The position numbers were made by a program, and so were the translations under genes. From the NCBI GenBank assembly GCA_963708045.1, contig OY970181.1, forward strand, positions 779,537 through 843,536: DNA of 64,000 bases, given 5' to 3'. This document shows positions 1 through 64,000 of the stretch, piece by piece. The first letter of the stretch is position 1. The number at the start of each line of letters is the position of its first letter. Origin of the DNA: an uncultured bacterium (GTDB lineage Bacteria > Patescibacteriota > Patescibacteriia > CAIQCM01). Below the pieces are notes generated by a model. The model was not told the DNA's origin and did not search any database. It saw only the letters and a program-made list of their open reading frames with translations.

Positions 1-4
1 ATTT

Positions 5-445
5 ATGAATTCGAAAGATGTGAAGGTCAATCGTTCAGGAGAAGGTGAGCTGGCCTGTGGTTATTTACATGTCATTGCCGGTAAGGATGGAAAATCATTG
101 GATGAAAAATACGATAGTATTTACATTAATCCACAGGGTTTTGGTGGACATGTACTTAGCAAGAAGGGTGCTATTAATATTGTAAACAACAGCACTAATA
201 AAACTGAATTTTTACTACCTTTGACTTCTATTGCTTATCTATCAAAAATTCCCTTTGATCCGAACTCGCAAAATTATAAAACCGCAAATTGGGTCAATGT
301 TTTAAACGCTTCTAACCAAACAGATTTCATTTTAGGTCTGTCAACATTACATCAAGAGGGTTATATAGAAGATGTTTCAATTGCTTATAGGTGTTGGGAT
401 CCAGTCTCTGGAAAAGAAATACAAACCTGTCAATTAGGTTTGTAA
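5..445 (+). CDS. hypothetical protein (146 aa; the ATG lies 4 nt from the window edge, so the N-terminus may be longer upstream)
   Basis: Long ORF on + strand with no competing ORF. No recognisable motif. Confidence 0.4.
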   Translation: MNSKDVKVNRSGEGELACGYLHVIAGKDGKSLDEKYDSIYINPQGFGGHVLSKKGAINIVNNSTNKTEFLLPLTSIAYLSKIPFDPNSQNYKTANWVNVLNASNQTDFILGLSTLHQEGYIEDVSIAYRCWDPVSGKEIQTCQLGL

Positions 446-455
446 AGTTACTTAT

Positions 456-1766
456 TTAACAAATCAACATCCCATTTTGAAAAGTGATATTGCTACGGAT
501 TCCTAAAAGCAGATTTCTTTTTTCCTCCCGCGTTCCTTCTTTTAAAATATATTTGGCGCAGGCGTAAACATCAATTTTTGGAATTTCAGCGGCGATTTTG
601 GCGGTTAATGTATGTCCACCCAAGCTTGTGATCATTTTTTGCATTCGGTCGATTTCTTCTTTTATACGTTCAATCGCGGTTAGCTTGTCGATCTTGATTT
701 TATCGACCATTTTATAAAGTTGGTTTAGCAATTCTTCTTCGCGTATATACGGCTGTTTGCATTTGGTCTCCCACCGCTTACAGCAACCATAATATACATA
801 GCGATGTATCGTTCCGTCTTTAAGTCGCTTCATTTTTTCCGTTGCGGTTATACCATATCCGCAACCGCCGCACCGGAACATTTTTATGAACCCGAATTCT
901 TTACTGCCTTGCGGTTGTTTTGGCGACCCTTTCATTACTTCCTGAACGCGGTCAAATATCTCTTGATTGATTAGGGGTTCGTGCTTTCCGGTGAACCATT
1001 TACCACTGCCTTCCGGGAATTCGTAACGCCCGGTATAAAAATGATTATCCATCATTCTATAAATCATGCTTAAGGTAATTTTCTTGCCTTTTCTTGTCGT
1101 AAACTGTTTTTCATCGTCTAACCATCGTTTTACATCTCGCCCTGTCCAACCCTCGTATGCGACCTTTTGAAAGACCTCGCGGATGGCCGGTCCGCGTACA
1201 GGGTCAATAAAGATCAGTTTACCGCCCTTGAGACCGAATTTGTCGTGTAGATAGCCTAAGGGAGCCATTGTCGGCCTATAGCCCATCTCCAGCTTCGCCC
1301 TAAGGCCGCGTTTAACATTTAAGCCCTTGTTATCGTTTTCTAGCTTGGCTTGACTGCAAAGCATCATCAGCATGAACTTGTCGCTTGGCGAATTGGTGAA
1401 TCTGGGGCCGCTGGTTCGAATCTCCTTAAGCAATCCTTGATCCATAAGATCGACCACAGTTCCGAGGTCGCCTGCATTACGACTTATGCGGTCAGCCGCC
1501 CAAGTTAGAATCGCGTTGAACTTGCCAGATCTGATATCTGCCACAATACGATTAAACTCCGGTCGTGAGCCGGAGCTTTTTGCCGAATGACTTTCTTTTC
1601 GGACTTCCGTGATATTCAACCCATCACGGGCGGATTGCTCCAACATCTCCTTAATTTGGCTATCAATCGACAATGCCTGCCGTTCGTCGTCCTCGGTCGA
1701 TTTGCGGGCATAGAGACAGTAGGTAAGGGCTGGTGCGGCGACGGCTGTATTTGCTTGTTCGCTCAT
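456..1766 (-). CDS. large serine recombinase (resolvase/integrase family)
   Basis: ATG start. N-terminal 'YCLYARKSTEDDERQALSIDSQ' carries the catalytic-Ser motif (Y-x-R-x-S-T...Q) and 'DRISRN' of serine recombinases. Central recombinase domain. Cys cluster 'CGGCGYG...YYGCCKRWETKC' is a typical zinc ribbon of large serine recombinases. A coiled-coil tail follows. Confidence 0.9.
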   Translation of the reverse strand: MSEQANTAVAAPALTYCLYARKSTEDDERQALSIDSQIKEMLEQSARDGLNITEVRKESHSAKSSGSRPEFNRIVADIRSGKFNAILTWAADRISRNAGDLGTVVDLMDQGLLKEIRTSGPRFTNSPSDKFMLMMLCSQAKLENDNKGLNVKRGLRAKLEMGYRPTMAPLGYLHDKFGLKGGKLIFIDPVRGPAIREVFQKVAYEGWTGRDVKRWLDDEKQFTTRKGKKITLSMIYRMMDNHFYTGRYEFPEGSGKWFTGKHEPLINQEIFDRVQEVMKGSPKQPQGSKEFGFIKMFRCGGCGYGITATEKMKRLKDGTIHRYVYYGCCKRWETKCKQPYIREEELLNQLYKMVDKIKIDKLTAIERIKEEIDRMQKMITSLGGHTLTAKIAAEIPKIDVYACAKYILKEGTREEKRNLLLGIRSNITFQNGMLIC

Positions 1767-2047
1767 ATTTACGCTTAATTCTTACAAGCCACACACTACC
1801 GCGCCTGTCCCGGGTGCCTAGTCCCAGAAGTAGGCAAGCTGTTGGTAACTAAAACCTTTACATAAAGGCTTTTTATGTTAGTATTCAAATGTCTCTACTC
1901 AACTTAAGCTCGGGCTTTTGCTCGAACCGGATAGCGCGCTTTAAGCGGCATCCGGATAAAACAACTCTTGCACTATCCAGTGCTTTAGTTGGGTAGAGAC
2001 ACCTCCGGGTGTCGCTTTTGTTTTATAAGCACATCCGAATCGAAGAT

Positions 2048-3742
2048 ATGCTTAATGAACAAACGACACAGGAGGCGTTGCTCGTAAAAATTGCCGCGCT
2101 TCAAAACGAAATTAAAAAGCTTAAGAAAAGAAAGAAGTACGGACTCGTGTGGGAAGAAAAACCTGAAGAAGTTGTTTTACAATGTCAAAATAATATTCCG
2201 GTTTTGAAAGAAGTCAAAACCCGAAAAATAATTGGCGGTTCGGGGAATAATATTTTGATAGAGGGCGATAATTATCACGCTCTTTCCGTTCTTAATTATA
2301 CGCACAAGAAAAGCATTGACCTTATTTATATTGACCCTCCGTATAATACGGGTGCTAAAAATTGGAAATATAATAATGACTATATTGATAAGGAAGACGC
2401 TTATCGTCATAGCAAATGGCTTTCGTTAATGTGCCATCGTATTAAGTTGGCCAAAAATTTGCTTAAAGATAATGGGGTGTTAGTTTGTGCCATTGATGAA
2501 AATGAACAAGCGCATTTAGGTGCGCTTATTGAAGAGATTTTTCCAACATACGATCAACATACGATAACAGTGGTGCATAATCCAAAAGGAGTCCAGGGAA
2601 CAAATTTTTCATATACCCACGAATACGCAATTTTTGTCGTACCAAGTAATAAAAAAACTATAGGGGATCGCTCTCTTGTCGAAGATGAGATTTATGTTTC
2701 AAATTTAAGAAATTGGGGGAATGAATCTGAACGAACAGATGCTAAGAATTGTTTTTATCCGATAGTGATATCAAGAGAAAAAATTGTAGGCTTTGGCAAT
2801 GTTGCACAAAATGAATTTCATCCCAAATCAGCAAATGAAAAACAAAAAGACGGCACCATTTGGGTTTGGCCGATTGATGAGAAAGGTGTTGAAAGAAAGT
2901 GGCGTTATGCACGCCAGAGCGTCGAAGAAATAAAAGATATACTTCAGATTAAAGAAACGAGGGGTGGTTTGATTCAGATAATGATTGCCAAAGATTATGG
3001 CACATATAAAACTGTTTGGAATGATAAGAAATATGATGCAAGCGAATATGGAACCAAACTACTTAGAGAAATAATTCCAAATTGCGATTTTGATTTTCCA
3101 AAATCACTTTATACAGTTTATGATTGTATTTTTGCGGTAGTTGGAGATCGTCTTCATGCAAATGTGCTTGATTTTTTTGCCGGGTCGGGAACGACTGGCC
3201 ACGCGGTTCTTGAATTGAATAAAAAGGATGGTGGCAATCGTCAATTTATTCTTTGCACTAATAACGAAAGCAATATTTGCGAAGAAGTAACATACGAACG
3301 CATCAAACGCGTTATCAAGGGATATAAGAACAAGAAGGGCGAAAAAGTTGATGGCCTTGGCGGTAATTTATCGTACTACAAAACAGATTTGGTTAATGTT
3401 GAAAAACTTCATCGCGTTTCGGACGACGCGAAAATCAAGATTACCCATCAAGCCGGTGAGATGATCGCGCTTCGCGAGGATACGCCGAATGAGGTTGAAA
3501 AAACCGATTGGTGGCAGGTCTTTAGCGGCGGCGGAAAAATAACGGCAATCTACTTTAAGGAAGATAAGCAAAAATTATCAGAGTTAGTTAAAAAACTTGA
3601 AAAGGAGCAAAAGCCGACGGTTCTCTATGTCTTTAGCTGGGGGAAGAATGAATATAAAAACGAATTCACCTCAAAGCTTATTCATATCGAGGATATTCCC
3701 GATCCAATTCTTGAGGTTTACAAAGAAATCAACCGCGCTTAA
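2048..3742 (+). CDS. mod: Type III restriction-modification Mod subunit (N6-adenine DNA methyltransferase)
   Basis: 'IDPPYNTG' (motif IV, DPPY) precedes 'DFFAGSGTTGHA' (motif I, FxGxG). This order is the beta-class arrangement of Type III Mod and other N4/N6 MTases. The gene lies immediately upstream of, and is translationally coupled to, a Res-like helicase. The ORF track starts at a GTG at 2009. The first ATG is at 2048. Confidence 0.85.
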   Translation: MLNEQTTQEALLVKIAALQNEIKKLKKRKKYGLVWEEKPEEVVLQCQNNIPVLKEVKTRKIIGGSGNNILIEGDNYHALSVLNYTHKKSIDLIYIDPPYNTGAKNWKYNNDYIDKEDAYRHSKWLSLMCHRIKLAKNLLKDNGVLVCAIDENEQAHLGALIEEIFPTYDQHTITVVHNPKGVQGTNFSYTHEYAIFVVPSNKKTIGDRSLVEDEIYVSNLRNWGNESERTDAKNCFYPIVISREKIVGFGNVAQNEFHPKSANEKQKDGTIWVWPIDEKGVERKWRYARQSVEEIKDILQIKETRGGLIQIMIAKDYGTYKTVWNDKKYDASEYGTKLLREIIPNCDFDFPKSLYTVYDCIFAVVGDRLHANVLDFFAGSGTTGHAVLELNKKDGGNRQFILCTNNESNICEEVTYERIKRVIKGYKNKKGEKVDGLGGNLSYYKTDLVNVEKLHRVSDDAKIKITHQAGEMIALREDTPNEVEKTDWWQVFSGGGKITAIYFKEDKQKLSELVKKLEKEQKPTVLYVFSWGKNEYKNEFTSKLIHIEDIPDPILEVYKEINRA

Positions 3743-3745
3743 ATT

Positions 3746-6076
3746 ATGTTTTCGCTAAAGCCATTTCAAGAACAGACGGTCGCCAAACTGCGTAACGAAT
3801 TTTTATCGTTATGGAAATCGCCACACGATAACATTTCGCTAGTTTTTAAGTCGCCAACGGGTTCGGGTAAGACAATTATGTTGGCGCAATTTTTGCGCGA
3901 TATGGTGGGAGATCCGCGCTTTCAAGGGAACGATGTAGCTTTTGTTTGGTTCTCGTTTAGCGAAGACTCATACGAACAAAGCAAAAAGAAGCTGTTTGAT
4001 TATTACGGTGGCGCTTCGGAGCTTGATTTGCTGGATTTGAATGACCTGTCGCGCGGCAAGCTTAACAAGAACAGCGTTTTCTTTATTAACTGGCAAAAGA
4101 TCAAGGGCAAATCAAAAGAAAGCCGAAAACTGCGACGCGACAATGAATGGGGTTTAACATTCGATAGTTTGATTGAAAAGACGCACGAAGACGGTCGCAA
4201 ACTTGTCGTTATCATTGACGAAGAACATATTGGTTCGGATACAGAGCTGGCTTTTGAGGTTATTAATGGACTTATCAAGCCGAAAATAACTATTCGCGTT
4301 TCCGCGACGCCGAAGTATATCCCTAACGCCGAGGAAATAGGAGAAAAGAAAGGCGGTTTTGTCCAAGCAAAGCGCGACGAAGTTATCGAGGCCGGCCTTA
4401 TTAAAGAGAAAATCGTCTTTCAAACGAAAGAAGATTTGGATTTGAAAGAATTTAAGGAAAAGGATCAAGACGAGATTTTACTTGAACTCGCATATCGCAA
4501 GAGAAATGAGACATCGGCCTTGTATAAAAAACTTGGAGTTTCCGTTAATCCGCTTGTGTTGATTCAGTTGCCGAATGACGACCAAGAGGTAAAAGGCACG
4601 ACGACGGTCAACAAACAAACAATTGTTATTGATTATTTGAAAAGCAAGGGCGTAGGGGAACACGAAATTGCGATTTGGCTTTCGAACGAGAAAATCAATC
4701 TCGAAGAAATAGAAAATAATACTTCGCCAATTTCGTTTTTGCTCTTTAAGCAAGCCGCGGCGACTGGTTGGGATTGTCCTCGCGCCAGCGTACTCGTGAT
4801 GTTCCGCGAGATCAAAAATCCGACCTTTGCCATTCAAACGGTTGGCCGCATTTTACGCATGCCTTTTGGGACGCATTTTGCCAAACCCGAACTCAATATC
4901 GGCTACCTCTACACGAACTATAAGCGTAATGAAGTGCTGGCGGAATACGCCAAGTTGAAGAACGAAAATCGTCCGGCCATTTATCCGAGCTACCGCAAAG
5001 AATCGGTAAAGCCGATTCAAATGGAATCCGTGTTCATGAGCCGAACAGACTATAACGATCTTGGGGACAGCTTCCAAGAAGCGTTTGGCAAAGTCGCAGA
5101 CAAGTATTTTGATATCGGTGAGCGCGATATGGCTTTAACCGCCATTAAGAAAATGGAAAAGGCTGGTTTGAATTTTTCGCCAAAGGTAACAAATGGGATT
5201 ATCGTTGGCGTTGAGATTGACGATTACGATAATTTTACCAACGAGCTATTAAACGAAGGTGGTAGCTACGACCAAGAAATGTCCGAATATGATCTTGAGC
5301 AGCTGTATAACCTTATTTGCTTTAAAGCTATATCAAAGCAAACCGATGAATTAAAGAAGTTTGCGCCTGAACGATCTTGGGGAAAGTTAAAAACTGCGCT
5401 TAATGTTTGGCTTATCAAACGCGCTGCGCAACCGCGTCAAATTATATATCGGGTAATCGTAAACGACTTGTTAAACGCAAACAGCATTTTGGCTCCGCTT
5501 ATCGGCTCCGCGCTCGCCGCATATCGTCCGATACGCGAACATGAGGTTAACAAGCGGTCGGAACGCTCGCGCCGTACCGAGGTTATCGAAATACCGAACG
5601 CATCGCTTTTCTATACCGATCAGTATCGCGTGATGAAAACCGAGCGCTGCGCCATGGAACCGTTCTATATTGAAAAGGATTATCAAGGTGAAGATAACGA
5701 GTCCGCGTTCATTAAATTTATCGATAACCATAAGCGGATTGAGTGGTGGTATAAGAATGGCGACTCGGGTAGCGAATTCTTTTCTATCCCATATTTCAAT
5801 CCCGAAGAAAACAAAGAAAAGCTGTTTTATCCAGACTGGATAATAAAAACCAAAGAGGGGATATGGATCATTGATACTAAAGGCGGCGTTACGGCTGAAC
5901 TCATTGATACTAAGTATAAGGCCGAAGCGCTTCAGGTGTGGCTTAAGGGTAAGAAAGGTTTTGGTGGCGGCATAGCCGTTCAAGACGGTCCCAATGGTTG
6001 GAAAATAAATAATAATGCTAATTATTCATATACCAAATCCCTTAGTGGCTGGAATAATTTAAACGACAGTCTATAA
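3746..6076 (+). CDS. res: Type III restriction enzyme Res subunit (SF2 helicase-nuclease)
   Basis: Helicase motif I 'SPTGSGKT' and DEAH-type motif II 'VIIDEEH'. A large C-terminal region follows. The start lies 4 nt after the mod stop. Confidence 0.85.
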   Translation: MFSLKPFQEQTVAKLRNEFLSLWKSPHDNISLVFKSPTGSGKTIMLAQFLRDMVGDPRFQGNDVAFVWFSFSEDSYEQSKKKLFDYYGGASELDLLDLNDLSRGKLNKNSVFFINWQKIKGKSKESRKLRRDNEWGLTFDSLIEKTHEDGRKLVVIIDEEHIGSDTELAFEVINGLIKPKITIRVSATPKYIPNAEEIGEKKGGFVQAKRDEVIEAGLIKEKIVFQTKEDLDLKEFKEKDQDEILLELAYRKRNETSALYKKLGVSVNPLVLIQLPNDDQEVKGTTTVNKQTIVIDYLKSKGVGEHEIAIWLSNEKINLEEIENNTSPISFLLFKQAAATGWDCPRASVLVMFREIKNPTFAIQTVGRILRMPFGTHFAKPELNIGYLYTNYKRNEVLAEYAKLKNENRPAIYPSYRKESVKPIQMESVFMSRTDYNDLGDSFQEAFGKVADKYFDIGERDMALTAIKKMEKAGLNFSPKVTNGIIVGVEIDDYDNFTNELLNEGGSYDQEMSEYDLEQLYNLICFKAISKQTDELKKFAPERSWGKLKTALNVWLIKRAAQPRQIIYRVIVNDLLNANSILAPLIGSALAAYRPIREHEVNKRSERSRRTEVIEIPNASLFYTDQYRVMKTERCAMEPFYIEKDYQGEDNESAFIKFIDNHKRIEWWYKNGDSGSEFFSIPYFNPEENKEKLFYPDWIIKTKEGIWIIDTKGGVTAELIDTKYKAEALQVWLKGKKGFGGGIAVQDGPNGWKINNNANYSYTKSLSGWNNLNDSL

Positions 6077-6133
6077 AGCCCTGTTGATTGAATTACCCAA
6101 ACAAATAATATAAATTAATTCGTAAAAATAATT

Positions 6134-6592
6134 ATGAATAACAATGCCAATAATCAAGAAGTCTGGGATAAAATCCTAGGCAAAGACGAGAAAGTTAAAC
6201 ACAGTTTTACAATCGGCCCACGGTATCTAAAATACAATCTTATCGCCGGTGCGATAATCTGCGTGCCGTTCGTTTTCGCGTACGGTTTTGGCGTCGTCTT
6301 GTTCTTGATTATTCTGTTCAACTACGGTTTCTACGCTAAGAAGTTGAACATCTACGCCTTTACTGATAAGCGCGTATTAATCCACAAGGGCTGGCTTTCA
6401 ACACACATGACTAGCATCGACTATTCAAAAATTACCGATGTCCATGTTCGGGAACAATTCTTGGATAAAATCGTGTACCATACGGGCGACTTGGCCATTA
6501 ATACGGCCGGAAGTGGACGATTAGAAGTCTTCCTAAGACACATCGAAAACCCGTACGAAGTGAAGAAGATTTTAGACGAACTTAAGGGCTAA
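6134..6592 (+). CDS. membrane protein with bacterial PH (bPH_2/YdbT-like, DUF304) domain
   Basis: Two predicted TM helices ('LIAGAIICVPFVFAYGFGVVLFLIILF') followed by 'YAFTDKRVLIHKGWLSTHMTSIDYSKITDVHV', which is typical of the YdbS/YdbT PH-domain family. Confidence 0.55.
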   Translation: MNNNANNQEVWDKILGKDEKVKHSFTIGPRYLKYNLIAGAIICVPFVFAYGFGVVLFLIILFNYGFYAKKLNIYAFTDKRVLIHKGWLSTHMTSIDYSKITDVHVREQFLDKIVYHTGDLAINTAGSGRLEVFLRHIENPYEVKKILDELKG

Positions 6593-6607
6593 CTCGAGGC
6601 TAATAAT

Positions 6608-6644
6608 AAAAACGCCGTCCATACTTCGCGAACGGCGTTTTTGA
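6608..6644. terminator. bidirectional rho-independent terminator-like hairpin between convergent genes
   Basis: 'aaaaacgccgt' / 'acggcgttttt' form an 8-9 bp GC-rich stem around a 13-nt loop. An A-run lies upstream and a T-run downstream. It sits between the + gene ending at 6592 and the - gene ending at 6646. Confidence 0.55.
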
Positions 6645-6645
6645 T

Positions 6646-8139
6646 TTAGATAAAGTAGACTCGCGGAACGATCGGAGGATTTTCCAAGAGACTATGGACG
6701 ACATTGGCGAAAGCGTCGGCAAGGTCATCGTGTTTTTCAACGCCGAAATGAACGATCTGTTCGATTAGACGTTCCGCCCCTTCGCGCGGGAAGAGAATTT
6801 TTCCGGTCTTAATCATGTTGGCCGTAAGCACCAGCCTACTGCGTTTGTCTTGGACTCCGGGCCTAATCGTCAGCACGCCATCAATGCCTTCATATTTAAG
6901 CTGTTGGGGCAATGCTTTTTGGTAGGCGACATCCTCGATGATCAGTTTGGGGTAATCGTAATCCTCCTTGTAGCTGTTATATAGCGTTTTACACATATCG
7001 ACCGTTTCTGGGAAGGTCATGCGCTTATTTATGATTTTAGGCAAAATATATATGCGGTATCCGTCTTCGAGTTCAAAGAGGACTCCGGGCACCATGGCCG
7101 TATAATCAGCCGCATCACTTGTTGATATGGCTGGATCAATGCCAATCCGTACCTCAAGATGCGACCGGTATCCTTGGAATAGGACAAGTCTTTCGGGAAT
7201 CTTGTCGTAGTATTGAATCCATTCGCGTTGGATGGCTTGGTCTTCGGCCGGAACGATGTTTAGGAGATACTCACGTTGCCAAGCGAATTCGTTGGCGGCT
7301 TTGCTTTTCTCTTCTTCAATTTCGGTCATTGTCGGATATTTGCCCGGCCAAATTATTGCGCCGTCGGTAATTAGGGGATAGGACTTGAAGACGCCGTTAA
7401 TCTTTTTCTTGTCGATGTCCTCTTTAAGGCGCATGAGGAGTGAGTCCTCGTGCAAGAGGTTGCCTATGATAACGAGCCGCGTATTGCGGTCGCCAGCCGG
7501 AACCACTTCTCCAGTCAGCCATTGATAGGTCTTGTTCCGACCCTCGCGTGTTTTGGTGGAGGCCAAGTCTTCAAGGTCATCGCCGATAATAAGGTCGGGA
7601 CGGTGTTGATTATGGCGTAGGCCACGGACGCTTTGTTCGGTGGAAACGGCAGTTATACGGGCATGCAAACTGGAGAAAACGAGCGACGATGCGCCCCATT
7701 CGTTATTTTCTTCTTGGAACGGTCCAAGGTCGTTTTTTAGAAGCGAATTGCTTTCAAGCTCGCGGCGCAGGTTCATCATGTGTTGTTTAGCTTGCGCTTG
7801 CGTTTGGCAAAGGATTAGCACAAACTTTTTCTTTTGCTCGCCAAGAATCGCCCAAACCGGGTATGAGGTCGTGAAGATTGTCAACTTAGCCGAACCGCGA
7901 AACGCCACAATAAACAAGTTTTTAATGTCTTGCCTTTCGCTAAGGCGAAATAGCTCGCGCTGGAATTCTGCGGTAGCATATTTCACATAATGAGCGAAGT
8001 AGAAGTGAAAGAACATGAAATGACTCTGGCGGGTGATGGCTGCGCGAACGGTTCGGTCGCGGAACATTTCGTTTGCCAACTCCGGCGGCATTCCCTTGTT
8101 TTCTTCTTGCGTCGCGTTTTTCTCGATAAAGTTTTCCAT
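6646..8139 (-). CDS. phage terminase large subunit-like protein
   Basis: C-terminal RNaseH-like nuclease motifs typical of TerL: 'GIDPAISTSDAADYTAMV' and a terminal 'HDDLADAF'. An N-terminal ATPase-like region precedes them. The start lies directly downstream of a TerS-like gene. The track start is a TTG at 8199. The first ATG at 8139 leaves a 5-nt gap to the TerS stop. Confidence 0.65.
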   Translation of the reverse strand: MENFIEKNATQEENKGMPPELANEMFRDRTVRAAITRQSHFMFFHFYFAHYVKYATAEFQRELFRLSERQDIKNLFIVAFRGSAKLTIFTTSYPVWAILGEQKKKFVLILCQTQAQAKQHMMNLRRELESNSLLKNDLGPFQEENNEWGASSLVFSSLHARITAVSTEQSVRGLRHNQHRPDLIIGDDLEDLASTKTREGRNKTYQWLTGEVVPAGDRNTRLVIIGNLLHEDSLLMRLKEDIDKKKINGVFKSYPLITDGAIIWPGKYPTMTEIEEEKSKAANEFAWQREYLLNIVPAEDQAIQREWIQYYDKIPERLVLFQGYRSHLEVRIGIDPAISTSDAADYTAMVPGVLFELEDGYRIYILPKIINKRMTFPETVDMCKTLYNSYKEDYDYPKLIIEDVAYQKALPQQLKYEGIDGVLTIRPGVQDKRSRLVLTANMIKTGKILFPREGAERLIEQIVHFGVEKHDDLADAFANVVHSLLENPPIVPRVYFI

Positions 8140-8143
8140 ATAT

Positions 8144-8620
8144 TTATTCAACGGATTTATTATTAAGATTTTCAGGTTGTTTAGAATTTTGGTCGGCAAC
8201 AGTCGGTTCCGTGGGCTGTCTTATGGTCATGGAGGCAAGCCGGAGTGCTTCTTTAACGGTCGCTTCTTGCTCCTCAGTTAGTTCTTCTTGCGGACGAGCC
8301 GCCGCTACTTCCAGTCGGTCGCGGAAGCGTGGACTTCTTTTCCTAAGCCAGAAACTGATTGCGTTAAAGTTTTGTTCTTTTATCGCGGTAATGAGCTTGG
8401 ACTCGGCCATGTCGCTCACCAGTTCGTCGCCCTCGTCGATGGCCGCATCGCAGGCCGTTGCAAAATGCGGATCTTCTTTGCGCCAGCGGTAATATGTGGC
8501 GCGGCTAACACTTGTCTTTTCGCACGAGAGCTGGACGATCGGCGTTTTCTTAAGCTGATCGATGAGTGCGATCTTTTGTTCTTTTTGTCGCTCCAAGGCG
8601 GCTTCGTTAGCGTTTTCCAT
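8144..8620 (-). CDS. phage terminase small subunit-like HTH protein
   Basis: 'CEKTSVSRATYYRWRKEDPHFATACDAAIDE...AISFWLRKRSPRFRD' matches the HTH-containing terminase small-subunit family pattern. Position immediately upstream of TerL. Confidence 0.6.
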   Translation of the reverse strand: MENANEAALERQKEQKIALIDQLKKTPIVQLSCEKTSVSRATYYRWRKEDPHFATACDAAIDEGDELVSDMAESKLITAIKEQNFNAISFWLRKRSPRFRDRLEVAAARPQEELTEEQEATVKEALRLASMTIRQPTEPTVADQNSKQPENLNNKSVE

Positions 8621-9404
8621 AGATGCTGGTCAATTTAACGGCTTTAATTCCTGTATGGTTCTCAATGCGCCTGATGATGGTTCGGCAGTACTCAATATCC
8701 GCCTCGACCATATAACAGCGTCGTTTGGTATCCTCACAGGCGATCATTGTCGAACCAGAACCGCCAAAGCCGTCGTAGACGATTTCATTGACCTTGGTGC
8801 TGTTTAGGATTAGACGGCGTAGCAACCCGACCGGCTTCATCGTTGGATGAAGCTTGCTGGCACTTGGTTTAGGATAAACAAGAATCGACTTGTCCTTTGC
8901 TTTGTGGAATTTATGCCGTCCGAACCAGCCATAGGCGATAAGTTCGTGTTGGGGTAGGTAGTCCATCCGTCCGATTACGGCGTGCGTCTTTATCCAGATC
9001 AGTAGTTGCGTAAACGCGTAGCCGGCTTCGCGCATCGCCTCGCGAAGCGCGAAGATCATCTTGTCGGAGTTGAAGATATAGACGCTGTTGTGACTCGCGA
9101 GAAACGGACGAACAGCCATAAGCCAGTCTTTGGTAAAGGCGCGGTATTCGTCGTCGGTCTGTTCGTGGTCGTTTAGGATTATTTTTTCTTTACCAAGTTT
9201 TTGCTTGAATCCGGACTTGCTTTCAACGTACCCGACGGCGTACGGCGGATCGATAACGACGGCGGCAATCTTGTCTTTTCCGATCAATGTTGCGACCGAT
9301 GACGCGTCAAGCGAACTACCGCACAAGAGGCGGTGTTCGCCGATGGCGAAAATATCGCCTTGATTAACCGATACGGACGGCTTTGTTTTTTGTGAGGGCT
9401 TCAT
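8607..9404 (-). CDS. DNA methyltransferase (N4/N6 class, DNA_methylase_N-4/N-6 domain)
   Basis: 'VVIDPPYAVGY' (DPPY motif IV) near the N-terminus and 'FGGSGSTMIACEDTKRRCYMVE' (motif I) near the C-terminus. ATG start. Confidence 0.8.
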   Translation of the reverse strand: MKPSQKTKPSVSVNQGDIFAIGEHRLLCGSSLDASSVATLIGKDKIAAVVIDPPYAVGYVESKSGFKQKLGKEKIILNDHEQTDDEYRAFTKDWLMAVRPFLASHNSVYIFNSDKMIFALREAMREAGYAFTQLLIWIKTHAVIGRMDYLPQHELIAYGWFGRHKFHKAKDKSILVYPKPSASKLHPTMKPVGLLRRLILNSTKVNEIVYDGFGGSGSTMIACEDTKRRCYMVEADIEYCRTIIRRIENHTGIKAVKLTSIYGKR

Positions 9405-10659
9405 ATCTTTTTATGATTAGGGTACAAAAGACGGGATCGATTTCACACAGAAAGGCGCGGCGCTTCATCTGCTCGCAACAGGAAAGAGTAGAGCCAGAAC
9501 CGCCGAATAAGTCCAAGACAGTATCGCCGGGTTTGGTACAACGGCGCATGGCTTTTTCATGAAGTGTCGTTGGTTTTTCCGTCGGGTGCTCGTAGTCTTG
9601 CGCCGGAAGACGTTTGACGAGCCAGATGTTAAAGAGATCGATAATGTCGTCGATGGCGCGATTACCACTCGCGACTTCTTTATTCAACACCTCGTTAAGG
9701 TTTTGTATGCGTGGTACAAGGAACGGTTTGCCGCGTGTGCCATAGACGCAAGGCTCGTATGCCTTGTTGAACGCGACTTGCGGAGTCATATTAAAGTTAT
9801 TTTTGACCCAAAGGCAGACGCGTCGATTAACAATGCCTAGTTCCTCGTATAAACTCTGAACCAATCCGATACTCGCTTCGTCGCACCAGAAGAAAACATG
9901 CGTATTCGGTTTTGCGACCGCAAGACCATTTTCCATCGCTCGCTTTAAGAATAGGCGATAGTCAGCATGCGTCTTTTTATCGTTTGTTTCACCGCCGTAT
10001 TTTCCTGATGTGCTGATGCCTTTGCTGTAATCAAGGGAAATGTTATACGGAGGGTCGCTGTAGATCATGTCGATTTGGTTTTTGCCTACCAATCGTTTAA
10101 TCAACTTCGGGTCGGTTGAGTCGGAACACAGCAAGGTATGGCTTCCCAGCCGATACATTTCGTCCAGCTTAACGGTTGGTTTTTTAATCGCGGCAAGTTC
10201 CTTTTCAGTATCAAAATCGTCGTCCTCGGCTTCAAGCGAATCGTCCCAGACATTACCCAAGTCGATATCGTCGAAACCAGCATCAAGAAGCATTTCGATA
10301 TCAAACTCCTTGAGCATCTCAAAGTCCCATGATCCGTGAGCGCGATTTAGCGTTAGATTCAACGCCTTTTCTTTTTCGATATTCGGTATGTTCACGAAGA
10401 CCGCCGGAATTTCGGTGATGCCAAGTTCCTTTGCGCAGGCAACCCGCATATGGCCACCGATTAGGACGCCTTTCCGCGCAGGCGCGGAATTGACCAGCAC
10501 AGGATCAACTAACCCGTACTTTAAGATGCTTTCTTTTAACGTCGCCTTTTCGGACTCTGACCATTTTCTGGGGTTATAGATGGCCGGTTGTAACGATCCG
10601 ATCGGGATATATTGAACGGCGATTTTTGTGTCGTCGTGAGTTAGTATATTTTTTGGCAT
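9364..10659 (-). CDS. ParB-like nuclease domain fused to DNA methyltransferase (phage-type ParB-MTase)
   Basis: N-terminal ParB/Srx-like segment 'IPIGSLQPAIYNPRKW...GGHMRVACAKELG'. It is followed by 'MIYSDPPYNISLDY' and 'DLFGGSGSTLSCCEQMKRRAFLCE' MTase motifs. The track start (10725) is a TTG. The first ATG is at 10659. Confidence 0.8.
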   Translation of the reverse strand: MPKNILTHDDTKIAVQYIPIGSLQPAIYNPRKWSESEKATLKESILKYGLVDPVLVNSAPARKGVLIGGHMRVACAKELGITEIPAVFVNIPNIEKEKALNLTLNRAHGSWDFEMLKEFDIEMLLDAGFDDIDLGNVWDDSLEAEDDDFDTEKELAAIKKPTVKLDEMYRLGSHTLLCSDSTDPKLIKRLVGKNQIDMIYSDPPYNISLDYSKGISTSGKYGGETNDKKTHADYRLFLKRAMENGLAVAKPNTHVFFWCDEASIGLVQSLYEELGIVNRRVCLWVKNNFNMTPQVAFNKAYEPCVYGTRGKPFLVPRIQNLNEVLNKEVASGNRAIDDIIDLFNIWLVKRLPAQDYEHPTEKPTTLHEKAMRRCTKPGDTVLDLFGGSGSTLSCCEQMKRRAFLCEIDPVFCTLIIKRYEALTKNKAVRIG

Positions 10660-10701
10660 ATTTTTAGAAGAGATATGAAGAGTAAGCACAGAAATAAAAA
10701 T

Positions 10702-10763
10702 GCCCACCTCGCGGAGATGAGTCAAAATCTAAAAAGACTTTGGTTAATCTCTGCGAAGTGGGC
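10702..10763 (-). terminator. long stem-loop (17-bp imperfect stem) followed by a T-run on the minus strand
   Basis: 'gcccacctcgcggagat' (10702-10718) pairs with 'atctctgcgaagtgggc' (10747-10763) with 2 mismatches. On the minus strand the stem is followed by 'attttta ttt'. It lies between the 149-aa minus-strand ORF and the ParB-MTase gene. Confidence 0.35.
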
Positions 10764-10874
10764 ACGACCGAGGCAAAGCCTCTTCGGCGCGTTTACGCGC
10801 CTTCTACCGCTCGCGGACGGAATTAGCTATACGCCACAATTTGTTACCGAGGAAAAGAACTTAACTCTATTTAA

Positions 10875-11324
10875 TCACATGATGCCCTGTCGTTTCAAGG
10901 CCGCATACTTTTCAATCGCGTCTTTACCTAGAAGTATCGGAAGGTTTTGCGGGATAAATAGACGAACTTTTTTCCCGTTTTTTTCTGCCTTTTCCATCAC
11001 TTCCTTTAGTCCCTCGTCAAAAGGAAATACGAAGGTGAATGTTCTCCCGTCGCTATCTTTCTTTGGCCTAATCGCATTGTTCACATATGTCCTCCCAGGT
11101 CTCCCGGAACGGATTGAACTTTCCAGCCCGCGCGAGAATAATTTCGGGTTACAGACTGGATTAGTATGCAGAGTAATATCAGTTATGAAGATGTGTACTT
11201 CTTTTTCGGTCTCAGTTACGGTAGGACCACTAATTTTATGGTTATCCTTTTGGGGGATTGGGGTCGGGTTTCCCATAGGTATTACGTTCGCGGATTTTTC
11301 CGCCACGATCATGAATAAATACAT
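10875..11324 (-). CDS. hypothetical protein (149 aa)
   Basis: Minus-strand ORF co-oriented with its neighbours. Non-repetitive composition. It overlaps the DUF2188 gene 3' end, so the start is uncertain. The competing + strand ORF 10675..11460 looks non-coding. Confidence 0.3.
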   Translation of the reverse strand: MYLFMIVAEKSANVIPMGNPTPIPQKDNHKISGPTVTETEKEVHIFITDITLHTNPVCNPKLFSRGLESSIRSGRPGRTYVNNAIRPKKDSDGRTFTFVFPFDEGLKEVMEKAEKNGKKVRLFIPQNLPILLGKDAIEKYAALKRQGIM

Positions 11325-11463
11325 CGCCGCCTTGGTTTATCGCGATGTCTTTGGCGATCTCAAACGCTTCTGCCTGAGTATCGGCGACTTTAGTGTCGCG
11401 CGTAGCACCTTCTTTTCGCACCGCCCATCCATCGTCGCGTTGAACCACATGTTGGTTTGACAT
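11242..11463 (-). CDS. DUF2188-family small protein
   Basis: 'NQHVVQRDDGWAVRKEGATRDTKVADTQAEAFEIAKDIAINQGGDVFIHDRGGKIRERNTYGKPDPNPPKG' resembles the conserved DUF2188 pattern (HVVP..DGWAV..EG..R..K.F.TK.EA...A..IA.NQ..EL.IH..DG.I....SYG.DP.PPKD). This is matched from memory, not from a search. Confidence 0.65.
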   Translation of the reverse strand: MSNQHVVQRDDGWAVRKEGATRDTKVADTQAEAFEIAKDIAINQGGDVFIHDRGGKIRERNTYGKPDPNPPKG

Positions 11464-11464
11464 A

Positions 11465-11782
11465 TCAGAGAGTTTTTAGCTGTTCGTTATATTTAGGACT
11501 GAAGCGCCTAATTTCGTTTGCCTCAAGTGCGATTGCTTCAGTAGCTGAACCACAGACCGTGAAATTGAAGTGTGTGACATCTGGCCAGTAATCATCCGTA
11601 AGGTGCTGAAGCAAGCGTCCGCGAATTCCGCCATCGGCAACCGATCTCCCGATGTAGTAAGGGACGACGCCGCTACCATCTCGAATCGGAATTCCGCAGT
11701 AGTAGATGCCGATGGCGCTGGAGTTCCAGTCGGTTAAGGTCTGTTTGTTGTATAAATATGGTCCTTTATAGTGATTTCCCAT
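11465..11782 (-). CDS. GIY-YIG nuclease domain protein
   Basis: 'GIYYCG...PYYIGRS...RLLQH...EANEI' gives the GIY / YIG / R / E order of the GIY-YIG catalytic core. Confidence 0.7.
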   Translation of the reverse strand: MGNHYKGPYLYNKQTLTDWNSSAIGIYYCGIPIRDGSGVVPYYIGRSVADGGIRGRLLQHLTDDYWPDVTHFNFTVCGSATEAIALEANEIRRFSPKYNEQLKTL

Positions 11783-12019
11783 AGAAATGGGGTTAATGTT
11801 AGTCCAACCCCATTTCTACTCGGAGACAAGCGATGTTGTTTAAGAGTAATTTCCGGGGGTGGTATTGGTTATATACTGACTTCGCCCATAAGACCCTTGA
11901 TTGTTTTTCAAGGCTTTGATATTTGGCTAGTTATTATAGATAAAACGTCTTTTCGCTGTGCAACGGCGATTAGGCGGTGGGTAATATTAGAATATATCCT
12001 AGAATGACGCAATATGTTC

Positions 12020-12048
12020 TTGACCTAACTTATCCACAGTGCTATGAT
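12020..12048 (+). promoter_or_regulatory. sigma70-like promoter TTGACC-N17-TATGAT; the predicted TSS lies only a few nt before the ATG (leaderless-type)
   Basis: 'ttgacc' at 12020-12025, an exact 17-nt spacer, 'tatgat' at 12043-12048, and the ATG at 12058. A small palindrome 'ttagctaa' lies between the -10 and the ATG. Confidence 0.5.
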
Positions 12049-12057
12049 TAGCTAATT

Positions 12058-12663
12058 ATGAACAACCTCCACCGAACGCAGTCTAAGCTCTTGGAACTCC
12101 TTAAGGAGAACCAGACAGAGCCATTGACCATGATGGAGCTGAAGGAAGAAATGAGCCTCTCGTCCACGAGCGTGGTTTTTCACCATATACGCCAACTAGA
12201 GAAGAAAGGTCTTTTACGTCGTAACCCGGCAAACCCTAACGACTATCAGGTACTCTCGGAAGACGATAAAGATAAAAAGATTGCTTATTTAAATTTATAC
12301 GGTTTGGCCCAATGCGGTCCTCATGGAACCATCTTAGAAGATACGCCGGTTGATCGAATTCCTATTTCAACACAGATACTTGGTTTTTCGTCCACCGATG
12401 CGTTTTTGGTTCGCGCACGTGGTAACTCGATGGTGCCGAAAATATACAATAACGATCTTGTTATCGTAAAGAAGACTGAAAATATAAACGATGGCGATGT
12501 TGCCGTATGTGTAAATGAAGGTGAGGCTCTAATTAAGAAGGTAAGAAAGATAGACTCAAAAATATTTTTATTTTCTGAAAATCACGAATTTGAATCTTTT
12601 CCAGCGAGCGATGATTTCCGCGTTGTTGGCGTGGTAAGAGGTGTGCTTTCCTACACGATCTAA
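12058..12663 (+). CDS. LexA/CI-like transcriptional repressor (HTH + S24 peptidase domain)
   Basis: N-terminal winged-HTH 'MMELKEEMSLSSTSVVFHHIRQLEKKGLL'. The C-terminal S24 domain has 'GNSMVP' (Ser nucleophile) and a downstream Lys ('LIKKV'). Confidence 0.8.
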   Translation: MNNLHRTQSKLLELLKENQTEPLTMMELKEEMSLSSTSVVFHHIRQLEKKGLLRRNPANPNDYQVLSEDDKDKKIAYLNLYGLAQCGPHGTILEDTPVDRIPISTQILGFSSTDAFLVRARGNSMVPKIYNNDLVIVKKTENINDGDVAVCVNEGEALIKKVRKIDSKIFLFSENHEFESFPASDDFRVVGVVRGVLSYTI

Positions 12664-12676
12664 TAAATTTGTATTT

Positions 12677-13336
12677 ATGTCCTTTGAAAAACCGATTTCG
12701 AAAAAGATAGGGCGTAATGATCCTTGTTTTTGCGAATCGGGCAAGAAATATAAAAAATGTTGTTGGTTAGACGGAATTAAAATTACATCGACAGAAATAG
12801 GTAAGCATGGCCCGCCGCAGTCAATCGAAAAATATGTAGTCGATTTTTGTAAGACTATTTCCAACGATGATCCATTTTACATGGGGGTAGAGTCAGGAGC
12901 CGATGATGAACCGCTGGATTGTTTTAATAACGTTCGAAAATATATAACAAAAAGTGGCGGGGACATGATGCTGGGCTGGCAAATATGGGAATGGTATGGA
13001 TTTATGATTGAGGCAGAGTTCCATGCAGTTTGGAAAACCACCGACGGTGAATTAAAAGATGTGACGCCGAAACCTATACCTTTCGATCGGGTTTTGTTTT
13101 TGCCAGACGCGTCTCTGGAATACGATGAAACTCAAATTAATAATAAACGTTTCGCTCTATCTAAAGATATTCGCGTAACGGAATACATTAACCTGTGCGA
13201 AGAGGAATTTAAAATTAAAAATTTAGGCGAGAGAGCTAAGAAATACGATGGCCTCAATTTTTCTGCAGACGAGATTAAGCGTCTAGAAGAAATATTTCAG
13301 CGTCGTATTGAAATTGAACATGAATTGGTACAATAA
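12677..13336 (+). CDS. SEC-C motif (SecA C-terminal zinc-binding-like) domain protein
   Basis: 'RNDPCFCESGKKYKKCC' is the SEC-C metal-binding motif. The track start (12641) overlaps the upstream gene. The ATG at 12677 ('MSFEKPI') is preferred. Confidence 0.55.
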   Translation: MSFEKPISKKIGRNDPCFCESGKKYKKCCWLDGIKITSTEIGKHGPPQSIEKYVVDFCKTISNDDPFYMGVESGADDEPLDCFNNVRKYITKSGGDMMLGWQIWEWYGFMIEAEFHAVWKTTDGELKDVTPKPIPFDRVLFLPDASLEYDETQINNKRFALSKDIRVTEYINLCEEEFKIKNLGERAKKYDGLNFSADEIKRLEEIFQRRIEIEHELVQ

Positions 13337-13814
13337 AGTCTTAAAAGTTGTAGTCAAGGAACAGGTAACGATAGCGACATTCACAGTTACCGCGTTGTCC
13401 GGCGTACTCACATGGCGGTATGGCTTCCATCATGCTTTCGCATGGCAAAATATTACGCCGATATCCGCACCGGAGCTATTCGAGCGTGTGATTTACAGCG
13501 CATTGGTATTCGTGAGTATCGGGGCTTTTCTTTACTGGGCTAAGTTTTATAAGTGGTTGCATGGGGTAATCGTTATTGGTCTCGAAGACCGATGGCTCTA
13601 CAGGAAAGTAAAGGCGATTATCTGGGGTATCTTGATGCTGGTCATGTATTTTTGGATCGTTCCGACCGTCGTAAATATCTTAAATTTTGTGGTTTCACTA
13701 ATATACAACCTCTTAAACTTTGCGATATATCTTTTCCCGCCAATTGGTTGTGCTGTTATAGTCACCGGTTTGGCGGGTATATTCGTTCTACGTAAGGGGA
13801 ATCTGCACGATTAA
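13308..13814 (+). CDS. hypothetical polytopic membrane protein
   Basis: Three to four hydrophobic helices. No motif. An alternative start lies at 13320. Confidence 0.4.
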   Translation: MKLNMNWYNKVLKVVVKEQVTIATFTVTALSGVLTWRYGFHHAFAWQNITPISAPELFERVIYSALVFVSIGAFLYWAKFYKWLHGVIVIGLEDRWLYRKVKAIIWGILMLVMYFWIVPTVVNILNFVVSLIYNLLNFAIYLFPPIGCAVIVTGLAGIFVLRKGNLHD

Positions 13815-13825
13815 GATATAAGATT

Positions 13826-14545
13826 ATGAAATATTTGAAGAAATTGCACCTATTATGTTTTTCAATAGAAGAAATAAAACAACTTCTAAGTGATGAATTT
13901 AAAAGGATCGTATTTGATGGTCTCGGTAAACAACAGATTGACTTAACCGCTTTTCGCAAAAACCGCAAGGCCATGGAAGATTTTGTTTCCGATTTGGTGA
14001 GAAAGAACAGTAAACGAAAAGAATTCGTCAAACTGTTTTATGCTACTGATTTGGCTGATTCCGTTTATGTGTCTAATGATACCTTGGTCTGTTTTGAATT
14101 AAAGAAAACCATACAACCAAATTCTATTCCAATCCCCAATAATTATCAGGAATTGATTGATATCTTAGAGGAGAATACGCCCGTTGATTTTGCCATCTCA
14201 AACAAAGAGGGGCTTAGGCAATTTCAGTTGAAACAATATAAAGATTTATTAGAAACCGAAAAAGTTGCCGAATTCATAAAGAAAAAGCTCAAGACTTACG
14301 GAAACCTTGGACAAATTAATTTGTTGGTCGTGCTTCAGGGGCGCGATAACGATGGTTCCACAATTGTTCCTGTTAATATTGATTTTGATAAAGTTTATAA
14401 CCACTTAAAAGATGGAAAATTTAAAATAGCCGCGGAAGTCTTAATCGCAATGAACGACCGAAATGAGGAACAGACATTCACTCAAGTTTATCCAAAATTG
14501 AATCGATTCAGAAAAAAGATTTCAATGTCTAGCTCGCGGTGGTGA
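13826..14545 (+). CDS. hypothetical protein (239 aa)
   Basis: Clean ORF with no competitors. No recognisable motif. Confidence 0.45.
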   Translation: MKYLKKLHLLCFSIEEIKQLLSDEFKRIVFDGLGKQQIDLTAFRKNRKAMEDFVSDLVRKNSKRKEFVKLFYATDLADSVYVSNDTLVCFELKKTIQPNSIPIPNNYQELIDILEENTPVDFAISNKEGLRQFQLKQYKDLLETEKVAEFIKKKLKTYGNLGQINLLVVLQGRDNDGSTIVPVNIDFDKVYNHLKDGKFKIAAEVLIAMNDRNEEQTFTQVYPKLNRFRKKISMSSSRW

Positions 14546-14601
14546 AGTTGGGAATAATAAAAATGTTCAAGGTGTAATTAGCTAGATTCTATTAAAAACA
14601 T

Positions 14602-15156
14602 ATGTTCAAAAAAAGAATAATAAAGTATCGGAATATTCTAAAAAAATTACCTCTAATAATCCCTCTTTTTGCAATTGCAATAACACTGATTATAAATATT
14701 TGGAATTCCTATGCGAGTTTTAATGGGAGATTAAAGGTTTTACTTAGTGCTACGGTTTATAATAATGGCATTTTCAATACCGTGGAGTCGAGTATAAAAG
14801 ATGGAAGCTTCAATCAGAAAAATTTTTCTAGTAGTTTTAATATAGATATCTATAAAAATAATCTAGACTTATTAGGTTCGTTACGGGGTGATTGTATCGA
14901 GACATATTTTCAACTAATCGCGCGCATGGATGGTATTAATCGTAAGAATGATAAACTTTGGGATTTATATATACAAGAAGGTCTTATTTTTGAAAGTAAT
15001 CAATGGAAAAATACAAAAGAACGTCAAGAAGGTTTGCAAAATGATTTAAAAAAAGAAGTACTCGAGGTTGTTTCTCTCTTTAATACGATTCACAAAAATT
15101 CAAACTGTGCATTTCGTACAAAAAACTTCCTAGGAATATTTTCCCCGGGATTATAA
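14602..15156 (+). CDS. hypothetical protein with N-terminal TM anchor (184 aa)
   Basis: N-terminal 'LPLIIPLFAIAITLIINIW' hydrophobic segment. No motif. Confidence 0.45.
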   Translation: MFKKRIIKYRNILKKLPLIIPLFAIAITLIINIWNSYASFNGRLKVLLSATVYNNGIFNTVESSIKDGSFNQKNFSSSFNIDIYKNNLDLLGSLRGDCIETYFQLIARMDGINRKNDKLWDLYIQEGLIFESNQWKNTKERQEGLQNDLKKEVLEVVSLFNTIHKNSNCAFRTKNFLGIFSPGL

Positions 15157-15222
15157 TACTAACAAGCGTGGGCAAGAGCTGGGCCATGTTTTTCCGGTGG
15201 CGAGCTGTCTATTATCGGGTAA

Positions 15223-16545
15223 ATGCTATTCATAACAATGCATTTTAAAATTCATATGCCCGGCCACATTGATACCGATATCCAATATTGCCTCTACGCG
15301 AGAAAAAGTACCGAATCGGAAGAACGCCAATCGCTATCAATAGAATCCCAGATTAAAGAAATGACCCGGGTCGCAGAACGTGATCGGTTGGTTATTAAAG
15401 AAATCAAACGCGAAAGCCGGTCGGCAAAATCACACGGCGGTCGTCAGGTTTTTAACGATCTCATCAACGAAATTAGCCAAGGTAAATTTACCGGCATCGT
15501 CGCTTGGTCGCCGGATCGGTTAAGTCGCAATGCAGGTGATTTAGGTGTCTTGGTAGATTTGATGGATGCTGGAAAGCTTTTAGAAATTCGGACTTTTAAC
15601 CAAAGATTTACAAATTCGCCAAACGAAAAGTTTTTACTCATGATCTTGGGTAGCCAGGCCAAACTTGAGAATGATAATCGGAGCGTTAACGTAAAGCGGG
15701 GGATGCGGGCGCGGGTTGAGATGGGGTTATGGCCGGGAGTGTCACCGCTGGGCTATCTTAATCAATACCGAACCGATAAGAAGTGCGAGATTATAGTTGA
15801 TGAAGCTCGTGCACCAATAATCAAGCAGATGTTCAAGAAAGTCGCCGACGAAAAATGGACAACGCGCGATATACATAAATGGCTTAAGGATACCGGTTTT
15901 AAAACTCGTGGAGATAAACCCCTCGCTTATAGCGGTGTGCAGCGAATGCTGACGAACTCTTTTTACTACGGAAGATTTGAATACCCAAGGAACAGCGGCA
16001 AATGGCATACCGGTAAACACGAGCCGATAATTACCAAAGATTTATTCGAACGGACACAACAAAGATACCGCCGCCTTTCTTATAAAAGTAAAGTAAGGGA
16101 ATTTTCATTCGTTCGGCTTTTTACCTGCGGCCTTTGCGGATCTGGAATATCCGCCAGCGAAAAGTTTAAAAATCTCAGCGACGGCACGGTTGCGCGTTAT
16201 ATTTATTACAACTGCAACCTCGGTAAAGATAGGTTTTGTAAAAATACATCTATTAGGGAGGAGGAGCTAATTAAGGAGTTGATTAAGGTTGTCGATACTG
16301 CCGAAATTGACGAACTTGGTATCCGTCATAAATTTGAAAATGAAGTTGAACGATTTGGAAAATTCAACAATTACATTCTCGGAAAACCTACTGATCTAAA
16401 GCCCGAAGAAATTGACATAAATATCCGCGCGTACGCCAAGTATGTCCTCATGGACGGATCAAAAAGCGAAAAACGAGAGCTGCTCGGCCACCTGCGAAGT
16501 CGCTTGGTTTATACGCACAAAAGGTTTAAGCTACTCCCGTCTTAA
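15223..16545 (+). CDS. large serine recombinase, paralog of the 456..1766 gene
   Basis: 'YCLYARKSTESEERQSLSIESQ', 'DRLSRN', and zinc ribbon 'CGLCGSG...YYNCNLGKDRFC'. It aligns by eye along its whole length with the first recombinase (roughly half identical). Orientation is inverted relative to the first. Confidence 0.9.
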   Translation: MLFITMHFKIHMPGHIDTDIQYCLYARKSTESEERQSLSIESQIKEMTRVAERDRLVIKEIKRESRSAKSHGGRQVFNDLINEISQGKFTGIVAWSPDRLSRNAGDLGVLVDLMDAGKLLEIRTFNQRFTNSPNEKFLLMILGSQAKLENDNRSVNVKRGMRARVEMGLWPGVSPLGYLNQYRTDKKCEIIVDEARAPIIKQMFKKVADEKWTTRDIHKWLKDTGFKTRGDKPLAYSGVQRMLTNSFYYGRFEYPRNSGKWHTGKHEPIITKDLFERTQQRYRRLSYKSKVREFSFVRLFTCGLCGSGISASEKFKNLSDGTVARYIYYNCNLGKDRFCKNTSIREEELIKELIKVVDTAEIDELGIRHKFENEVERFGKFNNYILGKPTDLKPEEIDINIRAYAKYVLMDGSKSEKRELLGHLRSRLVYTHKRFKLLPS

Positions 16546-16555
16546 GATCACATAT

Positions 16556-17452
16556 ATGTGTTTGTTATCAAAAGACATAGTAAAATCCGTTTTTAGTGAT
16601 AATTTTCCTTTAGTAAAAACGAATAGAGAATTGGAGGCGCTAATCAATGCGAATACCTGTTTTGATTCATCATATGTTTCATCGGGATGTATTTCAAATA
16701 GAAAAGAAAAAATTGATGCACTCTGGCCTATTTTTAAGCCGTATGCTGATAAAGATTTTTTAAATCAAATACGTTTAGATTTTGATCAAAGGTGTTGGGA
16801 AATGTATTTGGCTAATTTATTTAACGGTCATTTTGACATCTCGGCGAGCAATAATAATCATGGACCAGATTTTATTTTAAATAAACAAATTTGTGTTGAG
16901 GCCACCGTATGTAATCATGGCGAGGGTTCGGACAGGGTTCCTGAGATTCGCATAGCAGATTTTACAAAAGGTGAACATCCAATCGTGCAAACGATTCCAG
17001 AAAAAGAAATGATTTTAAGAATAACCTCCGCGATTAGTGAAAAGTTAACACAATATAGTCGGTGGCTGGGTAGTATCTCGTCAATAAATGAGCAATCGCC
17101 ATTTGTGATTGCGATAAACATGGGTAGTTTGGGGTTTCCAAGTCCGGGAGATTTACCGTTTATTTTGAAACCTTTGTTTGGAATTGGCCATAGGCAGTTT
17201 CAGAAGGACTCCGATTGTTTATTGGATTGTGGTTGGAGTTTCCGTCCAACTACCGTTAAAAAAAATGGCTCGCAAGTTAACACTTGCATCTTTGATGATG
17301 GACAATATGCGGCAATAAGCGCCATTTTATTTTCGGGAACGCGGGTTCTCGATCACCCACAGACTATTGGAACGGATTGCATTGTTGTTCGTAACCTCAA
17401 TGCGAAGAATCCGATTAATCCAGAGATTTTTTCCTTTCTTCGTGTTTATTAA
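16556..17452 (+). CDS. hypothetical protein (298 aa)
   Basis: ATG 11 nt after the recombinase stop (the track start 16442 overlaps the recombinase). No confident motif. Confidence 0.45.
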   Translation: MCLLSKDIVKSVFSDNFPLVKTNRELEALINANTCFDSSYVSSGCISNRKEKIDALWPIFKPYADKDFLNQIRLDFDQRCWEMYLANLFNGHFDISASNNNHGPDFILNKQICVEATVCNHGEGSDRVPEIRIADFTKGEHPIVQTIPEKEMILRITSAISEKLTQYSRWLGSISSINEQSPFVIAINMGSLGFPSPGDLPFILKPLFGIGHRQFQKDSDCLLDCGWSFRPTTVKKNGSQVNTCIFDDGQYAAISAILFSGTRVLDHPQTIGTDCIVVRNLNAKNPINPEIFSFLRVY

Positions 17453-17713
17453 TTTTTTCTTTTAAATCCTTATTTTTTTGATGGTAAGACACTACCCGCG
17501 AGACAGTCAAAACACCCTCGTTCTGTGTCTTTTTTGTCTCACGGTGACCCTCAAAACCGATGAGACCTAGGTGCCTCAAACTCTATCTTAAATACCCCAT
17601 AAAGGTTGAGCAAAATTCGGTTCAGTACCCACCCTGCGAGCCAGGAAAATTTCTTATCGTGCATACCCGCTTGCCCATGGCGACGGGGGTACCCGATTGG
17701 GTCTTGTCCGATA

Positions 17714-17741
17714 GACAAAACCGCCGAAAGGCGGTTTTGTC
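17714..17741. terminator. perfect 12-bp stem / GAAA tetraloop hairpin inside an ORF-free structured region
   Basis: 'gacaaaaccgcc' 'gaaa' 'ggcggttttgtc' is perfectly complementary. It lies within the 417-bp ORF-poor region 17460-17876. Confidence 0.5.
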
Positions 17742-17876
17742 GTATTGTCGTGGCGATTTTTTATACAGTCACCATTTTTTAGGACAAATGCGTGTCTCGG
17801 TTGCGCACGGAAGACGGTTGGGTGATAATGGAAGGGTCGAGAAAAAAATGATAAATACGGACCAGAGCATAAAGTT

Positions 17877-18401
17877 ATGTTAAGCAAAAAGGCATACATC
17901 GCCATGCGGGGTAAATATACACCAAAAAAGATAAGGGTGATTTTTGTTTTGGAGTCACCGCCCGAATCTGGAAAGTATTTTTATAATTTGAACGGAAAAA
18001 TTTCAGAACCCCTTTTTAGAGCAATGATGGGGTTAATCGGATGCAAGTCGTCCGATAAATCTTTAGGTTTGGCTGGATTTGTTAAGAGTGGATTTATTAT
18101 AGTCGATGCGACTTATGTGCCAGTAAATCACAGCAGAAACATAAGAGAACGCAATCAAGTTATATTGGAATCGTATCCAGACCTCGTTAAAGATTTACGG
18201 GCTGTTACTAAGAATAAAAAGACGCCTATTATTTTGGTTAAAGCGAATATCTGCGAACTTCTGGCCAATCCACTCAAGGCAGATGGTTTTAATGTTATAA
18301 ATGATGGAGTCAGAATTCCGTTTCCGGCATCAGGCCAGCAGACAAGGTTTCGAGAACGGGTTGCTGTGGTTTTTAAGAAAGCGGCACTAACCAAAAAATA
18401 A
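17877..18401 (+). CDS. hypothetical protein (174 aa)
   Basis: Clean ORF. 'VIFVLESPPESGKYFY' N-terminal segment. No confident family assignment. Confidence 0.45.
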   Translation: MLSKKAYIAMRGKYTPKKIRVIFVLESPPESGKYFYNLNGKISEPLFRAMMGLIGCKSSDKSLGLAGFVKSGFIIVDATYVPVNHSRNIRERNQVILESYPDLVKDLRAVTKNKKTPIILVKANICELLANPLKADGFNVINDGVRIPFPASGQQTRFRERVAVVFKKAALTKK

Positions 18402-18405
18402 AAAT

Positions 18406-18861
18406 ATGGAGTTAACACAAAGAGATCATGAAATAATCGGCCGAGTTTGGGATATCGTTTATTCGTCAGGCCGTAAGATGCCCGCGCATTTTACCAGCAA
18501 TGGCGATCGTTACATGAGTTTTTGTATTGATTTTGAACCGTTGACTAAAAAGGATGATGAAAATATGGCAGGAGAGGCATGGGGGTCTATAGATCAGTAT
18601 CTTGCCAACAAGCCAGAAATACCAAAGCCGCAGTTTATGGCAATAGTTGTTTGCGGCGAGGATGTAATGATCGGGGCTTACATAATCACGAAACTCGGCT
18701 CAATGAATTTGATTGAAAGCCTGAAAGAAGCGCTCGTGGCTAATACTATAAAATCGTTTCCGACACTAAATGATCTGAATGATGTTTTTGTGTTGCCGTA
18801 TGTTAAAGATTATTTTGACCACTGTATGAAATATGGCGAGCGCACGGCCGATGGACTATAA
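18406..18861 (+). CDS. hypothetical protein (151 aa)
   Basis: Starts 5 nt after the upstream gene stop (operon-like). No motif. Confidence 0.45.
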   Translation: MELTQRDHEIIGRVWDIVYSSGRKMPAHFTSNGDRYMSFCIDFEPLTKKDDENMAGEAWGSIDQYLANKPEIPKPQFMAIVVCGEDVMIGAYIITKLGSMNLIESLKEALVANTIKSFPTLNDLNDVFVLPYVKDYFDHCMKYGERTADGL

Positions 18862-18908
18862 GTTCGGGCACACCTTTATGATGTAAAGTACGTTACTATT
18901 GATAATTA

Positions 18909-19295
18909 ATGGTCGACCCACAAATACTCGCATTCGCAAAATCTTTGCCAAAAATATTTGAAGACGCTTCGTTAGAAGCCGCGTTGATATTTTGGAGTGT
19001 TTTTCTTAATTTCTTAAAAATTAATTGTTTGCTCACTATTGGATTTATATTTGTAGTGTTTGTTGTAGTTGCGATTAAAGCCATGTACGGCAGATGGGGA
19101 AGTTTGGGTAGTTTCCTGTACAAATTTTTCTATTTCGGAACCCTATTAGTGCTCGGTCTCATATTTGGTCCGGGCATCTTCTTGAATGATTGGTTCAATG
19201 CCACATGTGCCGCGATTCTATATCCGGTCTGCTATTGGCTGGTTGGAAGGATATTGGTCAAAACGCGTTTCCTCGAATACACCCAATCGTCATAG
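18909..19295 (+). CDS. hypothetical membrane protein (128 aa)
   Basis: Three hydrophobic helices. Confidence 0.4.
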   Translation: MVDPQILAFAKSLPKIFEDASLEAALIFWSVFLNFLKINCLLTIGFIFVVFVVVAIKAMYGRWGSLGSFLYKFFYFGTLLVLGLIFGPGIFLNDWFNATCAAILYPVCYWLVGRILVKTRFLEYTQSS

Positions 19296-19321
19296 TACGA
19301 TAAGTTTATAAAAACAATAAA

Positions 19322-19516
19322 ATGGAAATATCTATTCATACGATAGATGCGCGTGATAACGTTTTTCTTGAAATAATTAAGAAGAAATTCGGCTTGTCTC
19401 CATCGGCGATGCTTGCTGCTATCCAAAATTTTTTTAATGAAACTGTTAGTGTATTAGAAACTAAAGGGATAAAATATACTGAATTACGTGGCGCATTAGC
19501 TCCAGGCACCGATTGA
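19322..19516 (+). CDS. hypothetical small protein (64 aa)
   Basis: Short ORF in an operon-like position. Confidence 0.3.
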   Translation: MEISIHTIDARDNVFLEIIKKKFGLSPSAMLAAIQNFFNETVSVLETKGIKYTELRGALAPGTD

Positions 19517-19522
19517 AAAGAG

Positions 19523-20437
19523 ATGGTATTAGTTTTTGACAGAACAAAAATTAGTAATTCTTTTTATGGGATGGAAGTATATAAACGTGTTTTACCAGCG
19601 ATCTCTCTCTATTGCCTAGATAGTTCGCACTGTGTTCTGCATGGTGATTATTTGGCAGTCACTGGTCACGAGGTAAAACAAAAGAGTGATTTATTTTCTA
19701 AAATTGTACAGTGCAATACAACAAATTATGTTAGACCGAATCAATATTTTTTGGTTTATATAAATAATTTAACAAAGCACATGTTGGCAGGTATCAATAA
19801 ATCTTTGATGCTTTACGATGCTTATATTGGCTATGCTGATACTTCGACCTTTTCTCGCTTCAAATCGTACTTATCAACTACGCTACCGCAATCTTTTATT
19901 TGGTTTAGAAAAACCGCGTTAATGGCCCATGAGGATGATAGGCCAAACTCAGAAGATGTTAATACACAATGTCTGCCTGAAGAAGGTTTGAAAATACGTA
20001 GCATTCAATCGCTATATTATGGCGTTTTTCTATCATATAAAATTCAAAGACCAGTGTTGTCTTTGCTAGAAGTTGATAATTTGATTTCGTTAAACGCAAT
20101 TAGCGATAAGCCAGTAAGCTTATTGAATTTTGATGTGCGTCTTGAAGAGTCAAAACTTCAATATCTTCTAACGAACAAGAGGGAAAGCCTTGAACGGTTA
20201 GGCCTGGCGAACTCCGATACGAAGAAAATATCTGCCCTCATCAAAAATAGGTTAAATTCCGGATACCTTTATAATCTTAGAATTATCGAGCCGAATGGTA
20301 AAAAAGTGATGCTATTTAATATTCAATTAGAAAAAATAAACGGGGTCAGTTCTGATTTTCGCGCTGTTGTTAGTATAAGCAGACAAAAATTATCTTTTTG
20401 TTATGCAAAAAAATTGTTGTGTGTTAGAGGTGTATAA
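19523..20437 (+). CDS. hypothetical protein (304 aa)
   Basis: Long ORF. No motif. Its 3' end contains the left copy of the REP-like repeat. Confidence 0.45.
   Translation: MVLVFDRTKISNSFYGMEVYKRVLPAISLYCLDSSHCVLHGDYLAVTGHEVKQKSDLFSKIVQCNTTNYVRPNQYFLVYINNLTKHMLAGINKSLMLYDAYIGYADTSTFSRFKSYLSTTLPQSFIWFRKTALMAHEDDRPNSEDVNTQCLPEEGLKIRSIQSLYYGVFLSYKIQRPVLSLLEVDNLISLNAISDKPVSLLNFDVRLEESKLQYLLTNKRESLERLGLANSDTKKISALIKNRLNSGYLYNLRIIEPNGKKVMLFNIQLEKINGVSSDFRAVVSISRQKLSFCYAKKLLCVRGV
20342..20354 (-). repeat. REP-like repeat copy (reverse complement of CAGAACTGACCCC), left flank of the Y1 transposase gene
   Basis: 'ggggtcagttctg' at 20342-20354. It is inverted relative to the copy at 21178. Confidence 0.5.
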
Positions 20438-20497
20438 CAGTTTCATTGAAAAATGAAGATAAAAATTAGATGATGGCATAAATAGTATTTTATTTTT

Positions 20498-21178
20498 ATG
20501 CCTAGACCTCCACGGATCAAAGCTCCAAATTTGTTATTTCACATTATGAATCGTGGAAATGGGCGACAGCGCGTCTTTTATTCTGATAAGGCGTACAAAG
20601 AATTTTATGAGATCATGATCCGTTATAAAAAATTGTTTCCAATCAAAATATTTCACTACGTTTTAATGCCTAATCATTTTCATTTGTTGGTTGAATCGGA
20701 AAACGAGACGGCGATTTCAAAGTTTATGCAACGCGTCACCTTGTCGCATACGCGCCGGTTTAACTTGAAATATCATACAGTTGGCCACCTGTGGCAAGGT
20801 CGATTTAAAAGCATTTTGATTGATTCTGATGAATACTATCTCCAATGCGGACGCTACATTGATCTAAATCCGATTCGTGCGAAATTGGTAGAACATCCGT
20901 CAGAGTGGCGTTGGAGTAGTTATGGGGCTTTGGCGAACGGCGCGAAAGAACAGCTTGTTGATTTTCATCCTCTGTATGTTGCTTTGGGAAATGATAAAAA
21001 TATTAGGCAAAAAAATTACGCGAGATTTGTTAAAATGGAAATAGATGCTTCGCGGTTAAATAATGCGATGCGTTTTTCGGAAAAATATTTTTATGGGAAA
21101 GATGAGTTTATCGAACAGATTAAAGAAAAATATTTTGTAGTCATCCCGCGTCCGAAGGCTGGTAGGCCGCGAAATTAG
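20498..21178 (+). CDS. tnpA: Y1/HUH tyrosine transposase (IS200-like / REP-associated tyrosine transposase family, Y1_Tnp)
   Basis: 'IFHYVLMPNHFHLLVE' is the HUH motif (H-F-H flanked by hydrophobics). 'WQGRFKSILIDSDEYYLQCGRYIDLNPIRAKLVEHPSEWRWSSY' contains the conserved catalytic-Tyr region of the IS200/RAYT family. Confidence 0.8.
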   Translation: MPRPPRIKAPNLLFHIMNRGNGRQRVFYSDKAYKEFYEIMIRYKKLFPIKIFHYVLMPNHFHLLVESENETAISKFMQRVTLSHTRRFNLKYHTVGHLWQGRFKSILIDSDEYYLQCGRYIDLNPIRAKLVEHPSEWRWSSYGALANGAKEQLVDFHPLYVALGNDKNIRQKNYARFVKMEIDASRLNNAMRFSEKYFYGKDEFIEQIKEKYFVVIPRPKAGRPRN

Positions 21179-21191
21179 AACTGACCCCATT
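21176..21191 (+). repeat. REP-like repeat copy TAGAACTGACCCCATT, overlapping the tnpA stop codon
   Basis: Identical core 'GAACTGACCCCATT' also at 21999-22012. A degenerate copy 'gacttgaccccatt' is at 23683-23696. Confidence 0.5.
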
Positions 21192-21246
21192 ATTAAATAG
21201 CCCCGCCGTTGGAAGACGGGCGGGGCTTGTACCATTTAGCGCCGAG

Positions 21247-21268
21247 GACGGAAGTCTCCGTCTTTTTA
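21247..21268 (+). terminator. rho-independent terminator downstream of tnpA
   Basis: 'gacgga' 'agtc' 'tccgtc' followed by 'ttttta'. It is flanked by two further perfect hairpins (21199-21227 with a 9-bp stem; 21292-21313 with a 9-bp stem). Confidence 0.5.
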
Positions 21269-21344
21269 CGCGAGCAGGTCTCGTAGAATTCGCTTGCTTC
21301 GTATGAAGCAAGCCTGTGGTCAAGATACTCTCATTGTTTGTTTG

Positions 21345-21731
21345 TTAGTCGTTTAGCGGCAGGACAAGCGTTGCGACGTAATCACACTCACGTATCAGCG
21401 AACATCCATAGTAACTTCCATGGCGTCCACGTATCTCGGTGGCAGAGGTGAACGTTCCAGAAACTATATAGCCGTCCGTGGGACATTCTGTGCCATCAGC
21501 TCCCCAGCCGTGGACGCAGCTGAATGTTCCGCAGGTCACGCGAAAAAAGGCGGCAATGCCCTCCGAGAAAGTAATTTGCAAAAGTCCGGTGGAGCTATTG
21601 TGAGACAGGTTGAGAGAGAAATCATTATACAAGTAAGTATCGGTGCCTGCGTCCGGTACAAGGGCAGTCATTTTGTAAATACCTGTATTCGGTTTCTCGT
21701 AGCCGCATGTTGCGGGTGTTGTTTTAAGCAC
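21345..21731 (-). CDS. hypothetical Cys-containing protein (128 aa)
   Basis: Minus-strand ORF between the tnpA terminator and the ars promoter region. Several Cys and Gly/Thr-rich segments. No motif. Confidence 0.3.
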   Translation of the reverse strand: MLKTTPATCGYEKPNTGIYKMTALVPDAGTDTYLYNDFSLNLSHNSSTGLLQITFSEGIAAFFRVTCGTFSCVHGWGADGTECPTDGYIVSGTFTSATEIRGRHGSYYGCSLIRECDYVATLVLPLND

Positions 21732-21996
21732 GCCGTCTTTGTCTGTTGCGGGAGAAATACAACCGCAAAAAGAGGCAAAGCATACGTAAATCGAAAGTTT
21801 TGTTCATTTCCTTCTTCCTGTAATTGATAGGCTAGGTCGTTTTTTACGCGTTGTCAATGATAGTCATAAGTAAATGTGGTTAGTTTTAATTTTCACGACG
21901 TTGTAGTATAAACAGACATAAATTATCTTTTTGTTGAAAGTTGTTGAAAGCCGATCGGGGTCAATTAAATTTTTTTTAACATATCACACATCAATC

Positions 21997-22012
21997 AGAA
22001 CTGACCCCATTG
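21997..22012 (+). repeat. REP-like repeat copy CAGAACTGACCCCATT
   Basis: Exact 15/16 match to the copy at 21176. It is preceded at 21953-21960 by an inverted partial copy 'cggggtca' that could pair with it. Confidence 0.5.
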
Positions 22013-22036
22013 TTATGGTTTAATTCACGCTATTTA

Positions 22037-22070
22037 CTATATCAATATATGTTGATATAGTAATCAACAT
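22037..22070. promoter_or_regulatory. candidate ArsR operator: two overlapping perfect inverted repeats directly upstream of arsR
   Basis: P1 is 'ctatatcaa-tatatg-ttgatatag' (9-bp arms, 22037-22060). P2 is 'atgttgat-atagta-atcaacat' (8-bp arms, 22049-22070). The arsR ATG is at 22076. ArsR/SmtB operators are AT-rich imperfect inverted repeats that overlap their own promoter. Confidence 0.45.
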
Positions 22071-22075
22071 AAAAT

Positions 22076-22381
22076 ATGACGCCAAAATGTTGTCTTAACA
22101 AAAGGTCATTTGTTGAGCTTGACGATACGGTCAAATTTTTAAAGGTTGTAGCTGATGAAAATCGGTTAAAAATTTTGTGTATGCTTCGGTCGGGGGAAAA
22201 GTGTGTTTGCGAAATTTGGAAATTTCTTAATCTCTCGCAAAACCTTACCTCGCATCACTTAAAGGTATTAAAATCTTTTGGTTTGGTTTGCGACAGAAAA
22301 GATGGACTTAATGTATATTATTCAATTAACAAAGGTGAAATCGTTAAATACGATTCATTATTAACAAAATTTTTACGATGA
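22076..22381 (+). CDS. arsR: ArsR/SmtB-family metalloregulatory transcriptional repressor
   Basis: Winged HTH 'ADENRLKILCMLRSGEKCVCEIWKFLNLSQNLTSHHLKVLKSFGLV' with the Cys pair 'CVC' at the metal-sensing position of the alpha3 helix. Confidence 0.8.
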   Translation: MTPKCCLNKRSFVELDDTVKFLKVVADENRLKILCMLRSGEKCVCEIWKFLNLSQNLTSHHLKVLKSFGLVCDRKDGLNVYYSINKGEIVKYDSLLTKFLR

Positions 22382-22382
22382 T

Positions 22383-22682
22383 ATGAGCAATAATAAAATT
22401 CAGGTTTTAGGTTCTGGCTGTCATTCGTGCAAGAAGTTGTTTGAACTTACAAAACAGGCAGTGCGGGAGCTGGGGATTGATACCGAAGTTGAATATATTA
22501 CCGACATCCAAAAAATCATAGAGATGGGCGTGATGCAGAGCCCGGTGCTAGCTATAAACGGCAAACCAGTAATGGCCGGATCGGTATCGGACATAGAAAG
22601 AATAAAAGAGCTGATAACTAATCAGCCCAACAGTTCTATATCCAGTAATACACCGTCCTGCAATTGCGGAGGTAATTGTTAG
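22383..22682 (+). CDS. thioredoxin-fold small redox-active disulfide protein (Thioredoxin_3-like)
   Basis: 'KIQVLGSGCHSCKKLFE' CxxC motif in a roughly 80-aa thioredoxin-like protein. This is a common partner of ArsP/DUF318 permeases. The start lies 1 nt after the arsR stop. Confidence 0.65.
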   Translation: MSNNKIQVLGSGCHSCKKLFELTKQAVRELGIDTEVEYITDIQKIIEMGVMQSPVLAINGKPVMAGSVSDIERIKELITNQPNSSISSNTPSCNCGGNC

Positions 22683-22691
22683 TCCAAGTCT

Positions 22692-23669
22692 ATGGATATT
22701 TTTTACCCGATACAATTACTGGCGGATTTCATTAACCGCCTGATCGGCTTAGAAAAAACATCGTATTTTGGGAGTGCAACTAATTTTTTTGTTTACGACA
22801 CGATTAAAATTGGTCTATTACTGGTTGTTATAAATTACGTAATGGCCATCACCCGTTACTATTTCCCGATGGAAAGGGCTAGGAATATTCTAACCAAGAA
22901 ACGCTGGTTCGGGTTAAATTACCTAATGGCCGCCGTGCTCGGCATAGTTACGCCGTTCTGTTCATGCTCGTCAATTCCGCTTTTCATCGGATTCGTGGGG
23001 GCGGGGATACCGATGGGAATAACCTTTGCCTTTTTAATCAGCTCACCCCTCATCAACGAATCGTCGCTATATTTATTTCCGGCGATGTTCGGTTGGAAAG
23101 TGACGATCTTATACAACTTGTTCGGACTGGCGATTGCAATAATTGGAGGCATGATTATTCAAAAACTTAATGTAGAAAAATATATTATTCCAGAATTGTT
23201 GAAATTCAAATCACGATCTCAGATTGAAGCGGAAAACGGTAACAAGAAGCTTTCATTTGAGAAACTTGTTTCATATTTTTGGAAAGACGGAATGAAGATT
23301 ACAAAACAAATTTTCCCTTATGTTATTTTAGGGGTCGGGGTCGGGGCGATTATCCACGGTTTTGTGCCGAGCGGTTTAGTTGAACGCTATCTATCCGCCA
23401 AAGCATGGTGGACTGTGCCCTTGGCTGTTATTTTAGGCGCCCCGCTTTACGCCAACTCAGTAAGTGTAATTCCTATAATGGAGGCGCTCGTTGGGAAAGG
23501 CGCCCCGCTTGGTACGGTTCTGGCCTTTATGACGGCAATAGTGACGCTTTCTATTCCTGAAGCCTTGATACTTAAAAAAGTCATGCGTTGGCAATTGCTT
23601 GCCATATTTTTTGGCATAACCACTATTGGAATAGTGGTTATGGGATATTTGTTTAATGCAATTTTCTAA
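22692..23669 (+). CDS. arsP: ArsP-type (DUF318) permease, putative organoarsenical efflux permease
   Basis: Polytopic membrane protein with the 'TPFCSCSSIPLF' motif (the TPFCSC motif described for ArsP). It is in an operon with arsR. Confidence 0.65.
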   Translation: MDIFYPIQLLADFINRLIGLEKTSYFGSATNFFVYDTIKIGLLLVVINYVMAITRYYFPMERARNILTKKRWFGLNYLMAAVLGIVTPFCSCSSIPLFIGFVGAGIPMGITFAFLISSPLINESSLYLFPAMFGWKVTILYNLFGLAIAIIGGMIIQKLNVEKYIIPELLKFKSRSQIEAENGNKKLSFEKLVSYFWKDGMKITKQIFPYVILGVGVGAIIHGFVPSGLVERYLSAKAWWTVPLAVILGAPLYANSVSVIPIMEALVGKGAPLGTVLAFMTAIVTLSIPEALILKKVMRWQLLAIFFGITTIGIVVMGYLFNAIF

Positions 23670-23756
23670 CAAATACTGGACTTGACCCCATTATTTTGGC
23701 GGTTATAGAATATCGGAGTATGCTTGAAGAAAAATCGTACCTAATTTTATTTCTTT

Positions 23757-24245
23757 ATGAATCATAAACTTCACGACAAAGAAACCAACGAGCACATTAA
23801 ACAATCCATTACCGCCTGCGCATTTATCCATCAGAGTATAGATGAGGTTGAGAAAGTTTTATTGCTTAAACGTGCAGATACAAAAAAGTTCTTACCAGGC
23901 GTATTTGAATTACTTGGAGGACATATTGATTTTGGTGAAGATATAGTTGATGGTCTGAAACGAGAGGTTATGGAAGAAATTGGAATGAGTATTTCCGTAG
24001 GCGATCCTTTCGCTGCATTTACTTATTCAAACGAAATAAAAAAGTCTCACTCGGTTGAGGTTGTTTATTTCGCAAAGTTCAATGACCCGTTGAAAAATAT
24101 AAAGCTGAACCTAAAAGACCATACCGAAAGTAAGTGGGTTACCGAAAGCGAGATAGCGTCAATTTCTCCGATAAGCGATGCGGAACTAATGATTATTAAA
24201 AAAGGATTCAAAATTTTATCCGGCAAACCACTTTTATTAGGATGA
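23757..24245 (+). CDS. NUDIX hydrolase
   Basis: Perfect Nudix box 'GGHIDFGEDIVDGLKREVMEEIGM' (G-x5-E-x7-R-E-U-x-E-E-x-G-U). Confidence 0.8.
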   Translation: MNHKLHDKETNEHIKQSITACAFIHQSIDEVEKVLLLKRADTKKFLPGVFELLGGHIDFGEDIVDGLKREVMEEIGMSISVGDPFAAFTYSNEIKKSHSVEVVYFAKFNDPLKNIKLNLKDHTESKWVTESEIASISPISDAELMIIKKGFKILSGKPLLLG

Positions 24246-24275
24246 AAGTAGTGATAGCGGGTCAAAGCAGAGTAG

Positions 24276-24671
24276 CTATTTGCTGTATTGATTTATAAAA
24301 TCCCTTGCTTCACAAAGAAGTAGTTTTGACGATAGGTTGTACCGTGCTTTGGTTTGTTTATAAAAATTTTGCTTGGCACGACTATAAGCTTCTATCCTAG
24401 TTTTGTCAGAAAAGGTGGCCGGAGAATTGCGGACTGCGCAGGTGCAAATTTTACTTTCATCTGTTTTGGCATCGCTTTGTTGCAAATACGCGGTATCGTC
24501 CATACACGACAGCATATCATTTTTATATTTGCGTTCTAACAAAAGTGGTTGAATAAGGTCTGGACCAATCGCGATTAACGCGATAATGCCAATTATCGAT
24601 CCGCCGATGATCTTATTTTTGAGCGCCTTCTTTTTTATTTTTAAGTCATCTGTCGGTTCGTGAGAATCCAT
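24276..24671 (-). CDS. hypothetical membrane-anchored protein (131 aa)
   Basis: N-terminal TM 'IIGGSIIGIIALIAIG'. No motif. Confidence 0.4.
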   Translation of the reverse strand: MDSHEPTDDLKIKKKALKNKIIGGSIIGIIALIAIGPDLIQPLLLERKYKNDMLSCMDDTAYLQQSDAKTDESKICTCAVRNSPATFSDKTRIEAYSRAKQNFYKQTKARYNLSSKLLLCEARDFINQYSK

Positions 24672-24879
24672 ATAGGGATTATTAGGTATTATGTAATTTA
24701 TTATATAGACGATTTACTGAATTGTATATATAAGTAAACGCGGTTAATCCTTACAACATTGGGCAGAGTACGAACATAATGTCGTAAACAAAGAGCGTAC
24801 CCAAACGGTGAAGAGTGAGTTTGCTCTTTGTCGTTTGGGTACGCGATGCGAAATAGGATGCCTTGAAAACAAGAACTAT

Positions 24880-25275
24880 CTATTTGGTGCAGTCGTTGAA
24901 TTCCATATCGCAGTTGCTTACGCATCTGCTTTGCGCGGAGTAGTCCACTTCTTGGCCGTAAGTTGCCGGATGACAGGCGTTCCAGCACATTTTTCTTCTA
25001 AGGTAACACGAACTGGTATTACGCACTGGCGCTGGCGCGGAATACGACGGTGGAGCGCTGTAGGTGACCGGCGCAGGTGCTGCTTGATTGTTCATGCTGG
25101 CACTTAGCCCGTTGGCGAAGTTGGCGAAAATCATGGCTCGTTGCGCTTCTTCTTGCTGCTCCTGTACCCATTGAGCGCATTTGCCCTGCTCGTATTCCAC
25201 GTTATTCTTTTCGCAAAAAGCAGGCGTGCACCCGCTCGCAGCGATACAAAGCACCAAGATCAATGTACTCTTCAT
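24880..25275 (-). CDS. small Cys-rich secreted lipoprotein (131 aa)
   Basis: Signal peptide with lipobox 'LCIAASGC'. About 11 Cys in the mature part. Confidence 0.45.
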   Translation of the reverse strand: MKSTLILVLCIAASGCTPAFCEKNNVEYEQGKCAQWVQEQQEEAQRAMIFANFANGLSASMNNQAAPAPVTYSAPPSYSAPAPVRNTSSCYLRRKMCWNACHPATYGQEVDYSAQSRCVSNCDMEFNDCTK

Positions 25276-25523
25276 CGGGGGATCCTTTCGTGATTCTTTT
25301 TGTGATTGTTAGTGTCCGAATGAGTCTAATTTATATGCTAAATAAATTATTTTGTCAATGATATGACATGAACCCATCTGGTACAGGGGAGGTTGATTTT
25401 TTTCAAGAAATGTTATATCTTTGCGCTGTCGCATAGCAAATAACCTGCGGCAAGAAGAGGGGGCACGCGAACTGCACCTTTGTCCTTTGTACAATTAACA
25501 CAACACAGTACAGAAAGGTCTCA

Positions 25524-26105
25524 ATGAAAAACATCGGCTTGTTAGTGGCAATGGCATTGACTTTGAATTGCAGTGGTGGCAACAGCGGCAATAACAGCGG
25601 CACCATTCCTTATGGTGGTGACGGTGGAAATTTCGGGGGTGGCGTCGGCAACGAAAGTGAAAATGTAGATAACGAAGCTGCCTTGGCGGCTTTGAAAGCA
25701 CTGGAAGACACTGGTGCTATCCCAAAGTTGGAGCGCACTGACACTGTTCAGGGTGTAGACATTGGTATGAATGGGATTCGTGATGATGTTGAAGAGTATG
25801 TTGTCGCCCATTACAATGTTCCAACTCAACAAAAGGCGGCTTTGCAATTTGCAACGAGCGTGCAGTTGGCACTTCTGGTAGATACGACGGACAGCGAGAG
25901 CGTGCAAAACGCATCCAAAAAGATGGTGTCCGCCGTGAGTTGCATTTATGCAAGGTTTGACACTGGCATAGAACCGGAGACGGTTGTAAGTGAGGTCAGA
26001 TCAATATCGACCAACACAAAGATAAGGCTTCTGGCCTATTTGGCCTTTGGAAGCGCACTTGATGGAACGGTTATGACGTTGCCGGAAGGAGATTCCTGTG
26101 AATAA
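25524..26105 (+). CDS. hypothetical lipoprotein (193 aa)
   Basis: 'MKNIGLLVAMALTLNCSGG' signal peptide and lipobox. Gly/Asn-rich linker. It overlaps the downstream hydrolase gene by 8 nt (operon). Confidence 0.45.
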   Translation: MKNIGLLVAMALTLNCSGGNSGNNSGTIPYGGDGGNFGGGVGNESENVDNEAALAALKALEDTGAIPKLERTDTVQGVDIGMNGIRDDVEEYVVAHYNVPTQQKAALQFATSVQLALLVDTTDSESVQNASKKMVSAVSCIYARFDTGIEPETVVSEVRSISTNTKIRLLAYLAFGSALDGTVMTLPEGDSCE

Positions 26106-27444
26106 GAAACTTTTGTTTGTTGCAGTTGTTGTTTCGTTTTTGGTGGGCATTTCAGAAAATACCTATGGACAAACAGCGGACTCTCCATACGCAAAGTGCC
26201 TAGGTAAAGATGTCGCCTTTCTATACTTTAACGGAATTCACAACGATCCAGCTGTAGCGACAGCAGCGCTTCACGAACTTAGGCGCATACACGGCACCAA
26301 GACTCCAGCTGGAGAGGTGATTGAGTATACGTTGATGTACAACCAAACAAATGGTTTTGCGGATGTTGTTGAGACATTTGAACAACGACTTCTTGAACAG
26401 AGCAAACTCTTGGCAGGAAGATTTGAATTGTTCTTTGAAGTGCTGAACGGAGATGGGCCATGGTGGAACAAAATTGTCGCCTCAATTCCGTCGGCGGCTA
26501 AGACATTGAACGGTATTGCTGACTGGTATCGAGCGGTTGTTAGCATTGTGCTGACAAAACTTTTTGGATACCCGCCAACCGCATTTGACTATGCTCTGCA
26601 TCGATCAATTATTGATAATAAGATTGATGTGGGGAGGAAGCTGCTACTTGTTGCTCACTCTCAAGGAAACTTGTTCGCTAACGTTGCGTATGATTACGCG
26701 AGGAAGCGGCTGGGTTCAAATTCAGTAAAAGTCGTTCATATTGCACCGGCTTCGTCGAGAATAATCGGGAGTCACACGCTTGCCAACCTTGACTTGATAA
26801 TTAACGGATTGCGTGTGACAGGAACGGTCGCGGACAACACCGATGACATCCCTGAATACAAATACAGACCGGCTGGTGTCAATGGGAAGAAGGATATCTT
26901 CGGGCATAATCTCATTGCGATCTACCTAAACCCATACTTGACGACGTCGTTACGAGTTAAGACCCACATTCAGGACGCTTTGGCTAGTCTGGTTTCTCCG
27001 CTAAATCGTGAGGCAATTGGTTTCTTCTCTGCTGCCCATTATAGGGCAACTGCATGTATGGCGGATCCAGCAACGTGCCATGGTATAGACTTAATAGGCG
27101 AGAAAGTAATCACCAACCCAGCTTCGTTGCCACACTGGCGAAGCTGCATGGACACCTACCGCACAGAGATTTCTAGTTCGCAATGGGATTATATAAAATC
27201 CTTCTGTGAATCTCAGATCAAGACGAGCAGTGGCGGATGGTTGCCCGTTAGCGTGAACTTTGATGGTAAGAAAGATGTTGGGTTACTGGGTGACGAAGAG
27301 TCCGGTTGGAATATGTGTGATCCACAGTTGATTTGTGGTGATGTGACCATTTCAATCTTCCCAAAGATGTGCGATGGCGTGAAAGATTGTCCCAATGGCG
27401 TGGATGAAGATCCTGTGCAGTGCCGCTTGCTCGGGAAGCATTGA
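26098..27444 (+). CDS. secreted alpha/beta-hydrolase (lipase/esterase-like, GHSxG nucleophile elbow) with a C-terminal LDL-receptor class A-like module
   Basis: Signal peptide 'MNKKLLFVAVVVSFLVGISENTYG'. 'LLLVAHSQGNLFANVAY' is a lipase-type nucleophile elbow. The C-terminal 'CGDVTISIFPKMCDGVKDCPNGVDEDPVQC' matches the LDLa calcium-cage consensus C-D-G-x-x-D-C-x-x-G-x-D-E...C. Confidence 0.6.
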   Translation: MNKKLLFVAVVVSFLVGISENTYGQTADSPYAKCLGKDVAFLYFNGIHNDPAVATAALHELRRIHGTKTPAGEVIEYTLMYNQTNGFADVVETFEQRLLEQSKLLAGRFELFFEVLNGDGPWWNKIVASIPSAAKTLNGIADWYRAVVSIVLTKLFGYPPTAFDYALHRSIIDNKIDVGRKLLLVAHSQGNLFANVAYDYARKRLGSNSVKVVHIAPASSRIIGSHTLANLDLIINGLRVTGTVADNTDDIPEYKYRPAGVNGKKDIFGHNLIAIYLNPYLTTSLRVKTHIQDALASLVSPLNREAIGFFSAAHYRATACMADPATCHGIDLIGEKVITNPASLPHWRSCMDTYRTEISSSQWDYIKSFCESQIKTSSGGWLPVSVNFDGKKDVGLLGDEESGWNMCDPQLICGDVTISIFPKMCDGVKDCPNGVDEDPVQCRLLGKH

Positions 27445-27642
27445 GCATTCCAGTAGAAATAATTCGTCAAGTAGTTTCGTTTCAAGCCCATGCGACCGAA
27501 TATGGTACATGGGCTTTTTTAATTCTCAAACGAGAAGGGGATATGACCCTTCGTTTTTTATGTATGGAACTAAATTGGAAGTGAAGTAGTTTGCATTAGA
27601 GATTTATTTAAGAGATTGTGCTAACATAAAAAAGATCTAATA

Positions 27643-28113
27643 ATGAATATTTCAAAAAATATGACGGCAATGCCGCGCGGCGAAAGCTCTGAAATTAATC
27701 AAGTTCCACCTCAGGAAAGTGCTGAGAATTTTTCATTGTCTAAACTGTTGGAATGCGTAAATGAACTGGCCGATCGGGATTATGAATTTTTGGAAACTCT
27801 TATTCAAGACGGGACGATTAAGGCCGGCGTTGCGGCAAAAGTCAGAAAAGCCACCGAAGCTTTACTGGACATAAAAAACGCCGCGGATAAAATCGGCACC
27901 CTCAAAAAATATATTCCAAATTTGGTTGATTTTATTTACGCGCGGTGCAAAGTGGATGATCTGATCGGGGAGAAGGGTGTCAATCCAAAGCTGAGCAGTG
28001 CCATCTATAATTTAGTAGACGCGGTTTATAAAGTTGCCTCGGATGATGTTCGTGCCAGCGCCAATGAGGCAATACTTAAAACTGTTGATGAAAATTTTTC
28101 GGTTGACGAATAA
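27643..28113 (+). CDS. hypothetical protein (156 aa)
   Basis: Clean ORF followed by a hairpin. No motif. Confidence 0.4.
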   Translation: MNISKNMTAMPRGESSEINQVPPQESAENFSLSKLLECVNELADRDYEFLETLIQDGTIKAGVAAKVRKATEALLDIKNAADKIGTLKKYIPNLVDFIYARCKVDDLIGEKGVNPKLSSAIYNLVDAVYKVASDDVRASANEAILKTVDENFSVDE

Positions 28114-28149
28114 AACGAAGGGGACATGACTCTTTGTTCTAATCATTTT

Positions 28150-29199
28150 TTATTTTGTAATCGGGTCGCCGATTTTATAGTTGGTAAAAAATACATCAGG
28201 AATATCTTCAACTTTTTTTGCCCAGACTGATCCGTAGTATTTAACGGCAATGGCGGTTGAAGATATCCAACGGAGAGTGCCGTTTTTGTCAACGGCGTAC
28301 ACCTTTGAATCGGTTTGAATTTTAACGAGCTTTACTCCTGGACGATAAGTTACATTTCCGCCCAAACTAATTTTTGCCATATCTTCGGGTGAAATTGTTT
28401 GAACGGTGGAGAAATCTTTGTACCACGTGGCGTAGGTGTTGGCGTTTGGAAAAACATAACGCCGACCGTCTTCGCCGCAATAATATACCGATGCATTTGT
28501 TGCCGTACGAATAAGCGAGCCAGACGCGCAATAAATAATTGTTGAAGGATTAACAACTAATCCTTTGTCGGCGTTAATGGATGGACTCATAGCCTCGGCG
28601 TCGGATACATTATAAGTATATATTTCTAGCGCGGCGTTTAAATATGGATATGGATTAATTGCGACGCTATCCTTAAGGCGGATTTCAAAATGAAGATGCG
28701 AAACGGTGGACTCGGCGTTTCCGGAGTCGCCAACCCAGGCAAGAAGTTGTCCTTGAATCACCGTCGCGCCCGCCTGAATGCCGGGCGCATAAGCATATTG
28801 CGTTCCGCCTGCGCCATCGTCGGTTCCCGGCGTGTCGTTATTAATGTGCACATAATTATATTCATAGCCATCGTCGCCGGCGATTGAAAGATAATATCCG
28901 TAATCCGGTTCGGTGGTTGGTGCAAAAGTAATCGTGCCGCCCCTAGCCGCGATAATCGGTGTCATTTTTGGCGCAATAAGATCGTTGCCGTAGTGCAGTC
29001 GCCCTGTGCTTGCTCCATCGTTAAAGTCGTCGGTAAAGCTCGCGCCTCCTTGAACTGGAAAGATGATACTAGGTGGTCCGGATATGGGAATTTCCGCCGT
29101 ATGGTGCCACCCAAAGTCGGAATAAGACTGCGCCTTAGCCAAAAACGGTGAAAACACGGCCGCAAAAATCAAAATAAATAAGACTATCTGTTTTTTCAT
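28150..29199 (-). CDS. secreted M23-family (LytM-like) peptidoglycan endopeptidase with an extra C-terminal domain
   Basis: Signal peptide 'MKKQIVLFILIFAAVFSPFLAKA'. M23 motifs 'HYGNDL' (HxxxD) and 'SHLHFE' (HxH). The track start (29220) lies 7 codons upstream of this ATG. Confidence 0.8.
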   Translation of the reverse strand: MKKQIVLFILIFAAVFSPFLAKAQSYSDFGWHHTAEIPISGPPSIIFPVQGGASFTDDFNDGASTGRLHYGNDLIAPKMTPIIAARGGTITFAPTTEPDYGYYLSIAGDDGYEYNYVHINNDTPGTDDGAGGTQYAYAPGIQAGATVIQGQLLAWVGDSGNAESTVSHLHFEIRLKDSVAINPYPYLNAALEIYTYNVSDAEAMSPSINADKGLVVNPSTIIYCASGSLIRTATNASVYYCGEDGRRYVFPNANTYATWYKDFSTVQTISPEDMAKISLGGNVTYRPGVKLVKIQTDSKVYAVDKNGTLRWISSTAIAVKYYGSVWAKKVEDIPDVFFTNYKIGDPITK

Positions 29200-29469
29200 A
29201 TACTTGTATCTTACACCCAAACCGGGACAGGACCGCTTATTGACGACATACTGGTATACTGCAAAACAATTCTCTGTGATTTGACTGACTAAGACGCCGT
29301 GAGTGAAAAATTCGCCAAGGCGTCTTTCTTAATTAAAAAATCGCCGGTTTATAAACCGATACTCTGACTTGTCCAGATATTTATCTTGAAGAGAGTGGAC
29401 GAAAATGTTATCTTAAGTAGTGAGCATCAATTAATCGAAAGCCGTATTTATTTGTACATCCAAGTTTCT

Positions 29470-32400
29470 ATGAAAAAAGTTTTTGGGACAATACTCTTGG
29501 TAGTCTTGGTGTTGGTGGGCTTCCTTGAACATGTTCCAAATGCTTCCGCTGCCGTGGACTGGGTTGCGTATAATGACGCCGGAGGGTCAGCCAATTTTGC
29601 ATCAACGGGAAATGTCACCAACTATAGTTTTACGCAAGCAAGCGCGGCTAATTTATTGAAATATGCCGATGGCACCAGCTCTGGCGTCACGGTTGCTTTT
29701 GCCGGAACCAACAATGGAGTGTACGCCGCTGCCGATGGTACTTACGCTAGTCCATACGTAACATCAAGCACGGATGCTTATAATGAATTAGTCGGCGGTG
29801 GAACGCCCATTATCAATTTGGGTTATGCCAGCCAAGTAACAACAACCAACACCATCACCATGACTTTGAGTGGTGTTTCGTCTGCCAAAACTTATGATTT
29901 GGTGATGTTTGGCGACCGTGGCAACAGTACCTATACGACCAGATACACCAAATACACCGTATCGGGCGTTCAAAGCGGGTTTGTGAACGCAAGTTCTACG
30001 GGCGCTACGAAAGCCACAACGACTTTGGCAAATGATTCAACATATTATTGTACAGGGTTCAACTATACTGCGGGTTATGTTGCAAAGTGGACCGGTTTGG
30101 TTCCGACAGGTACCACCATAACGGTCACTATTAAAGGGGTGGATGCAACCGGAGCGAGTGTCAGCATGACCGCTTATCTTAACGCCTTCAAGCTCACCCA
30201 AAATACCCCAACTTCTATCGTCGCGCCGACCGTTACGGCTTCGGCCGCGAGCACTATTACGGCGAACGGTGCTGACTTAAACGGTAATATCACTGTTGAT
30301 GGGGGAGAGTCCGCTACTGCAAGAGGTTTCCATTATGGTCTCACCGCTTCATACGGTTCAACTTCTACCACCTCCGGAACATACGGCACGGGCGCGTATT
30401 CGCAAACTATTTCCGGCTTAACTTGCAACACTCTTTACCATTACAGATCTTTTGCCACGAACTCGGGCGGCACCGGCACGTCGGCGGACGGCACTTTTAC
30501 CACCTCGGCGTGTTCCGCGCCGACCGTTACGGCTTCGGCTGCGAGCACTATCACGACCACTGGTGCTGATTTGAATGGTAATATCACGGCTGACGGCGGA
30601 GCCGCTCCTACCGCCAGGGGTTTTTATTATGGAACCACCGTTTCGTACGGCTCGACCTCTTCCACGACCGGCACATACACCACGGGTACATATTCCCAAA
30701 GCATTACTGGTTTAACCTGCAATACTCTTTATCATTATCAGGCCTTTGCTACTAACTCCGGTGGTACAGGGACCGCGACCGATGGAACCTTCACCACTGC
30801 GGCATGTCCTGTTGCGCCTACTGTTACAGCTTCAGCCGCTAGCTCGATTACGACTACTGGTGCGACCTTGACCGGCAACATTACCGCTACTGGTGGGGAA
30901 AATGCCACTGCAAGAGGTTTTCATTATGGAACCACTGTTTCATACGGTTCAACTTCTACCACTTCCGGTTCGTATGGCACTGGTGAATATACGCAAGACA
31001 TTACTGGCTTAACTTGCAACACTCTTTATCATTACCGATCTTTCGCCACTAACTCAGGCGGTACCGGCACCTCGTCGGACAACACCTTCACCACTGCGGC
31101 ATGTCCTGTTGCGCCAACTGTTACAGCTTCAGCTGCTAGCTCGATTACGACCACTGGCGCGACCTTGACCGGCAACATTACCGCTACTGGTGGGGAAAAT
31201 GCCACCGCAAGAGGTTTTCATTATGGACTCACCGCTTCATATGGTTCAACTTCTACCACTTCCGGTTCGTATGGCACTGGTGAATATACGCAAGACATTA
31301 CTGGCTTAAGCGCCAATACCATTTACCATTACAGGTCTTTTGCTACTAACTCGGGTGGCACCAGCACCTCTTCAGATAATACTTTCACCACCTCGGCTTA
31401 TTCGGTTCCCGGTGCCCCTACCAGCGCGGTCGCAACAGCCGGCAACACGCTAGCGTCCGTTGCTTTCACCGCCCCGGCATCGGACGGCGGCTCGCCCATC
31501 ACCGGCTACACCGTTACTTCAAGTCCGGGAAGTTTTACCGGCACAGGCGGCACTTCGCCGATCGTTGTTTCTGGTCTCACGAACGGCACGGCCTACACCT
31601 TTACGGTAACGGCGACGAATGTGGCTGGCACGGGTTCGGCTTCGACCGCCTCAAACTCGGTGACCCCGGCGCCCGCCGCGGGTTGGGTGGCGTATAACGA
31701 CGCTGGAGGATCGGGTACTTCGCCATCAACGGGCAATGTCACCAACGTCGCTTTTACGACGACGGCGGCAACTAATTTGGTGAAATATTCCGACAACACT
31801 AGTAGTGGTGTCACGGTTGCTTTTGCTAAAAGGGGTACCACTGGGACTTTTCAGTTGGGAGTCGCTGCCGAAGATACAGCTTCCAGCAACAGAGCATCTC
31901 CGTATGTAACATCTGGTACAGACGCCTACAATGAATTTGTCGGTGGGGGAACACCCATCATCAATTTGGGTTACGCGGGCCAAATAACGACAAACGGCAT
32001 TGTTGACATGACTTTGAGCGGCGTTTCGTCCGGTAAATCTTATGATTTAACGCTGGTGGCCTTGCGAGGTTATAACAACGCCAGTTATACAGGCAGGTAT
32101 ACGAAGACTATCGTATCGGGCGTCCAGGCAGGATTCACAAATGCCAGCTCGACCGGAACCACTATCACCACCACGACTTTGACGAACGATACCACGCGAT
32201 ATGTTGGGGGAGATAACTATGCGAACGGCTATGTTGCCAAGTGGACTGGTTTGGTTCCGACAGGCACCACCATATCCGTCTCATTTCAAGGTGTAGATTT
32301 GACTGGCGCAACCGGAGTAACCAACGCCCAAACCGCTTACCTTAACGCCTTCAAGCTCACCGAAAATGGTGCATCTTCAACAACTGTGCCGACCGTTACG

Positions 32401-35400
32401 GCCTCGGCCGCGACTTCGGTCACAGCTACCGGCGCCGCATTGAATGGCAATATCACAGCTGATGGCGGAGTCGCTCCGACCGCCAGAGGTTTTCATTATG
32501 GAACTACAGCTGCATACGGCTCGACCTCTTCCACGACCGGCACATATACCACGGGCACATATTCTCAAAGCATTACCGGCTTGACCTGCAATACCCTTTA
32601 TCATTACCGATCTTTTGCCACCAACTCGGCCGGTACCGCCACCTCGACGGACAGCACCTTCACCACCTCGGCGTGCTCCGCACCGGGAGCGCCGACCAGT
32701 GTTGTTGCGACAGGTGGCAATGCGCAAGCATCCGTCGCTTTCACGGCTCCGGCAAACGACGGTGGCTCGGCAATAACCGGCTACACCGTCACCTCAAGTC
32801 CGGGAAGTTTTACCGGCACAGGAAGTGCTTCGCCAATTGTCGTCACCGGACTCACGAACGGCACGGCATACACTTTCACAGTTACCGCGACGAATGCGAT
32901 CGGTACGGGTGCGGCTTCGACCCCCTCGAGTTCGATTACTCTGTCTACTGGAACAGGACCGCTCATTTCATCGGCGGCATCGCAGATGTTTTTGACGGGT
33001 AGTGCCGCGGCTGCGATTTCTACGATAACCGTAACCGACAATACTCTTACTCCGTACATAACGGCCGCTAACGACATCCGCATCAAAATTCCTTCTGGCT
33101 TCAACATGGTCTGGGATTCGACGGATACCGCCGCCACTATTGGTGGAGCGGCGTCAGCTCATGTATCGGGAACGGTTTCGTACGAAGACGCGGATAAGAC
33201 CCTGGTCATTAATGTCAGCGAAAATTTTGCTGTTAGCGACGTAATAACCATTTCCGGCCTGTCTTTCAAGACCTTCAGCGCGGCGTCCGTGGCCGATAAT
33301 TTGGAATTGGAGGTCAACAATGCCGGCACGACAATCGCCGTGGATGACAAGACGATTTCCATCACCGCAGTGACTGTTTCTTCTGCTGCTAACCAGACAT
33401 TTACCGTCGCAGATCCGACAACCGCGATGTCGCAAATTACCGTCACTGACAGCGCTTCGTCTCCGTATATAACGGCTACCAACGACATCAGGATCAAAAT
33501 TCCAGCCGGCCTCGACATGACTTGGGATGCAGCTGCTTTGGGAAGCGTTGTTATTGGCGGCGCAGCATCGGCCAAGATTAGCACCTCGGGAGGTCTTGAT
33601 TCGCCGTACACGCCGATCGTTAACTTGCACAGGGCGAACTTGCACGGGCATACCACGAATAGCGACGGCGCCCAGACGGCGTTCGGCCTACATGACTTCA
33701 TATTTGAACCTCGGTTATTCGGCGGCCGCCATCACTGATCACGATTATTTCACGCCCAACCCGAGCGTTTCTGGCATTACCCACGTGAGGGGTGTTGAGA
33801 ACACGGCCAATGCCGCCGGTGGAATGGGGGATATGGCTTCGTTTGGCATAACTTCATTTTTGTCGTCAAACAGGCAGACACAGGTCGATACCTATACGAG
33901 CCAAGGAGGTGTTTCTAGCGTCAACCATCCTATCACCGGTTGGACTAACGCCGGCACGGTGAATTTGAATGGCTACACAAATATGGAAGTCTTCAACTCC
34001 CATTACGGGGATTTGGAGCCGTATGTTGACTATGCGTTAAGCAACGGCAAACAGTTTTGGCTTGTTGCGAACGATGACCTTCATACTACTATTCAGATAT
34101 ACCGTGCTTGGAACGAGTTAAACAGCTCAAAGACCGTCGGAAACCTTACCGAAGCCGATGTCGTGAATATAATAAAAAGCGGCGATTTCTATGCTTATGG
34201 CAGAGGGGACAGAAGCAATGCTCCTGCTGCAGATCAACAGTACGGCAGTTTGCCGACCCCAGCTAAGTTTACGGGCATTACGGTGAGTGGTTACGCGGTT
34301 ACCGCTAATATCGATAAGAGCGCCAACATACAATTCATCACGAAAAACGGGACGATTTCGCAAACCAACAATAGTGTGACGACAGCCAGCTATACAGCGT
34401 CGCTCACTGATATTTATGTCAGGGTAAAGGTGTCCTACACTTCCGGGGGAAAAACCGCATACTCATTCAGCAACCCGATTTACATAACGGAGTCGGGCCC
34501 GGCGGCAGTTTCTTTGGAAGACAGCGGCAAGACGCTGGTCATCGATGTTGGAACTAACTTTGTTGCAGGTGACGCAATAACTATTTCGGGATTAAAATTC
34601 AACAACTTTACTACAGCGGGTTCCGGTAATTTGACCTTGTCGGTTAGCGGATCGGGAGCCACGGTAAATGACACTGACGACAAAACGATAACCATTGAAT
34701 CGGGATTACTGACCCCGACCGCTTCCATCACCAACACACCCCGGTCATACAACGGCTCGGCTCAAACCGCGACTGTCGCCTGTACAGGCGGAGGCACTGC
34801 CACGATCGCATCGGGCGGAACCGGAACTGATGCAGGGTCGTATGCGACCACGGTGAACTGCGCCGCGAGCGCTGGCTATGAAGCTGCGACAGGACTTTCA
34901 GCAGGAAACTTTGTTATCTCCAAAGCAACTCCAACTGCCTCCATCACCAACACACCCCGGTCATACAACGGCTCAGCTCAGACGGCGAACGTTGCTTGTT
35001 TAGGTGGAGGCGCCGCTACAATAAACACTGGCGGAACTGGCACCAATGCTGGTTCATACGCAACCACGGTTGATTGCGCCACGAGCACTAACTACTCCGC
35101 AGCAACAGGACTTTCAGCAGGGAACTTTGTTATTGAAAAAATAGCCCCTACTGCTTCCATCACTAATTCGTCTCAGCCATACACTGGCTCAGCGCAGACC
35201 GCGACTGTTGCTTGCTTGGGTGGAGGAACTGCCACGCTTGCGTCAGGTGGAACCGGAACTGATGCAGGTTCGTATGCAGCCACCGTCAACTGTGCCACGA
35301 GCACCAATTATTCCGCAGCTACGGGACTTTCAGCAGGAAATTTCGTTATTGAAAAAATAGCTCCGACTGCTTCTATCACCAACACGCCACGGTCATACAC

Positions 35401-38400
35401 CGGCTCAGCTCAGACGGCGAACGTTGCTTGTTTAGGTGGAGGCGCCGCTACAATAAACACCGGTGGAACTGGCACAAGCGCTGGTTCATACGCAACCACG
35501 GTTGATTGTGCCACGAGCACTAACTACTCTGCAGCAACAGGACTCTCAGCGGGAAATTTCGTTATTGAAAAAATAGCTCCAACTGCCTCCATCACCAACA
35601 CGCCTCAGTCATACAACGGCTCGTCGCAAACCGCGAACGTTGCTTGTTTAGGTGGAGGAACTGCCACGCTTGCCTCAGGTGGAACTGGAACTGATGCAGG
35701 ATCGTATGCAGCCACCGTCAACTGCGCCGCGAGCACCAACTACTCTGCAGCAACAGGACTTTCGGCAGGAAATTTCGTCATTGAAAAAATAACTCCAACT
35801 GCTTCCATCACCAACACGCCTCAGTCATACAACGGCTCGTCGCAAACCGCGAACGTTGCTTGTTTAGGTGGAGGAACTGCCACGCTTGCCTCAGGTGGAA
35901 CTGGAACTGATGCAGGTTCATACGCAACCACGGTTGATTGTGCTACGAGCACCAACTACTCTGCAGCAACAGGACTCTCGGCCGGAAACTTCGTCATTTC
36001 CAAAGCAACTCCGACTGCTTCCATCACCAACACGCCCCGGTCATACAATGGTTCAGCTCAAACCGCGACCGTCGCCTGTACGGGCGGAGGCGCCGCTACA
36101 ATAAACACCGGTGGAACTGGCACAAGCGCTGGTTCATACGCAACCACAGTTGATTGTGTTGCAAGCACAAACTACTCCGCCGCCACGGGACTTTCGGCGG
36201 GTGACTTCGTCATTTCCAAAGCAACTCCAACTGCCTCCATCACCAACACACCCCGGTCATACAATGGTTCAGCTCAAACCGCGACTGTTGCTTGTTTGGG
36301 TGGAGGTGCCGCTACAATAAACACTGGCGGAACTGGCACCAATGCTGGAACATACGCAACCATGGTTGATTGCGCCACAAGCACCAACTACTCTGCAGCC
36401 ACCGGACTTTCAGCAGGGAACTTTGTTATTGAAAAAATAGCTCCAACTGCTTCCATCACCAACACACCCCGGTCATACAATGGTTCAGCTCAAACCGCGA
36501 CTGTTGCTTGTTTGGGTGGAGGTGCCGCTACAATAAACACGGGTGGAACTGGCACCAATGCTGGAACATACGCAACCACGGTTGATTGCGCCACAAGCAC
36601 CAACTATAATGCCGCCACCGGATTATCGGCAGGCGACTTCGTAATCTCTAAGATTGCTCCTACCGCTTCCATCACCAATTCGTCTCAGCCATACACTGGC
36701 TCAGCGCAGACGGCGACTGTTGCTTGTTTAGGTGGAGGCGTTGCCACGCTTGCGTCAGGTGGAACTGGAACTGATGCAGGATCGTATGCAGCTATAGTTG
36801 ATTGCGCCACAAGCACCAACTACTCTGCAGCCACCGGACTTTCAGCAGGGAACTTTGTTATTGAAAAAATAGCTCCAACTGCTTCCATCACTAATTCGTC
36901 TCAGCCATACACTGGCTCAGCGCAGACTGCGACTGTCGCCTGTACAGGCGGAGGCGCCGCTACAATAAACACCGGTGGAACTGGCACAAGCGCTGGTTCA
37001 TACGCAACCACGGTTGATTGTGCCACGAGCACCAACTACTCCGCAGCAACAGGACTCTCGGCAGGAAATTTCGTTATTGAAAAAATAGCCCCAACTGCTT
37101 CCATCACTAATTCGTCTCAGCCATACACTGGCTCAGCGCAGACCGCGACTGTTGCTTGTTTAGGTGGAGGCGTTGCAACGCTTGCCTCAGGCGGAACCGG
37201 AACTGATGCAGGTTCGTATGCAGCCACCGTCAACTGCGCCGCGAGTACCAACTACAATGCCGCCACCGGATTATCGGCAGGCGACTTCGTAATCTCTAAG
37301 ATTGCTCCTACTGCCTCCATCACCAATTCGCCTCAGTCATACAACGGCTCAGCGCAGACTGCGACTGTCGCCTGTACAGGCGGAGGCGCCGCTACAATAA
37401 ACACCGGTGGAACTGGCACAAGCGCTGGTTCATACGCAACCACAGTTGATTGTGTTGCAAGCACAAACTACTCCGCCGCCACGGGACTTTCGGCGGGTGA
37501 CTTCGTCATTTCCAAAGCAACTCCAACTGCCTCCATCACCAACACACCCCGGTCATACAATGGTTCAGCTCAAACCGCGACTGTTGCTTGTTTGGGTGGA
37601 GGTGCCGCTACAATAAACACTGGCGGAACTGGCACCAATGCTGGAACATACGCAACCATGGTTGATTGCGCCACAAGCACCAACTACTCTGCAGCCACCG
37701 GACTTTCAGCAGGGAACTTTGTTATTGAAAAAATAGCTCCAACTGCTTCCATCACTAATTCGTCTCAGCCATACACTGGCTCAGCTCAGACCGCGACTGT
37801 TGCTTGTTTAGGTGGAGGCGTTGCCACGCTTGCGTCAGGTGGAACTGGAACTGATGCAGGATCGTATGCAGCTATAGTTGATTGCGCCACAAGCACCAAC
37901 TACTCTGCAGCCACCGGACTTTCAGCAGGGAACTTTGTTATTGAAAAAATAGCTCCAACTGCTTCCATCACTAATTCGTCTCAGCCATACACTGGCTCAG
38001 CGCAGACTGCGACTGTCGCCTGTACAGGCGGAGGCGCCGCTACAATAAACACCGGTGGAACTGGCACCAATGCTGGAACATACGCAACCATGGTTGATTG
38101 CGCCACAAGCACCAACTACTCTGCAGCCACCGGACTTTCAGCAGGGAACTTTGTTATTGAAAAAATAGCTCCAACTGCTTCCATCACTAATTCGTCTCAG
38201 CCATACACTGGCTCAGCTCAGAACCGCGACTGTTGCTTGTTTAGGTGGAGGCGTTGCCACGCTTGCGTCAGGTGGAACTGGAACTGATGCAGGATCGTAT
38301 GCAGCTATAGTTGATTGCGCCACAAGCACCAACTACTCTGCAGCCACCGGACTTTCAGCAGGGAACTTTGTTATTGAAAAAATAGCTCCAACTGCTTCCA

Positions 38401-41400
38401 TCACTAATTCGTCTCAGCCATACACTGGCTCAGCGCAGACTGCGACTGTCGCCTGTACAGGCGGAGGCGCCGCTACAATAAACACCGGTGGAACTGGCAC
38501 AAGCGCTGGTTCATACGCAACCACAGTTGATTGTGTTGCAAGCACAAACTACTCCGCCGCCACGGGACTTTCGGCGGGTGACTTCGTCATTTCCAAAGCA
38601 ACTCCAACTGCCTCCATCACCAACACACCCCGGTCATACAATGGTTCAGCTCAAACCGCGACTGTTGCTTGTTTGGGTGGAGGTGCCGCTACAATAAACA
38701 CTGGCGGAACTGGCACCAATGCTGGAACATACGCAACCATGGTTGATTGCGCCACAAGCACCAACTACTCTGCAGCCACCGGACTTTCAGCAGGGAACTT
38801 TGTTATTGAAAAAATAGCTCCAACTGCTTCCATCACTAATTCGTCTCAGCCATACACTGGCTCAGCTCAGAACCGCGACTGTTGCTTGTTTAGGTGGAGG
38901 CGTTGCCACGCTTGCGTCAGGTGGAACTGGAACTGATGCAGGATCGTATGCAGCTATAGTTGATTGCGCCACAAGCACCAACTACTCTGCAGCCACCGGA
39001 CTTTCAGCAGGGAACTTTGTTATTGAAAAAATAGCTCCAACTGCTTCCATCACTAATTCGTCTCAGCCATACACTGGCTCAGCGCAGACTGCGACTGTCG
39101 CCTGTACAGGCGGAGGCGCCGCTACAATAAACACCGGTGGAACTGGCACCAATGCTGGAACATACGCAACCACGGTTGATTGTGTTGCAAGCGCTAACTA
39201 CTCTGCAGCTACAGGACTTTCAGCAGGGAACTTCGTCATTGAAAAAATAACTCCAACTGCTTCCATCACTAATTCGTCTCAGCCATACACTGGCTCAGCG
39301 CAGACGGCGACTGTTGCTTGTTTAGGTGGAGGCGTTGCCACGCTTGCGTCAGGTGGAACTGGAACTGATGCAGGATCGTATGCAGCTATAGTTGATTGCG
39401 CCACAAGCACCAACTACTCTGCAGCCACCGGACTTTCAGCAGGGAACTTTGTTATTGAAAAAATAGCTCCAACTGCTTCCATCACTAATTCGTCTCAGCC
39501 ATACACTGGCTCAGCGCAGACTGCGACTGTCGCCTGTACAGGCGGAGGCGCCGCTACAATAAACACCGGTGGAACTGGCACAAGCGCTGGTTCATACGCA
39601 ACCACAGTTGATTGTGTTGCAAGCACAAACTACTCCGCCGCCACGGGACTTTCGGCGGGTGACTTCGTCATTTCCAAAGCAACTCCAACTGCCTCCATCA
39701 CCAACACACCCCGGTCATACAATGGTTCAGCTCAAACCGCGACTGTTGCTTGTTTGGGTGGAGGTGCCGCTACAATAAACACTGGCGGAACTGGCACCAA
39801 TGCTGGAACATACGCAACCATGGTTGATTGCGCCACAAGCACCAACTACTCCGCAGCAACAGGACTTTCGGCTGGAAACTTTGTTATTGAAAAAATAACT
39901 CCAACTGCTTCCATCACCAATTCGTCTCAGCCATACACTGGCTCAGCGCAGACCGCGACTGTTGCTTGTTTGGGTGGAGGTGCCGCTACAATAAACACCG
40001 GTGGAACTGGCACTAACGCCGGGTCATATGCGACCACGGTTGATTGCGCCACAAGCACAAACTACTCCGCAGCAACGGGACTCTCGGCAGGAAACTTTGT
40101 TATTGAAAAAATAACTCCTACAGCTTCCATCACTAATTCGTCTCAGCCATACACTGGCTCAGCGCAGACGGCGACTGTTGCTTGTTTAGGTGGAGGCGTT
40201 GCAACGCTTGCCTCAGGTGGAACTGGAACTGATGCAGGATCGTATGCAGCTATAGTTGATTGCGCCACAAGCACCAACTACTCTGCAGCCACCGGACTCT
40301 CGGCAGGAAATTTCGTTATTGAAAAAATAGCCCCAACTGCTTCCATCACTAATTCGTCTCAGCCATACACTGGCTCAGCGCAGACCGCGACTGTTGCTTG
40401 TTTAGGTGGAGGCGTTGCAACGCTTGCCTCAGGCGGAACCGGAACTGATGCAGGTTCGTATGCAGCCACCGTCAACTGCGCCGCGAGTACCAACTACAAT
40501 GCCGCCACCGGATTATCGGCAGGCGACTTCGTAATCTCTAAGATTGCTCCTACTGCCTCCATCACCAATTCGCCTCAGTCATACAACGGCTCAGCGCAGA
40601 CTGCGACTGTCGCCTGTACAGGCGGAGGCGCCGCTACAATAAACACCGGTGGAACTGGCACAAGCGCTGGTTCATACGCAACCACAGTTGATTGTGTTGC
40701 AAGCACAAACTACTCCGCCGCCACGGGACTTTCGGCGGGTGACTTCGTCATTTCCAAAGCAACTCCAACTGCCTCCATCACCAACACACCCCGGTCATAC
40801 AATGGTTCAGCTCAAACCGCGACTGTTGCTTGTTTGGGTGGAGGCGTTGCAACGCTTGCCTCAGGCGGAACTGGAACTGACGCAGGTTCGTATGCAGCCA
40901 CCGTCAACTGTGCCACGAGCACCAATTATTCCGCAGCTACTGGACTTTCGGCAGGCGACTTCGTTATCTCCAAGGCCACTCCAACCGCTTCCATCACCAA
41001 TACGCCTCAGCCATACACTGGCTCCTCGCAGACCGCGACTGTTGCTTGTTTGGGTGGAGGAGCTGCTACTCTCGTTTCCGGCGGAACCGGCACCAGTGTG
41101 GGGTCGTATGAAGCCTTCGTTAACTGTGCTGCCAGCGCCAACTATAACGCCGCCTCGGGGCTTTCGGCGGGCTTCTTCATTATCGGAACAGTAGCCCCCA
41201 CTGCCTACATTACCAACTCACCTCAGCTATACACCGGTTCAGCACAGACCGCTACGGTGGCTTGCACGGGCGGAGGAGTAGCCACTATCGCTTTAGGCGG
41301 AGTCGGCACTAACATCGGTTCATATCCGACCACTGTGAACTGCGCCGCAAGTCCCGGATACGAAGCGGCTACCGGCCTAGACGCCGGGAGTTTCGTCATC

Positions 41401-44400
41401 TCCAAGGCCACACCCACCGCTTCAATCATCAATTCGCCGCAGGTATACACCGGCTCCTCGCAAACTGCGACTGTCGCTTGTTTGGGTGGAGGAACTGCCA
41501 CGCTTGCCTCAGGCGGAACCGGCACCAATGCGGGAACATATCCTGCAATCGTCAACTGCGCTGAAAGCACAAATTACAATGCAGCCACAGGCCTCTCGGC
41601 AGGAAACTTCGTCATTGAAAAAATAACTCCAACTGCCTCCATCACCAACACGCCTCGGTCATACAACGGCTCGGCGCAAACCGCCACGGTGGTATGTTTG
41701 GGCGGAGGAACTGCCACGCTTGCCTCAGGCGGAACCGGCACCAATGCGGGAACATATCCTGCAATCGTCAACTGCGCCGCGAGCACCAACTATAACACCG
41801 CCTCGGGACTTTCAGCAGGCGATTTCGTAATCTCTAAGATTGCTCCGACCGCTTCCATCACCAATACACCTCAGCCATACACTGGTTCCTCGCAAACTGC
41901 CGCTGTCGCTTGTTTGGGTGGAGGAGTAGCAACGATTGCGACCGGTGGTACTGGTACTGATGCAGGTTCATACGCAACCACGGTTGATTGTGCTACGAGC
42001 ACCAATTACTCCGCCGCCACAGGACTCTCGGCCGGAAATTTCGTCATCTCTAAAGTAACTCCAACTGCCTCCATCACCAACACACCACAGTCATACAATG
42101 GCTCAGCTCAGACGGCCGTCGTTGCTTGTTTGGGTGGAGGCGCCGCTACAATAAACACGGGTGGAACTGGCACAAGCGCTGGTTCATACGCAACCACCGT
42201 TGACTGCGCCACGAGCACCAATTATTCCGCAGCTACGGGACTTTCGTCAGGGAACTTTGTCATCTCTAAAATTGCTCCAACAGCTTCCATAACCAACTCG
42301 CCTCAGTCGTACACCGGTTCGTCGCAAACGGCGGCCGTGTCTTGCTTGGGCGGGGGCGCTGCCACGATTAATACAGGCGGAACCGGAACTGACGCGGGAA
42401 CATATCCGGCCACGGTTGACTGCGCCACAAGCACCAACTACTCCGCCGCTACGGGACTTTCGGCTGGAAATTTCGTCATCTCCAAAGCAACTCCTACGGC
42501 TTCCATCACCAATTCGCCTCAACCATATACCGGCTCAGTTCAGACCGCCATCGTTGCTTGTTCGGGCGGAGGTGTTGCCACGCTTGCCTCAGGCGGAACT
42601 GGAACTGATGAAGGTACATATCCTACAATCGTCAACTGCGCTGAAAGCGCCAACTACTCAGCCGCTACGGGACTTTCGGCAGGTGACTTCGTTATTGGAA
42701 AAATAAACCCGACCGCTTCCATCACCAATACGCCACGGTCATACAACGGCTCAGCTCGAGACGGCGACTGTCGTCTGTACGGGCGGGGGCACTGCTACAA
42801 TAAACACTGGCGGAACTGGAACTAACGCCGGATCGTATGCGACCACAGTTGATTGTGCCGCAAGCGCTGGTTACTTCGCAGCCACGGGACTTTCAGCAGG
42901 AAACTTTGTTATTGAAAAAATAGCTCCAACTGCCTCCATCACCAACTCACCACGGTCATACACTGGTTCAGCCCAAACAGCGAACGTTGCTTGTTTAGGT
43001 GGAGGCACCGCTACAATAAACACCGGTGGAACTGGCACTAATGCGGGAACATACGCAACCACGGTTGATTGTGCTACGAGCACCAATTACTCCGTCGCCA
43101 CAGGACTCTCGGCCGGAAATTTCGTCATCTCTAAAGTAACTCCGACAGCTTCCATAACCAACTCACCCCAAACACACACTGGCTCGTCTCAAACTGCCGC
43201 GGTTTCTTGTTTGGGCGGAGGTGTCGCAACGATAAACACAGGCGGAACCGGAACTAATGCGGGAACATACGCAACCACAGTTGATTGTGCCACGAGCACC
43301 AACCACTCCGCAGCCACCGGACTTTCAGCAGGCGACTTCGTTATCTCCAAGGCCACTCCAACTGCTTCTATCACCAATTCGCCGCAGCTATATAACGGTT
43401 CGGCTCAAACGGCCGTCGTGTCTTGTTTGGGTGGAGGTGTTGCGACGCTCGCATCTGGCGGAACCGGCACTAATGCTGGAACATATGCCGCAGTCGTCAA
43501 CTGCGGCACAAGCACTAACTACTCCGCCGCCACGGGACTTTCGGCAGGAAACTTTGTCATTGAAAAAATAACTTCAACTGCTTCCATAACCAACTCGCCC
43601 CAAACATACACCGGCTCGGCGCAAACCGCGAACGTCGCTTGCTTGGGCGGAGGTGCCGCTACAATAAACACCGGTGGAACTGGCACTAACGCCGGGTCAT
43701 ATGCGACCACTGTTAACTGCGCCACGAGCACTAACTACAGCGCGGCCTCGGGACTCGCGGCGGGCGACTTCGTAATCTCTAAAGCGACTCCGACTGCTTC
43801 CATCACCAACACACCCCAGACATACACTGGTTCCGCTCAAACCGCGAACGTTGCTTGCTTGGGCGGAGGCGTTGCGACTCTTGCCTCAGGTGGAACTGGA
43901 ACTGATGCAGGTTCGTATGCGGCCACCGTCAACTGCGCCGAAAGTGCTAACTACTCAGCGGCTACAGGACTCTCGGCGGGAAACTTCGTCATCGGCGCTA
44001 CCCCAGTGGTAATCAGCGTTGCGGCAATACCCGGAGTCACGATCCCTGTGAGAGCAGTAACTCCAGTGTCAACTATAGCTGACACTGGTGAATACACCGC
44101 GACAATTACATGGTCGCCTGTAAGTAATCCATTTGCAGCAAACACCGTTTATACGGCAACAATTACGATCACGCCCAATGCGGGTTATACCTTAACAGGT
44201 ATAGCAAGTAATTTCTTTACAGTAGCTGGAACAAGTATTCCAGCTACAAATTCAGCAGGATCTGGGGTGGTCACGGCAGTATTTCCGGCGACGGGATCTG
44301 CGCCTTCTAGCGGTGGCGGTGGCGGCGGCGGTGGTGGCGGCGGGTATTATGTTCCACCACCAATCGCTCCGGTTGTTTCTGTTACGCCCCCTGTGTTGAC

Positions 44401-45070
44401 TCCGGCTCCGGTTGTTCCTGTTACACCCACCGAGACTTCTCCAACTCCAACTCCAGCTCCAGCGGTTTCTGATCAGGATAAATTCAAAAAGAATTTAACC
44501 TACCTCACAACGAACTCGGATATACGCGAGTTGCAAAAATATTTTAACGCAAACGGCTTCATAGTTGCATCAAGAGGCGCTGGTTCGCCAGGCAAGGAAA
44601 CGGATTATTTCGGCGATTCAACCTTAAGCACTCTCATTAAATTCCAAGAAGCAAATAAAGATAAAGTTGTTGGATTAATTGATGAAAAAGGATATTTTGG
44701 TCCGATAACTCGACAATTGATCAATACGATAATAATCACAAATCCAACTCCAGCTCCAGCGGTTTCTGATCAGGATAAATTCAAAAAGAATTTAACCTAC
44801 CTCACAACGAACTCGGATATACGCGAGTTGCAAAAATATTTTAACGCAAACGGCTTCATAGTTGCATCAAGAGGCGCTGGTTCGCCAGGCAAGGAAACAG
44901 ATTATTTCGGTGATTCAACCTTAAGCACTCTCATTAAATTCCAAGAAGCAAATAAAGATAAAGTTGTTGGATTAATTGATGAAAAAGGATATTTTGGTCC
45001 GATAACTCGACAATTGATCAATACGACAATAATCACAAATCCAACTCCAGCTCCAGCCCAGCAACCCTAA
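29470..45070 (+). CDS. giant (about 15.6 kb) cell-surface repeat protein gene, reading frame interrupted by four +1 shifts (near 33690, 38222, 38871 and 42757). It is either a pseudogene or an indel/assembly error in the repeats
   Basis: Signal peptide 'MKKVFGTILLVVLVLVGFLEHVPNASA' at 29470. The protein theme then continues without stops across frame 1 (to 33738), frame 2 (to 38287), frame 3 (to 38936), frame 1 (to 42825) and frame 2 (to 45070). Domains: a duplicated roughly 230-aa N-module, five Fn3-like roughly 97-aa repeats plus two Fn3 domains, a PHP domain, about forty 72-aa repeats, a poly-Gly/Pro linker and 2 x PG_binding_1. Confidence 0.7.
30229..31392 (+). repeat. four tandem roughly 291-bp Fn3-like repeats (a fifth copy at about 32383-32676)
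   Basis: Repeated 'PTVTASAAS.IT..GA.L.GNIT..GG..ATARGFHYG.T.SYGSTS.TSG.YGTG.Y.Q.I.GLTCNTLYHYRSFATNSGGTGTS'. Confidence 0.7.
33600..34130 (+). other. PHP (polymerase and histidinol phosphatase) phosphoesterase domain embedded in the giant protein, split by the first frameshift
   Basis: Frame 1 carries 'NLHGHTTNSDGAQT' (PHP motif I, D/N-L-H-x-H-T-x-x-S-D-G). Frame 2 continues 'YLNLGYSAAAITDHDYF' (motif II, AITDHD) with the expected spacing of about 27 aa. Later come 'NMEVFNSHYG' and 'LVANDDLHT' (the G-S-D-A-H-like motif). Confidence 0.55.
34700..43990 (+). repeat. about 40 tandem 216-bp (72-aa) repeats with two conserved Cys per unit (count estimated from length, not counted exactly)
   Basis: Unit consensus 'PTASITN[ST][PS][RQ][SP]Y[NT]GS[AS]QTA[TN]VAC[LT]GGG.AT[IL][NA][TS]GGTGT[NDS]AG[ST]YA..V[DN]CA[TA]STNYSAATGLSAG[ND]FVI[ES]K[IA]'. 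Several subtypes are present. There are long near-identical blocks, e.g. 38221 vs 38870 (period 649 = 3x216+1). Confidence 0.8.
44455..45036 (+). repeat. near-identical tandem duplication (2 x about 291 bp) encoding peptidoglycan-binding (PG_binding_1-like) domains
   Basis: 'PTPAPAVSDQDKFKKNLTYLTTNSDIRELQKYFNANGFIVASRGAGSPGKETDYFGDSTLSTLIKFQEANKDKVVGLIDEKGYFGPITRQLINT' occurs twice with only a few synonymous nucleotide differences. The pattern matches PG_binding_1 (L..G....DG.FG..T..A...FQ...GL..DG..G..T...L). Confidence 0.6.
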
Positions 45071-45095
45071 AACGAAGGGGACATGACCCTTCGTT
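45071..45095 (+). terminator. terminator-like hairpin of a recurring family (AACGAAGGG-GACATGA-CCCTTCGTT)
   Basis: Perfect 9-bp stem immediately after the giant gene stop. Related copies lie at 27527-27560 (with a T-run) and 28113-28140 (degenerate). Confidence 0.5.
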
Positions 45096-45145
45096 CATAA
45101 ACGCACTCATCCCGACGACCATCGGGGCGGTTAATCTTTATAAGT

Positions 45146-45175
45146 AAAAAGCACCACGCAAACGGTGCTTTTTGC
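45146..45175. terminator. rho-independent terminator hairpin
   Basis: 'aaaaagcacc' 'acgcaaac' 'ggtgcttttt' has a 7-bp stem with an A-run upstream and a T-run downstream. Confidence 0.55.
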
Positions 45176-45212
45176 GTAGGTATAAATGTCTCAAACTTTG
45201 GGCGAAGACATC

Positions 45213-45241
45213 TTGACTTTTTGCCGAAAAAATGCTTAAAT
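45213..45241 (+). promoter_or_regulatory. sigma70-like promoter TTGACT-N17-TTAAAT upstream of the GC-rich gene
   Basis: 'ttgact' at 45213-45218, a 17-nt spacer, 'ttaaat' at 45236-45241. The ATG is at 45300. Confidence 0.35.
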
Positions 45242-45299
45242 GCAACTTCTTCTGCCACAGCAATAACGCTCTTTTTATGCGGAAGAAAAAGGAAAAATC

Positions 45300-47126
45300 A
45301 TGATACGTAAAAGTAGCGATGGAAGGCGCGAAATCGTTCGCAGTATTAACGGAACGCCTCATGGCGGTCATTTGGAAACATTGGCCAAATTGGCTTTCGC
45401 GGTCATGCTGGTCGTGAACTTGCTGTCCTGGATGAATCAACGGTCTAAGCACGAGGTAGTCGCGACTCAGCACGGAGACATTGCGGCTTTGCACAAGGCC
45501 GAAGCGGCCTTTCAGACTTTTCAGTCCAAAGGAAATGCTTGGACGATTGATGATCTGGTCAACGTGCGAAACACACTCGTCACGATCCGCGATGCCGAGG
45601 GACACAGCCAGTCCGTAAGCACACGCATTGACGCGCTAGTTCAGGCCTCGGTCGGGAAAACTCTTGATGCGCTCAATAGTGCGGCGGCCGCATCTATTAC
45701 TGTGAAAGAAAGGATCGTTACTCAGGGTCGGGTGGAAAGGGTGCGAAGCGAACTGTTTTCTCACCCCCCATTTCAACCGGTCTTCGCGGGCGGTTTCGGA
45801 CATATTCTTTGGGCGCTGGCCAAGCTGGGCGGCAAGACCTACTTGCTGTTCATGTCGTTTGCGCTTCTCTGTTTTCTGGCGCGGGTATCAAGGAACCGGT
45901 TGTCACTCAGTGACGAATTGATGTTCGGGTTTCGGCGTCTCGCCGTTTCAACGGTCTTTTGGCCGGCTGGGATGTCCGAGTATCCGCGCGATACGGCCTT
46001 CGTGTTGCGTCGCCAGAAGATCGCCAAGGAATATTTGGTGCGGCATGGTAGAAGTGTTTGGGACTCGCTTACTGAAATGGATCAACGCGCCATTGACCGA
46101 CTGGTCATGCAGCCGCTCACTGAACTGCGTCAAAGTCTGGACGCGATTCGCGAACTCCCGTTCCGTCTCGTGCTCAAAGCCCGTCTCGCGTTCTGTGTCT
46201 CAGTGTTCGCGAGTTACATGCTTACGGTGACCACTTTCGGTCGCAGTACGGCTCATGCGGCGGAAAATACCGCGGTTACCGACGTGGCGGCGCAAGTCAC
46301 CACGCCTTCGCAAGATGCGCCGGAGGTTCCCCAACCGCTCAGTCTGAGCGGTTTTACGCAAGTTTCGGCGAACATGGAGAACGGCAACACCAAAGCCGAA
46401 CGCATGTTTATCCGAGGCGTTAGCGGCCCGTTCAAAGGACTAACTGTTAACTTAATGGGCAATGTCGTGAATCCGGCCTTGCTTATTGCTCAGGCAGTTT
46501 ACCGGCGCGGTTCAATTAGTGTCGGCGCCGGACAGATTGTCTACCCATCGGCGCTCCAGGTTCCTTCTCCGGACGGGCAAAGGATTATTGGCGGCCCGCT
46601 GTGTCAAAGTCTGATTCCTTTCTGGGGACTTGGCGCGGAAGTGCTCGGGGATCATGGGGTGGTTAAGTGGGGATTGGCGTATTTGTCCGAAACCGATCTT
46701 GGTGCACCAGGAGTCCGCAAACCGCGTTCGGCTCAAGCAGCGCTCTCTTTGCCAAAATTGGGACCATTTGGTTTACTGGTCACGGCAACCGTTGGCAAAG
46801 ATGACGCAGGAATACATGCCTATTATTCGGCAATGGCAAACCTCCATCTCGGCCCAGTTGATGTGGTTGGCAATGGCGTCCTCAACAAAGACGCGGGCGT
46901 CTTTTCCAAAGGAGTAACGGGTTTCCTCGGCTGGCATTTCACCCCGCATTTAGATGTTACGGGGCAATTCGACCGGCTCGAAGTTCCCAACGCTCCCGTG
47001 AATCAGCGCTTCGGGTTGCAAATCACTGCGCTTGGCTGGACAGATCGTCTGAGACTCGGAATCCTTGGATTCAGAAGCTCAGTCGCCGGCCTTGGTTCGC
47101 TCATGCGCTTGCAGTTCGCATTCTGA
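45300..47126 (+). CDS. hypothetical protein (608 aa) in a visibly GC-richer segment. The C-terminal third has beta-barrel/porin-like alternating hydrophobicity and ends in '...LQFAF'
   Basis: 1.8-kb ORF. Internal TM-like helices ('HILWALAKLGGKTYLLFMSFALLCFLARV'). C-terminal aromatic residue. GC is clearly higher than the flanks by eye (not computed). All competing ORFs are short. Confidence 0.4.
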   Translation: MIRKSSDGRREIVRSINGTPHGGHLETLAKLAFAVMLVVNLLSWMNQRSKHEVVATQHGDIAALHKAEAAFQTFQSKGNAWTIDDLVNVRNTLVTIRDAEGHSQSVSTRIDALVQASVGKTLDALNSAAAASITVKERIVTQGRVERVRSELFSHPPFQPVFAGGFGHILWALAKLGGKTYLLFMSFALLCFLARVSRNRLSLSDELMFGFRRLAVSTVFWPAGMSEYPRDTAFVLRRQKIAKEYLVRHGRSVWDSLTEMDQRAIDRLVMQPLTELRQSLDAIRELPFRLVLKARLAFCVSVFASYMLTVTTFGRSTAHAAENTAVTDVAAQVTTPSQDAPEVPQPLSLSGFTQVSANMENGNTKAERMFIRGVSGPFKGLTVNLMGNVVNPALLIAQAVYRRGSISVGAGQIVYPSALQVPSPDGQRIIGGPLCQSLIPFWGLGAEVLGDHGVVKWGLAYLSETDLGAPGVRKPRSAQAALSLPKLGPFGLLVTATVGKDDAGIHAYYSAMANLHLGPVDVVGNGVLNKDAGVFSKGVTGFLGWHFTPHLDVTGQFDRLEVPNAPVNQRFGLQITALGWTDRLRLGILGFRSSVAGLGSLMRLQFAF

Positions 47127-47140
47127 TAGCGAGTAACTTA

Positions 47141-47195
47141 ATCAGATCTTTAGCCTCCGACTCTCCTCCTAGATAACATCAAAGGGGAGAGTTTT
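47141..47195 (+). repeat. 55-bp direct repeat, copy 1, containing a terminator-like hairpin
   Basis: 'atcagatctttagcctccgactctcctcctagataacatcaaaggggagagtttt' is identical to 47654-47708. Internal stem 'gactctcc'/'ggagagt' followed by T's. Confidence 0.7.
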
Positions 47196-47313
47196 TTATT
47201 TGTTAAAAATGCTAATAATGCTGGCTGGACAAACGCGGGTGGGTAGTTGACAAATGTCATTTAAAATGGTACTAATTTGCCGTGTCGTGTTAGAAAAACA
47301 CAGGAGGTTCCGA

Positions 47314-47601
47314 ATGCGTACGCTCAAAGGTCTTTGTATTTTCTTTGTCGTGTCTTTGTCATTGTTTTCTGGGTGCGGAAGCAGCACCGGGATTGTCAAA
47401 TTGGACGACAATCTTTACATCACCAGTAAGACAGATATGATGGTTGGTTCAGGGACAAAACTCAAGATGTCGCTTTATCCTGGGGCGGTAGATTTTTGCC
47501 AGTCTATGGGCAAAAAGATGGAGGTTGTCTCAACTCAACAAAGCGACATGGATGAGAATAAGTCGTGGGCTGGAGCGGAGTTACAATTCCGTTGCAAATA
47601 A
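47314..47601 (+). CDS. small lipoprotein (95 aa)
   Basis: SD 'aggagg' 6 nt upstream of ATG 47314. 'MRTLKGLCIFFVVSLSLFSGC' is a signal peptide with lipobox. It lies exactly between the two 55-bp direct repeats. Confidence 0.55.
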   Translation: MRTLKGLCIFFVVSLSLFSGCGSSTGIVKLDDNLYITSKTDMMVGSGTKLKMSLYPGAVDFCQSMGKKMEVVSTQQSDMDENKSWAGAELQFRCK

Positions 47602-47653
47602 TCAGCACTATGACTGTCGTGGATTCCTTCACTGTCACCAAATAGTAGTTTCT

Positions 47654-47708
47654 ATCAGATCTTTAGCCTCCGACTCTCCTCCTAGATAACATCAAAGGGG
47701 AGAGTTTT
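47654..47708 (+). repeat. 55-bp direct repeat, copy 2
   Basis: Identical to 47141-47195. Confidence 0.7.
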
Positions 47709-47838
47709 ATATTAATTCTAAATGTCAATAATAGACACGACCCTTTATTTGATAGCTGTTAGCAAAGGCTGACAGCTATTTTGTTTTAAAATACTTACAT
47801 TTTCTTTTTATTCTACAAAAATGTTATAGTTAATAACT

Positions 47839-48774
47839 ATGAAAAAACGAATATTTATTTATTTGTTAACAATTGTACTTTTAGCAACGCCGATTTTATC
47901 TTTTGCGGCGGTTCCAGCGAACACGATTGGTCGTATTCTTTTGCAAGTTCAATCATCTGGCGAAGCTTGGTATGTGAGTCCGGTTACTAAAACGCGTGTC
48001 TACCTTAAAAACGGCGCGATGGCATATGACTTGCTCAGAACAGACGGTTTGGGAATAACAAAAAACGATTTATCTTTAATACCGATTGGGATTGAAGATC
48101 GTTTCGTTGGCTCTGATACTGATACTGACGGCGATGGTTTACCCGACACCCTTGAGCAAGCCATAGGAACGGATCCGAATAAAGTTGATACTGATGGTGA
48201 CGGCTTTTCTGATGGTGTTGAGGTTCGGAGTGGCTATGACCCCGTCGGCAACAAATCCGGCGCCAAAACTATCATCAACGCCGCGCTTACCAAACGTCTC
48301 TCGGGGCGCATTGTTATTGATGTCTCAAGGGTTGGTCAGGCTTGGTATATAAATCCGTCTAATCTTAAACGGTATTTTCTGAAGGATGGAAACGCGGCTT
48401 ACACGATCATGCGATATTTAAGTTTGGGTATCACCAACGCCAGTCTGGCGTTAATACCAATTGCTGCCCAAACGATTTCAGCAACTGGCGTCGCCAGTGT
48501 CCAATTAATATTAGAAGATTTTCGTCAAGCGTTCTTAACTTGCGATATGTCGCTGATTACAAAACACTCAACCGTTGAAACTTCAAAGATTGTATTGTCT
48601 TCATCGGCGCAATGCAAGAAGGCTAGTTCGGTAAAAGTTGAAAGCGTTACCGTAACTTCTAATTCAAATATTGAAGCTGTTTTGCAAATTGAAGGGGAAG
48701 CAAGCGGAAGCAAAGTTTTAATTTTTGTAAACGAAAATGGCGGTTGGAAGTTTGATATTAACGCCACTTATTGA
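47839..48774 (+). CDS. secreted protein with thrombospondin type-3-like calcium-binding repeats
   Basis: Signal peptide 'MKKRIFIYLLTIVLLATPILSFA'. 'DTDTDGDGLPDTLEQAIGTDPNKVDTDGDGFSDGVE' are TSP3-type D-x-D-x-D-G-x-x-D repeats. The duplicated flanking domain contains 'GEAWYVSP' / 'GQAWYINP'. Confidence 0.5.
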   Translation: MKKRIFIYLLTIVLLATPILSFAAVPANTIGRILLQVQSSGEAWYVSPVTKTRVYLKNGAMAYDLLRTDGLGITKNDLSLIPIGIEDRFVGSDTDTDGDGLPDTLEQAIGTDPNKVDTDGDGFSDGVEVRSGYDPVGNKSGAKTIINAALTKRLSGRIVIDVSRVGQAWYINPSNLKRYFLKDGNAAYTIMRYLSLGITNASLALIPIAAQTISATGVASVQLILEDFRQAFLTCDMSLITKHSTVETSKIVLSSSAQCKKASSVKVESVTVTSNSNIEAVLQIEGEASGSKVLIFVNENGGWKFDINATY

Positions 48775-48820
48775 ACGAAGGGGGCGCAACCCCTTAATTA
48801 AAAAATACTTTTTTAATTTT

Positions 48821-49096
48821 TTAAGCGCATTTGCCAAGAAATATTTTAATAAGGTGAATGGAAAGCATCACCACGCCAATCGCCACAAGGACGTTGGAAT
48901 AGCTGCTGCGTTTTTTATTCTTTTTCGCTAGTAATTCGGATGACAAAATAAAACCAATACCAACCGCGGAGGCGAGGGTATTGTGGATTTGCGATGCCGA
49001 ATGGGTTGAAATATTTTCTAGTAAATAAAATTCTTCAAACGATACAATTAACGCGGCGCATGTTGTTGTTGCAATGATGATAATTTTTTTTAGCAT
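48821..49096 (-). CDS. small hydrophobic membrane protein (91 aa); possibly one gene with 49090..49368
   Basis: Two to three TM helices. It overlaps the next minus-strand ORF by 7 nt. Confidence 0.3.
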   Translation of the reverse strand: MLKKIIIIATTTCAALIVSFEEFYLLENISTHSASQIHNTLASAVGIGFILSSELLAKKNKKRSSYSNVLVAIGVVMLSIHLIKIFLGKCA

Positions 49097-49368
49097 AACA
49101 ATCCGCCATTAATCATTCGCAGAATATGGGTTGCAACAATTATTGCCGAAAGCGCAACGGCAATAAGGTAGGGGCTGTACCAATCCTCGGTCATTAGTTT
49201 TTTGGCACTTACCACCCAAACCGTCGTGCCAATTGCGATAACTAGAATATCCTGAAGTCGTTTATATAGATATGCGTCCCAATGAAAATAATAAGCCAAA
49301 AGCGTGTGGCTTAAAAAAACAATAAAGAGAATTGCAAAAAATAATCGTGGTAGGCGTGACAAGATCAT
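49090..49368 (-). CDS. small hydrophobic membrane protein (92 aa)
   Basis: Three TM helices. Adjacent to and co-oriented with 48821..49096. Confidence 0.3.
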   Translation of the reverse strand: MILSRLPRLFFAILFIVFLSHTLLAYYFHWDAYLYKRLQDILVIAIGTTVWVVSAKKLMTEDWYSPYLIAVALSAIIVATHILRMINGGLLC

Positions 49369-49416
49369 TATTTATGATACTATATCTAAACATTATCGCC
49401 TATTTTAGTAATTATT

Positions 49417-50115
49417 ATGAAAGTATTAATTAAAATTTTGTTGGGTTTACTCGCGCTTTGCGCAGTTATTGCTTTGGTTGGGGGATATTTTGGCTTAGTG
49501 CCTGGCGTTTCTTCCATCTTTGGCGCCGACAGGCCGCGAAATCTTGGTATAAAAACCACGGAGGCACTTTATAATTCTACAAACGAAAAAATTTCTTTGC
49601 TCCGAACAGGTAACGCGGCATTGGCCGACAAGCCGATATATTCGGGATCGCGCTCGGTAGATACGGTGTTTACAAGTGAAGAGGTTTCGTCGCTTTTTTC
49701 TCAAGGTAAATGGAAATACAATCCAATTGCGGACGGTTTTCAAATGAAAATTAGCGAAAACGGCGCGGTGGAGGTGTCTGGCATGCTTGATCAAACGCGT
49801 CTTAATGGGTACTTAACAGCAACTGGTTTTGTGGGTGCTAATACGTATCTTGATAAGTTTAATTTTCTTCCTAAAAAAGTTCCTTTTTATCTAAACGGCT
49901 CGGCAGTTGTTGAAAACAATCGTTTAAATTTAAATTTGTCTTCGGCCGAGCTTGGTCGCGTGCCACTACCAACTGATCCTGGAGCAATTAAAGCGGTGGA
50001 GGGTTTTGTTAATGCTAGAATTACCGCTATCCCTGGAATGAACATTAAATCGTTGGATTTTAAAAACGGAAAACTTAATTTAAAAGGAACACTCCCGACG
50101 AAAATGTCTTTTTAG
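49417..50115 (+). CDS. hypothetical membrane-anchored protein (232 aa)
   Basis: N-terminal TM 'ILLGLLALCAVIALVGGYFGL'. No motif. Confidence 0.45.
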   Translation: MKVLIKILLGLLALCAVIALVGGYFGLVPGVSSIFGADRPRNLGIKTTEALYNSTNEKISLLRTGNAALADKPIYSGSRSVDTVFTSEEVSSLFSQGKWKYNPIADGFQMKISENGAVEVSGMLDQTRLNGYLTATGFVGANTYLDKFNFLPKKVPFYLNGSAVVENNRLNLNLSSAELGRVPLPTDPGAIKAVEGFVNARITAIPGMNIKSLDFKNGKLNLKGTLPTKMSF

Positions 50116-50159
50116 TAAAATTTTAATGTTAAAAAAATACAAACCGACCTACCGAAAAT

Positions 50160-51038
50160 ATGAAAGGAATAATAATGGCTGGCGGAAGAGGAACGCGGCT
50201 TTACCCGCTTACTCTCGCGACAAATAAAACGCTCTTGCCGGTTTATGATAAACCGATGGTTTTTTATCCGCTTTCGGTTTTAATGCAAGCTGGCATTAAG
50301 GATATTTTGATTATTTCCACACCCCACGATTTGCCTGGCTTTAAAAAACTTTTAGGCAACGGCGATAATTTTGGCATCAATGTTTCTTATGCCGAAGAGC
50401 CGGAACCAAAAGGTTCGGCGATGGCGATAACTCTTGGCGCTGAATTTATTGGTAGTGACAGTGTTGTTGTTATTTACGGTGACAATATAATTTACGGCGT
50501 CGAGCTTCCAAAACTGTTAAAAGAAGCGGCCAGCAACACCGCTCGTGCGACAATTTTTGGGTATTATGTAAACGATCCGTCCCGCTATGGTGTTGTTGAA
50601 TTTGATGAAAACGAAAAAATTATTTCCGTTGAAGAAAAACCCAGTAAGCCAAAATCCAACTACGCCGTAATTGGTTTATATTTTTATGATAACCGGTCAA
50701 TTGATTTTGCCAAAAAAGTTCAGCCGAGCGTAAGGGGGGAGCTGGAAATAACCGACATAACCCAAATGTATTTAGCGGCCGGGGATCTGGACGTTAAACT
50801 TTTGGGAAAGGGTTATGCCTGGCTTGATACGGGTACGGTTGATTCGCTTATGGAGGCGAATTATTATATTCAAACCATAGAAGAACGCCAAAATACTAAA
50901 ATTGCCGCCCTTGAAGAAATTGCCTATTTAAACGGTTGGATAACCAAAGATAAATTAATTGAAGTCGGCACCAAGTACTCCAAATCTCCTTACGGTCAGC
51001 ATTTATTGCGGGTGGTGGAGGGTAAACTAAAAAACTAG
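50160..51038 (+). CDS. rfbA: glucose-1-phosphate thymidylyltransferase
   Basis: '[16 protein letters not shown]' nucleotidyltransferase signature. Whole-length RmlA-like pattern ('[14 protein letters not shown]', 'GLYFYD'). Confidence 0.85.
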
Positions 51039-51044
51039 TGATAT

Positions 51045-52028
51045 ATGAAAATATTAGTCACTGGCGGGGCAGGATATATTGGGTCGCATACCGTTAATCT
51101 CCTTAAAAAATTGGGAGATTTTGTTGTTGTTTTGGACTCAATGGAATTTGGCCACCAAGAGGCCATCCACGATACGCCGCTTGTCGTGGGGAATGTTAGT
51201 GACAAAGAATTGGTTAAAAAAACCATTGCCGAGCACGGAATTGAGGCTGTCGTCCATTTTGCGGCATATAAAGAGGTGGGGGAATCAATGGCTGATCCAG
51301 CGAAGTATTTTGAAAATAATTTTGTCGGGTCACTTCGTTTGCTTGAAGCGTGTCACGAAGCGGGGATACGCAAGTTTGTATTTTCTTCATCGGCAGCGGT
51401 TTATGGAATGCCGAAAGTTTTGCCGGTAAACGAAGAAGCCAACTTAAACCCGGAAAATCCGTATGGCGAAAGTAAATTGCTCGTTGAAAAAGCTTTGCAC
51501 TGGTTTAGCGAGCGGTTGGGTTTTAAGTATGTTGCGCTTCGTTATTTTAACGCGGCCGGCGCGGCCACGGACGGCGAGAATGGTGAGGATCCGCGCTTTG
51601 TAAGTAATTTAATCCCGCTCGTGATGAAAGTCGCGAGCGGTCGTTTGCCGCAGCTAAAGATTTTTGGAAATGATTATCCAACCACTGACGGCACGTGTGT
51701 GCGTGATTATGTTCACGTGCTCGATCTAGCCTCGGCGCACACGGCGGCGCTCGCGTATTTGGAGGCAAATAATAATTCTAATATTTTTAACCTTGGCACT
51801 GGCAAAGGCGCTTCGGTTACGGACGTTGTAAATCTTGCCCGCGAAATAACGGGCAAAGAAATTCCGGTTGAAATTGTTGCTCGTCGCCCCGGTGATTCAC
51901 CGGCTGCATTGGCAGATAATAAAAAAGCGGTGGCGGTATTGGGATGGAAACCACAATATGGAATAAAAGAAATTATTGAATCGGCTTGGCAGTGGACACA
52001 AAAATATCCGGGTGGATTTGAGAAGTAA
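51045..52028 (+). CDS. galE: UDP-glucose 4-epimerase
   Basis: 'MKILVTGGAGYIGSHT' Rossmann motif. 'YGESK' (YxxxK catalytic motif). 'CVRDYVHVLDLA'. Confidence 0.85.
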   Translation: MKILVTGGAGYIGSHTVNLLKKLGDFVVVLDSMEFGHQEAIHDTPLVVGNVSDKELVKKTIAEHGIEAVVHFAAYKEVGESMADPAKYFENNFVGSLRLLEACHEAGIRKFVFSSSAAVYGMPKVLPVNEEANLNPENPYGESKLLVEKALHWFSERLGFKYVALRYFNAAGAATDGENGEDPRFVSNLIPLVMKVASGRLPQLKIFGNDYPTTDGTCVRDYVHVLDLASAHTAALAYLEANNNSNIFNLGTGKGASVTDVVNLAREITGKEIPVEIVARRPGDSPAALADNKKAVAVLGWKPQYGIKEIIESAWQWTQKYPGGFEK

Positions 52029-52094
52029 GTGTTAGTAGTCTCCTATGTTTAATTTTGGCGACAATTGGTTGGGTATTGTATAGTTAATAACTAT

Positions 52095-52907
52095 ATGAAC
52101 CGACGTGCTTTTACCGTTATTGAACTTCTTGTCGTGATCGCGATTATCGGCCTATTATCCAGTGTAGCTATTGTTGCTTTTAATTCTACTAGAGAAAATG
52201 CGCGCCTGACTTCGGGGAAACATTTTTCGTCAATGATTAATAATAGTATAGGAAGTTATGCTATTGGCTGGTGGAACCTTAATGAATGTTCGGGCACAAC
52301 GGCAAATGATGCTTCGGGTTACGGCAATAATATAACCCTGTACGGTGGTCCGGGTTGGCCTGCTGATTCTCCCACAGATCAAGCATGTTCAATGTCTCTG
52401 AATGGATCGCAATACGGCAGGATTGTCTCCTTGAACGGCCAGCCAATAGGGAATTCCGCGGTTACAATTTCCGCATGGGTGAAGCCAACGGATGTGAGTA
52501 GCTTAAAGACGATTGCCTGCTTGGGAGTAGATAGTGCAGGTGCTACTGCATATGGAATTGCATTAAGAAACTTGCAGTTTACCGCTTTCTTTTCTTCATA
52601 TAACGGCATTGTAACTGGTAGATCATTACCCAAGGTGAACAAATGGTATTTTGTCACCGGCGTATACGATGGGACGAAAAATAGTATTTATGTTGACGGG
52701 CATTTGGATAATAGCGTTGACTATTCTTCGGGCAATCTATCCGCTGGTCAGGCCTCAATCGGACTTTGGTGCGGATATTTATCTGGAAATAATTTTATCG
52801 GCAACGTTGGTGATGTAAAGATTTTTGCGAGTGCCTTGTCAGCCGAAAGAGTGCACAACCTCTACGCAGAGCAAAAAAAATTTTTTGAGTTGGCGTCACA
52901 AAAATAA
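52095..52907 (+). CDS. type IV pilin-like protein (prepilin-type N-terminal methylation domain) with a LamG/concanavalin-like C-terminal domain
   Basis: 'MNRRAFTVIELLVVIAIIGLLSSVAIVAF' is the class III signal / pilin N-terminal helix with the conserved Glu. The C-terminus 'WYFVTGVYDGTKNSIYVDGHLDNSV' is LamG-like. The track start (52065) is a TTG. Confidence 0.7.
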   Translation: MNRRAFTVIELLVVIAIIGLLSSVAIVAFNSTRENARLTSGKHFSSMINNSIGSYAIGWWNLNECSGTTANDASGYGNNITLYGGPGWPADSPTDQACSMSLNGSQYGRIVSLNGQPIGNSAVTISAWVKPTDVSSLKTIACLGVDSAGATAYGIALRNLQFTAFFSSYNGIVTGRSLPKVNKWYFVTGVYDGTKNSIYVDGHLDNSVDYSSGNLSAGQASIGLWCGYLSGNNFIGNVGDVKIFASALSAERVHNLYAEQKKFFELASQK

Positions 52908-52917
52908 CGCATTGCAT

Positions 52918-53322
52918 ATGTCCAATATAATTGCCGAAGTAAAACAACTAGAGTTTCCACTGGGTAAATATTCGGTCGTTGGTAGTGGAGCTTTGTCGGT
53001 TAGAAAAATACGAGAACATAACGATCTTGATATTATCGTTACTGACGATCTTTATGCGCAATTAAAGAATAATGGTTGGGAAGAGAGGCAAAAAAATAAT
53101 GGTCACTTTAATTTATATAAAGAGAATGTAGAAATTGATAAAAATTTTTCAAATATCGCTAATTGCGACCTTAAGACCGAAGCGGTAATCAAAAACTCGG
53201 ACATCATTAATGGCGTACCATTTATGTCATTAAAAGATTTGCTTATTTTAAAACAAGCTCTGGGACGAGAAAAAGATTTTAAAGATATTGAATCAATAAA
53301 TAAGTATTTGGAAAGCCTGTAA
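52918..53322 (+). CDS. minimal nucleotidyltransferase-domain protein
   Basis: 'VVGSGALSVRKIREHNDLDIIV' is a G-S ... D-x-D nucleotidyltransferase-fold motif. The ATG at 52918 follows the pilin stop. Confidence 0.45.
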   Translation: MSNIIAEVKQLEFPLGKYSVVGSGALSVRKIREHNDLDIIVTDDLYAQLKNNGWEERQKNNGHFNLYKENVEIDKNFSNIANCDLKTEAVIKNSDIINGVPFMSLKDLLILKQALGREKDFKDIESINKYLESL

Positions 53323-53392
53323 GATTGCTAATTTAAAAAACGGTTCAAGCCTGATGGCAAGAACCGTCTCGCGGGTGGGTTTCGTTTGGTGG

Positions 53393-53893
53393 TTAGAATT
53401 TGTATTCGGTGTAGAGACAGCGTTGACCGATAAAGAAGCCCATTCTTTGTAATAGGTTGACTCCAAGGCTTTTGCCTTCGGCGATAGCATAACAAGAAAC
53501 CGTGTTTATACCCATTCCCTTGATGGCAGAAAGGCATTCGCGCGTTAGTGCTTTGCCAATTCCTTGTCTACGTTTTTCAGGCAAAACAGCAATCATCATA
53601 AGGTATGCACGTCGGGGCACACATCCGTCTTCTACGGCTTCCTGTTTAGCGTAGATGAAACCGACGGGGCGGCCAGCTTCTACAGCCACAAGAAAGACGC
53701 CAAAGGGGTCAATAATTGCATCCAGAAACTCGTCTGGATCCATAAACACCCTGTTGTTAATTAGCTGTAGCTCGGGTATTGCCAACCCGATTTGGTAAAG
53801 ATCTTTGGTATGGCTAGTTGTTGCCATTTCTATTAAGAACTGCGGTTCGTTCATTTTTTCCTCGCTTTCATTTTTTTGATCGCGACCGTACAT
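53393..53893 (-). CDS. GNAT-family N-acetyltransferase
   Basis: Motif A 'RRQGIGKALTRE' (Q/R-x-x-G-x-G/A) with the surrounding GNAT pattern. Confidence 0.75.
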   Translation of the reverse strand: MYGRDQKNESEEKMNEPQFLIEMATTSHTKDLYQIGLAIPELQLINNRVFMDPDEFLDAIIDPFGVFLVAVEAGRPVGFIYAKQEAVEDGCVPRRAYLMMIAVLPEKRRQGIGKALTRECLSAIKGMGINTVSCYAIAEGKSLGVNLLQRMGFFIGQRCLYTEYKF

Positions 53894-53961
53894 TAACGCC
53901 GTAAGTTAAATTTGTCCAGTTTGTGGTATTATAAATAAGGTAAATATTAATTTCTTAAAAT

Positions 53962-54039
53962 ATGGCCAAAGGCAATAACTCGCAACGCGGCAATAAGAAT
54001 GCGAAAAAACCAAAGAAGGATAAAAAGAAGCAAGCCTAG
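53962..54039 (+). CDS. tiny Lys-rich basic peptide (25 aa: MAKGNNSQRGNKNAKKPKKDKKKQA), speculative
   Basis: ATG with an AT-rich leader. It ends exactly at a very strong terminator hairpin. Absent from the ORF track (too short). Confidence 0.2.
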   Translation: MAKGNNSQRGNKNAKKPKKDKKKQA

Positions 54040-54082
54040 ATACAAAAACATCCTCGCCAAGGCGGGGATGTTTTTGTATCTA
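54038..54082. terminator. strong bidirectional terminator (about 21-bp stem) between the tiny ORF and cspA
   Basis: 'agatacaaaaacatcctcgcc' aa 'ggcggggatgtttttgtatct' has one G-U-type mismatch and T-runs on both strands. Confidence 0.65.
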
Positions 54083-54094
54083 GAAATTCTAGAA

Positions 54095-54295
54095 TTAGAC
54101 GCGGCGAACGTTGGTCGCGCGAGGACCCTTTTCGGATTCCTCGGTTTCAAACGTTACCTTGTCGCCTTCGCGAAGTTGGTCGAAGGAAACGTCAACGAGG
54201 CTGGAGGAGTGAAAAAACACATCCTTAGCGCCGCCGTCTGGGGTGATGAATCCAAATCCTTTTTCGGATTGGATCCGCTTGATAACACCAGTCAT
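54095..54295 (-). CDS. cspA: cold-shock protein (CspA family)
   Basis: 'MTGVIKRIQSEKGFGFITPDGGAKDVFFHSSSL...GPRATNV' carries RNP1 'KGFGFI' and RNP2 'VFFHSS'. The track ORF extends to 54340. The ATG is at 54295. Confidence 0.85.
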   Translation of the reverse strand: MTGVIKRIQSEKGFGFITPDGGAKDVFFHSSSLVDVSFDQLREGDKVTFETEESEKGPRATNVRRV

Positions 54296-54903
54296 AGGTA
54301 TGATAAGTTTACGAATTAGTTCCGCAAATAGTGACCTCATTGCGGAAATTTTCGACGAATCTCCTGTGGGGTGTGATTTGCTTGTCTATAAGCTACCACA
54401 AACGACTAAATTAAGGAAGCCCGGCGGTTGTTTTGTATTAATTGACTTGGAAAGTCGGTTCTAGTAATCTCCAGCTTAGGAGGTTAGCACTTTTGAATCT
54501 AAAACCGCGTTTTCGCAAACGAACCGTCACAAGGAGAACAAAATGGTAGAATGGTCACGGTGGCAAAAAATGTCCAGGAAAGAACGTTGACAGCACTGCA
54601 TCAGTGAGGCTGCGTACTATCTTTCAGAGAAACGGAAAGGGGTGAAGAGTCACGAAACAGATGTCCAGGATTGGCGGGCGGCCGAGCAGCAGGTAGATAC
54701 GGACATCAGGCGTGGCAACATTGAGATCTAGCGCCCGTCATCGTTCCTACTAAGAACGCCGTTCGTTCCTGGTGTAAACGTCTGAATAATATGGGGTAGT
54801 TCCACCTGTTTGTTCAGACGTTTTTAATTAATAAATTTTTTAGCACAGATAATTAATAAAGGTGTATAATTAAAACGTTAACTTTTAATAATTAAAAATA
54901 TTT

Positions 54904-56055
54904 ATGAAAAAACAATATTTTAAAGGATTTGCGGTTTTGGCTTTTGTTTTAGCCCTTGCGCCAAGCATGGCCGTGGCCGCTGAATTTCGCGGCGAGTCAT
55001 CGGGAACAATGAGCGTTAACGAAGCGGTTAACGACGACCTTTATGCCGGTGGCAGCAGTGTGTCGCTTGTGGCGCCAATTGCCGGTGATGCCGTTTTGGG
55101 CGGGGGCAACGTTTTTGTCTCGGGAGAAGTAAAAGAAAGTATTTTGGCGGCTGGCGGAACGGTTGTTGTGTCAGGGAACGTTGCCGATGATGTCCGTGTT
55201 CTTGGTGGAAATATTATTTTGACCGGGGAAGTGGCGCACGATGTTGTCGTGCTGGGCGGACAAATTAATATTTCGCCATCGGCGATGGTGGGAAAGGATC
55301 TGGTTGTTTTAGGCGGAATGGTAACAATAGACGGCGCGGTTAAGGGGAACGTATTTGTGCGGGGAGGGGACGTAGTAATCAACGCGCCAATCGGCGGATC
55401 GGTTAATGCTAAAGGAAAAACAATAACCTTAGGGTCAAAAGCGTCAATCGGCGGAAAATTAATTTATTCCAGCCAGAACGAATTAACTATTGGTAGTGGC
55501 ATAGTTGGCGGCGGGGTTGAATATAATAAAATGATAACCAAAGAGGTAAAAGATGTGAGGGGTGAGTTTGCTGGTTTGTTGTTTGCTGGCTTCTTATTAA
55601 AAATAATCTCACTCCTTGTTTTGGCTCTTATCGTAACAGCCATCTTTAAAAAGCGTTCCCTTGCATTAACGCAAAACGCGCTTAATTCATTTGGTTGGAA
55701 TATTCTCTACGGTTTTGCGGCGATGGTTTTAGTTCCAGTTGCCGCGATTCTTTTACTCATCACACTTATCGGAATGCCGTTCGCGATGATCGCGATGTGC
55801 GTATATTGCATTCTCCTCGCGCTCGCGGGAATATTTGCGCCGGTTATCATTGGCAGCTGGGCGTGGAAACGCATAAGCAAAGCCTCGGCCTATCCAGTAA
55901 ATACCTACTCAATTCTTATTGGTGTGGTTATCTTTGCTATTCTTGGCCTCATTCCGATTATCGGCTGGCTCTTTGGTTTTATCTTTGTACTTGTAGCCCT
56001 AGGCACGCTTACGCGCGCTCTCGCACTTGGTCTTACGGCGGCAATTAAACGCTAA
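54904..56055 (+). CDS. bactofilin-like beta-helix repeat protein with N-terminal signal peptide and C-terminal multi-TM region
   Basis: Signal 'MKKQYFKGFAVLAFVLALAPSMAVA'. Repeated 'VLGG.I.L.GEV..DV.VLGG' is a bactofilin/DUF583-like beta-helix repeat pattern. About 4 C-terminal TM helices. Confidence 0.55.
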   Translation: MKKQYFKGFAVLAFVLALAPSMAVAAEFRGESSGTMSVNEAVNDDLYAGGSSVSLVAPIAGDAVLGGGNVFVSGEVKESILAAGGTVVVSGNVADDVRVLGGNIILTGEVAHDVVVLGGQINISPSAMVGKDLVVLGGMVTIDGAVKGNVFVRGGDVVINAPIGGSVNAKGKTITLGSKASIGGKLIYSSQNELTIGSGIVGGGVEYNKMITKEVKDVRGEFAGLLFAGFLLKIISLLVLALIVTAIFKKRSLALTQNALNSFGWNILYGFAAMVLVPVAAILLLITLIGMPFAMIAMCVYCILLALAGIFAPVIIGSWAWKRISKASAYPVNTYSILIGVVIFAILGLIPIIGWLFGFIFVLVALGTLTRALALGLTAAIKR

Positions 56056-56184
56056 AATTCTTTTTTAAAAAACGCTTGGTTTTTTATACAGCTCGTTTAT
56101 AGGAATGGGCTGTATTTTTTATACACAACCGTGTTGTGGTATTTAGTGTAGCGCGGTAAAATACATTTATTGATATATATTTAA

Positions 56185-57186
56185 ATGAAAAACGACATTC
56201 TTTTAAAAATTGAAAAAGCCGGACTGGTGGGGCGGGGTGGAGCGGAATATCCAACGGCTAAAAAATGGCAAGAGGTTGGTCGCGCTTTGGGCGCGCAAAA
56301 ATTCGTCGTCTGTAACGCGAGCGAAGGGGAGATTGGTCTCTTCAAAGATCTTTATATTTTAAAGACTTATCCCGAAATGGTTGTTAAGGGAGTAATTTTG
56401 GCGCTGGATTTTTTGGGTTCCAAGGACGCGTTTTTTAATTTGAACAAACGATATTTTAAAATGATTGGTTCTAGGCTCGCGCCAATTATTAAAAAATACA
56501 ACCACCAAGGATATAACATTAAAATTTTTGTTGAAGAGCCGAGTTATATTGGTGGCGAAGAAACAGCGCTTCTTAACGCAATAGAAGGCAAGCGTACCGA
56601 ACCGCGTCAAAAGCCGCCGTACCCGTCAAATGCCGGCCTCTATGGCGCCCCAACGCTTATTAACAACGTTGAAACGCTTTACAACATCGCTTGCGTTCAC
56701 GACGGCACGTTTGCGAACAAACGTTTCTATTGTCTTTCTAAAAGCGGAAAAAAAATCGGCGTGTATTATTTGCCCGACAATTGGGATATAGAAAAAATTT
56801 TGAAAGAAACAAAAAATTATCCCAACTATAAATTTTTCGTTCAGGTCGGCGGTAGCGCTTCGGGAATTGTTTTTGACGAAAGCCAGATTAAAGGCAAGCT
56901 CGCAACTGGCGCCGCCGCGCTTGATATTCATAATAAAAATGAAGCCCCAAGAAAGGTTCTTTTAAACTGGCTTAAATTTTACCAGCAGGAAAGTTGCGGT
57001 AAATGCACCCCTTGCCGCGTCGGCACTTTTGAACTTTACGAAATGGTGAAGAAAAATAAAAATATTCCTTGGAAAGAAATGTTTGAAATTTTGGAAACAA
57101 TGGACGCGACTTCGTTTTGTGCCCTTGGCCGTTCGGTTAGCGTGCCGATTAGGTCTTATTATTCCAATGTCTTAAAACTGAAATGA
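56185..57186 (+). CDS. NuoF-like NAD(H)-binding FMN/4Fe-4S subunit (hydrogenase diaphorase-type subunit)
   Basis: 'GLVGRGGAEYPTAKKW', 'VVCNASEGEIGLFKD', 'YIGGEETALLNAIEGKR', 'SCGKCTPCRVG' and 'FCALGR' are all NuoF/HoxF family motifs. It overlaps hydA by 4 nt. Confidence 0.8.
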   Translation: MKNDILLKIEKAGLVGRGGAEYPTAKKWQEVGRALGAQKFVVCNASEGEIGLFKDLYILKTYPEMVVKGVILALDFLGSKDAFFNLNKRYFKMIGSRLAPIIKKYNHQGYNIKIFVEEPSYIGGEETALLNAIEGKRTEPRQKPPYPSNAGLYGAPTLINNVETLYNIACVHDGTFANKRFYCLSKSGKKIGVYYLPDNWDIEKILKETKNYPNYKFFVQVGGSASGIVFDESQIKGKLATGAAALDIHNKNEAPRKVLLNWLKFYQQESCGKCTPCRVGTFELYEMVKKNKNIPWKEMFEILETMDATSFCALGRSVSVPIRSYYSNVLKLK

Positions 57187-58898
57187 AAAAAGTCACAGTC
57201 AGCGTTAACGGCAAAAAGTTTTCTGTTCCGCTAGGCGAAAACATTTTAGCGGTGGCGATTAAAAACGGAATAGATATTCCGCATTTTTGCTATCACGAAG
57301 ATTTACCAATCGGATCAAGTTGCCGAACGTGTTTAGTTGAAGTTAAAAAAACCGGCAAAGTTGTTACCTCGTGTACGCTAAAAGCCGAAAGTGGGCTCGT
57401 GGTTTTTACCGATACGCCCAAGGTTAAGGAGTTGCGCCTAAAAAACTTAGAATTACTGCTCGCCGGACACCAAGAAAAATGCCCCAAGTGCCAAAAGGGG
57501 ATTTATTGCCGCGTTGCCGAACAAATTGGCAAATACGGCGTTTCCACGGTCAAATATTGGCGGCCGGAGATTCAAGAAAAACTTCACAAAATGAGCCAAG
57601 CGGCGCTAATAGATCCTCAACTTTGCATTGGTTGTAATAAATGCGTAGAAATTTGCGATAAGATCGGAATAGGATTTTTGGAAATGAAAGGGAAAAATAT
57701 CCAAACGCACGCCACTTGGACGCGCGATCCTAAAATTGATTGCATTTATTGCGGCCAATGCACGGTTCATTGTCCGGTTGGTTCGGCGCGCGAACAAAAC
57801 GAGATTGAAGATGTTGAAAAAGCTCTTCAAGACAAAAATAAAATCGTCATCGCGCAAATGGCGCCATCGGTTCACGCCAGTCTTGGCGAAGAGTTTGGTT
57901 TGCCAATCGGCACCGATGTGACGGGACGAATTTATACAGCGTTCCGCAAGTTAGGTTTTGATAAAGTTTTTGACGTTAATATGGGCGCCGACATTACAAC
58001 CGTGGTTGAAGCGGCCGAGCTCGCCGAACGGATAAAGGAAAACAAAAATTTGCCGATGTTTACGTCGTGTTGTCCAGCCTGGGTCAAGTTTATGGAGTTT
58101 TATCATCCGGAAATGTTGAGTCATTTAACGACCGCGCGTTCGCCGCAGATTCACTCGGCCGGCGCTTACAAAACTTGGTGGGCAAAAAAGGAAGGAATTG
58201 ATCCGAAAAAAATCGTCATTGTTTCGTTTATGCCGTGCACTTCCAAAAAATATGAAGCGCGGCATAAAAAACTTAAAATTAACGGGATGCAACTCGTGGA
58301 TCACGTTCTTACGACGCGCGAGTTTGGCGCCCTTCTTAAAAAACACAAAATTGATTTGCCAAATTTGAAACCAAGTAAAGTTGATCTTCCGGGAACCTAC
58401 TCAGGCGCGGCGGCGATTTACGGCGCTTCGGGCGGCGTTATGGAATCGGCTCTGCGAACGGCTTATTTTAATATTACGGGCAAGGAATTAAAAAACGTAA
58501 ATTTTAAAGCGGTTCGTGGTATAGAAGGAATCAAAAAGGCGCAAATCAAACTCCCGGGCGGCCGGGTGCTAAAGGTGGCCGTTGCCTCCACCGCCGCCAA
58601 TGCCGAAAAAATAATTCAAGAAATTAAAAAAGATAAAAACGCCTACGATTATCTAGAAGTAATGGCTTGTCCGGGTGGTTGTATTGGCGGCGGCGGTCAG
58701 CCGATTCCGACGACCTTAAACATCGTCGCCAAAAGAATTGAATCGCTTTACAAAATAGATTCAAAAATGAAATTAAGAAAAGCTCATCTTAATCCAGTAG
58801 TGCGCGATTTTTTTGACAATTACATTGCGCGCCTTAGTCCTGCAGAAAAGAAAAAAATTCTTTACACCTCATATTCCCGTAAAAAGAAATTTGAATAA
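57183..58898 (+). CDS. hydA: [FeFe]-hydrogenase large subunit HydA (M3-type with N-terminal 2Fe-2S and 4Fe-4S domains)
   Basis: H-cluster motifs L1 'FTSCCPAW', L2 'MPCTSKKYE', L3 'EVMACPGGCIGGGGQP'. N-terminal 2Fe-2S 'CRTC' and two CxxCxxCxxxCP ferredoxin motifs. Confidence 0.85.
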   Translation: MKKVTVSVNGKKFSVPLGENILAVAIKNGIDIPHFCYHEDLPIGSSCRTCLVEVKKTGKVVTSCTLKAESGLVVFTDTPKVKELRLKNLELLLAGHQEKCPKCQKGIYCRVAEQIGKYGVSTVKYWRPEIQEKLHKMSQAALIDPQLCIGCNKCVEICDKIGIGFLEMKGKNIQTHATWTRDPKIDCIYCGQCTVHCPVGSAREQNEIEDVEKALQDKNKIVIAQMAPSVHASLGEEFGLPIGTDVTGRIYTAFRKLGFDKVFDVNMGADITTVVEAAELAERIKENKNLPMFTSCCPAWVKFMEFYHPEMLSHLTTARSPQIHSAGAYKTWWAKKEGIDPKKIVIVSFMPCTSKKYEARHKKLKINGMQLVDHVLTTREFGALLKKHKIDLPNLKPSKVDLPGTYSGAAAIYGASGGVMESALRTAYFNITGKELKNVNFKAVRGIEGIKKAQIKLPGGRVLKVAVASTAANAEKIIQEIKKDKNAYDYLEVMACPGGCIGGGGQPIPTTLNIVAKRIESLYKIDSKMKLRKAHLNPVVRDFFDNYIARLSPAEKKKILYTSYSRKKKFE

Positions 58899-58904
58899 TT
58901 TGCT

Positions 58905-59861
58905 GTGGCAATGGCAAAGTTTTTAAGAATCATAAAAATTTTTGTCGGCGTGATTGTGCTGGTTTTGCTCGCTGGTTTTTGGTATCTCTATTCGGATGAG
59001 ATTAAAAAAATCGCTGAGATAATTTATGCCAAAGCGCGGCCATGCGATAGGCCGATAACTTATGTCATTGGTACAATTGACCCGCGTTTTGGGCTAACCA
59101 AAGCCGAAGCGCAGAGCCGACTAAAAGAGGCTGAAATGATTTGGGAAGAACCGATTGTAAAAAATTTATTTGAGTATTCGGAAACGGGCGTCTTAAAAAT
59201 AAATTTTATTTATGACGAACGGCAGCAGGCGACGGATGACCTTAAAAAAATTGGCTTAGTTATTGACGATAGTCGGTCGGCCTACGAAGCTTTAAAAGCC
59301 AGACAAGATCAAATGACTGCTTCGTATAATAAAGAAAAGGCCAAACTTGATAAAATGATCGCTGTTTTAAAAACTGATCAGAGTTCTTACGAAAAAGATA
59401 TTGCTTATTGGAACGCGCGCGGCGGCGCACCAAAAATGGAATACACCCTTTTGGAAAATAAACGAACCAATTTAAATAATCAAGTCGCGGCTATTAACCA
59501 AGAACAAGAAAGTTTAAATAAACTGGCGGGAACGATCAATTCGGCAAATATTGTTCTAAATAAAATGATTGATTCGTTAAATTTAAAAATAAACAAATAC
59601 AATACGATTGGTTCGGGAACGGGAAAAGAGTTTAGAGAGGGTGTGTATACGTTAAGCGGGAGCGAACAGTCAATTGACGTCTTTCAATTTAACGACAAAG
59701 ACAAACTAGTGCGGCTGCTTGCTCACGAGTTTGGTCACGCGCTCGGGCTTGAACACGCAAGCGACCCCAAGGCGATTATGTATTATCTAAATGAGGGCGA
59801 AGACGAAAATTTTTCCGCTGCCGACCTTGCTGCCCTAAAAGCAGTTTGCGAAATAAAATAA
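58905..59861 (+). CDS. membrane-anchored metzincin (matrixin-like) zinc metalloprotease with coiled-coil region
   Basis: N-terminal TM 'IFVGVIVLVLLAGFWYL'. 'LAHEFGHALGLEHASDPKAIMYY' contains HExxHxxGxxH and a Met-turn-like 'AIMYY'. Confidence 0.65.
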   Translation: MAMAKFLRIIKIFVGVIVLVLLAGFWYLYSDEIKKIAEIIYAKARPCDRPITYVIGTIDPRFGLTKAEAQSRLKEAEMIWEEPIVKNLFEYSETGVLKINFIYDERQQATDDLKKIGLVIDDSRSAYEALKARQDQMTASYNKEKAKLDKMIAVLKTDQSSYEKDIAYWNARGGAPKMEYTLLENKRTNLNNQVAAINQEQESLNKLAGTINSANIVLNKMIDSLNLKINKYNTIGSGTGKEFREGVYTLSGSEQSIDVFQFNDKDKLVRLLAHEFGHALGLEHASDPKAIMYYLNEGEDENFSAADLAALKAVCEIK

Positions 59862-59914
59862 TAGACGTGGTATAATCAATAAATCTAGCTTTAAACTTGA
59901 CGCGAAAATAAACT

Positions 59915-60304
59915 ATGGAATCAGAAGCTGAAAGACGGGTGGCAGAAAAATTGCGAGAGTATGCCGAGGCGTCAAAAGATAATAAAAAGGTAGACAAGGC
60001 GGCGCTCGCGATTGCGGCTTTGGAAACGCCGATTTTTGAAAATCGCGTTTCTGCCAAGATGAAAAAGTGGGCGTATTTAATTTCGCTCGGTTTGCCACCG
60101 TTTGGGCTTGTTTTTTCCGTCTACTACTATTTTTCAGAAAAATCCGACGGCAAACGGGTCGCGATTATTTGTGCAATTGTTACGCTTATTGGTGTGTTAA
60201 TGTTTTGGCTGGCACTGTCTTCAATCTTTTCCTCCATTCCGAAAGAGTCGCTTGATCAACTAAAAACGCTTCAACCTAACGACATAAACAGTCTTTTGCA
60301 ATAA
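59915..60304 (+). CDS. hypothetical small membrane protein (129 aa)
   Basis: Two TM helices in the C-terminal half. Confidence 0.4.
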   Translation: MESEAERRVAEKLREYAEASKDNKKVDKAALAIAALETPIFENRVSAKMKKWAYLISLGLPPFGLVFSVYYYFSEKSDGKRVAIICAIVTLIGVLMFWLALSSIFSSIPKESLDQLKTLQPNDINSLLQ

Positions 60305-60494
60305 TTTTTTAAACAATGTTTTTAAATCAGAAGAACTGGATCTTGTATTAAAAGTAAGTGTTTTTATGTTGCAAAATTACATATTTTTTGCTATGATTTG
60401 AGCGGTTTAATGTCTTCAAAATTAATTGAGGCATACGTCAAACAATATGAAAAAGATCGTTGAGTTACTGAACCTTGCAAAAAATAAATCAAAA

Positions 60495-61997
60495 ATGAAA
60501 ATCTTGTTTGTTACGAGCGAAGAAGCGCCGTTTGCCAAAGTGGGTGGGCTTGGCGAAGTCATTTTTTCTTTACCGCGCGCGCTTAATCGCCTTGGCCACG
60601 ACGCTAGAGTAATGATGCCGCTTTACGGAACCGTTGATTTAGAAAAATTTAAACTTTCTTATATACACAAAGATTTGCAAGTTCCAACCTCGTCCGAAAG
60701 CGACACGAAAAATTTAGTTTGCAACGTACGACGATACAAACCGAAAGATTTAAGCAAAGATCCGGTCATGACTTATTTTTTAGAAAATAGGGAATATTAC
60801 GAATTGCGGTCAAATGTTTATGGTTATACTGACGACCGTATTCGTTTTGCGCTGCTTTCTCGCGGTTGTCTTGAATTTTTAAACACATCGTCGGAATGGT
60901 TGCCGGACGTTATTGTTTGCGCCGATTGGATGACCGGCTATTTGCTTAATTATTTTAAACTTGAATATAAAGACAGCAAAAAATTGCGCGGCATTGCCAC
61001 GGTTTTGTCCATCCATAATTTGCAAGGGCAAGGAACGGAAAAGCCTCAGCGCTTTATTTCGGAAATGCAAAGAGACGACGGGCACGGACCGATTCCAGAT
61101 TTTTTTGACGACCGCTTGAAAAACATCAATGCGATGAAACGCGGAATTATGTATGCCGACGTTGTGAACACTGTTTCTTCAACATACGCCAAAGAAATTA
61201 CTACCGAAGAATATGGCGAAGGGCTTGAAGATCTTTTGAGCGAAAAACGGGAAAAGCTCTACGGAATTTTAAACGGCATTGACTACGAAACAAACAATCC
61301 GGCGACCGATAAATGCGTTTCTGCTAAATTCACCACGCACAATCTTGAAGATCGCGAAGAAAATAAAGCCGTCCTGCAAAAAAGAATGGGCTTGCCGCAA
61401 AAGAAGGACGCGTTCGTTATGGGTATTGTTTCCAGAATCACCCGGCAAAAAGGTTTTAATCTGCTTCAACCGATTATAGAACCATTTTTAAAGATCACCG
61501 GTTCGCAGCTTATCGTTGTTGGGACAGGGGATCCGGAAATAATGGATTTCTTTATTGCTTTAGAAAAGAAATTTCCTGAGCAAGTGGTCGCATTTATGCA
61601 ATTTGACGCTGAATTGCCGCATCTTATTTATTCCGGCTGCGACGTTTTGCTTATTCCTTCCAAGTTTGAACCCTCGGGTTTGACGCAGATGGAGGCAATG
61701 CGTTTTGGCGCAATACCGATTGCGAGAAAAACCGGCGGCCTAGCCGACACAATTGACGATTTTGATCCAAGTAAGGGAAACGTGGGAACGGGATTTCTTT
61801 TTGAAAATATGGACGCCCAAGAGCTTCTTATTGCGTTAACTAGAGCTTATACCAATTGGCAACATCGGACAGATTGGAAAAAATTGCAAAAACGGGCGAT
61901 GGAAAAAGATTTTTCCTGGGATCATTCGGCTAAAGAATATGCCATTCTGTTTCAAAAAGCGATTAATGGTCTAAAAAATGACAAAACGACGCATTAA
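60495..61997 (+). CDS. glgA: glycogen (starch) synthase
   Basis: 'MKILFVTSEEAPFAKVGGLGEV' matches the GlgA N-terminal signature K-V-G-G-L-G-D/E-V. GT-B C-terminal 'E..G..Q' region ('FEPSGLTQMEAMRFG'). The track start is 60426. The ATG at 60495 is preferred. Confidence 0.85.
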   Translation: MKILFVTSEEAPFAKVGGLGEVIFSLPRALNRLGHDARVMMPLYGTVDLEKFKLSYIHKDLQVPTSSESDTKNLVCNVRRYKPKDLSKDPVMTYFLENREYYELRSNVYGYTDDRIRFALLSRGCLEFLNTSSEWLPDVIVCADWMTGYLLNYFKLEYKDSKKLRGIATVLSIHNLQGQGTEKPQRFISEMQRDDGHGPIPDFFDDRLKNINAMKRGIMYADVVNTVSSTYAKEITTEEYGEGLEDLLSEKREKLYGILNGIDYETNNPATDKCVSAKFTTHNLEDREENKAVLQKRMGLPQKKDAFVMGIVSRITRQKGFNLLQPIIEPFLKITGSQLIVVGTGDPEIMDFFIALEKKFPEQVVAFMQFDAELPHLIYSGCDVLLIPSKFEPSGLTQMEAMRFGAIPIARKTGGLADTIDDFDPSKGNVGTGFLFENMDAQELLIALTRAYTNWQHRTDWKKLQKRAMEKDFSWDHSAKEYAILFQKAINGLKNDKTTH

Positions 61998-62018
61998 TAA
62001 TCAATAAAACAATTTATT

Positions 62019-62663
62019 ATGAAACTGAGAAAATCAGAAGTATTAAATTTGTTGCTTATTGTCATCGCTTTTGGCGCGGCTGCATATTTTTATCCGTCAC
62101 TCCCCGAAAAAGTCGCTTCGCATTGGGATATTAATGGGCAGGTAAATGGTTATATGGGGCGTTTTTGGGGCGCGTTTTTTGTTCCCGTCATTGCCCTCGC
62201 GTTAAATATTTTATTCATTATCATCCCGCGCATTGATCCTAAGAAAAATAATATTGAAAAATTCAGAAAGAATTTTGACTGGTTTGTTTTTTTAATGTTG
62301 CTTTTTATTTTATATATTTACGCCTTAACGCTGTTTTTTGCTTTCGGCTATCGGTTTAATATGAGCCAGCTAATGATTCCCGCTTTTTCGGTTCTGCTTT
62401 TCGCGCTCGCGATGCTTGTTTCTGGCGCCGAACCAAATTGGAGTATTGGCATAAGAACGCCGTGGACGCTTTCAAGCGAAATTGTTTGGCGAAAGACGCA
62501 TCTTTTAGGAAGTAAGTTGTTTACTATCGCGGCGCTAATTACGCTTCTTGGTATGTTTTTTCCGAAGCAGGCGGCTTGGTTTGTTCTTGCACCGATTTTG
62601 TTTAGTATGATATTTTTAGTCGCGTATTCGTATTTTGAATACATAAAAATTTCAAAAAAATAA
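62019..62663 (+). CDS. SdpI/YhfL-family membrane protein (DUF1648 + SdpI-like)
   Basis: 'YPSLPEKVASHWDINGQVNGY' (DUF1648-like) and 'GIRTPWTLSSEIVWRKTH' (SdpI signature). Four to five TM helices. Confidence 0.55.
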   Translation: MKLRKSEVLNLLLIVIAFGAAAYFYPSLPEKVASHWDINGQVNGYMGRFWGAFFVPVIALALNILFIIIPRIDPKKNNIEKFRKNFDWFVFLMLLFILYIYALTLFFAFGYRFNMSQLMIPAFSVLLFALAMLVSGAEPNWSIGIRTPWTLSSEIVWRKTHLLGSKLFTIAALITLLGMFFPKQAAWFVLAPILFSMIFLVAYSYFEYIKISKK

Positions 62664-62713
62664 GTTTTTGGCCGCTCACGTCCCTGAGATGATAATGGTG
62701 ATATAATGTAGTT

Positions 62714-64000
62714 ATGAATTTTAGCGGCTGTAGAAAAATTTTTATTTATGCTATTTTTTCGCTTATTTTAGCAAGCGCAAATTTTTCTTTGGCGCAAACA
62801 ACTGACGAGCAGACCGAGCTGCAAAATCAGCTAAAACAAATTGAAGCGCAAATCAGTCAGTATCAGCAGGATCTTAAAAAAATCGCCAGCCAAAAAAATA
62901 CTTTGCAAAATAAAATAACGGCGCTAAAAAAAGAGCAGGCGGCCGACGAACTTCAGGTTGAAAAGTTGTCGCTGCTTATCATTAGCATCAACACGCAGTC
63001 GCGTCTTACTAGCGATCAAATAGAGACCACTAAAGAATTAATTGCGAAAAGGAAGATTGAACTTGGTGCGCTTGTTCGCGAGTTAAATAAACGCGATGGT
63101 TTTTCGCTTGCTTATGTTCTTGCGTCGGGTAATTTTGTTTCACAAGCGCTCGCCCTAGAACGCGACTATGAACAGGTTGTACAAAATATTGGAAAATTAG
63201 CGAGCGAAGCCGGAGTCGCGCGCGAAGAACTAAAATCCGCCCAACAAAATCTTGAAGAAAAATATTCCGAAGCCGCAAATTATCTTTCATTAAAAATTAT
63301 TGCCCAAAAACAAGTTGCCAATTCGCTTGGCGCGCAAAGTACACTTTTAAAAACAACTAAGGGCAAAGAAAGTTTGTATCAGGCCGAGCTTTCTGACAGC
63401 AAGACACAGGCGGCGGCGATTAAAAATCGGTTGTACCAATTGCTTCAGTCCAGCCAGCAAATAAATTTTGGCCAAGCCGTAACAATTGCCAAGTGGTCAT
63501 CAGGGCAAACTGGCGTTCGTGCGTCGTTTTTGCTTGCGGTAATTACGCAAGAATCAAATTTAGGAAAAAATGTTGGTACGTGTAACCGAAAAGGCGATCC
63601 GCCATCAAAAAGTTGGCGCGTCGTAATGAAGCCGGAGCGCGATCAGCAGCCATTTTTAAAAATAACAACTAAGCTTGGGCGCGACCCAGAAACAACGCCG
63701 GTTTCTTGCCCGATGCGTGACGCTAGTGGCAAACAGGTCGGTTGGGGTGGAGCAATGGGGCCGGCGCAGTTTATTCCGTCGACATGGGTTGGATATGAAA
63801 ACAGAATCTCGGCCGTAACTGGCAAAACCGCCGACCCTTGGGATATTCGCGACGCTTTTCTTGCTGCCGCGATTAAACTGGCCGCTGATGGCGGAACATC
63901 AGTAAGTGGCGAATGGGCCGCGGCAATGCGCTATTTTTCCGGCTCAACCAATCTTGCTTATCGTTTTTACGGTGATAACGTTGTTGCGACCGCCGCTAAA
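62714..64000 (+). CDS. secreted coiled-coil protein with C-terminal lytic-transglycosylase (SLT)-like domain; 3' end truncated by the window
   Basis: ATG 62714 with signal peptide 'MNFSGCRKIFIYAIFSLILASANFSLAQ'. A coiled-coil of about 250 aa follows. 'AVITQESNLGKN...GWGGAMGPAQFIPSTW' matches the SLT catalytic-Glu/GLMQ-type motifs. The frame stays open to position 64000. Confidence 0.55.
   Translation, partial: MNFSGCRKIFIYAIFSLILASANFSLAQTTDEQTELQNQLKQIEAQISQYQQDLKKIASQKNTLQNKITALKKEQAADELQVEKLSLLIISINTQSRLTSDQIETTKELIAKRKIELGALVRELNKRDGFSLAYVLASGNFVSQALALERDYEQVVQNIGKLASEAGVAREELKSAQQNLEEKYSEAANYLSLKIIAQKQVANSLGAQSTLLKTTKGKESLYQAELSDSKTQAAAIKNRLYQLLQSSQQINFGQAVTIAKWSSGQTGVRASFLLAVITQESNLGKNVGTCNRKGDPPSKSWRVVMKPERDQQPFLKITTKLGRDPETTPVSCPMRDASGKQVGWGGAMGPAQFIPSTWVGYENRISAVTGKTADPWDIRDAFLAAAIKLAADGGTSVSGEWAAAMRYFSGSTNLAYRFYGDNVVATAAK

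Follow-up and report, generated by a model that had tools for sequence, protein, structure and literature searches.

Four single-base frame shifts interrupt a giant repeat-rich surface-protein gene and may be consensus errors of a long-read assembly

A single plus-strand gene in the window, i.e., the 64,000-nucleotide stretch of DNA analyzed here, runs from an ATG at 29470 to a stop at 45070 and is open successively in frames 1, 2, 3, 1, and 2. We consider it somewhat probable that the four extra bases responsible are consensus errors of a long-read metagenome assembly and not part of the organism's DNA, and we favor this explanation over that of a real pseudogene. Once the four single bases are deleted, the gene becomes a 15,597-nt ORF of 5,198 codons with zero internal stops. 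The stop-free stretches on the plus strand (frame 1, 29368 to 33738; frame 2, 33521 to 38287; frame 3, 38169 to 38936; frame 1 again, 38818 to 42825; frame 2 again, 42707 to 45070) and their translations, in which a 72-aa repeat carries on across the frame switches, bear out the progression of frames given in a preliminary description of this DNA. When the unedited sequence is translated from ATG 29470, a stop is reached at 33738 after 1,422 aa, and each of the four shifts on its own stops translation within about 20 to 25 codons. The gene is the largest of the genome: at 15.6 kb it takes up about 1.3% of a contig whose length is at least 1.19 Mb. Beyond the four extra bases, the 15.6 kb contain no nonsense codon, deletion, or other indel, and TRF gives 0% indels for the 9.3-kb repeat array.

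The product is most likely a secreted, peptidoglycan-anchored, adhesin-like protein of about 5,200 aa, encoded by a gene that is essentially intact apart from the extra bases. It begins with a probable Sec signal peptide (MKKVFGTILLVVLVLVGFLEHVPNASA, encoded at 29470 to 29550), judged from the translation by eye without a predictor. The N-terminal part contains 3.6 copies of a 297-bp (99-aa) tandem repeat (30319 to 31391) and a fibronectin type III domain (32689 to 32931, the better of two Pfam fn3 stretches). A PHP-like domain (HGHTTNSDG...ITDHD, 33589 to 34498) lies within a beta module and is broken by the first shift; its match to PF02811 is weak, at 20.6 bits under a cut-off of 26.4 bits. 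The 9-kb array inside the 1.19-Mb contig comprises 43 tandem 216-bp (72-aa) MBG-like units (34712 to 44002), with a homogenized center containing exact repeats of up to 551 bp and a divergent 3' third. Downstream are two 297-bp repeats, 98% alike (44442 to 45057), each carrying one PG_binding_1 domain per Pfam, and these two domains are the predicted C-terminal cell-wall anchor.

The array units were modeled with AlphaFold as all-beta, with five strands and a pLDDT of 92; a fold search with this model retrieved no significant PDB match. Three window units reach only 16.2 bits (E = 0.011) against MBG_3 (PF18887), below the gathering cut-off of 25. The homologue P0121, which is 51% identical to the window units, scores 93.5 bits (E = 8.8e-27) against the same family, so the window units would be tied to MBG_3 by transitivity only, via P0121. 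The architecture is that of MBG_3-type proteins, i.e., tandem all-beta units of about 70 aa (here 43 x 72 aa) in a secreted surface protein with a signal-like N-terminus and PG_binding_1 domains, although the units fall under the Pfam cut-off and no solved structure matches significantly. In the collection searched, no full-length homologue of the whole protein was found, and the N-terminal domain retrieved only four remote matches of about 260 aa each.

Shift 1 (frame 1 to 2) is one extra base somewhere in GCCCAGACGGCGTTCGGCC at 33670 to 33688; the sequence there is unique and separates the conserved SDG from the conserved YM residues of the PHP-like motif. The homologue P0012, 50% identical, is uninterrupted across this point with equal spacing. 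Shift 2 (frame 2 to 3) is an extra A at 38222 that turns CAGACC into CAGAACC, and shift 3 (frame 3 to 1) is the same extra A at 38871 in a second copy of the block, both sites reading CAGAACCGCG. Shift 4 (frame 1 to 2) is an extra G at 42758 that turns CTCAGACGG into CTCGAGACGG. The unit it interrupts is divergent, its best paralogue being identical at 176/216 positions, and 31-mers are unique around 42,216 to 42,931. The preliminary description had placed four shifts between 38200 and 42780; there are indeed four, but only three lie in that interval, shift 1 being well upstream, and the extra G, which it had put at 42757, lies one base further on. The two extra A's it reported are present as described, and its blocks of about 440 bp, spaced by 649 bp, are an exact 444-bp repeat, extra A included, at 38057 to 38500 and, offset by 649 bp, at 38706 to 39149. 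A third copy of the unit concerned ('J', block X1, 37736 to 37951) lacks the extra base and is 216/216 identical to both shifted units minus their extra A, which makes shifts 2 and 3 clean one-base insertions. Because these two shifts are copies within the exact repeat, there are three independent events, not four, and all three are +1 insertions. None of the insertions lies at a homopolymer or short tandem repeat (A1 becomes A2, a G stands between C and A, and one base is unplaced), and 22/22 A6 runs within the gene stay in frame.

All three independent events lie in or adjoin the 9-mer CAGAC[CG]GCG or a one-base variant of it, and two of the three fall in one 3-nt stretch of the repeat unit. 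The array holds 11 intact copies of the 9-mer, and the single plus-strand copy elsewhere is inside the 19-nt interval of shift 1; the window's one reverse-strand copy, in a cold-shock gene at 54095 to 54340, is intact. At the column of shifts 2 and 3, 24 units have G and 18 have A (CAGACC versus CAAACC), and CAGAACC reads as both alleles of this paralogous G/A site in series. Shifts 1 and 4 can also be written as an A/G site giving GA. For shift 4, a merge of paralogous units was rejected, as the A of CAG is invariant in the 42 units tallied, which leaves a variant at strain level as the sole possible second allele. Also rejected, as a general explanation, was a generic k-mer-specific basecalling error at CAGACGGCG, as motif copies elsewhere are intact. 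The window encodes methyltransferases at 2009 to 3742 and 8607 to 10725, and if one of them modified the 9-mer or part of it, basecalling errors linked to the motif would be accounted for.

If the extra bases are consensus errors, a read pile-up over a hypervariable, internally repetitive gene would mix two alleles at one site, contributed by paralogous units or by co-existing strains, and an indel-dominated error model would then have the consensus write both alleles in series, adding one base. We infer a nanopore/Flye-type assembly as the source, and reads in which the extra bases lack support. The double allele at shifts 2 and 3 favors this account, and so does the same signature in the homologous arrays of two related contigs: GCGACGG/GCAACGG becomes GCGAACGG in L006, and GGCGCG/GGCTCG becomes GGCGTCG in L004. 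Both arrays also show GGG-to-GG deletions, and a third contig, L003, has about 12 frame changes over 21 unit matches. Similar indels therefore occur in comparable assemblies of homologous sequence (L003, L004, and L006), as expected of an artifact. Comparing L003 with L006 to obtain an error profile was rejected, as the two are only 87% identical and thus represent different organisms. The repeat's closest relatives are found only in ENA assemblies with contig_N names, where indels split the arrays and do not spare even a housekeeping gene, that for aspartyl-tRNA synthetase. We suspect the Microflora Danica long-read project as the origin of these assemblies; it combined Flye with one round of Medaka (PMC12313526).

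Bacterial pseudogenes have a deletion bias, so that decay should bring deletions, and nonsense changes as well. That every change here is +1, with no other decay, therefore speaks for consensus error. So do the clustering of the events at one 9-mer, far beyond random mutation, and the lack of any frame change in 118 homologous units from 30 loci of other genomes. In being split by single-base indels into adjacent ORFs in successive frames, and in sharing serial-allele insertions and G-run deletions with the homologous arrays of Flye-style contigs, the case resembles known long-read consensus errors. If so, it is a caution that a few consensus indels can cut the giant repetitive surface-protein genes of long-read metagenome genomes into several 'genes', distorting gene counts, pseudogene calls, and largest-protein estimates.

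Other observations count against consensus error. Nanopore consensus indels are typically errors in the length of homopolymers (PMC9262707), and 0/4 sites here are in a homopolymer. The unit at 37736, with its context identical over about 440 bp, lacks the A, and common descent is the simplest way to relate the two shifted copies. Shifts 1 and 4 are in unique or divergent sequence, where the reads of different units should not be confused; the suggestion in the preliminary description that errors arose in collapsed repeats could therefore apply at most to shifts 2 and 3. The many exact repeats of 300 to 551 bp speak for a very low rate of random error in the array. Finally, the 9-mer is without an indel in 22/22 copies in the printed rows of L004 and L006, and three nanopore-derived arrays from Verrucomicrobiae are intact.

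The extra bases may instead be real frameshifts in a recently inactivated giant adhesin gene, as a pseudogene or as an allele dominant in the sampled population, an explanation that we regard as possible but less probable than consensus error. The A would then have arisen in one 'J' unit, and unequal crossing-over or gene conversion would have carried it to a second copy, the array being still under homogenization. In support of this, there is no difference between the two shifted units or between their 444-bp surroundings, and a third, otherwise identical unit is without the A, which is a pattern of descent; two of the three events are in unique or divergent sequence; and the frame is broken where homologues are continuous (P0012 at shift 1 and the 118 units), as expected of a pseudogene. 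The 48 kb of flanking sequence provide further support: no split gene was found among 30 flanking ORFs scanned with Pfam, nor was a frameshift detected in these ORFs despite 36 flank runs of at least 7 bases, which also sets the window apart from the usual long-read case. The contexts of the shifts differ from the homopolymers where long-read errors concentrate (PMC9262707), and there is a precedent in Staphylococcus aureus, where a frameshift in strains Mu50 and N315 divides the 33-kb ebh gene into ebhA and ebhB (PMC3868527). Like ebh, the window gene encodes a repeat-rich, wall-associated surface protein, is the largest of its genome, and carries single-base frameshifts where relatives are uninterrupted; it differs in having four interruptions instead of one, all +1 and tied to one short motif.

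Several of the features given above weaken the case for real mutation. All three events are +1, the 15.6 kb are otherwise free of deletions, nonsense codons, and indels, and the clustering of the events at one 9-mer, two of them within the same 3 nt, is unexpected from random mutation. We know of no mutational mechanism that predicts such clustering at a 9-mer. Real spontaneous indels, too, favor homopolymer runs, but none has hit the 22 A6 runs. Were the insertions real, they would amount to a recent inactivation of the usual kind in an adhesin-like gene, as with ebhA/ebhB, in which only a 1,422-aa N-terminal fragment is made, without the repeat array and wall anchor, and they would illustrate that a frameshift can propagate inside an array by unit duplication. 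Consensus error and real, copied mutation are thus the two interpretations offered in the preliminary description that stay viable; the third, phase-variation-like switching, is unsupported, as discussed below.

It is quite improbable that the extra bases are both real and linked to CAGAC(C/G)GCG, through a sequence-specific process, be it a site-directed mutational hotspot or a recoding signal, by which one base is repeatedly inserted or tolerated there. Wider interest would attach to this unlikely reading alone: a motif-linked process acting in an uncultivated bacterium with a small genome to split or modulate the gene of a giant surface protein.

Reversible switching, in which the extra bases toggle expression of the C-terminal part by slippage or unit recombination, is less probable still. 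The array is clearly recombining, as its exact repeats of up to 551 bp attest, and the loss or duplication of a 649-bp block would move the downstream frame by one. As in contingency loci, one-base length changes alter the reading frame of a surface protein, but the simple repeat tract or homopolymer that characterizes those loci is absent at all sites. Each shift ends translation alone, so that the protein would not be restored by any one recombination event, and recombination between units could remove shifts 1 and 4 only if it had a clean donor unit.

Least probable of all is programmed +1 ribosomal frameshifting at a shared signal (GCY-CAG-A or GCU-CGA-G, then C[CG]GCG), by which the full-length protein would be made from the sequence as given: the direction of the shifts, the recurring local sequence, and the fully open frame downstream of every shift recall systems of the prfB and Ty1/Ty3 type, but neither P-site codon, CAG or CGA, can re-pair in the +1 frame, the zero-frame codons that follow (ACG, AAC, and GAC) are ordinary rather than hungry, no Shine-Dalgarno-like stimulator is read upstream of the sites, downstream folding is no better than in shuffles (z from -1.35 to +0.17) and the same as at in-frame control sites, the 11 in-frame motif copies would be mis-shifted, and homologues have no shift at these positions. 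With no repeat tract, slippery site, or structure, and with the 118 homologous units unshifted, neither switching nor programmed frameshifting is supported. The check for uninterrupted homologues proposed in the preliminary description thus gave continuous frames, both in P0012 over shift 1 and in these units.

Exact-pattern scans of genome and metagenome contig collections, with either allele allowed, found no other assembly of the locus. The strain is nevertheless present in the read sets ERR15459707 and ERR12035931, in which the flanking proteins are 100% identical. A look-up in the k-mer-based Logan contigs matched neither the truncated products of shifts 1 and 4 nor eight hypothetical unshifted products, but with the positive control absent too, these negatives carry no information. 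Repeated 31-mers predict that Logan contigs should end at 30675 and 47170, and both ends were observed.

The giant gene is interrupted by single extra bases that carry its frame forward four times. In the sequence as given, the ATG at 29470 yields 1,422 aa and then a stop; translations show a single protein running on across all frame switches at 29.4-45.1 kb, through open + strand stretches at 29368-33738 (frame 1), 33521-38287 (frame 2), 38169-38936 (frame 3), 38818-42825 (frame 1) and 42707-45070 (frame 2), which confirms the preliminary description's four +1 shifts in successive frames. When four single bases are deleted, one 5,198-codon ORF with no internal stops results. Shifts 2 and 3 (38222 and 38871, + strand) are an extra A, CAGACC becoming CAGAACC, and shift 4 (42758, + strand) is an extra G, CTCAGACGG becoming CTCGAGACGG. 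Shift 1 falls in a 19-nt window (33670-33688, + strand) between the conserved SDG and YM of a PHP-like motif, so the region first proposed for all four, 38200-42780, holds for shifts 2, 3 and 4 and not for shift 1. A PHP-like homologue, P0012 (50% identical), is uninterrupted across the shift-1 point, with the same SDG-YM spacing. Shifts 2 and 3 do lie 649 bp apart in near-identical blocks, as had been described: both sit inside an exact 444-bp repeat (38057-38500 and 38706-39149, offset 649). The third copy of the shifted unit, at 37736-37951, is 216/216 identical and has no extra A. There are three independent insertion events, one occurring twice.

Homologues, to which the preliminary description had pointed for an unbroken frame, do have one in named genomes, where 118 recognisable units in 30 loci contain no frame change; among them are three arrays of 13-16 units in a nanopore-derived Verrucomicrobiae genome. 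Close relatives at the protein level, reaching 76-77% identity, come only from the ENA assemblies ERZ25039459, ERZ25039503 and ERZ25039539, as short fragments; the contigs there are named Flye-style and the arrays in them are broken. The frame changes about 12 times over 21 unit hits in contig L003 and three times over 19 in L006, where an aspartyl-tRNA synthetase gene is split too. When broken units of contigs L004 and L006 were set against in-frame neighbour units, two indel types were read: a G-run deletion (GGG to GG), and an insertion in which a unit-variable site is written with both alleles in series, as in L006 (GCGACGG/GCAACGG to GCGAACGG) and L004 (GGCGCG/GGCTCG to GGCGTCG). One L004 unit (10343-10561) carries the GGG to GG deletion and the GGCGTCG insertion 50 nt apart, so that its frame is restored; the two are consensus errors or, alternatively, a compensated pair. 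We suspect that these assemblies, and perhaps the source of the window, stem from a Flye and Medaka nanopore project (PMC12313526).

In the giant gene, the column beside shift 2/3 has 24 G and 18 A among the units, and the shift reads as G and A alleles in series, the pattern also read in L004 and L006; shifts 1 and 4 allow the same notation, an A/G site becoming GA. The extra bases may well be a consensus artefact, which we regard as somewhat more likely than ordinary pseudogenisation. The readings first offered are narrowed to these two, the regulatory switch being dropped, and either would be ordinary.

Real inactivating mutations are a possible, less favoured explanation. The two units with the extra A seem to share an ancestor, with the identical third unit unshifted; shifts 1 and 4 occur where the sequence is unique or divergent (best paralogue 176/216); and the shift contexts are not homopolymers, the contexts in which nanopore consensus errors are concentrated (PMC9262707). 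Moreover, no split gene was seen in the flanking ORFs checked, exact repeats of 300-551 bp argue that random error in the array is very low, and giant adhesin genes split by frameshift have a precedent in ebhA/ebhB (PMC3868527). Against real mutation, each of the three events is a +1 insertion, the 15.6 kb hold no deletion, nonsense codon or other indel, and the events cluster at the 9-mer CAGAC[CG]GCG. Such clustering is not predicted by random mutation and could arise from a systematic effect of consensus building or basecalling.

Of the 12 occurrences of the 9-mer on the + strand, 11 belong to the array and the remaining one (33673) falls within the shift-1 window. All three independent insertions are in or adjoin this motif (33673; 38216-38225; 38865-38874; 42755-42765), for which a rough, post hoc estimate of the chance probability is about 1e-4. 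Shifts 2/3 and 4 break it at one common 3-nt stretch of the repeat unit, and every array unit with a shift has GCTCAGCTCAG (GCTCA twice) just upstream. A generic k-mer error was considered and is countered by 22 clean copies among the L004 and L006 rows listed and by the clean sole reverse-strand copy in the window; a systematic effect would need local allele mixtures or organism-specific DNA modification. The window encodes candidate modifiers, a Type III-like mod/res pair (2009-3742, 3746-6076) and two further N6/N4 DNA methyltransferases (8607-9404 and, with a ParB-N domain, 9364-10725). That a real motif-specific process lies behind the insertions is very improbable.

Nothing favours a regulatory or recoding mechanism. 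The phase-variation-like switching initially suggested, if recombinational, is highly unlikely: homopolymers and short tandem repeats are absent from all four sites, the gene's 22 A6 runs are all in frame, and translation terminates about 20-25 codons after each shift, so that expression could not be regained through one recombination event alone. Programmed frameshifting is similarly far-fetched, as the codons at the shifts are unable to re-pair in the +1 frame, no upstream stimulator was seen, the 90-nt downstream stretches show no stronger folding than shuffled sequence and do not stand out from in-frame control sites, and 11 copies of the local motif stand in frame.

The architecture of the reconstructed product suggests a giant secreted, wall-anchored, adhesin-like protein. 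A signal-peptide-like N-terminus is followed by a twice-repeated region of 99-aa repeats and fn3 domains, three beta modules, the array of 43 tandem 72-aa units (34712-44002, + strand), an Ig-like stretch and a poly-glycine linker, and two PG_binding_1 domains within a 297-bp duplication (98% identical). The N-terminal domain (AVDWVAYNDAGG...) is duplicated at 29550-30250 and about 31690-32390, and has only four remote relatives (P0150-P0153) among 5.8 billion protein clusters, all of ~260 aa, three of the four with a PEP-CTERM sorting signal. The third beta module (ITVTD...IRIKIP...ISGL.F) carries a PHP-like phosphoesterase-type insert at 33589-34498, a weak match under cut-off (PF02811, 20.6 bits). 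The same arrangement also stands alone in the 602-aa P0012 (L001 4629-6437), next to FtsH and aspartyl-tRNA synthetase on an unrelated metagenome contig. The unit's own MBG_3 score is under threshold, and homologues 51% identical to it match MBG_3 (E = 8.8e-27); AlphaFold confidently models the unit as a small all-beta domain (pLDDT 92) with no significant relatives among solved structures. Eleven glycines in a row are encoded in frame by a GGC/GGT run (44310-44343) between the Ig-like region and a proline-rich linker; this run is the gene's only true simple-sequence tract, where real length variation is plausible.

Units 71-82% identical occur in Acidobacteriota, Chloroflexota and Geobacteraceae genomes (L007-L016: Chloracidobacterium, Pyrinomonadales, Anaerolineales, Geobacteraceae), and the giant gene has a G+C of 52-55% against 38-45% in its flanks. 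This cross-phylum identity and raised G+C suggest horizontal spread of the repeat module; the high G+C could also stem from composition (Thr/Ala/Gly/Ser = 58%).

The source contig is 1,188,223 bp long. In the flanks of the giant gene are, among others, genes for an M23 peptidase, for rhamnose-nucleotide synthesis, for a pilin-like protein and for an [FeFe] hydrogenase, together with a prophage-like region; among the ORFs scanned in the flanks none is split and all look full length. Window 1-21000 is a prophage-like or integrated element, to which the mod/res pair and the two N6/N4 methyltransferases belong; it also has two large serine recombinases, at 456-1766 (- strand) and 15223-16545 (+ strand), a LexA-like repressor (12058-12663) and the large subunit of a terminase (6646-8199, - strand). 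No second assembly of the locus turned up when genome and metagenome collections were scanned for exact patterns. The window's strain is also present in Logan assemblies of ERR15459707 and ERR12035931, in which contig ends agree with a 31-mer model at 30675 and 47170; predicted cut products had no look-up matches, nor did the positive control. Two adjacent - strand ORFs, 24276-24671 and 24880-25275, are both 131 aa long, and an independent Logan contig has ORF calls of the same lengths at the syntenic site.
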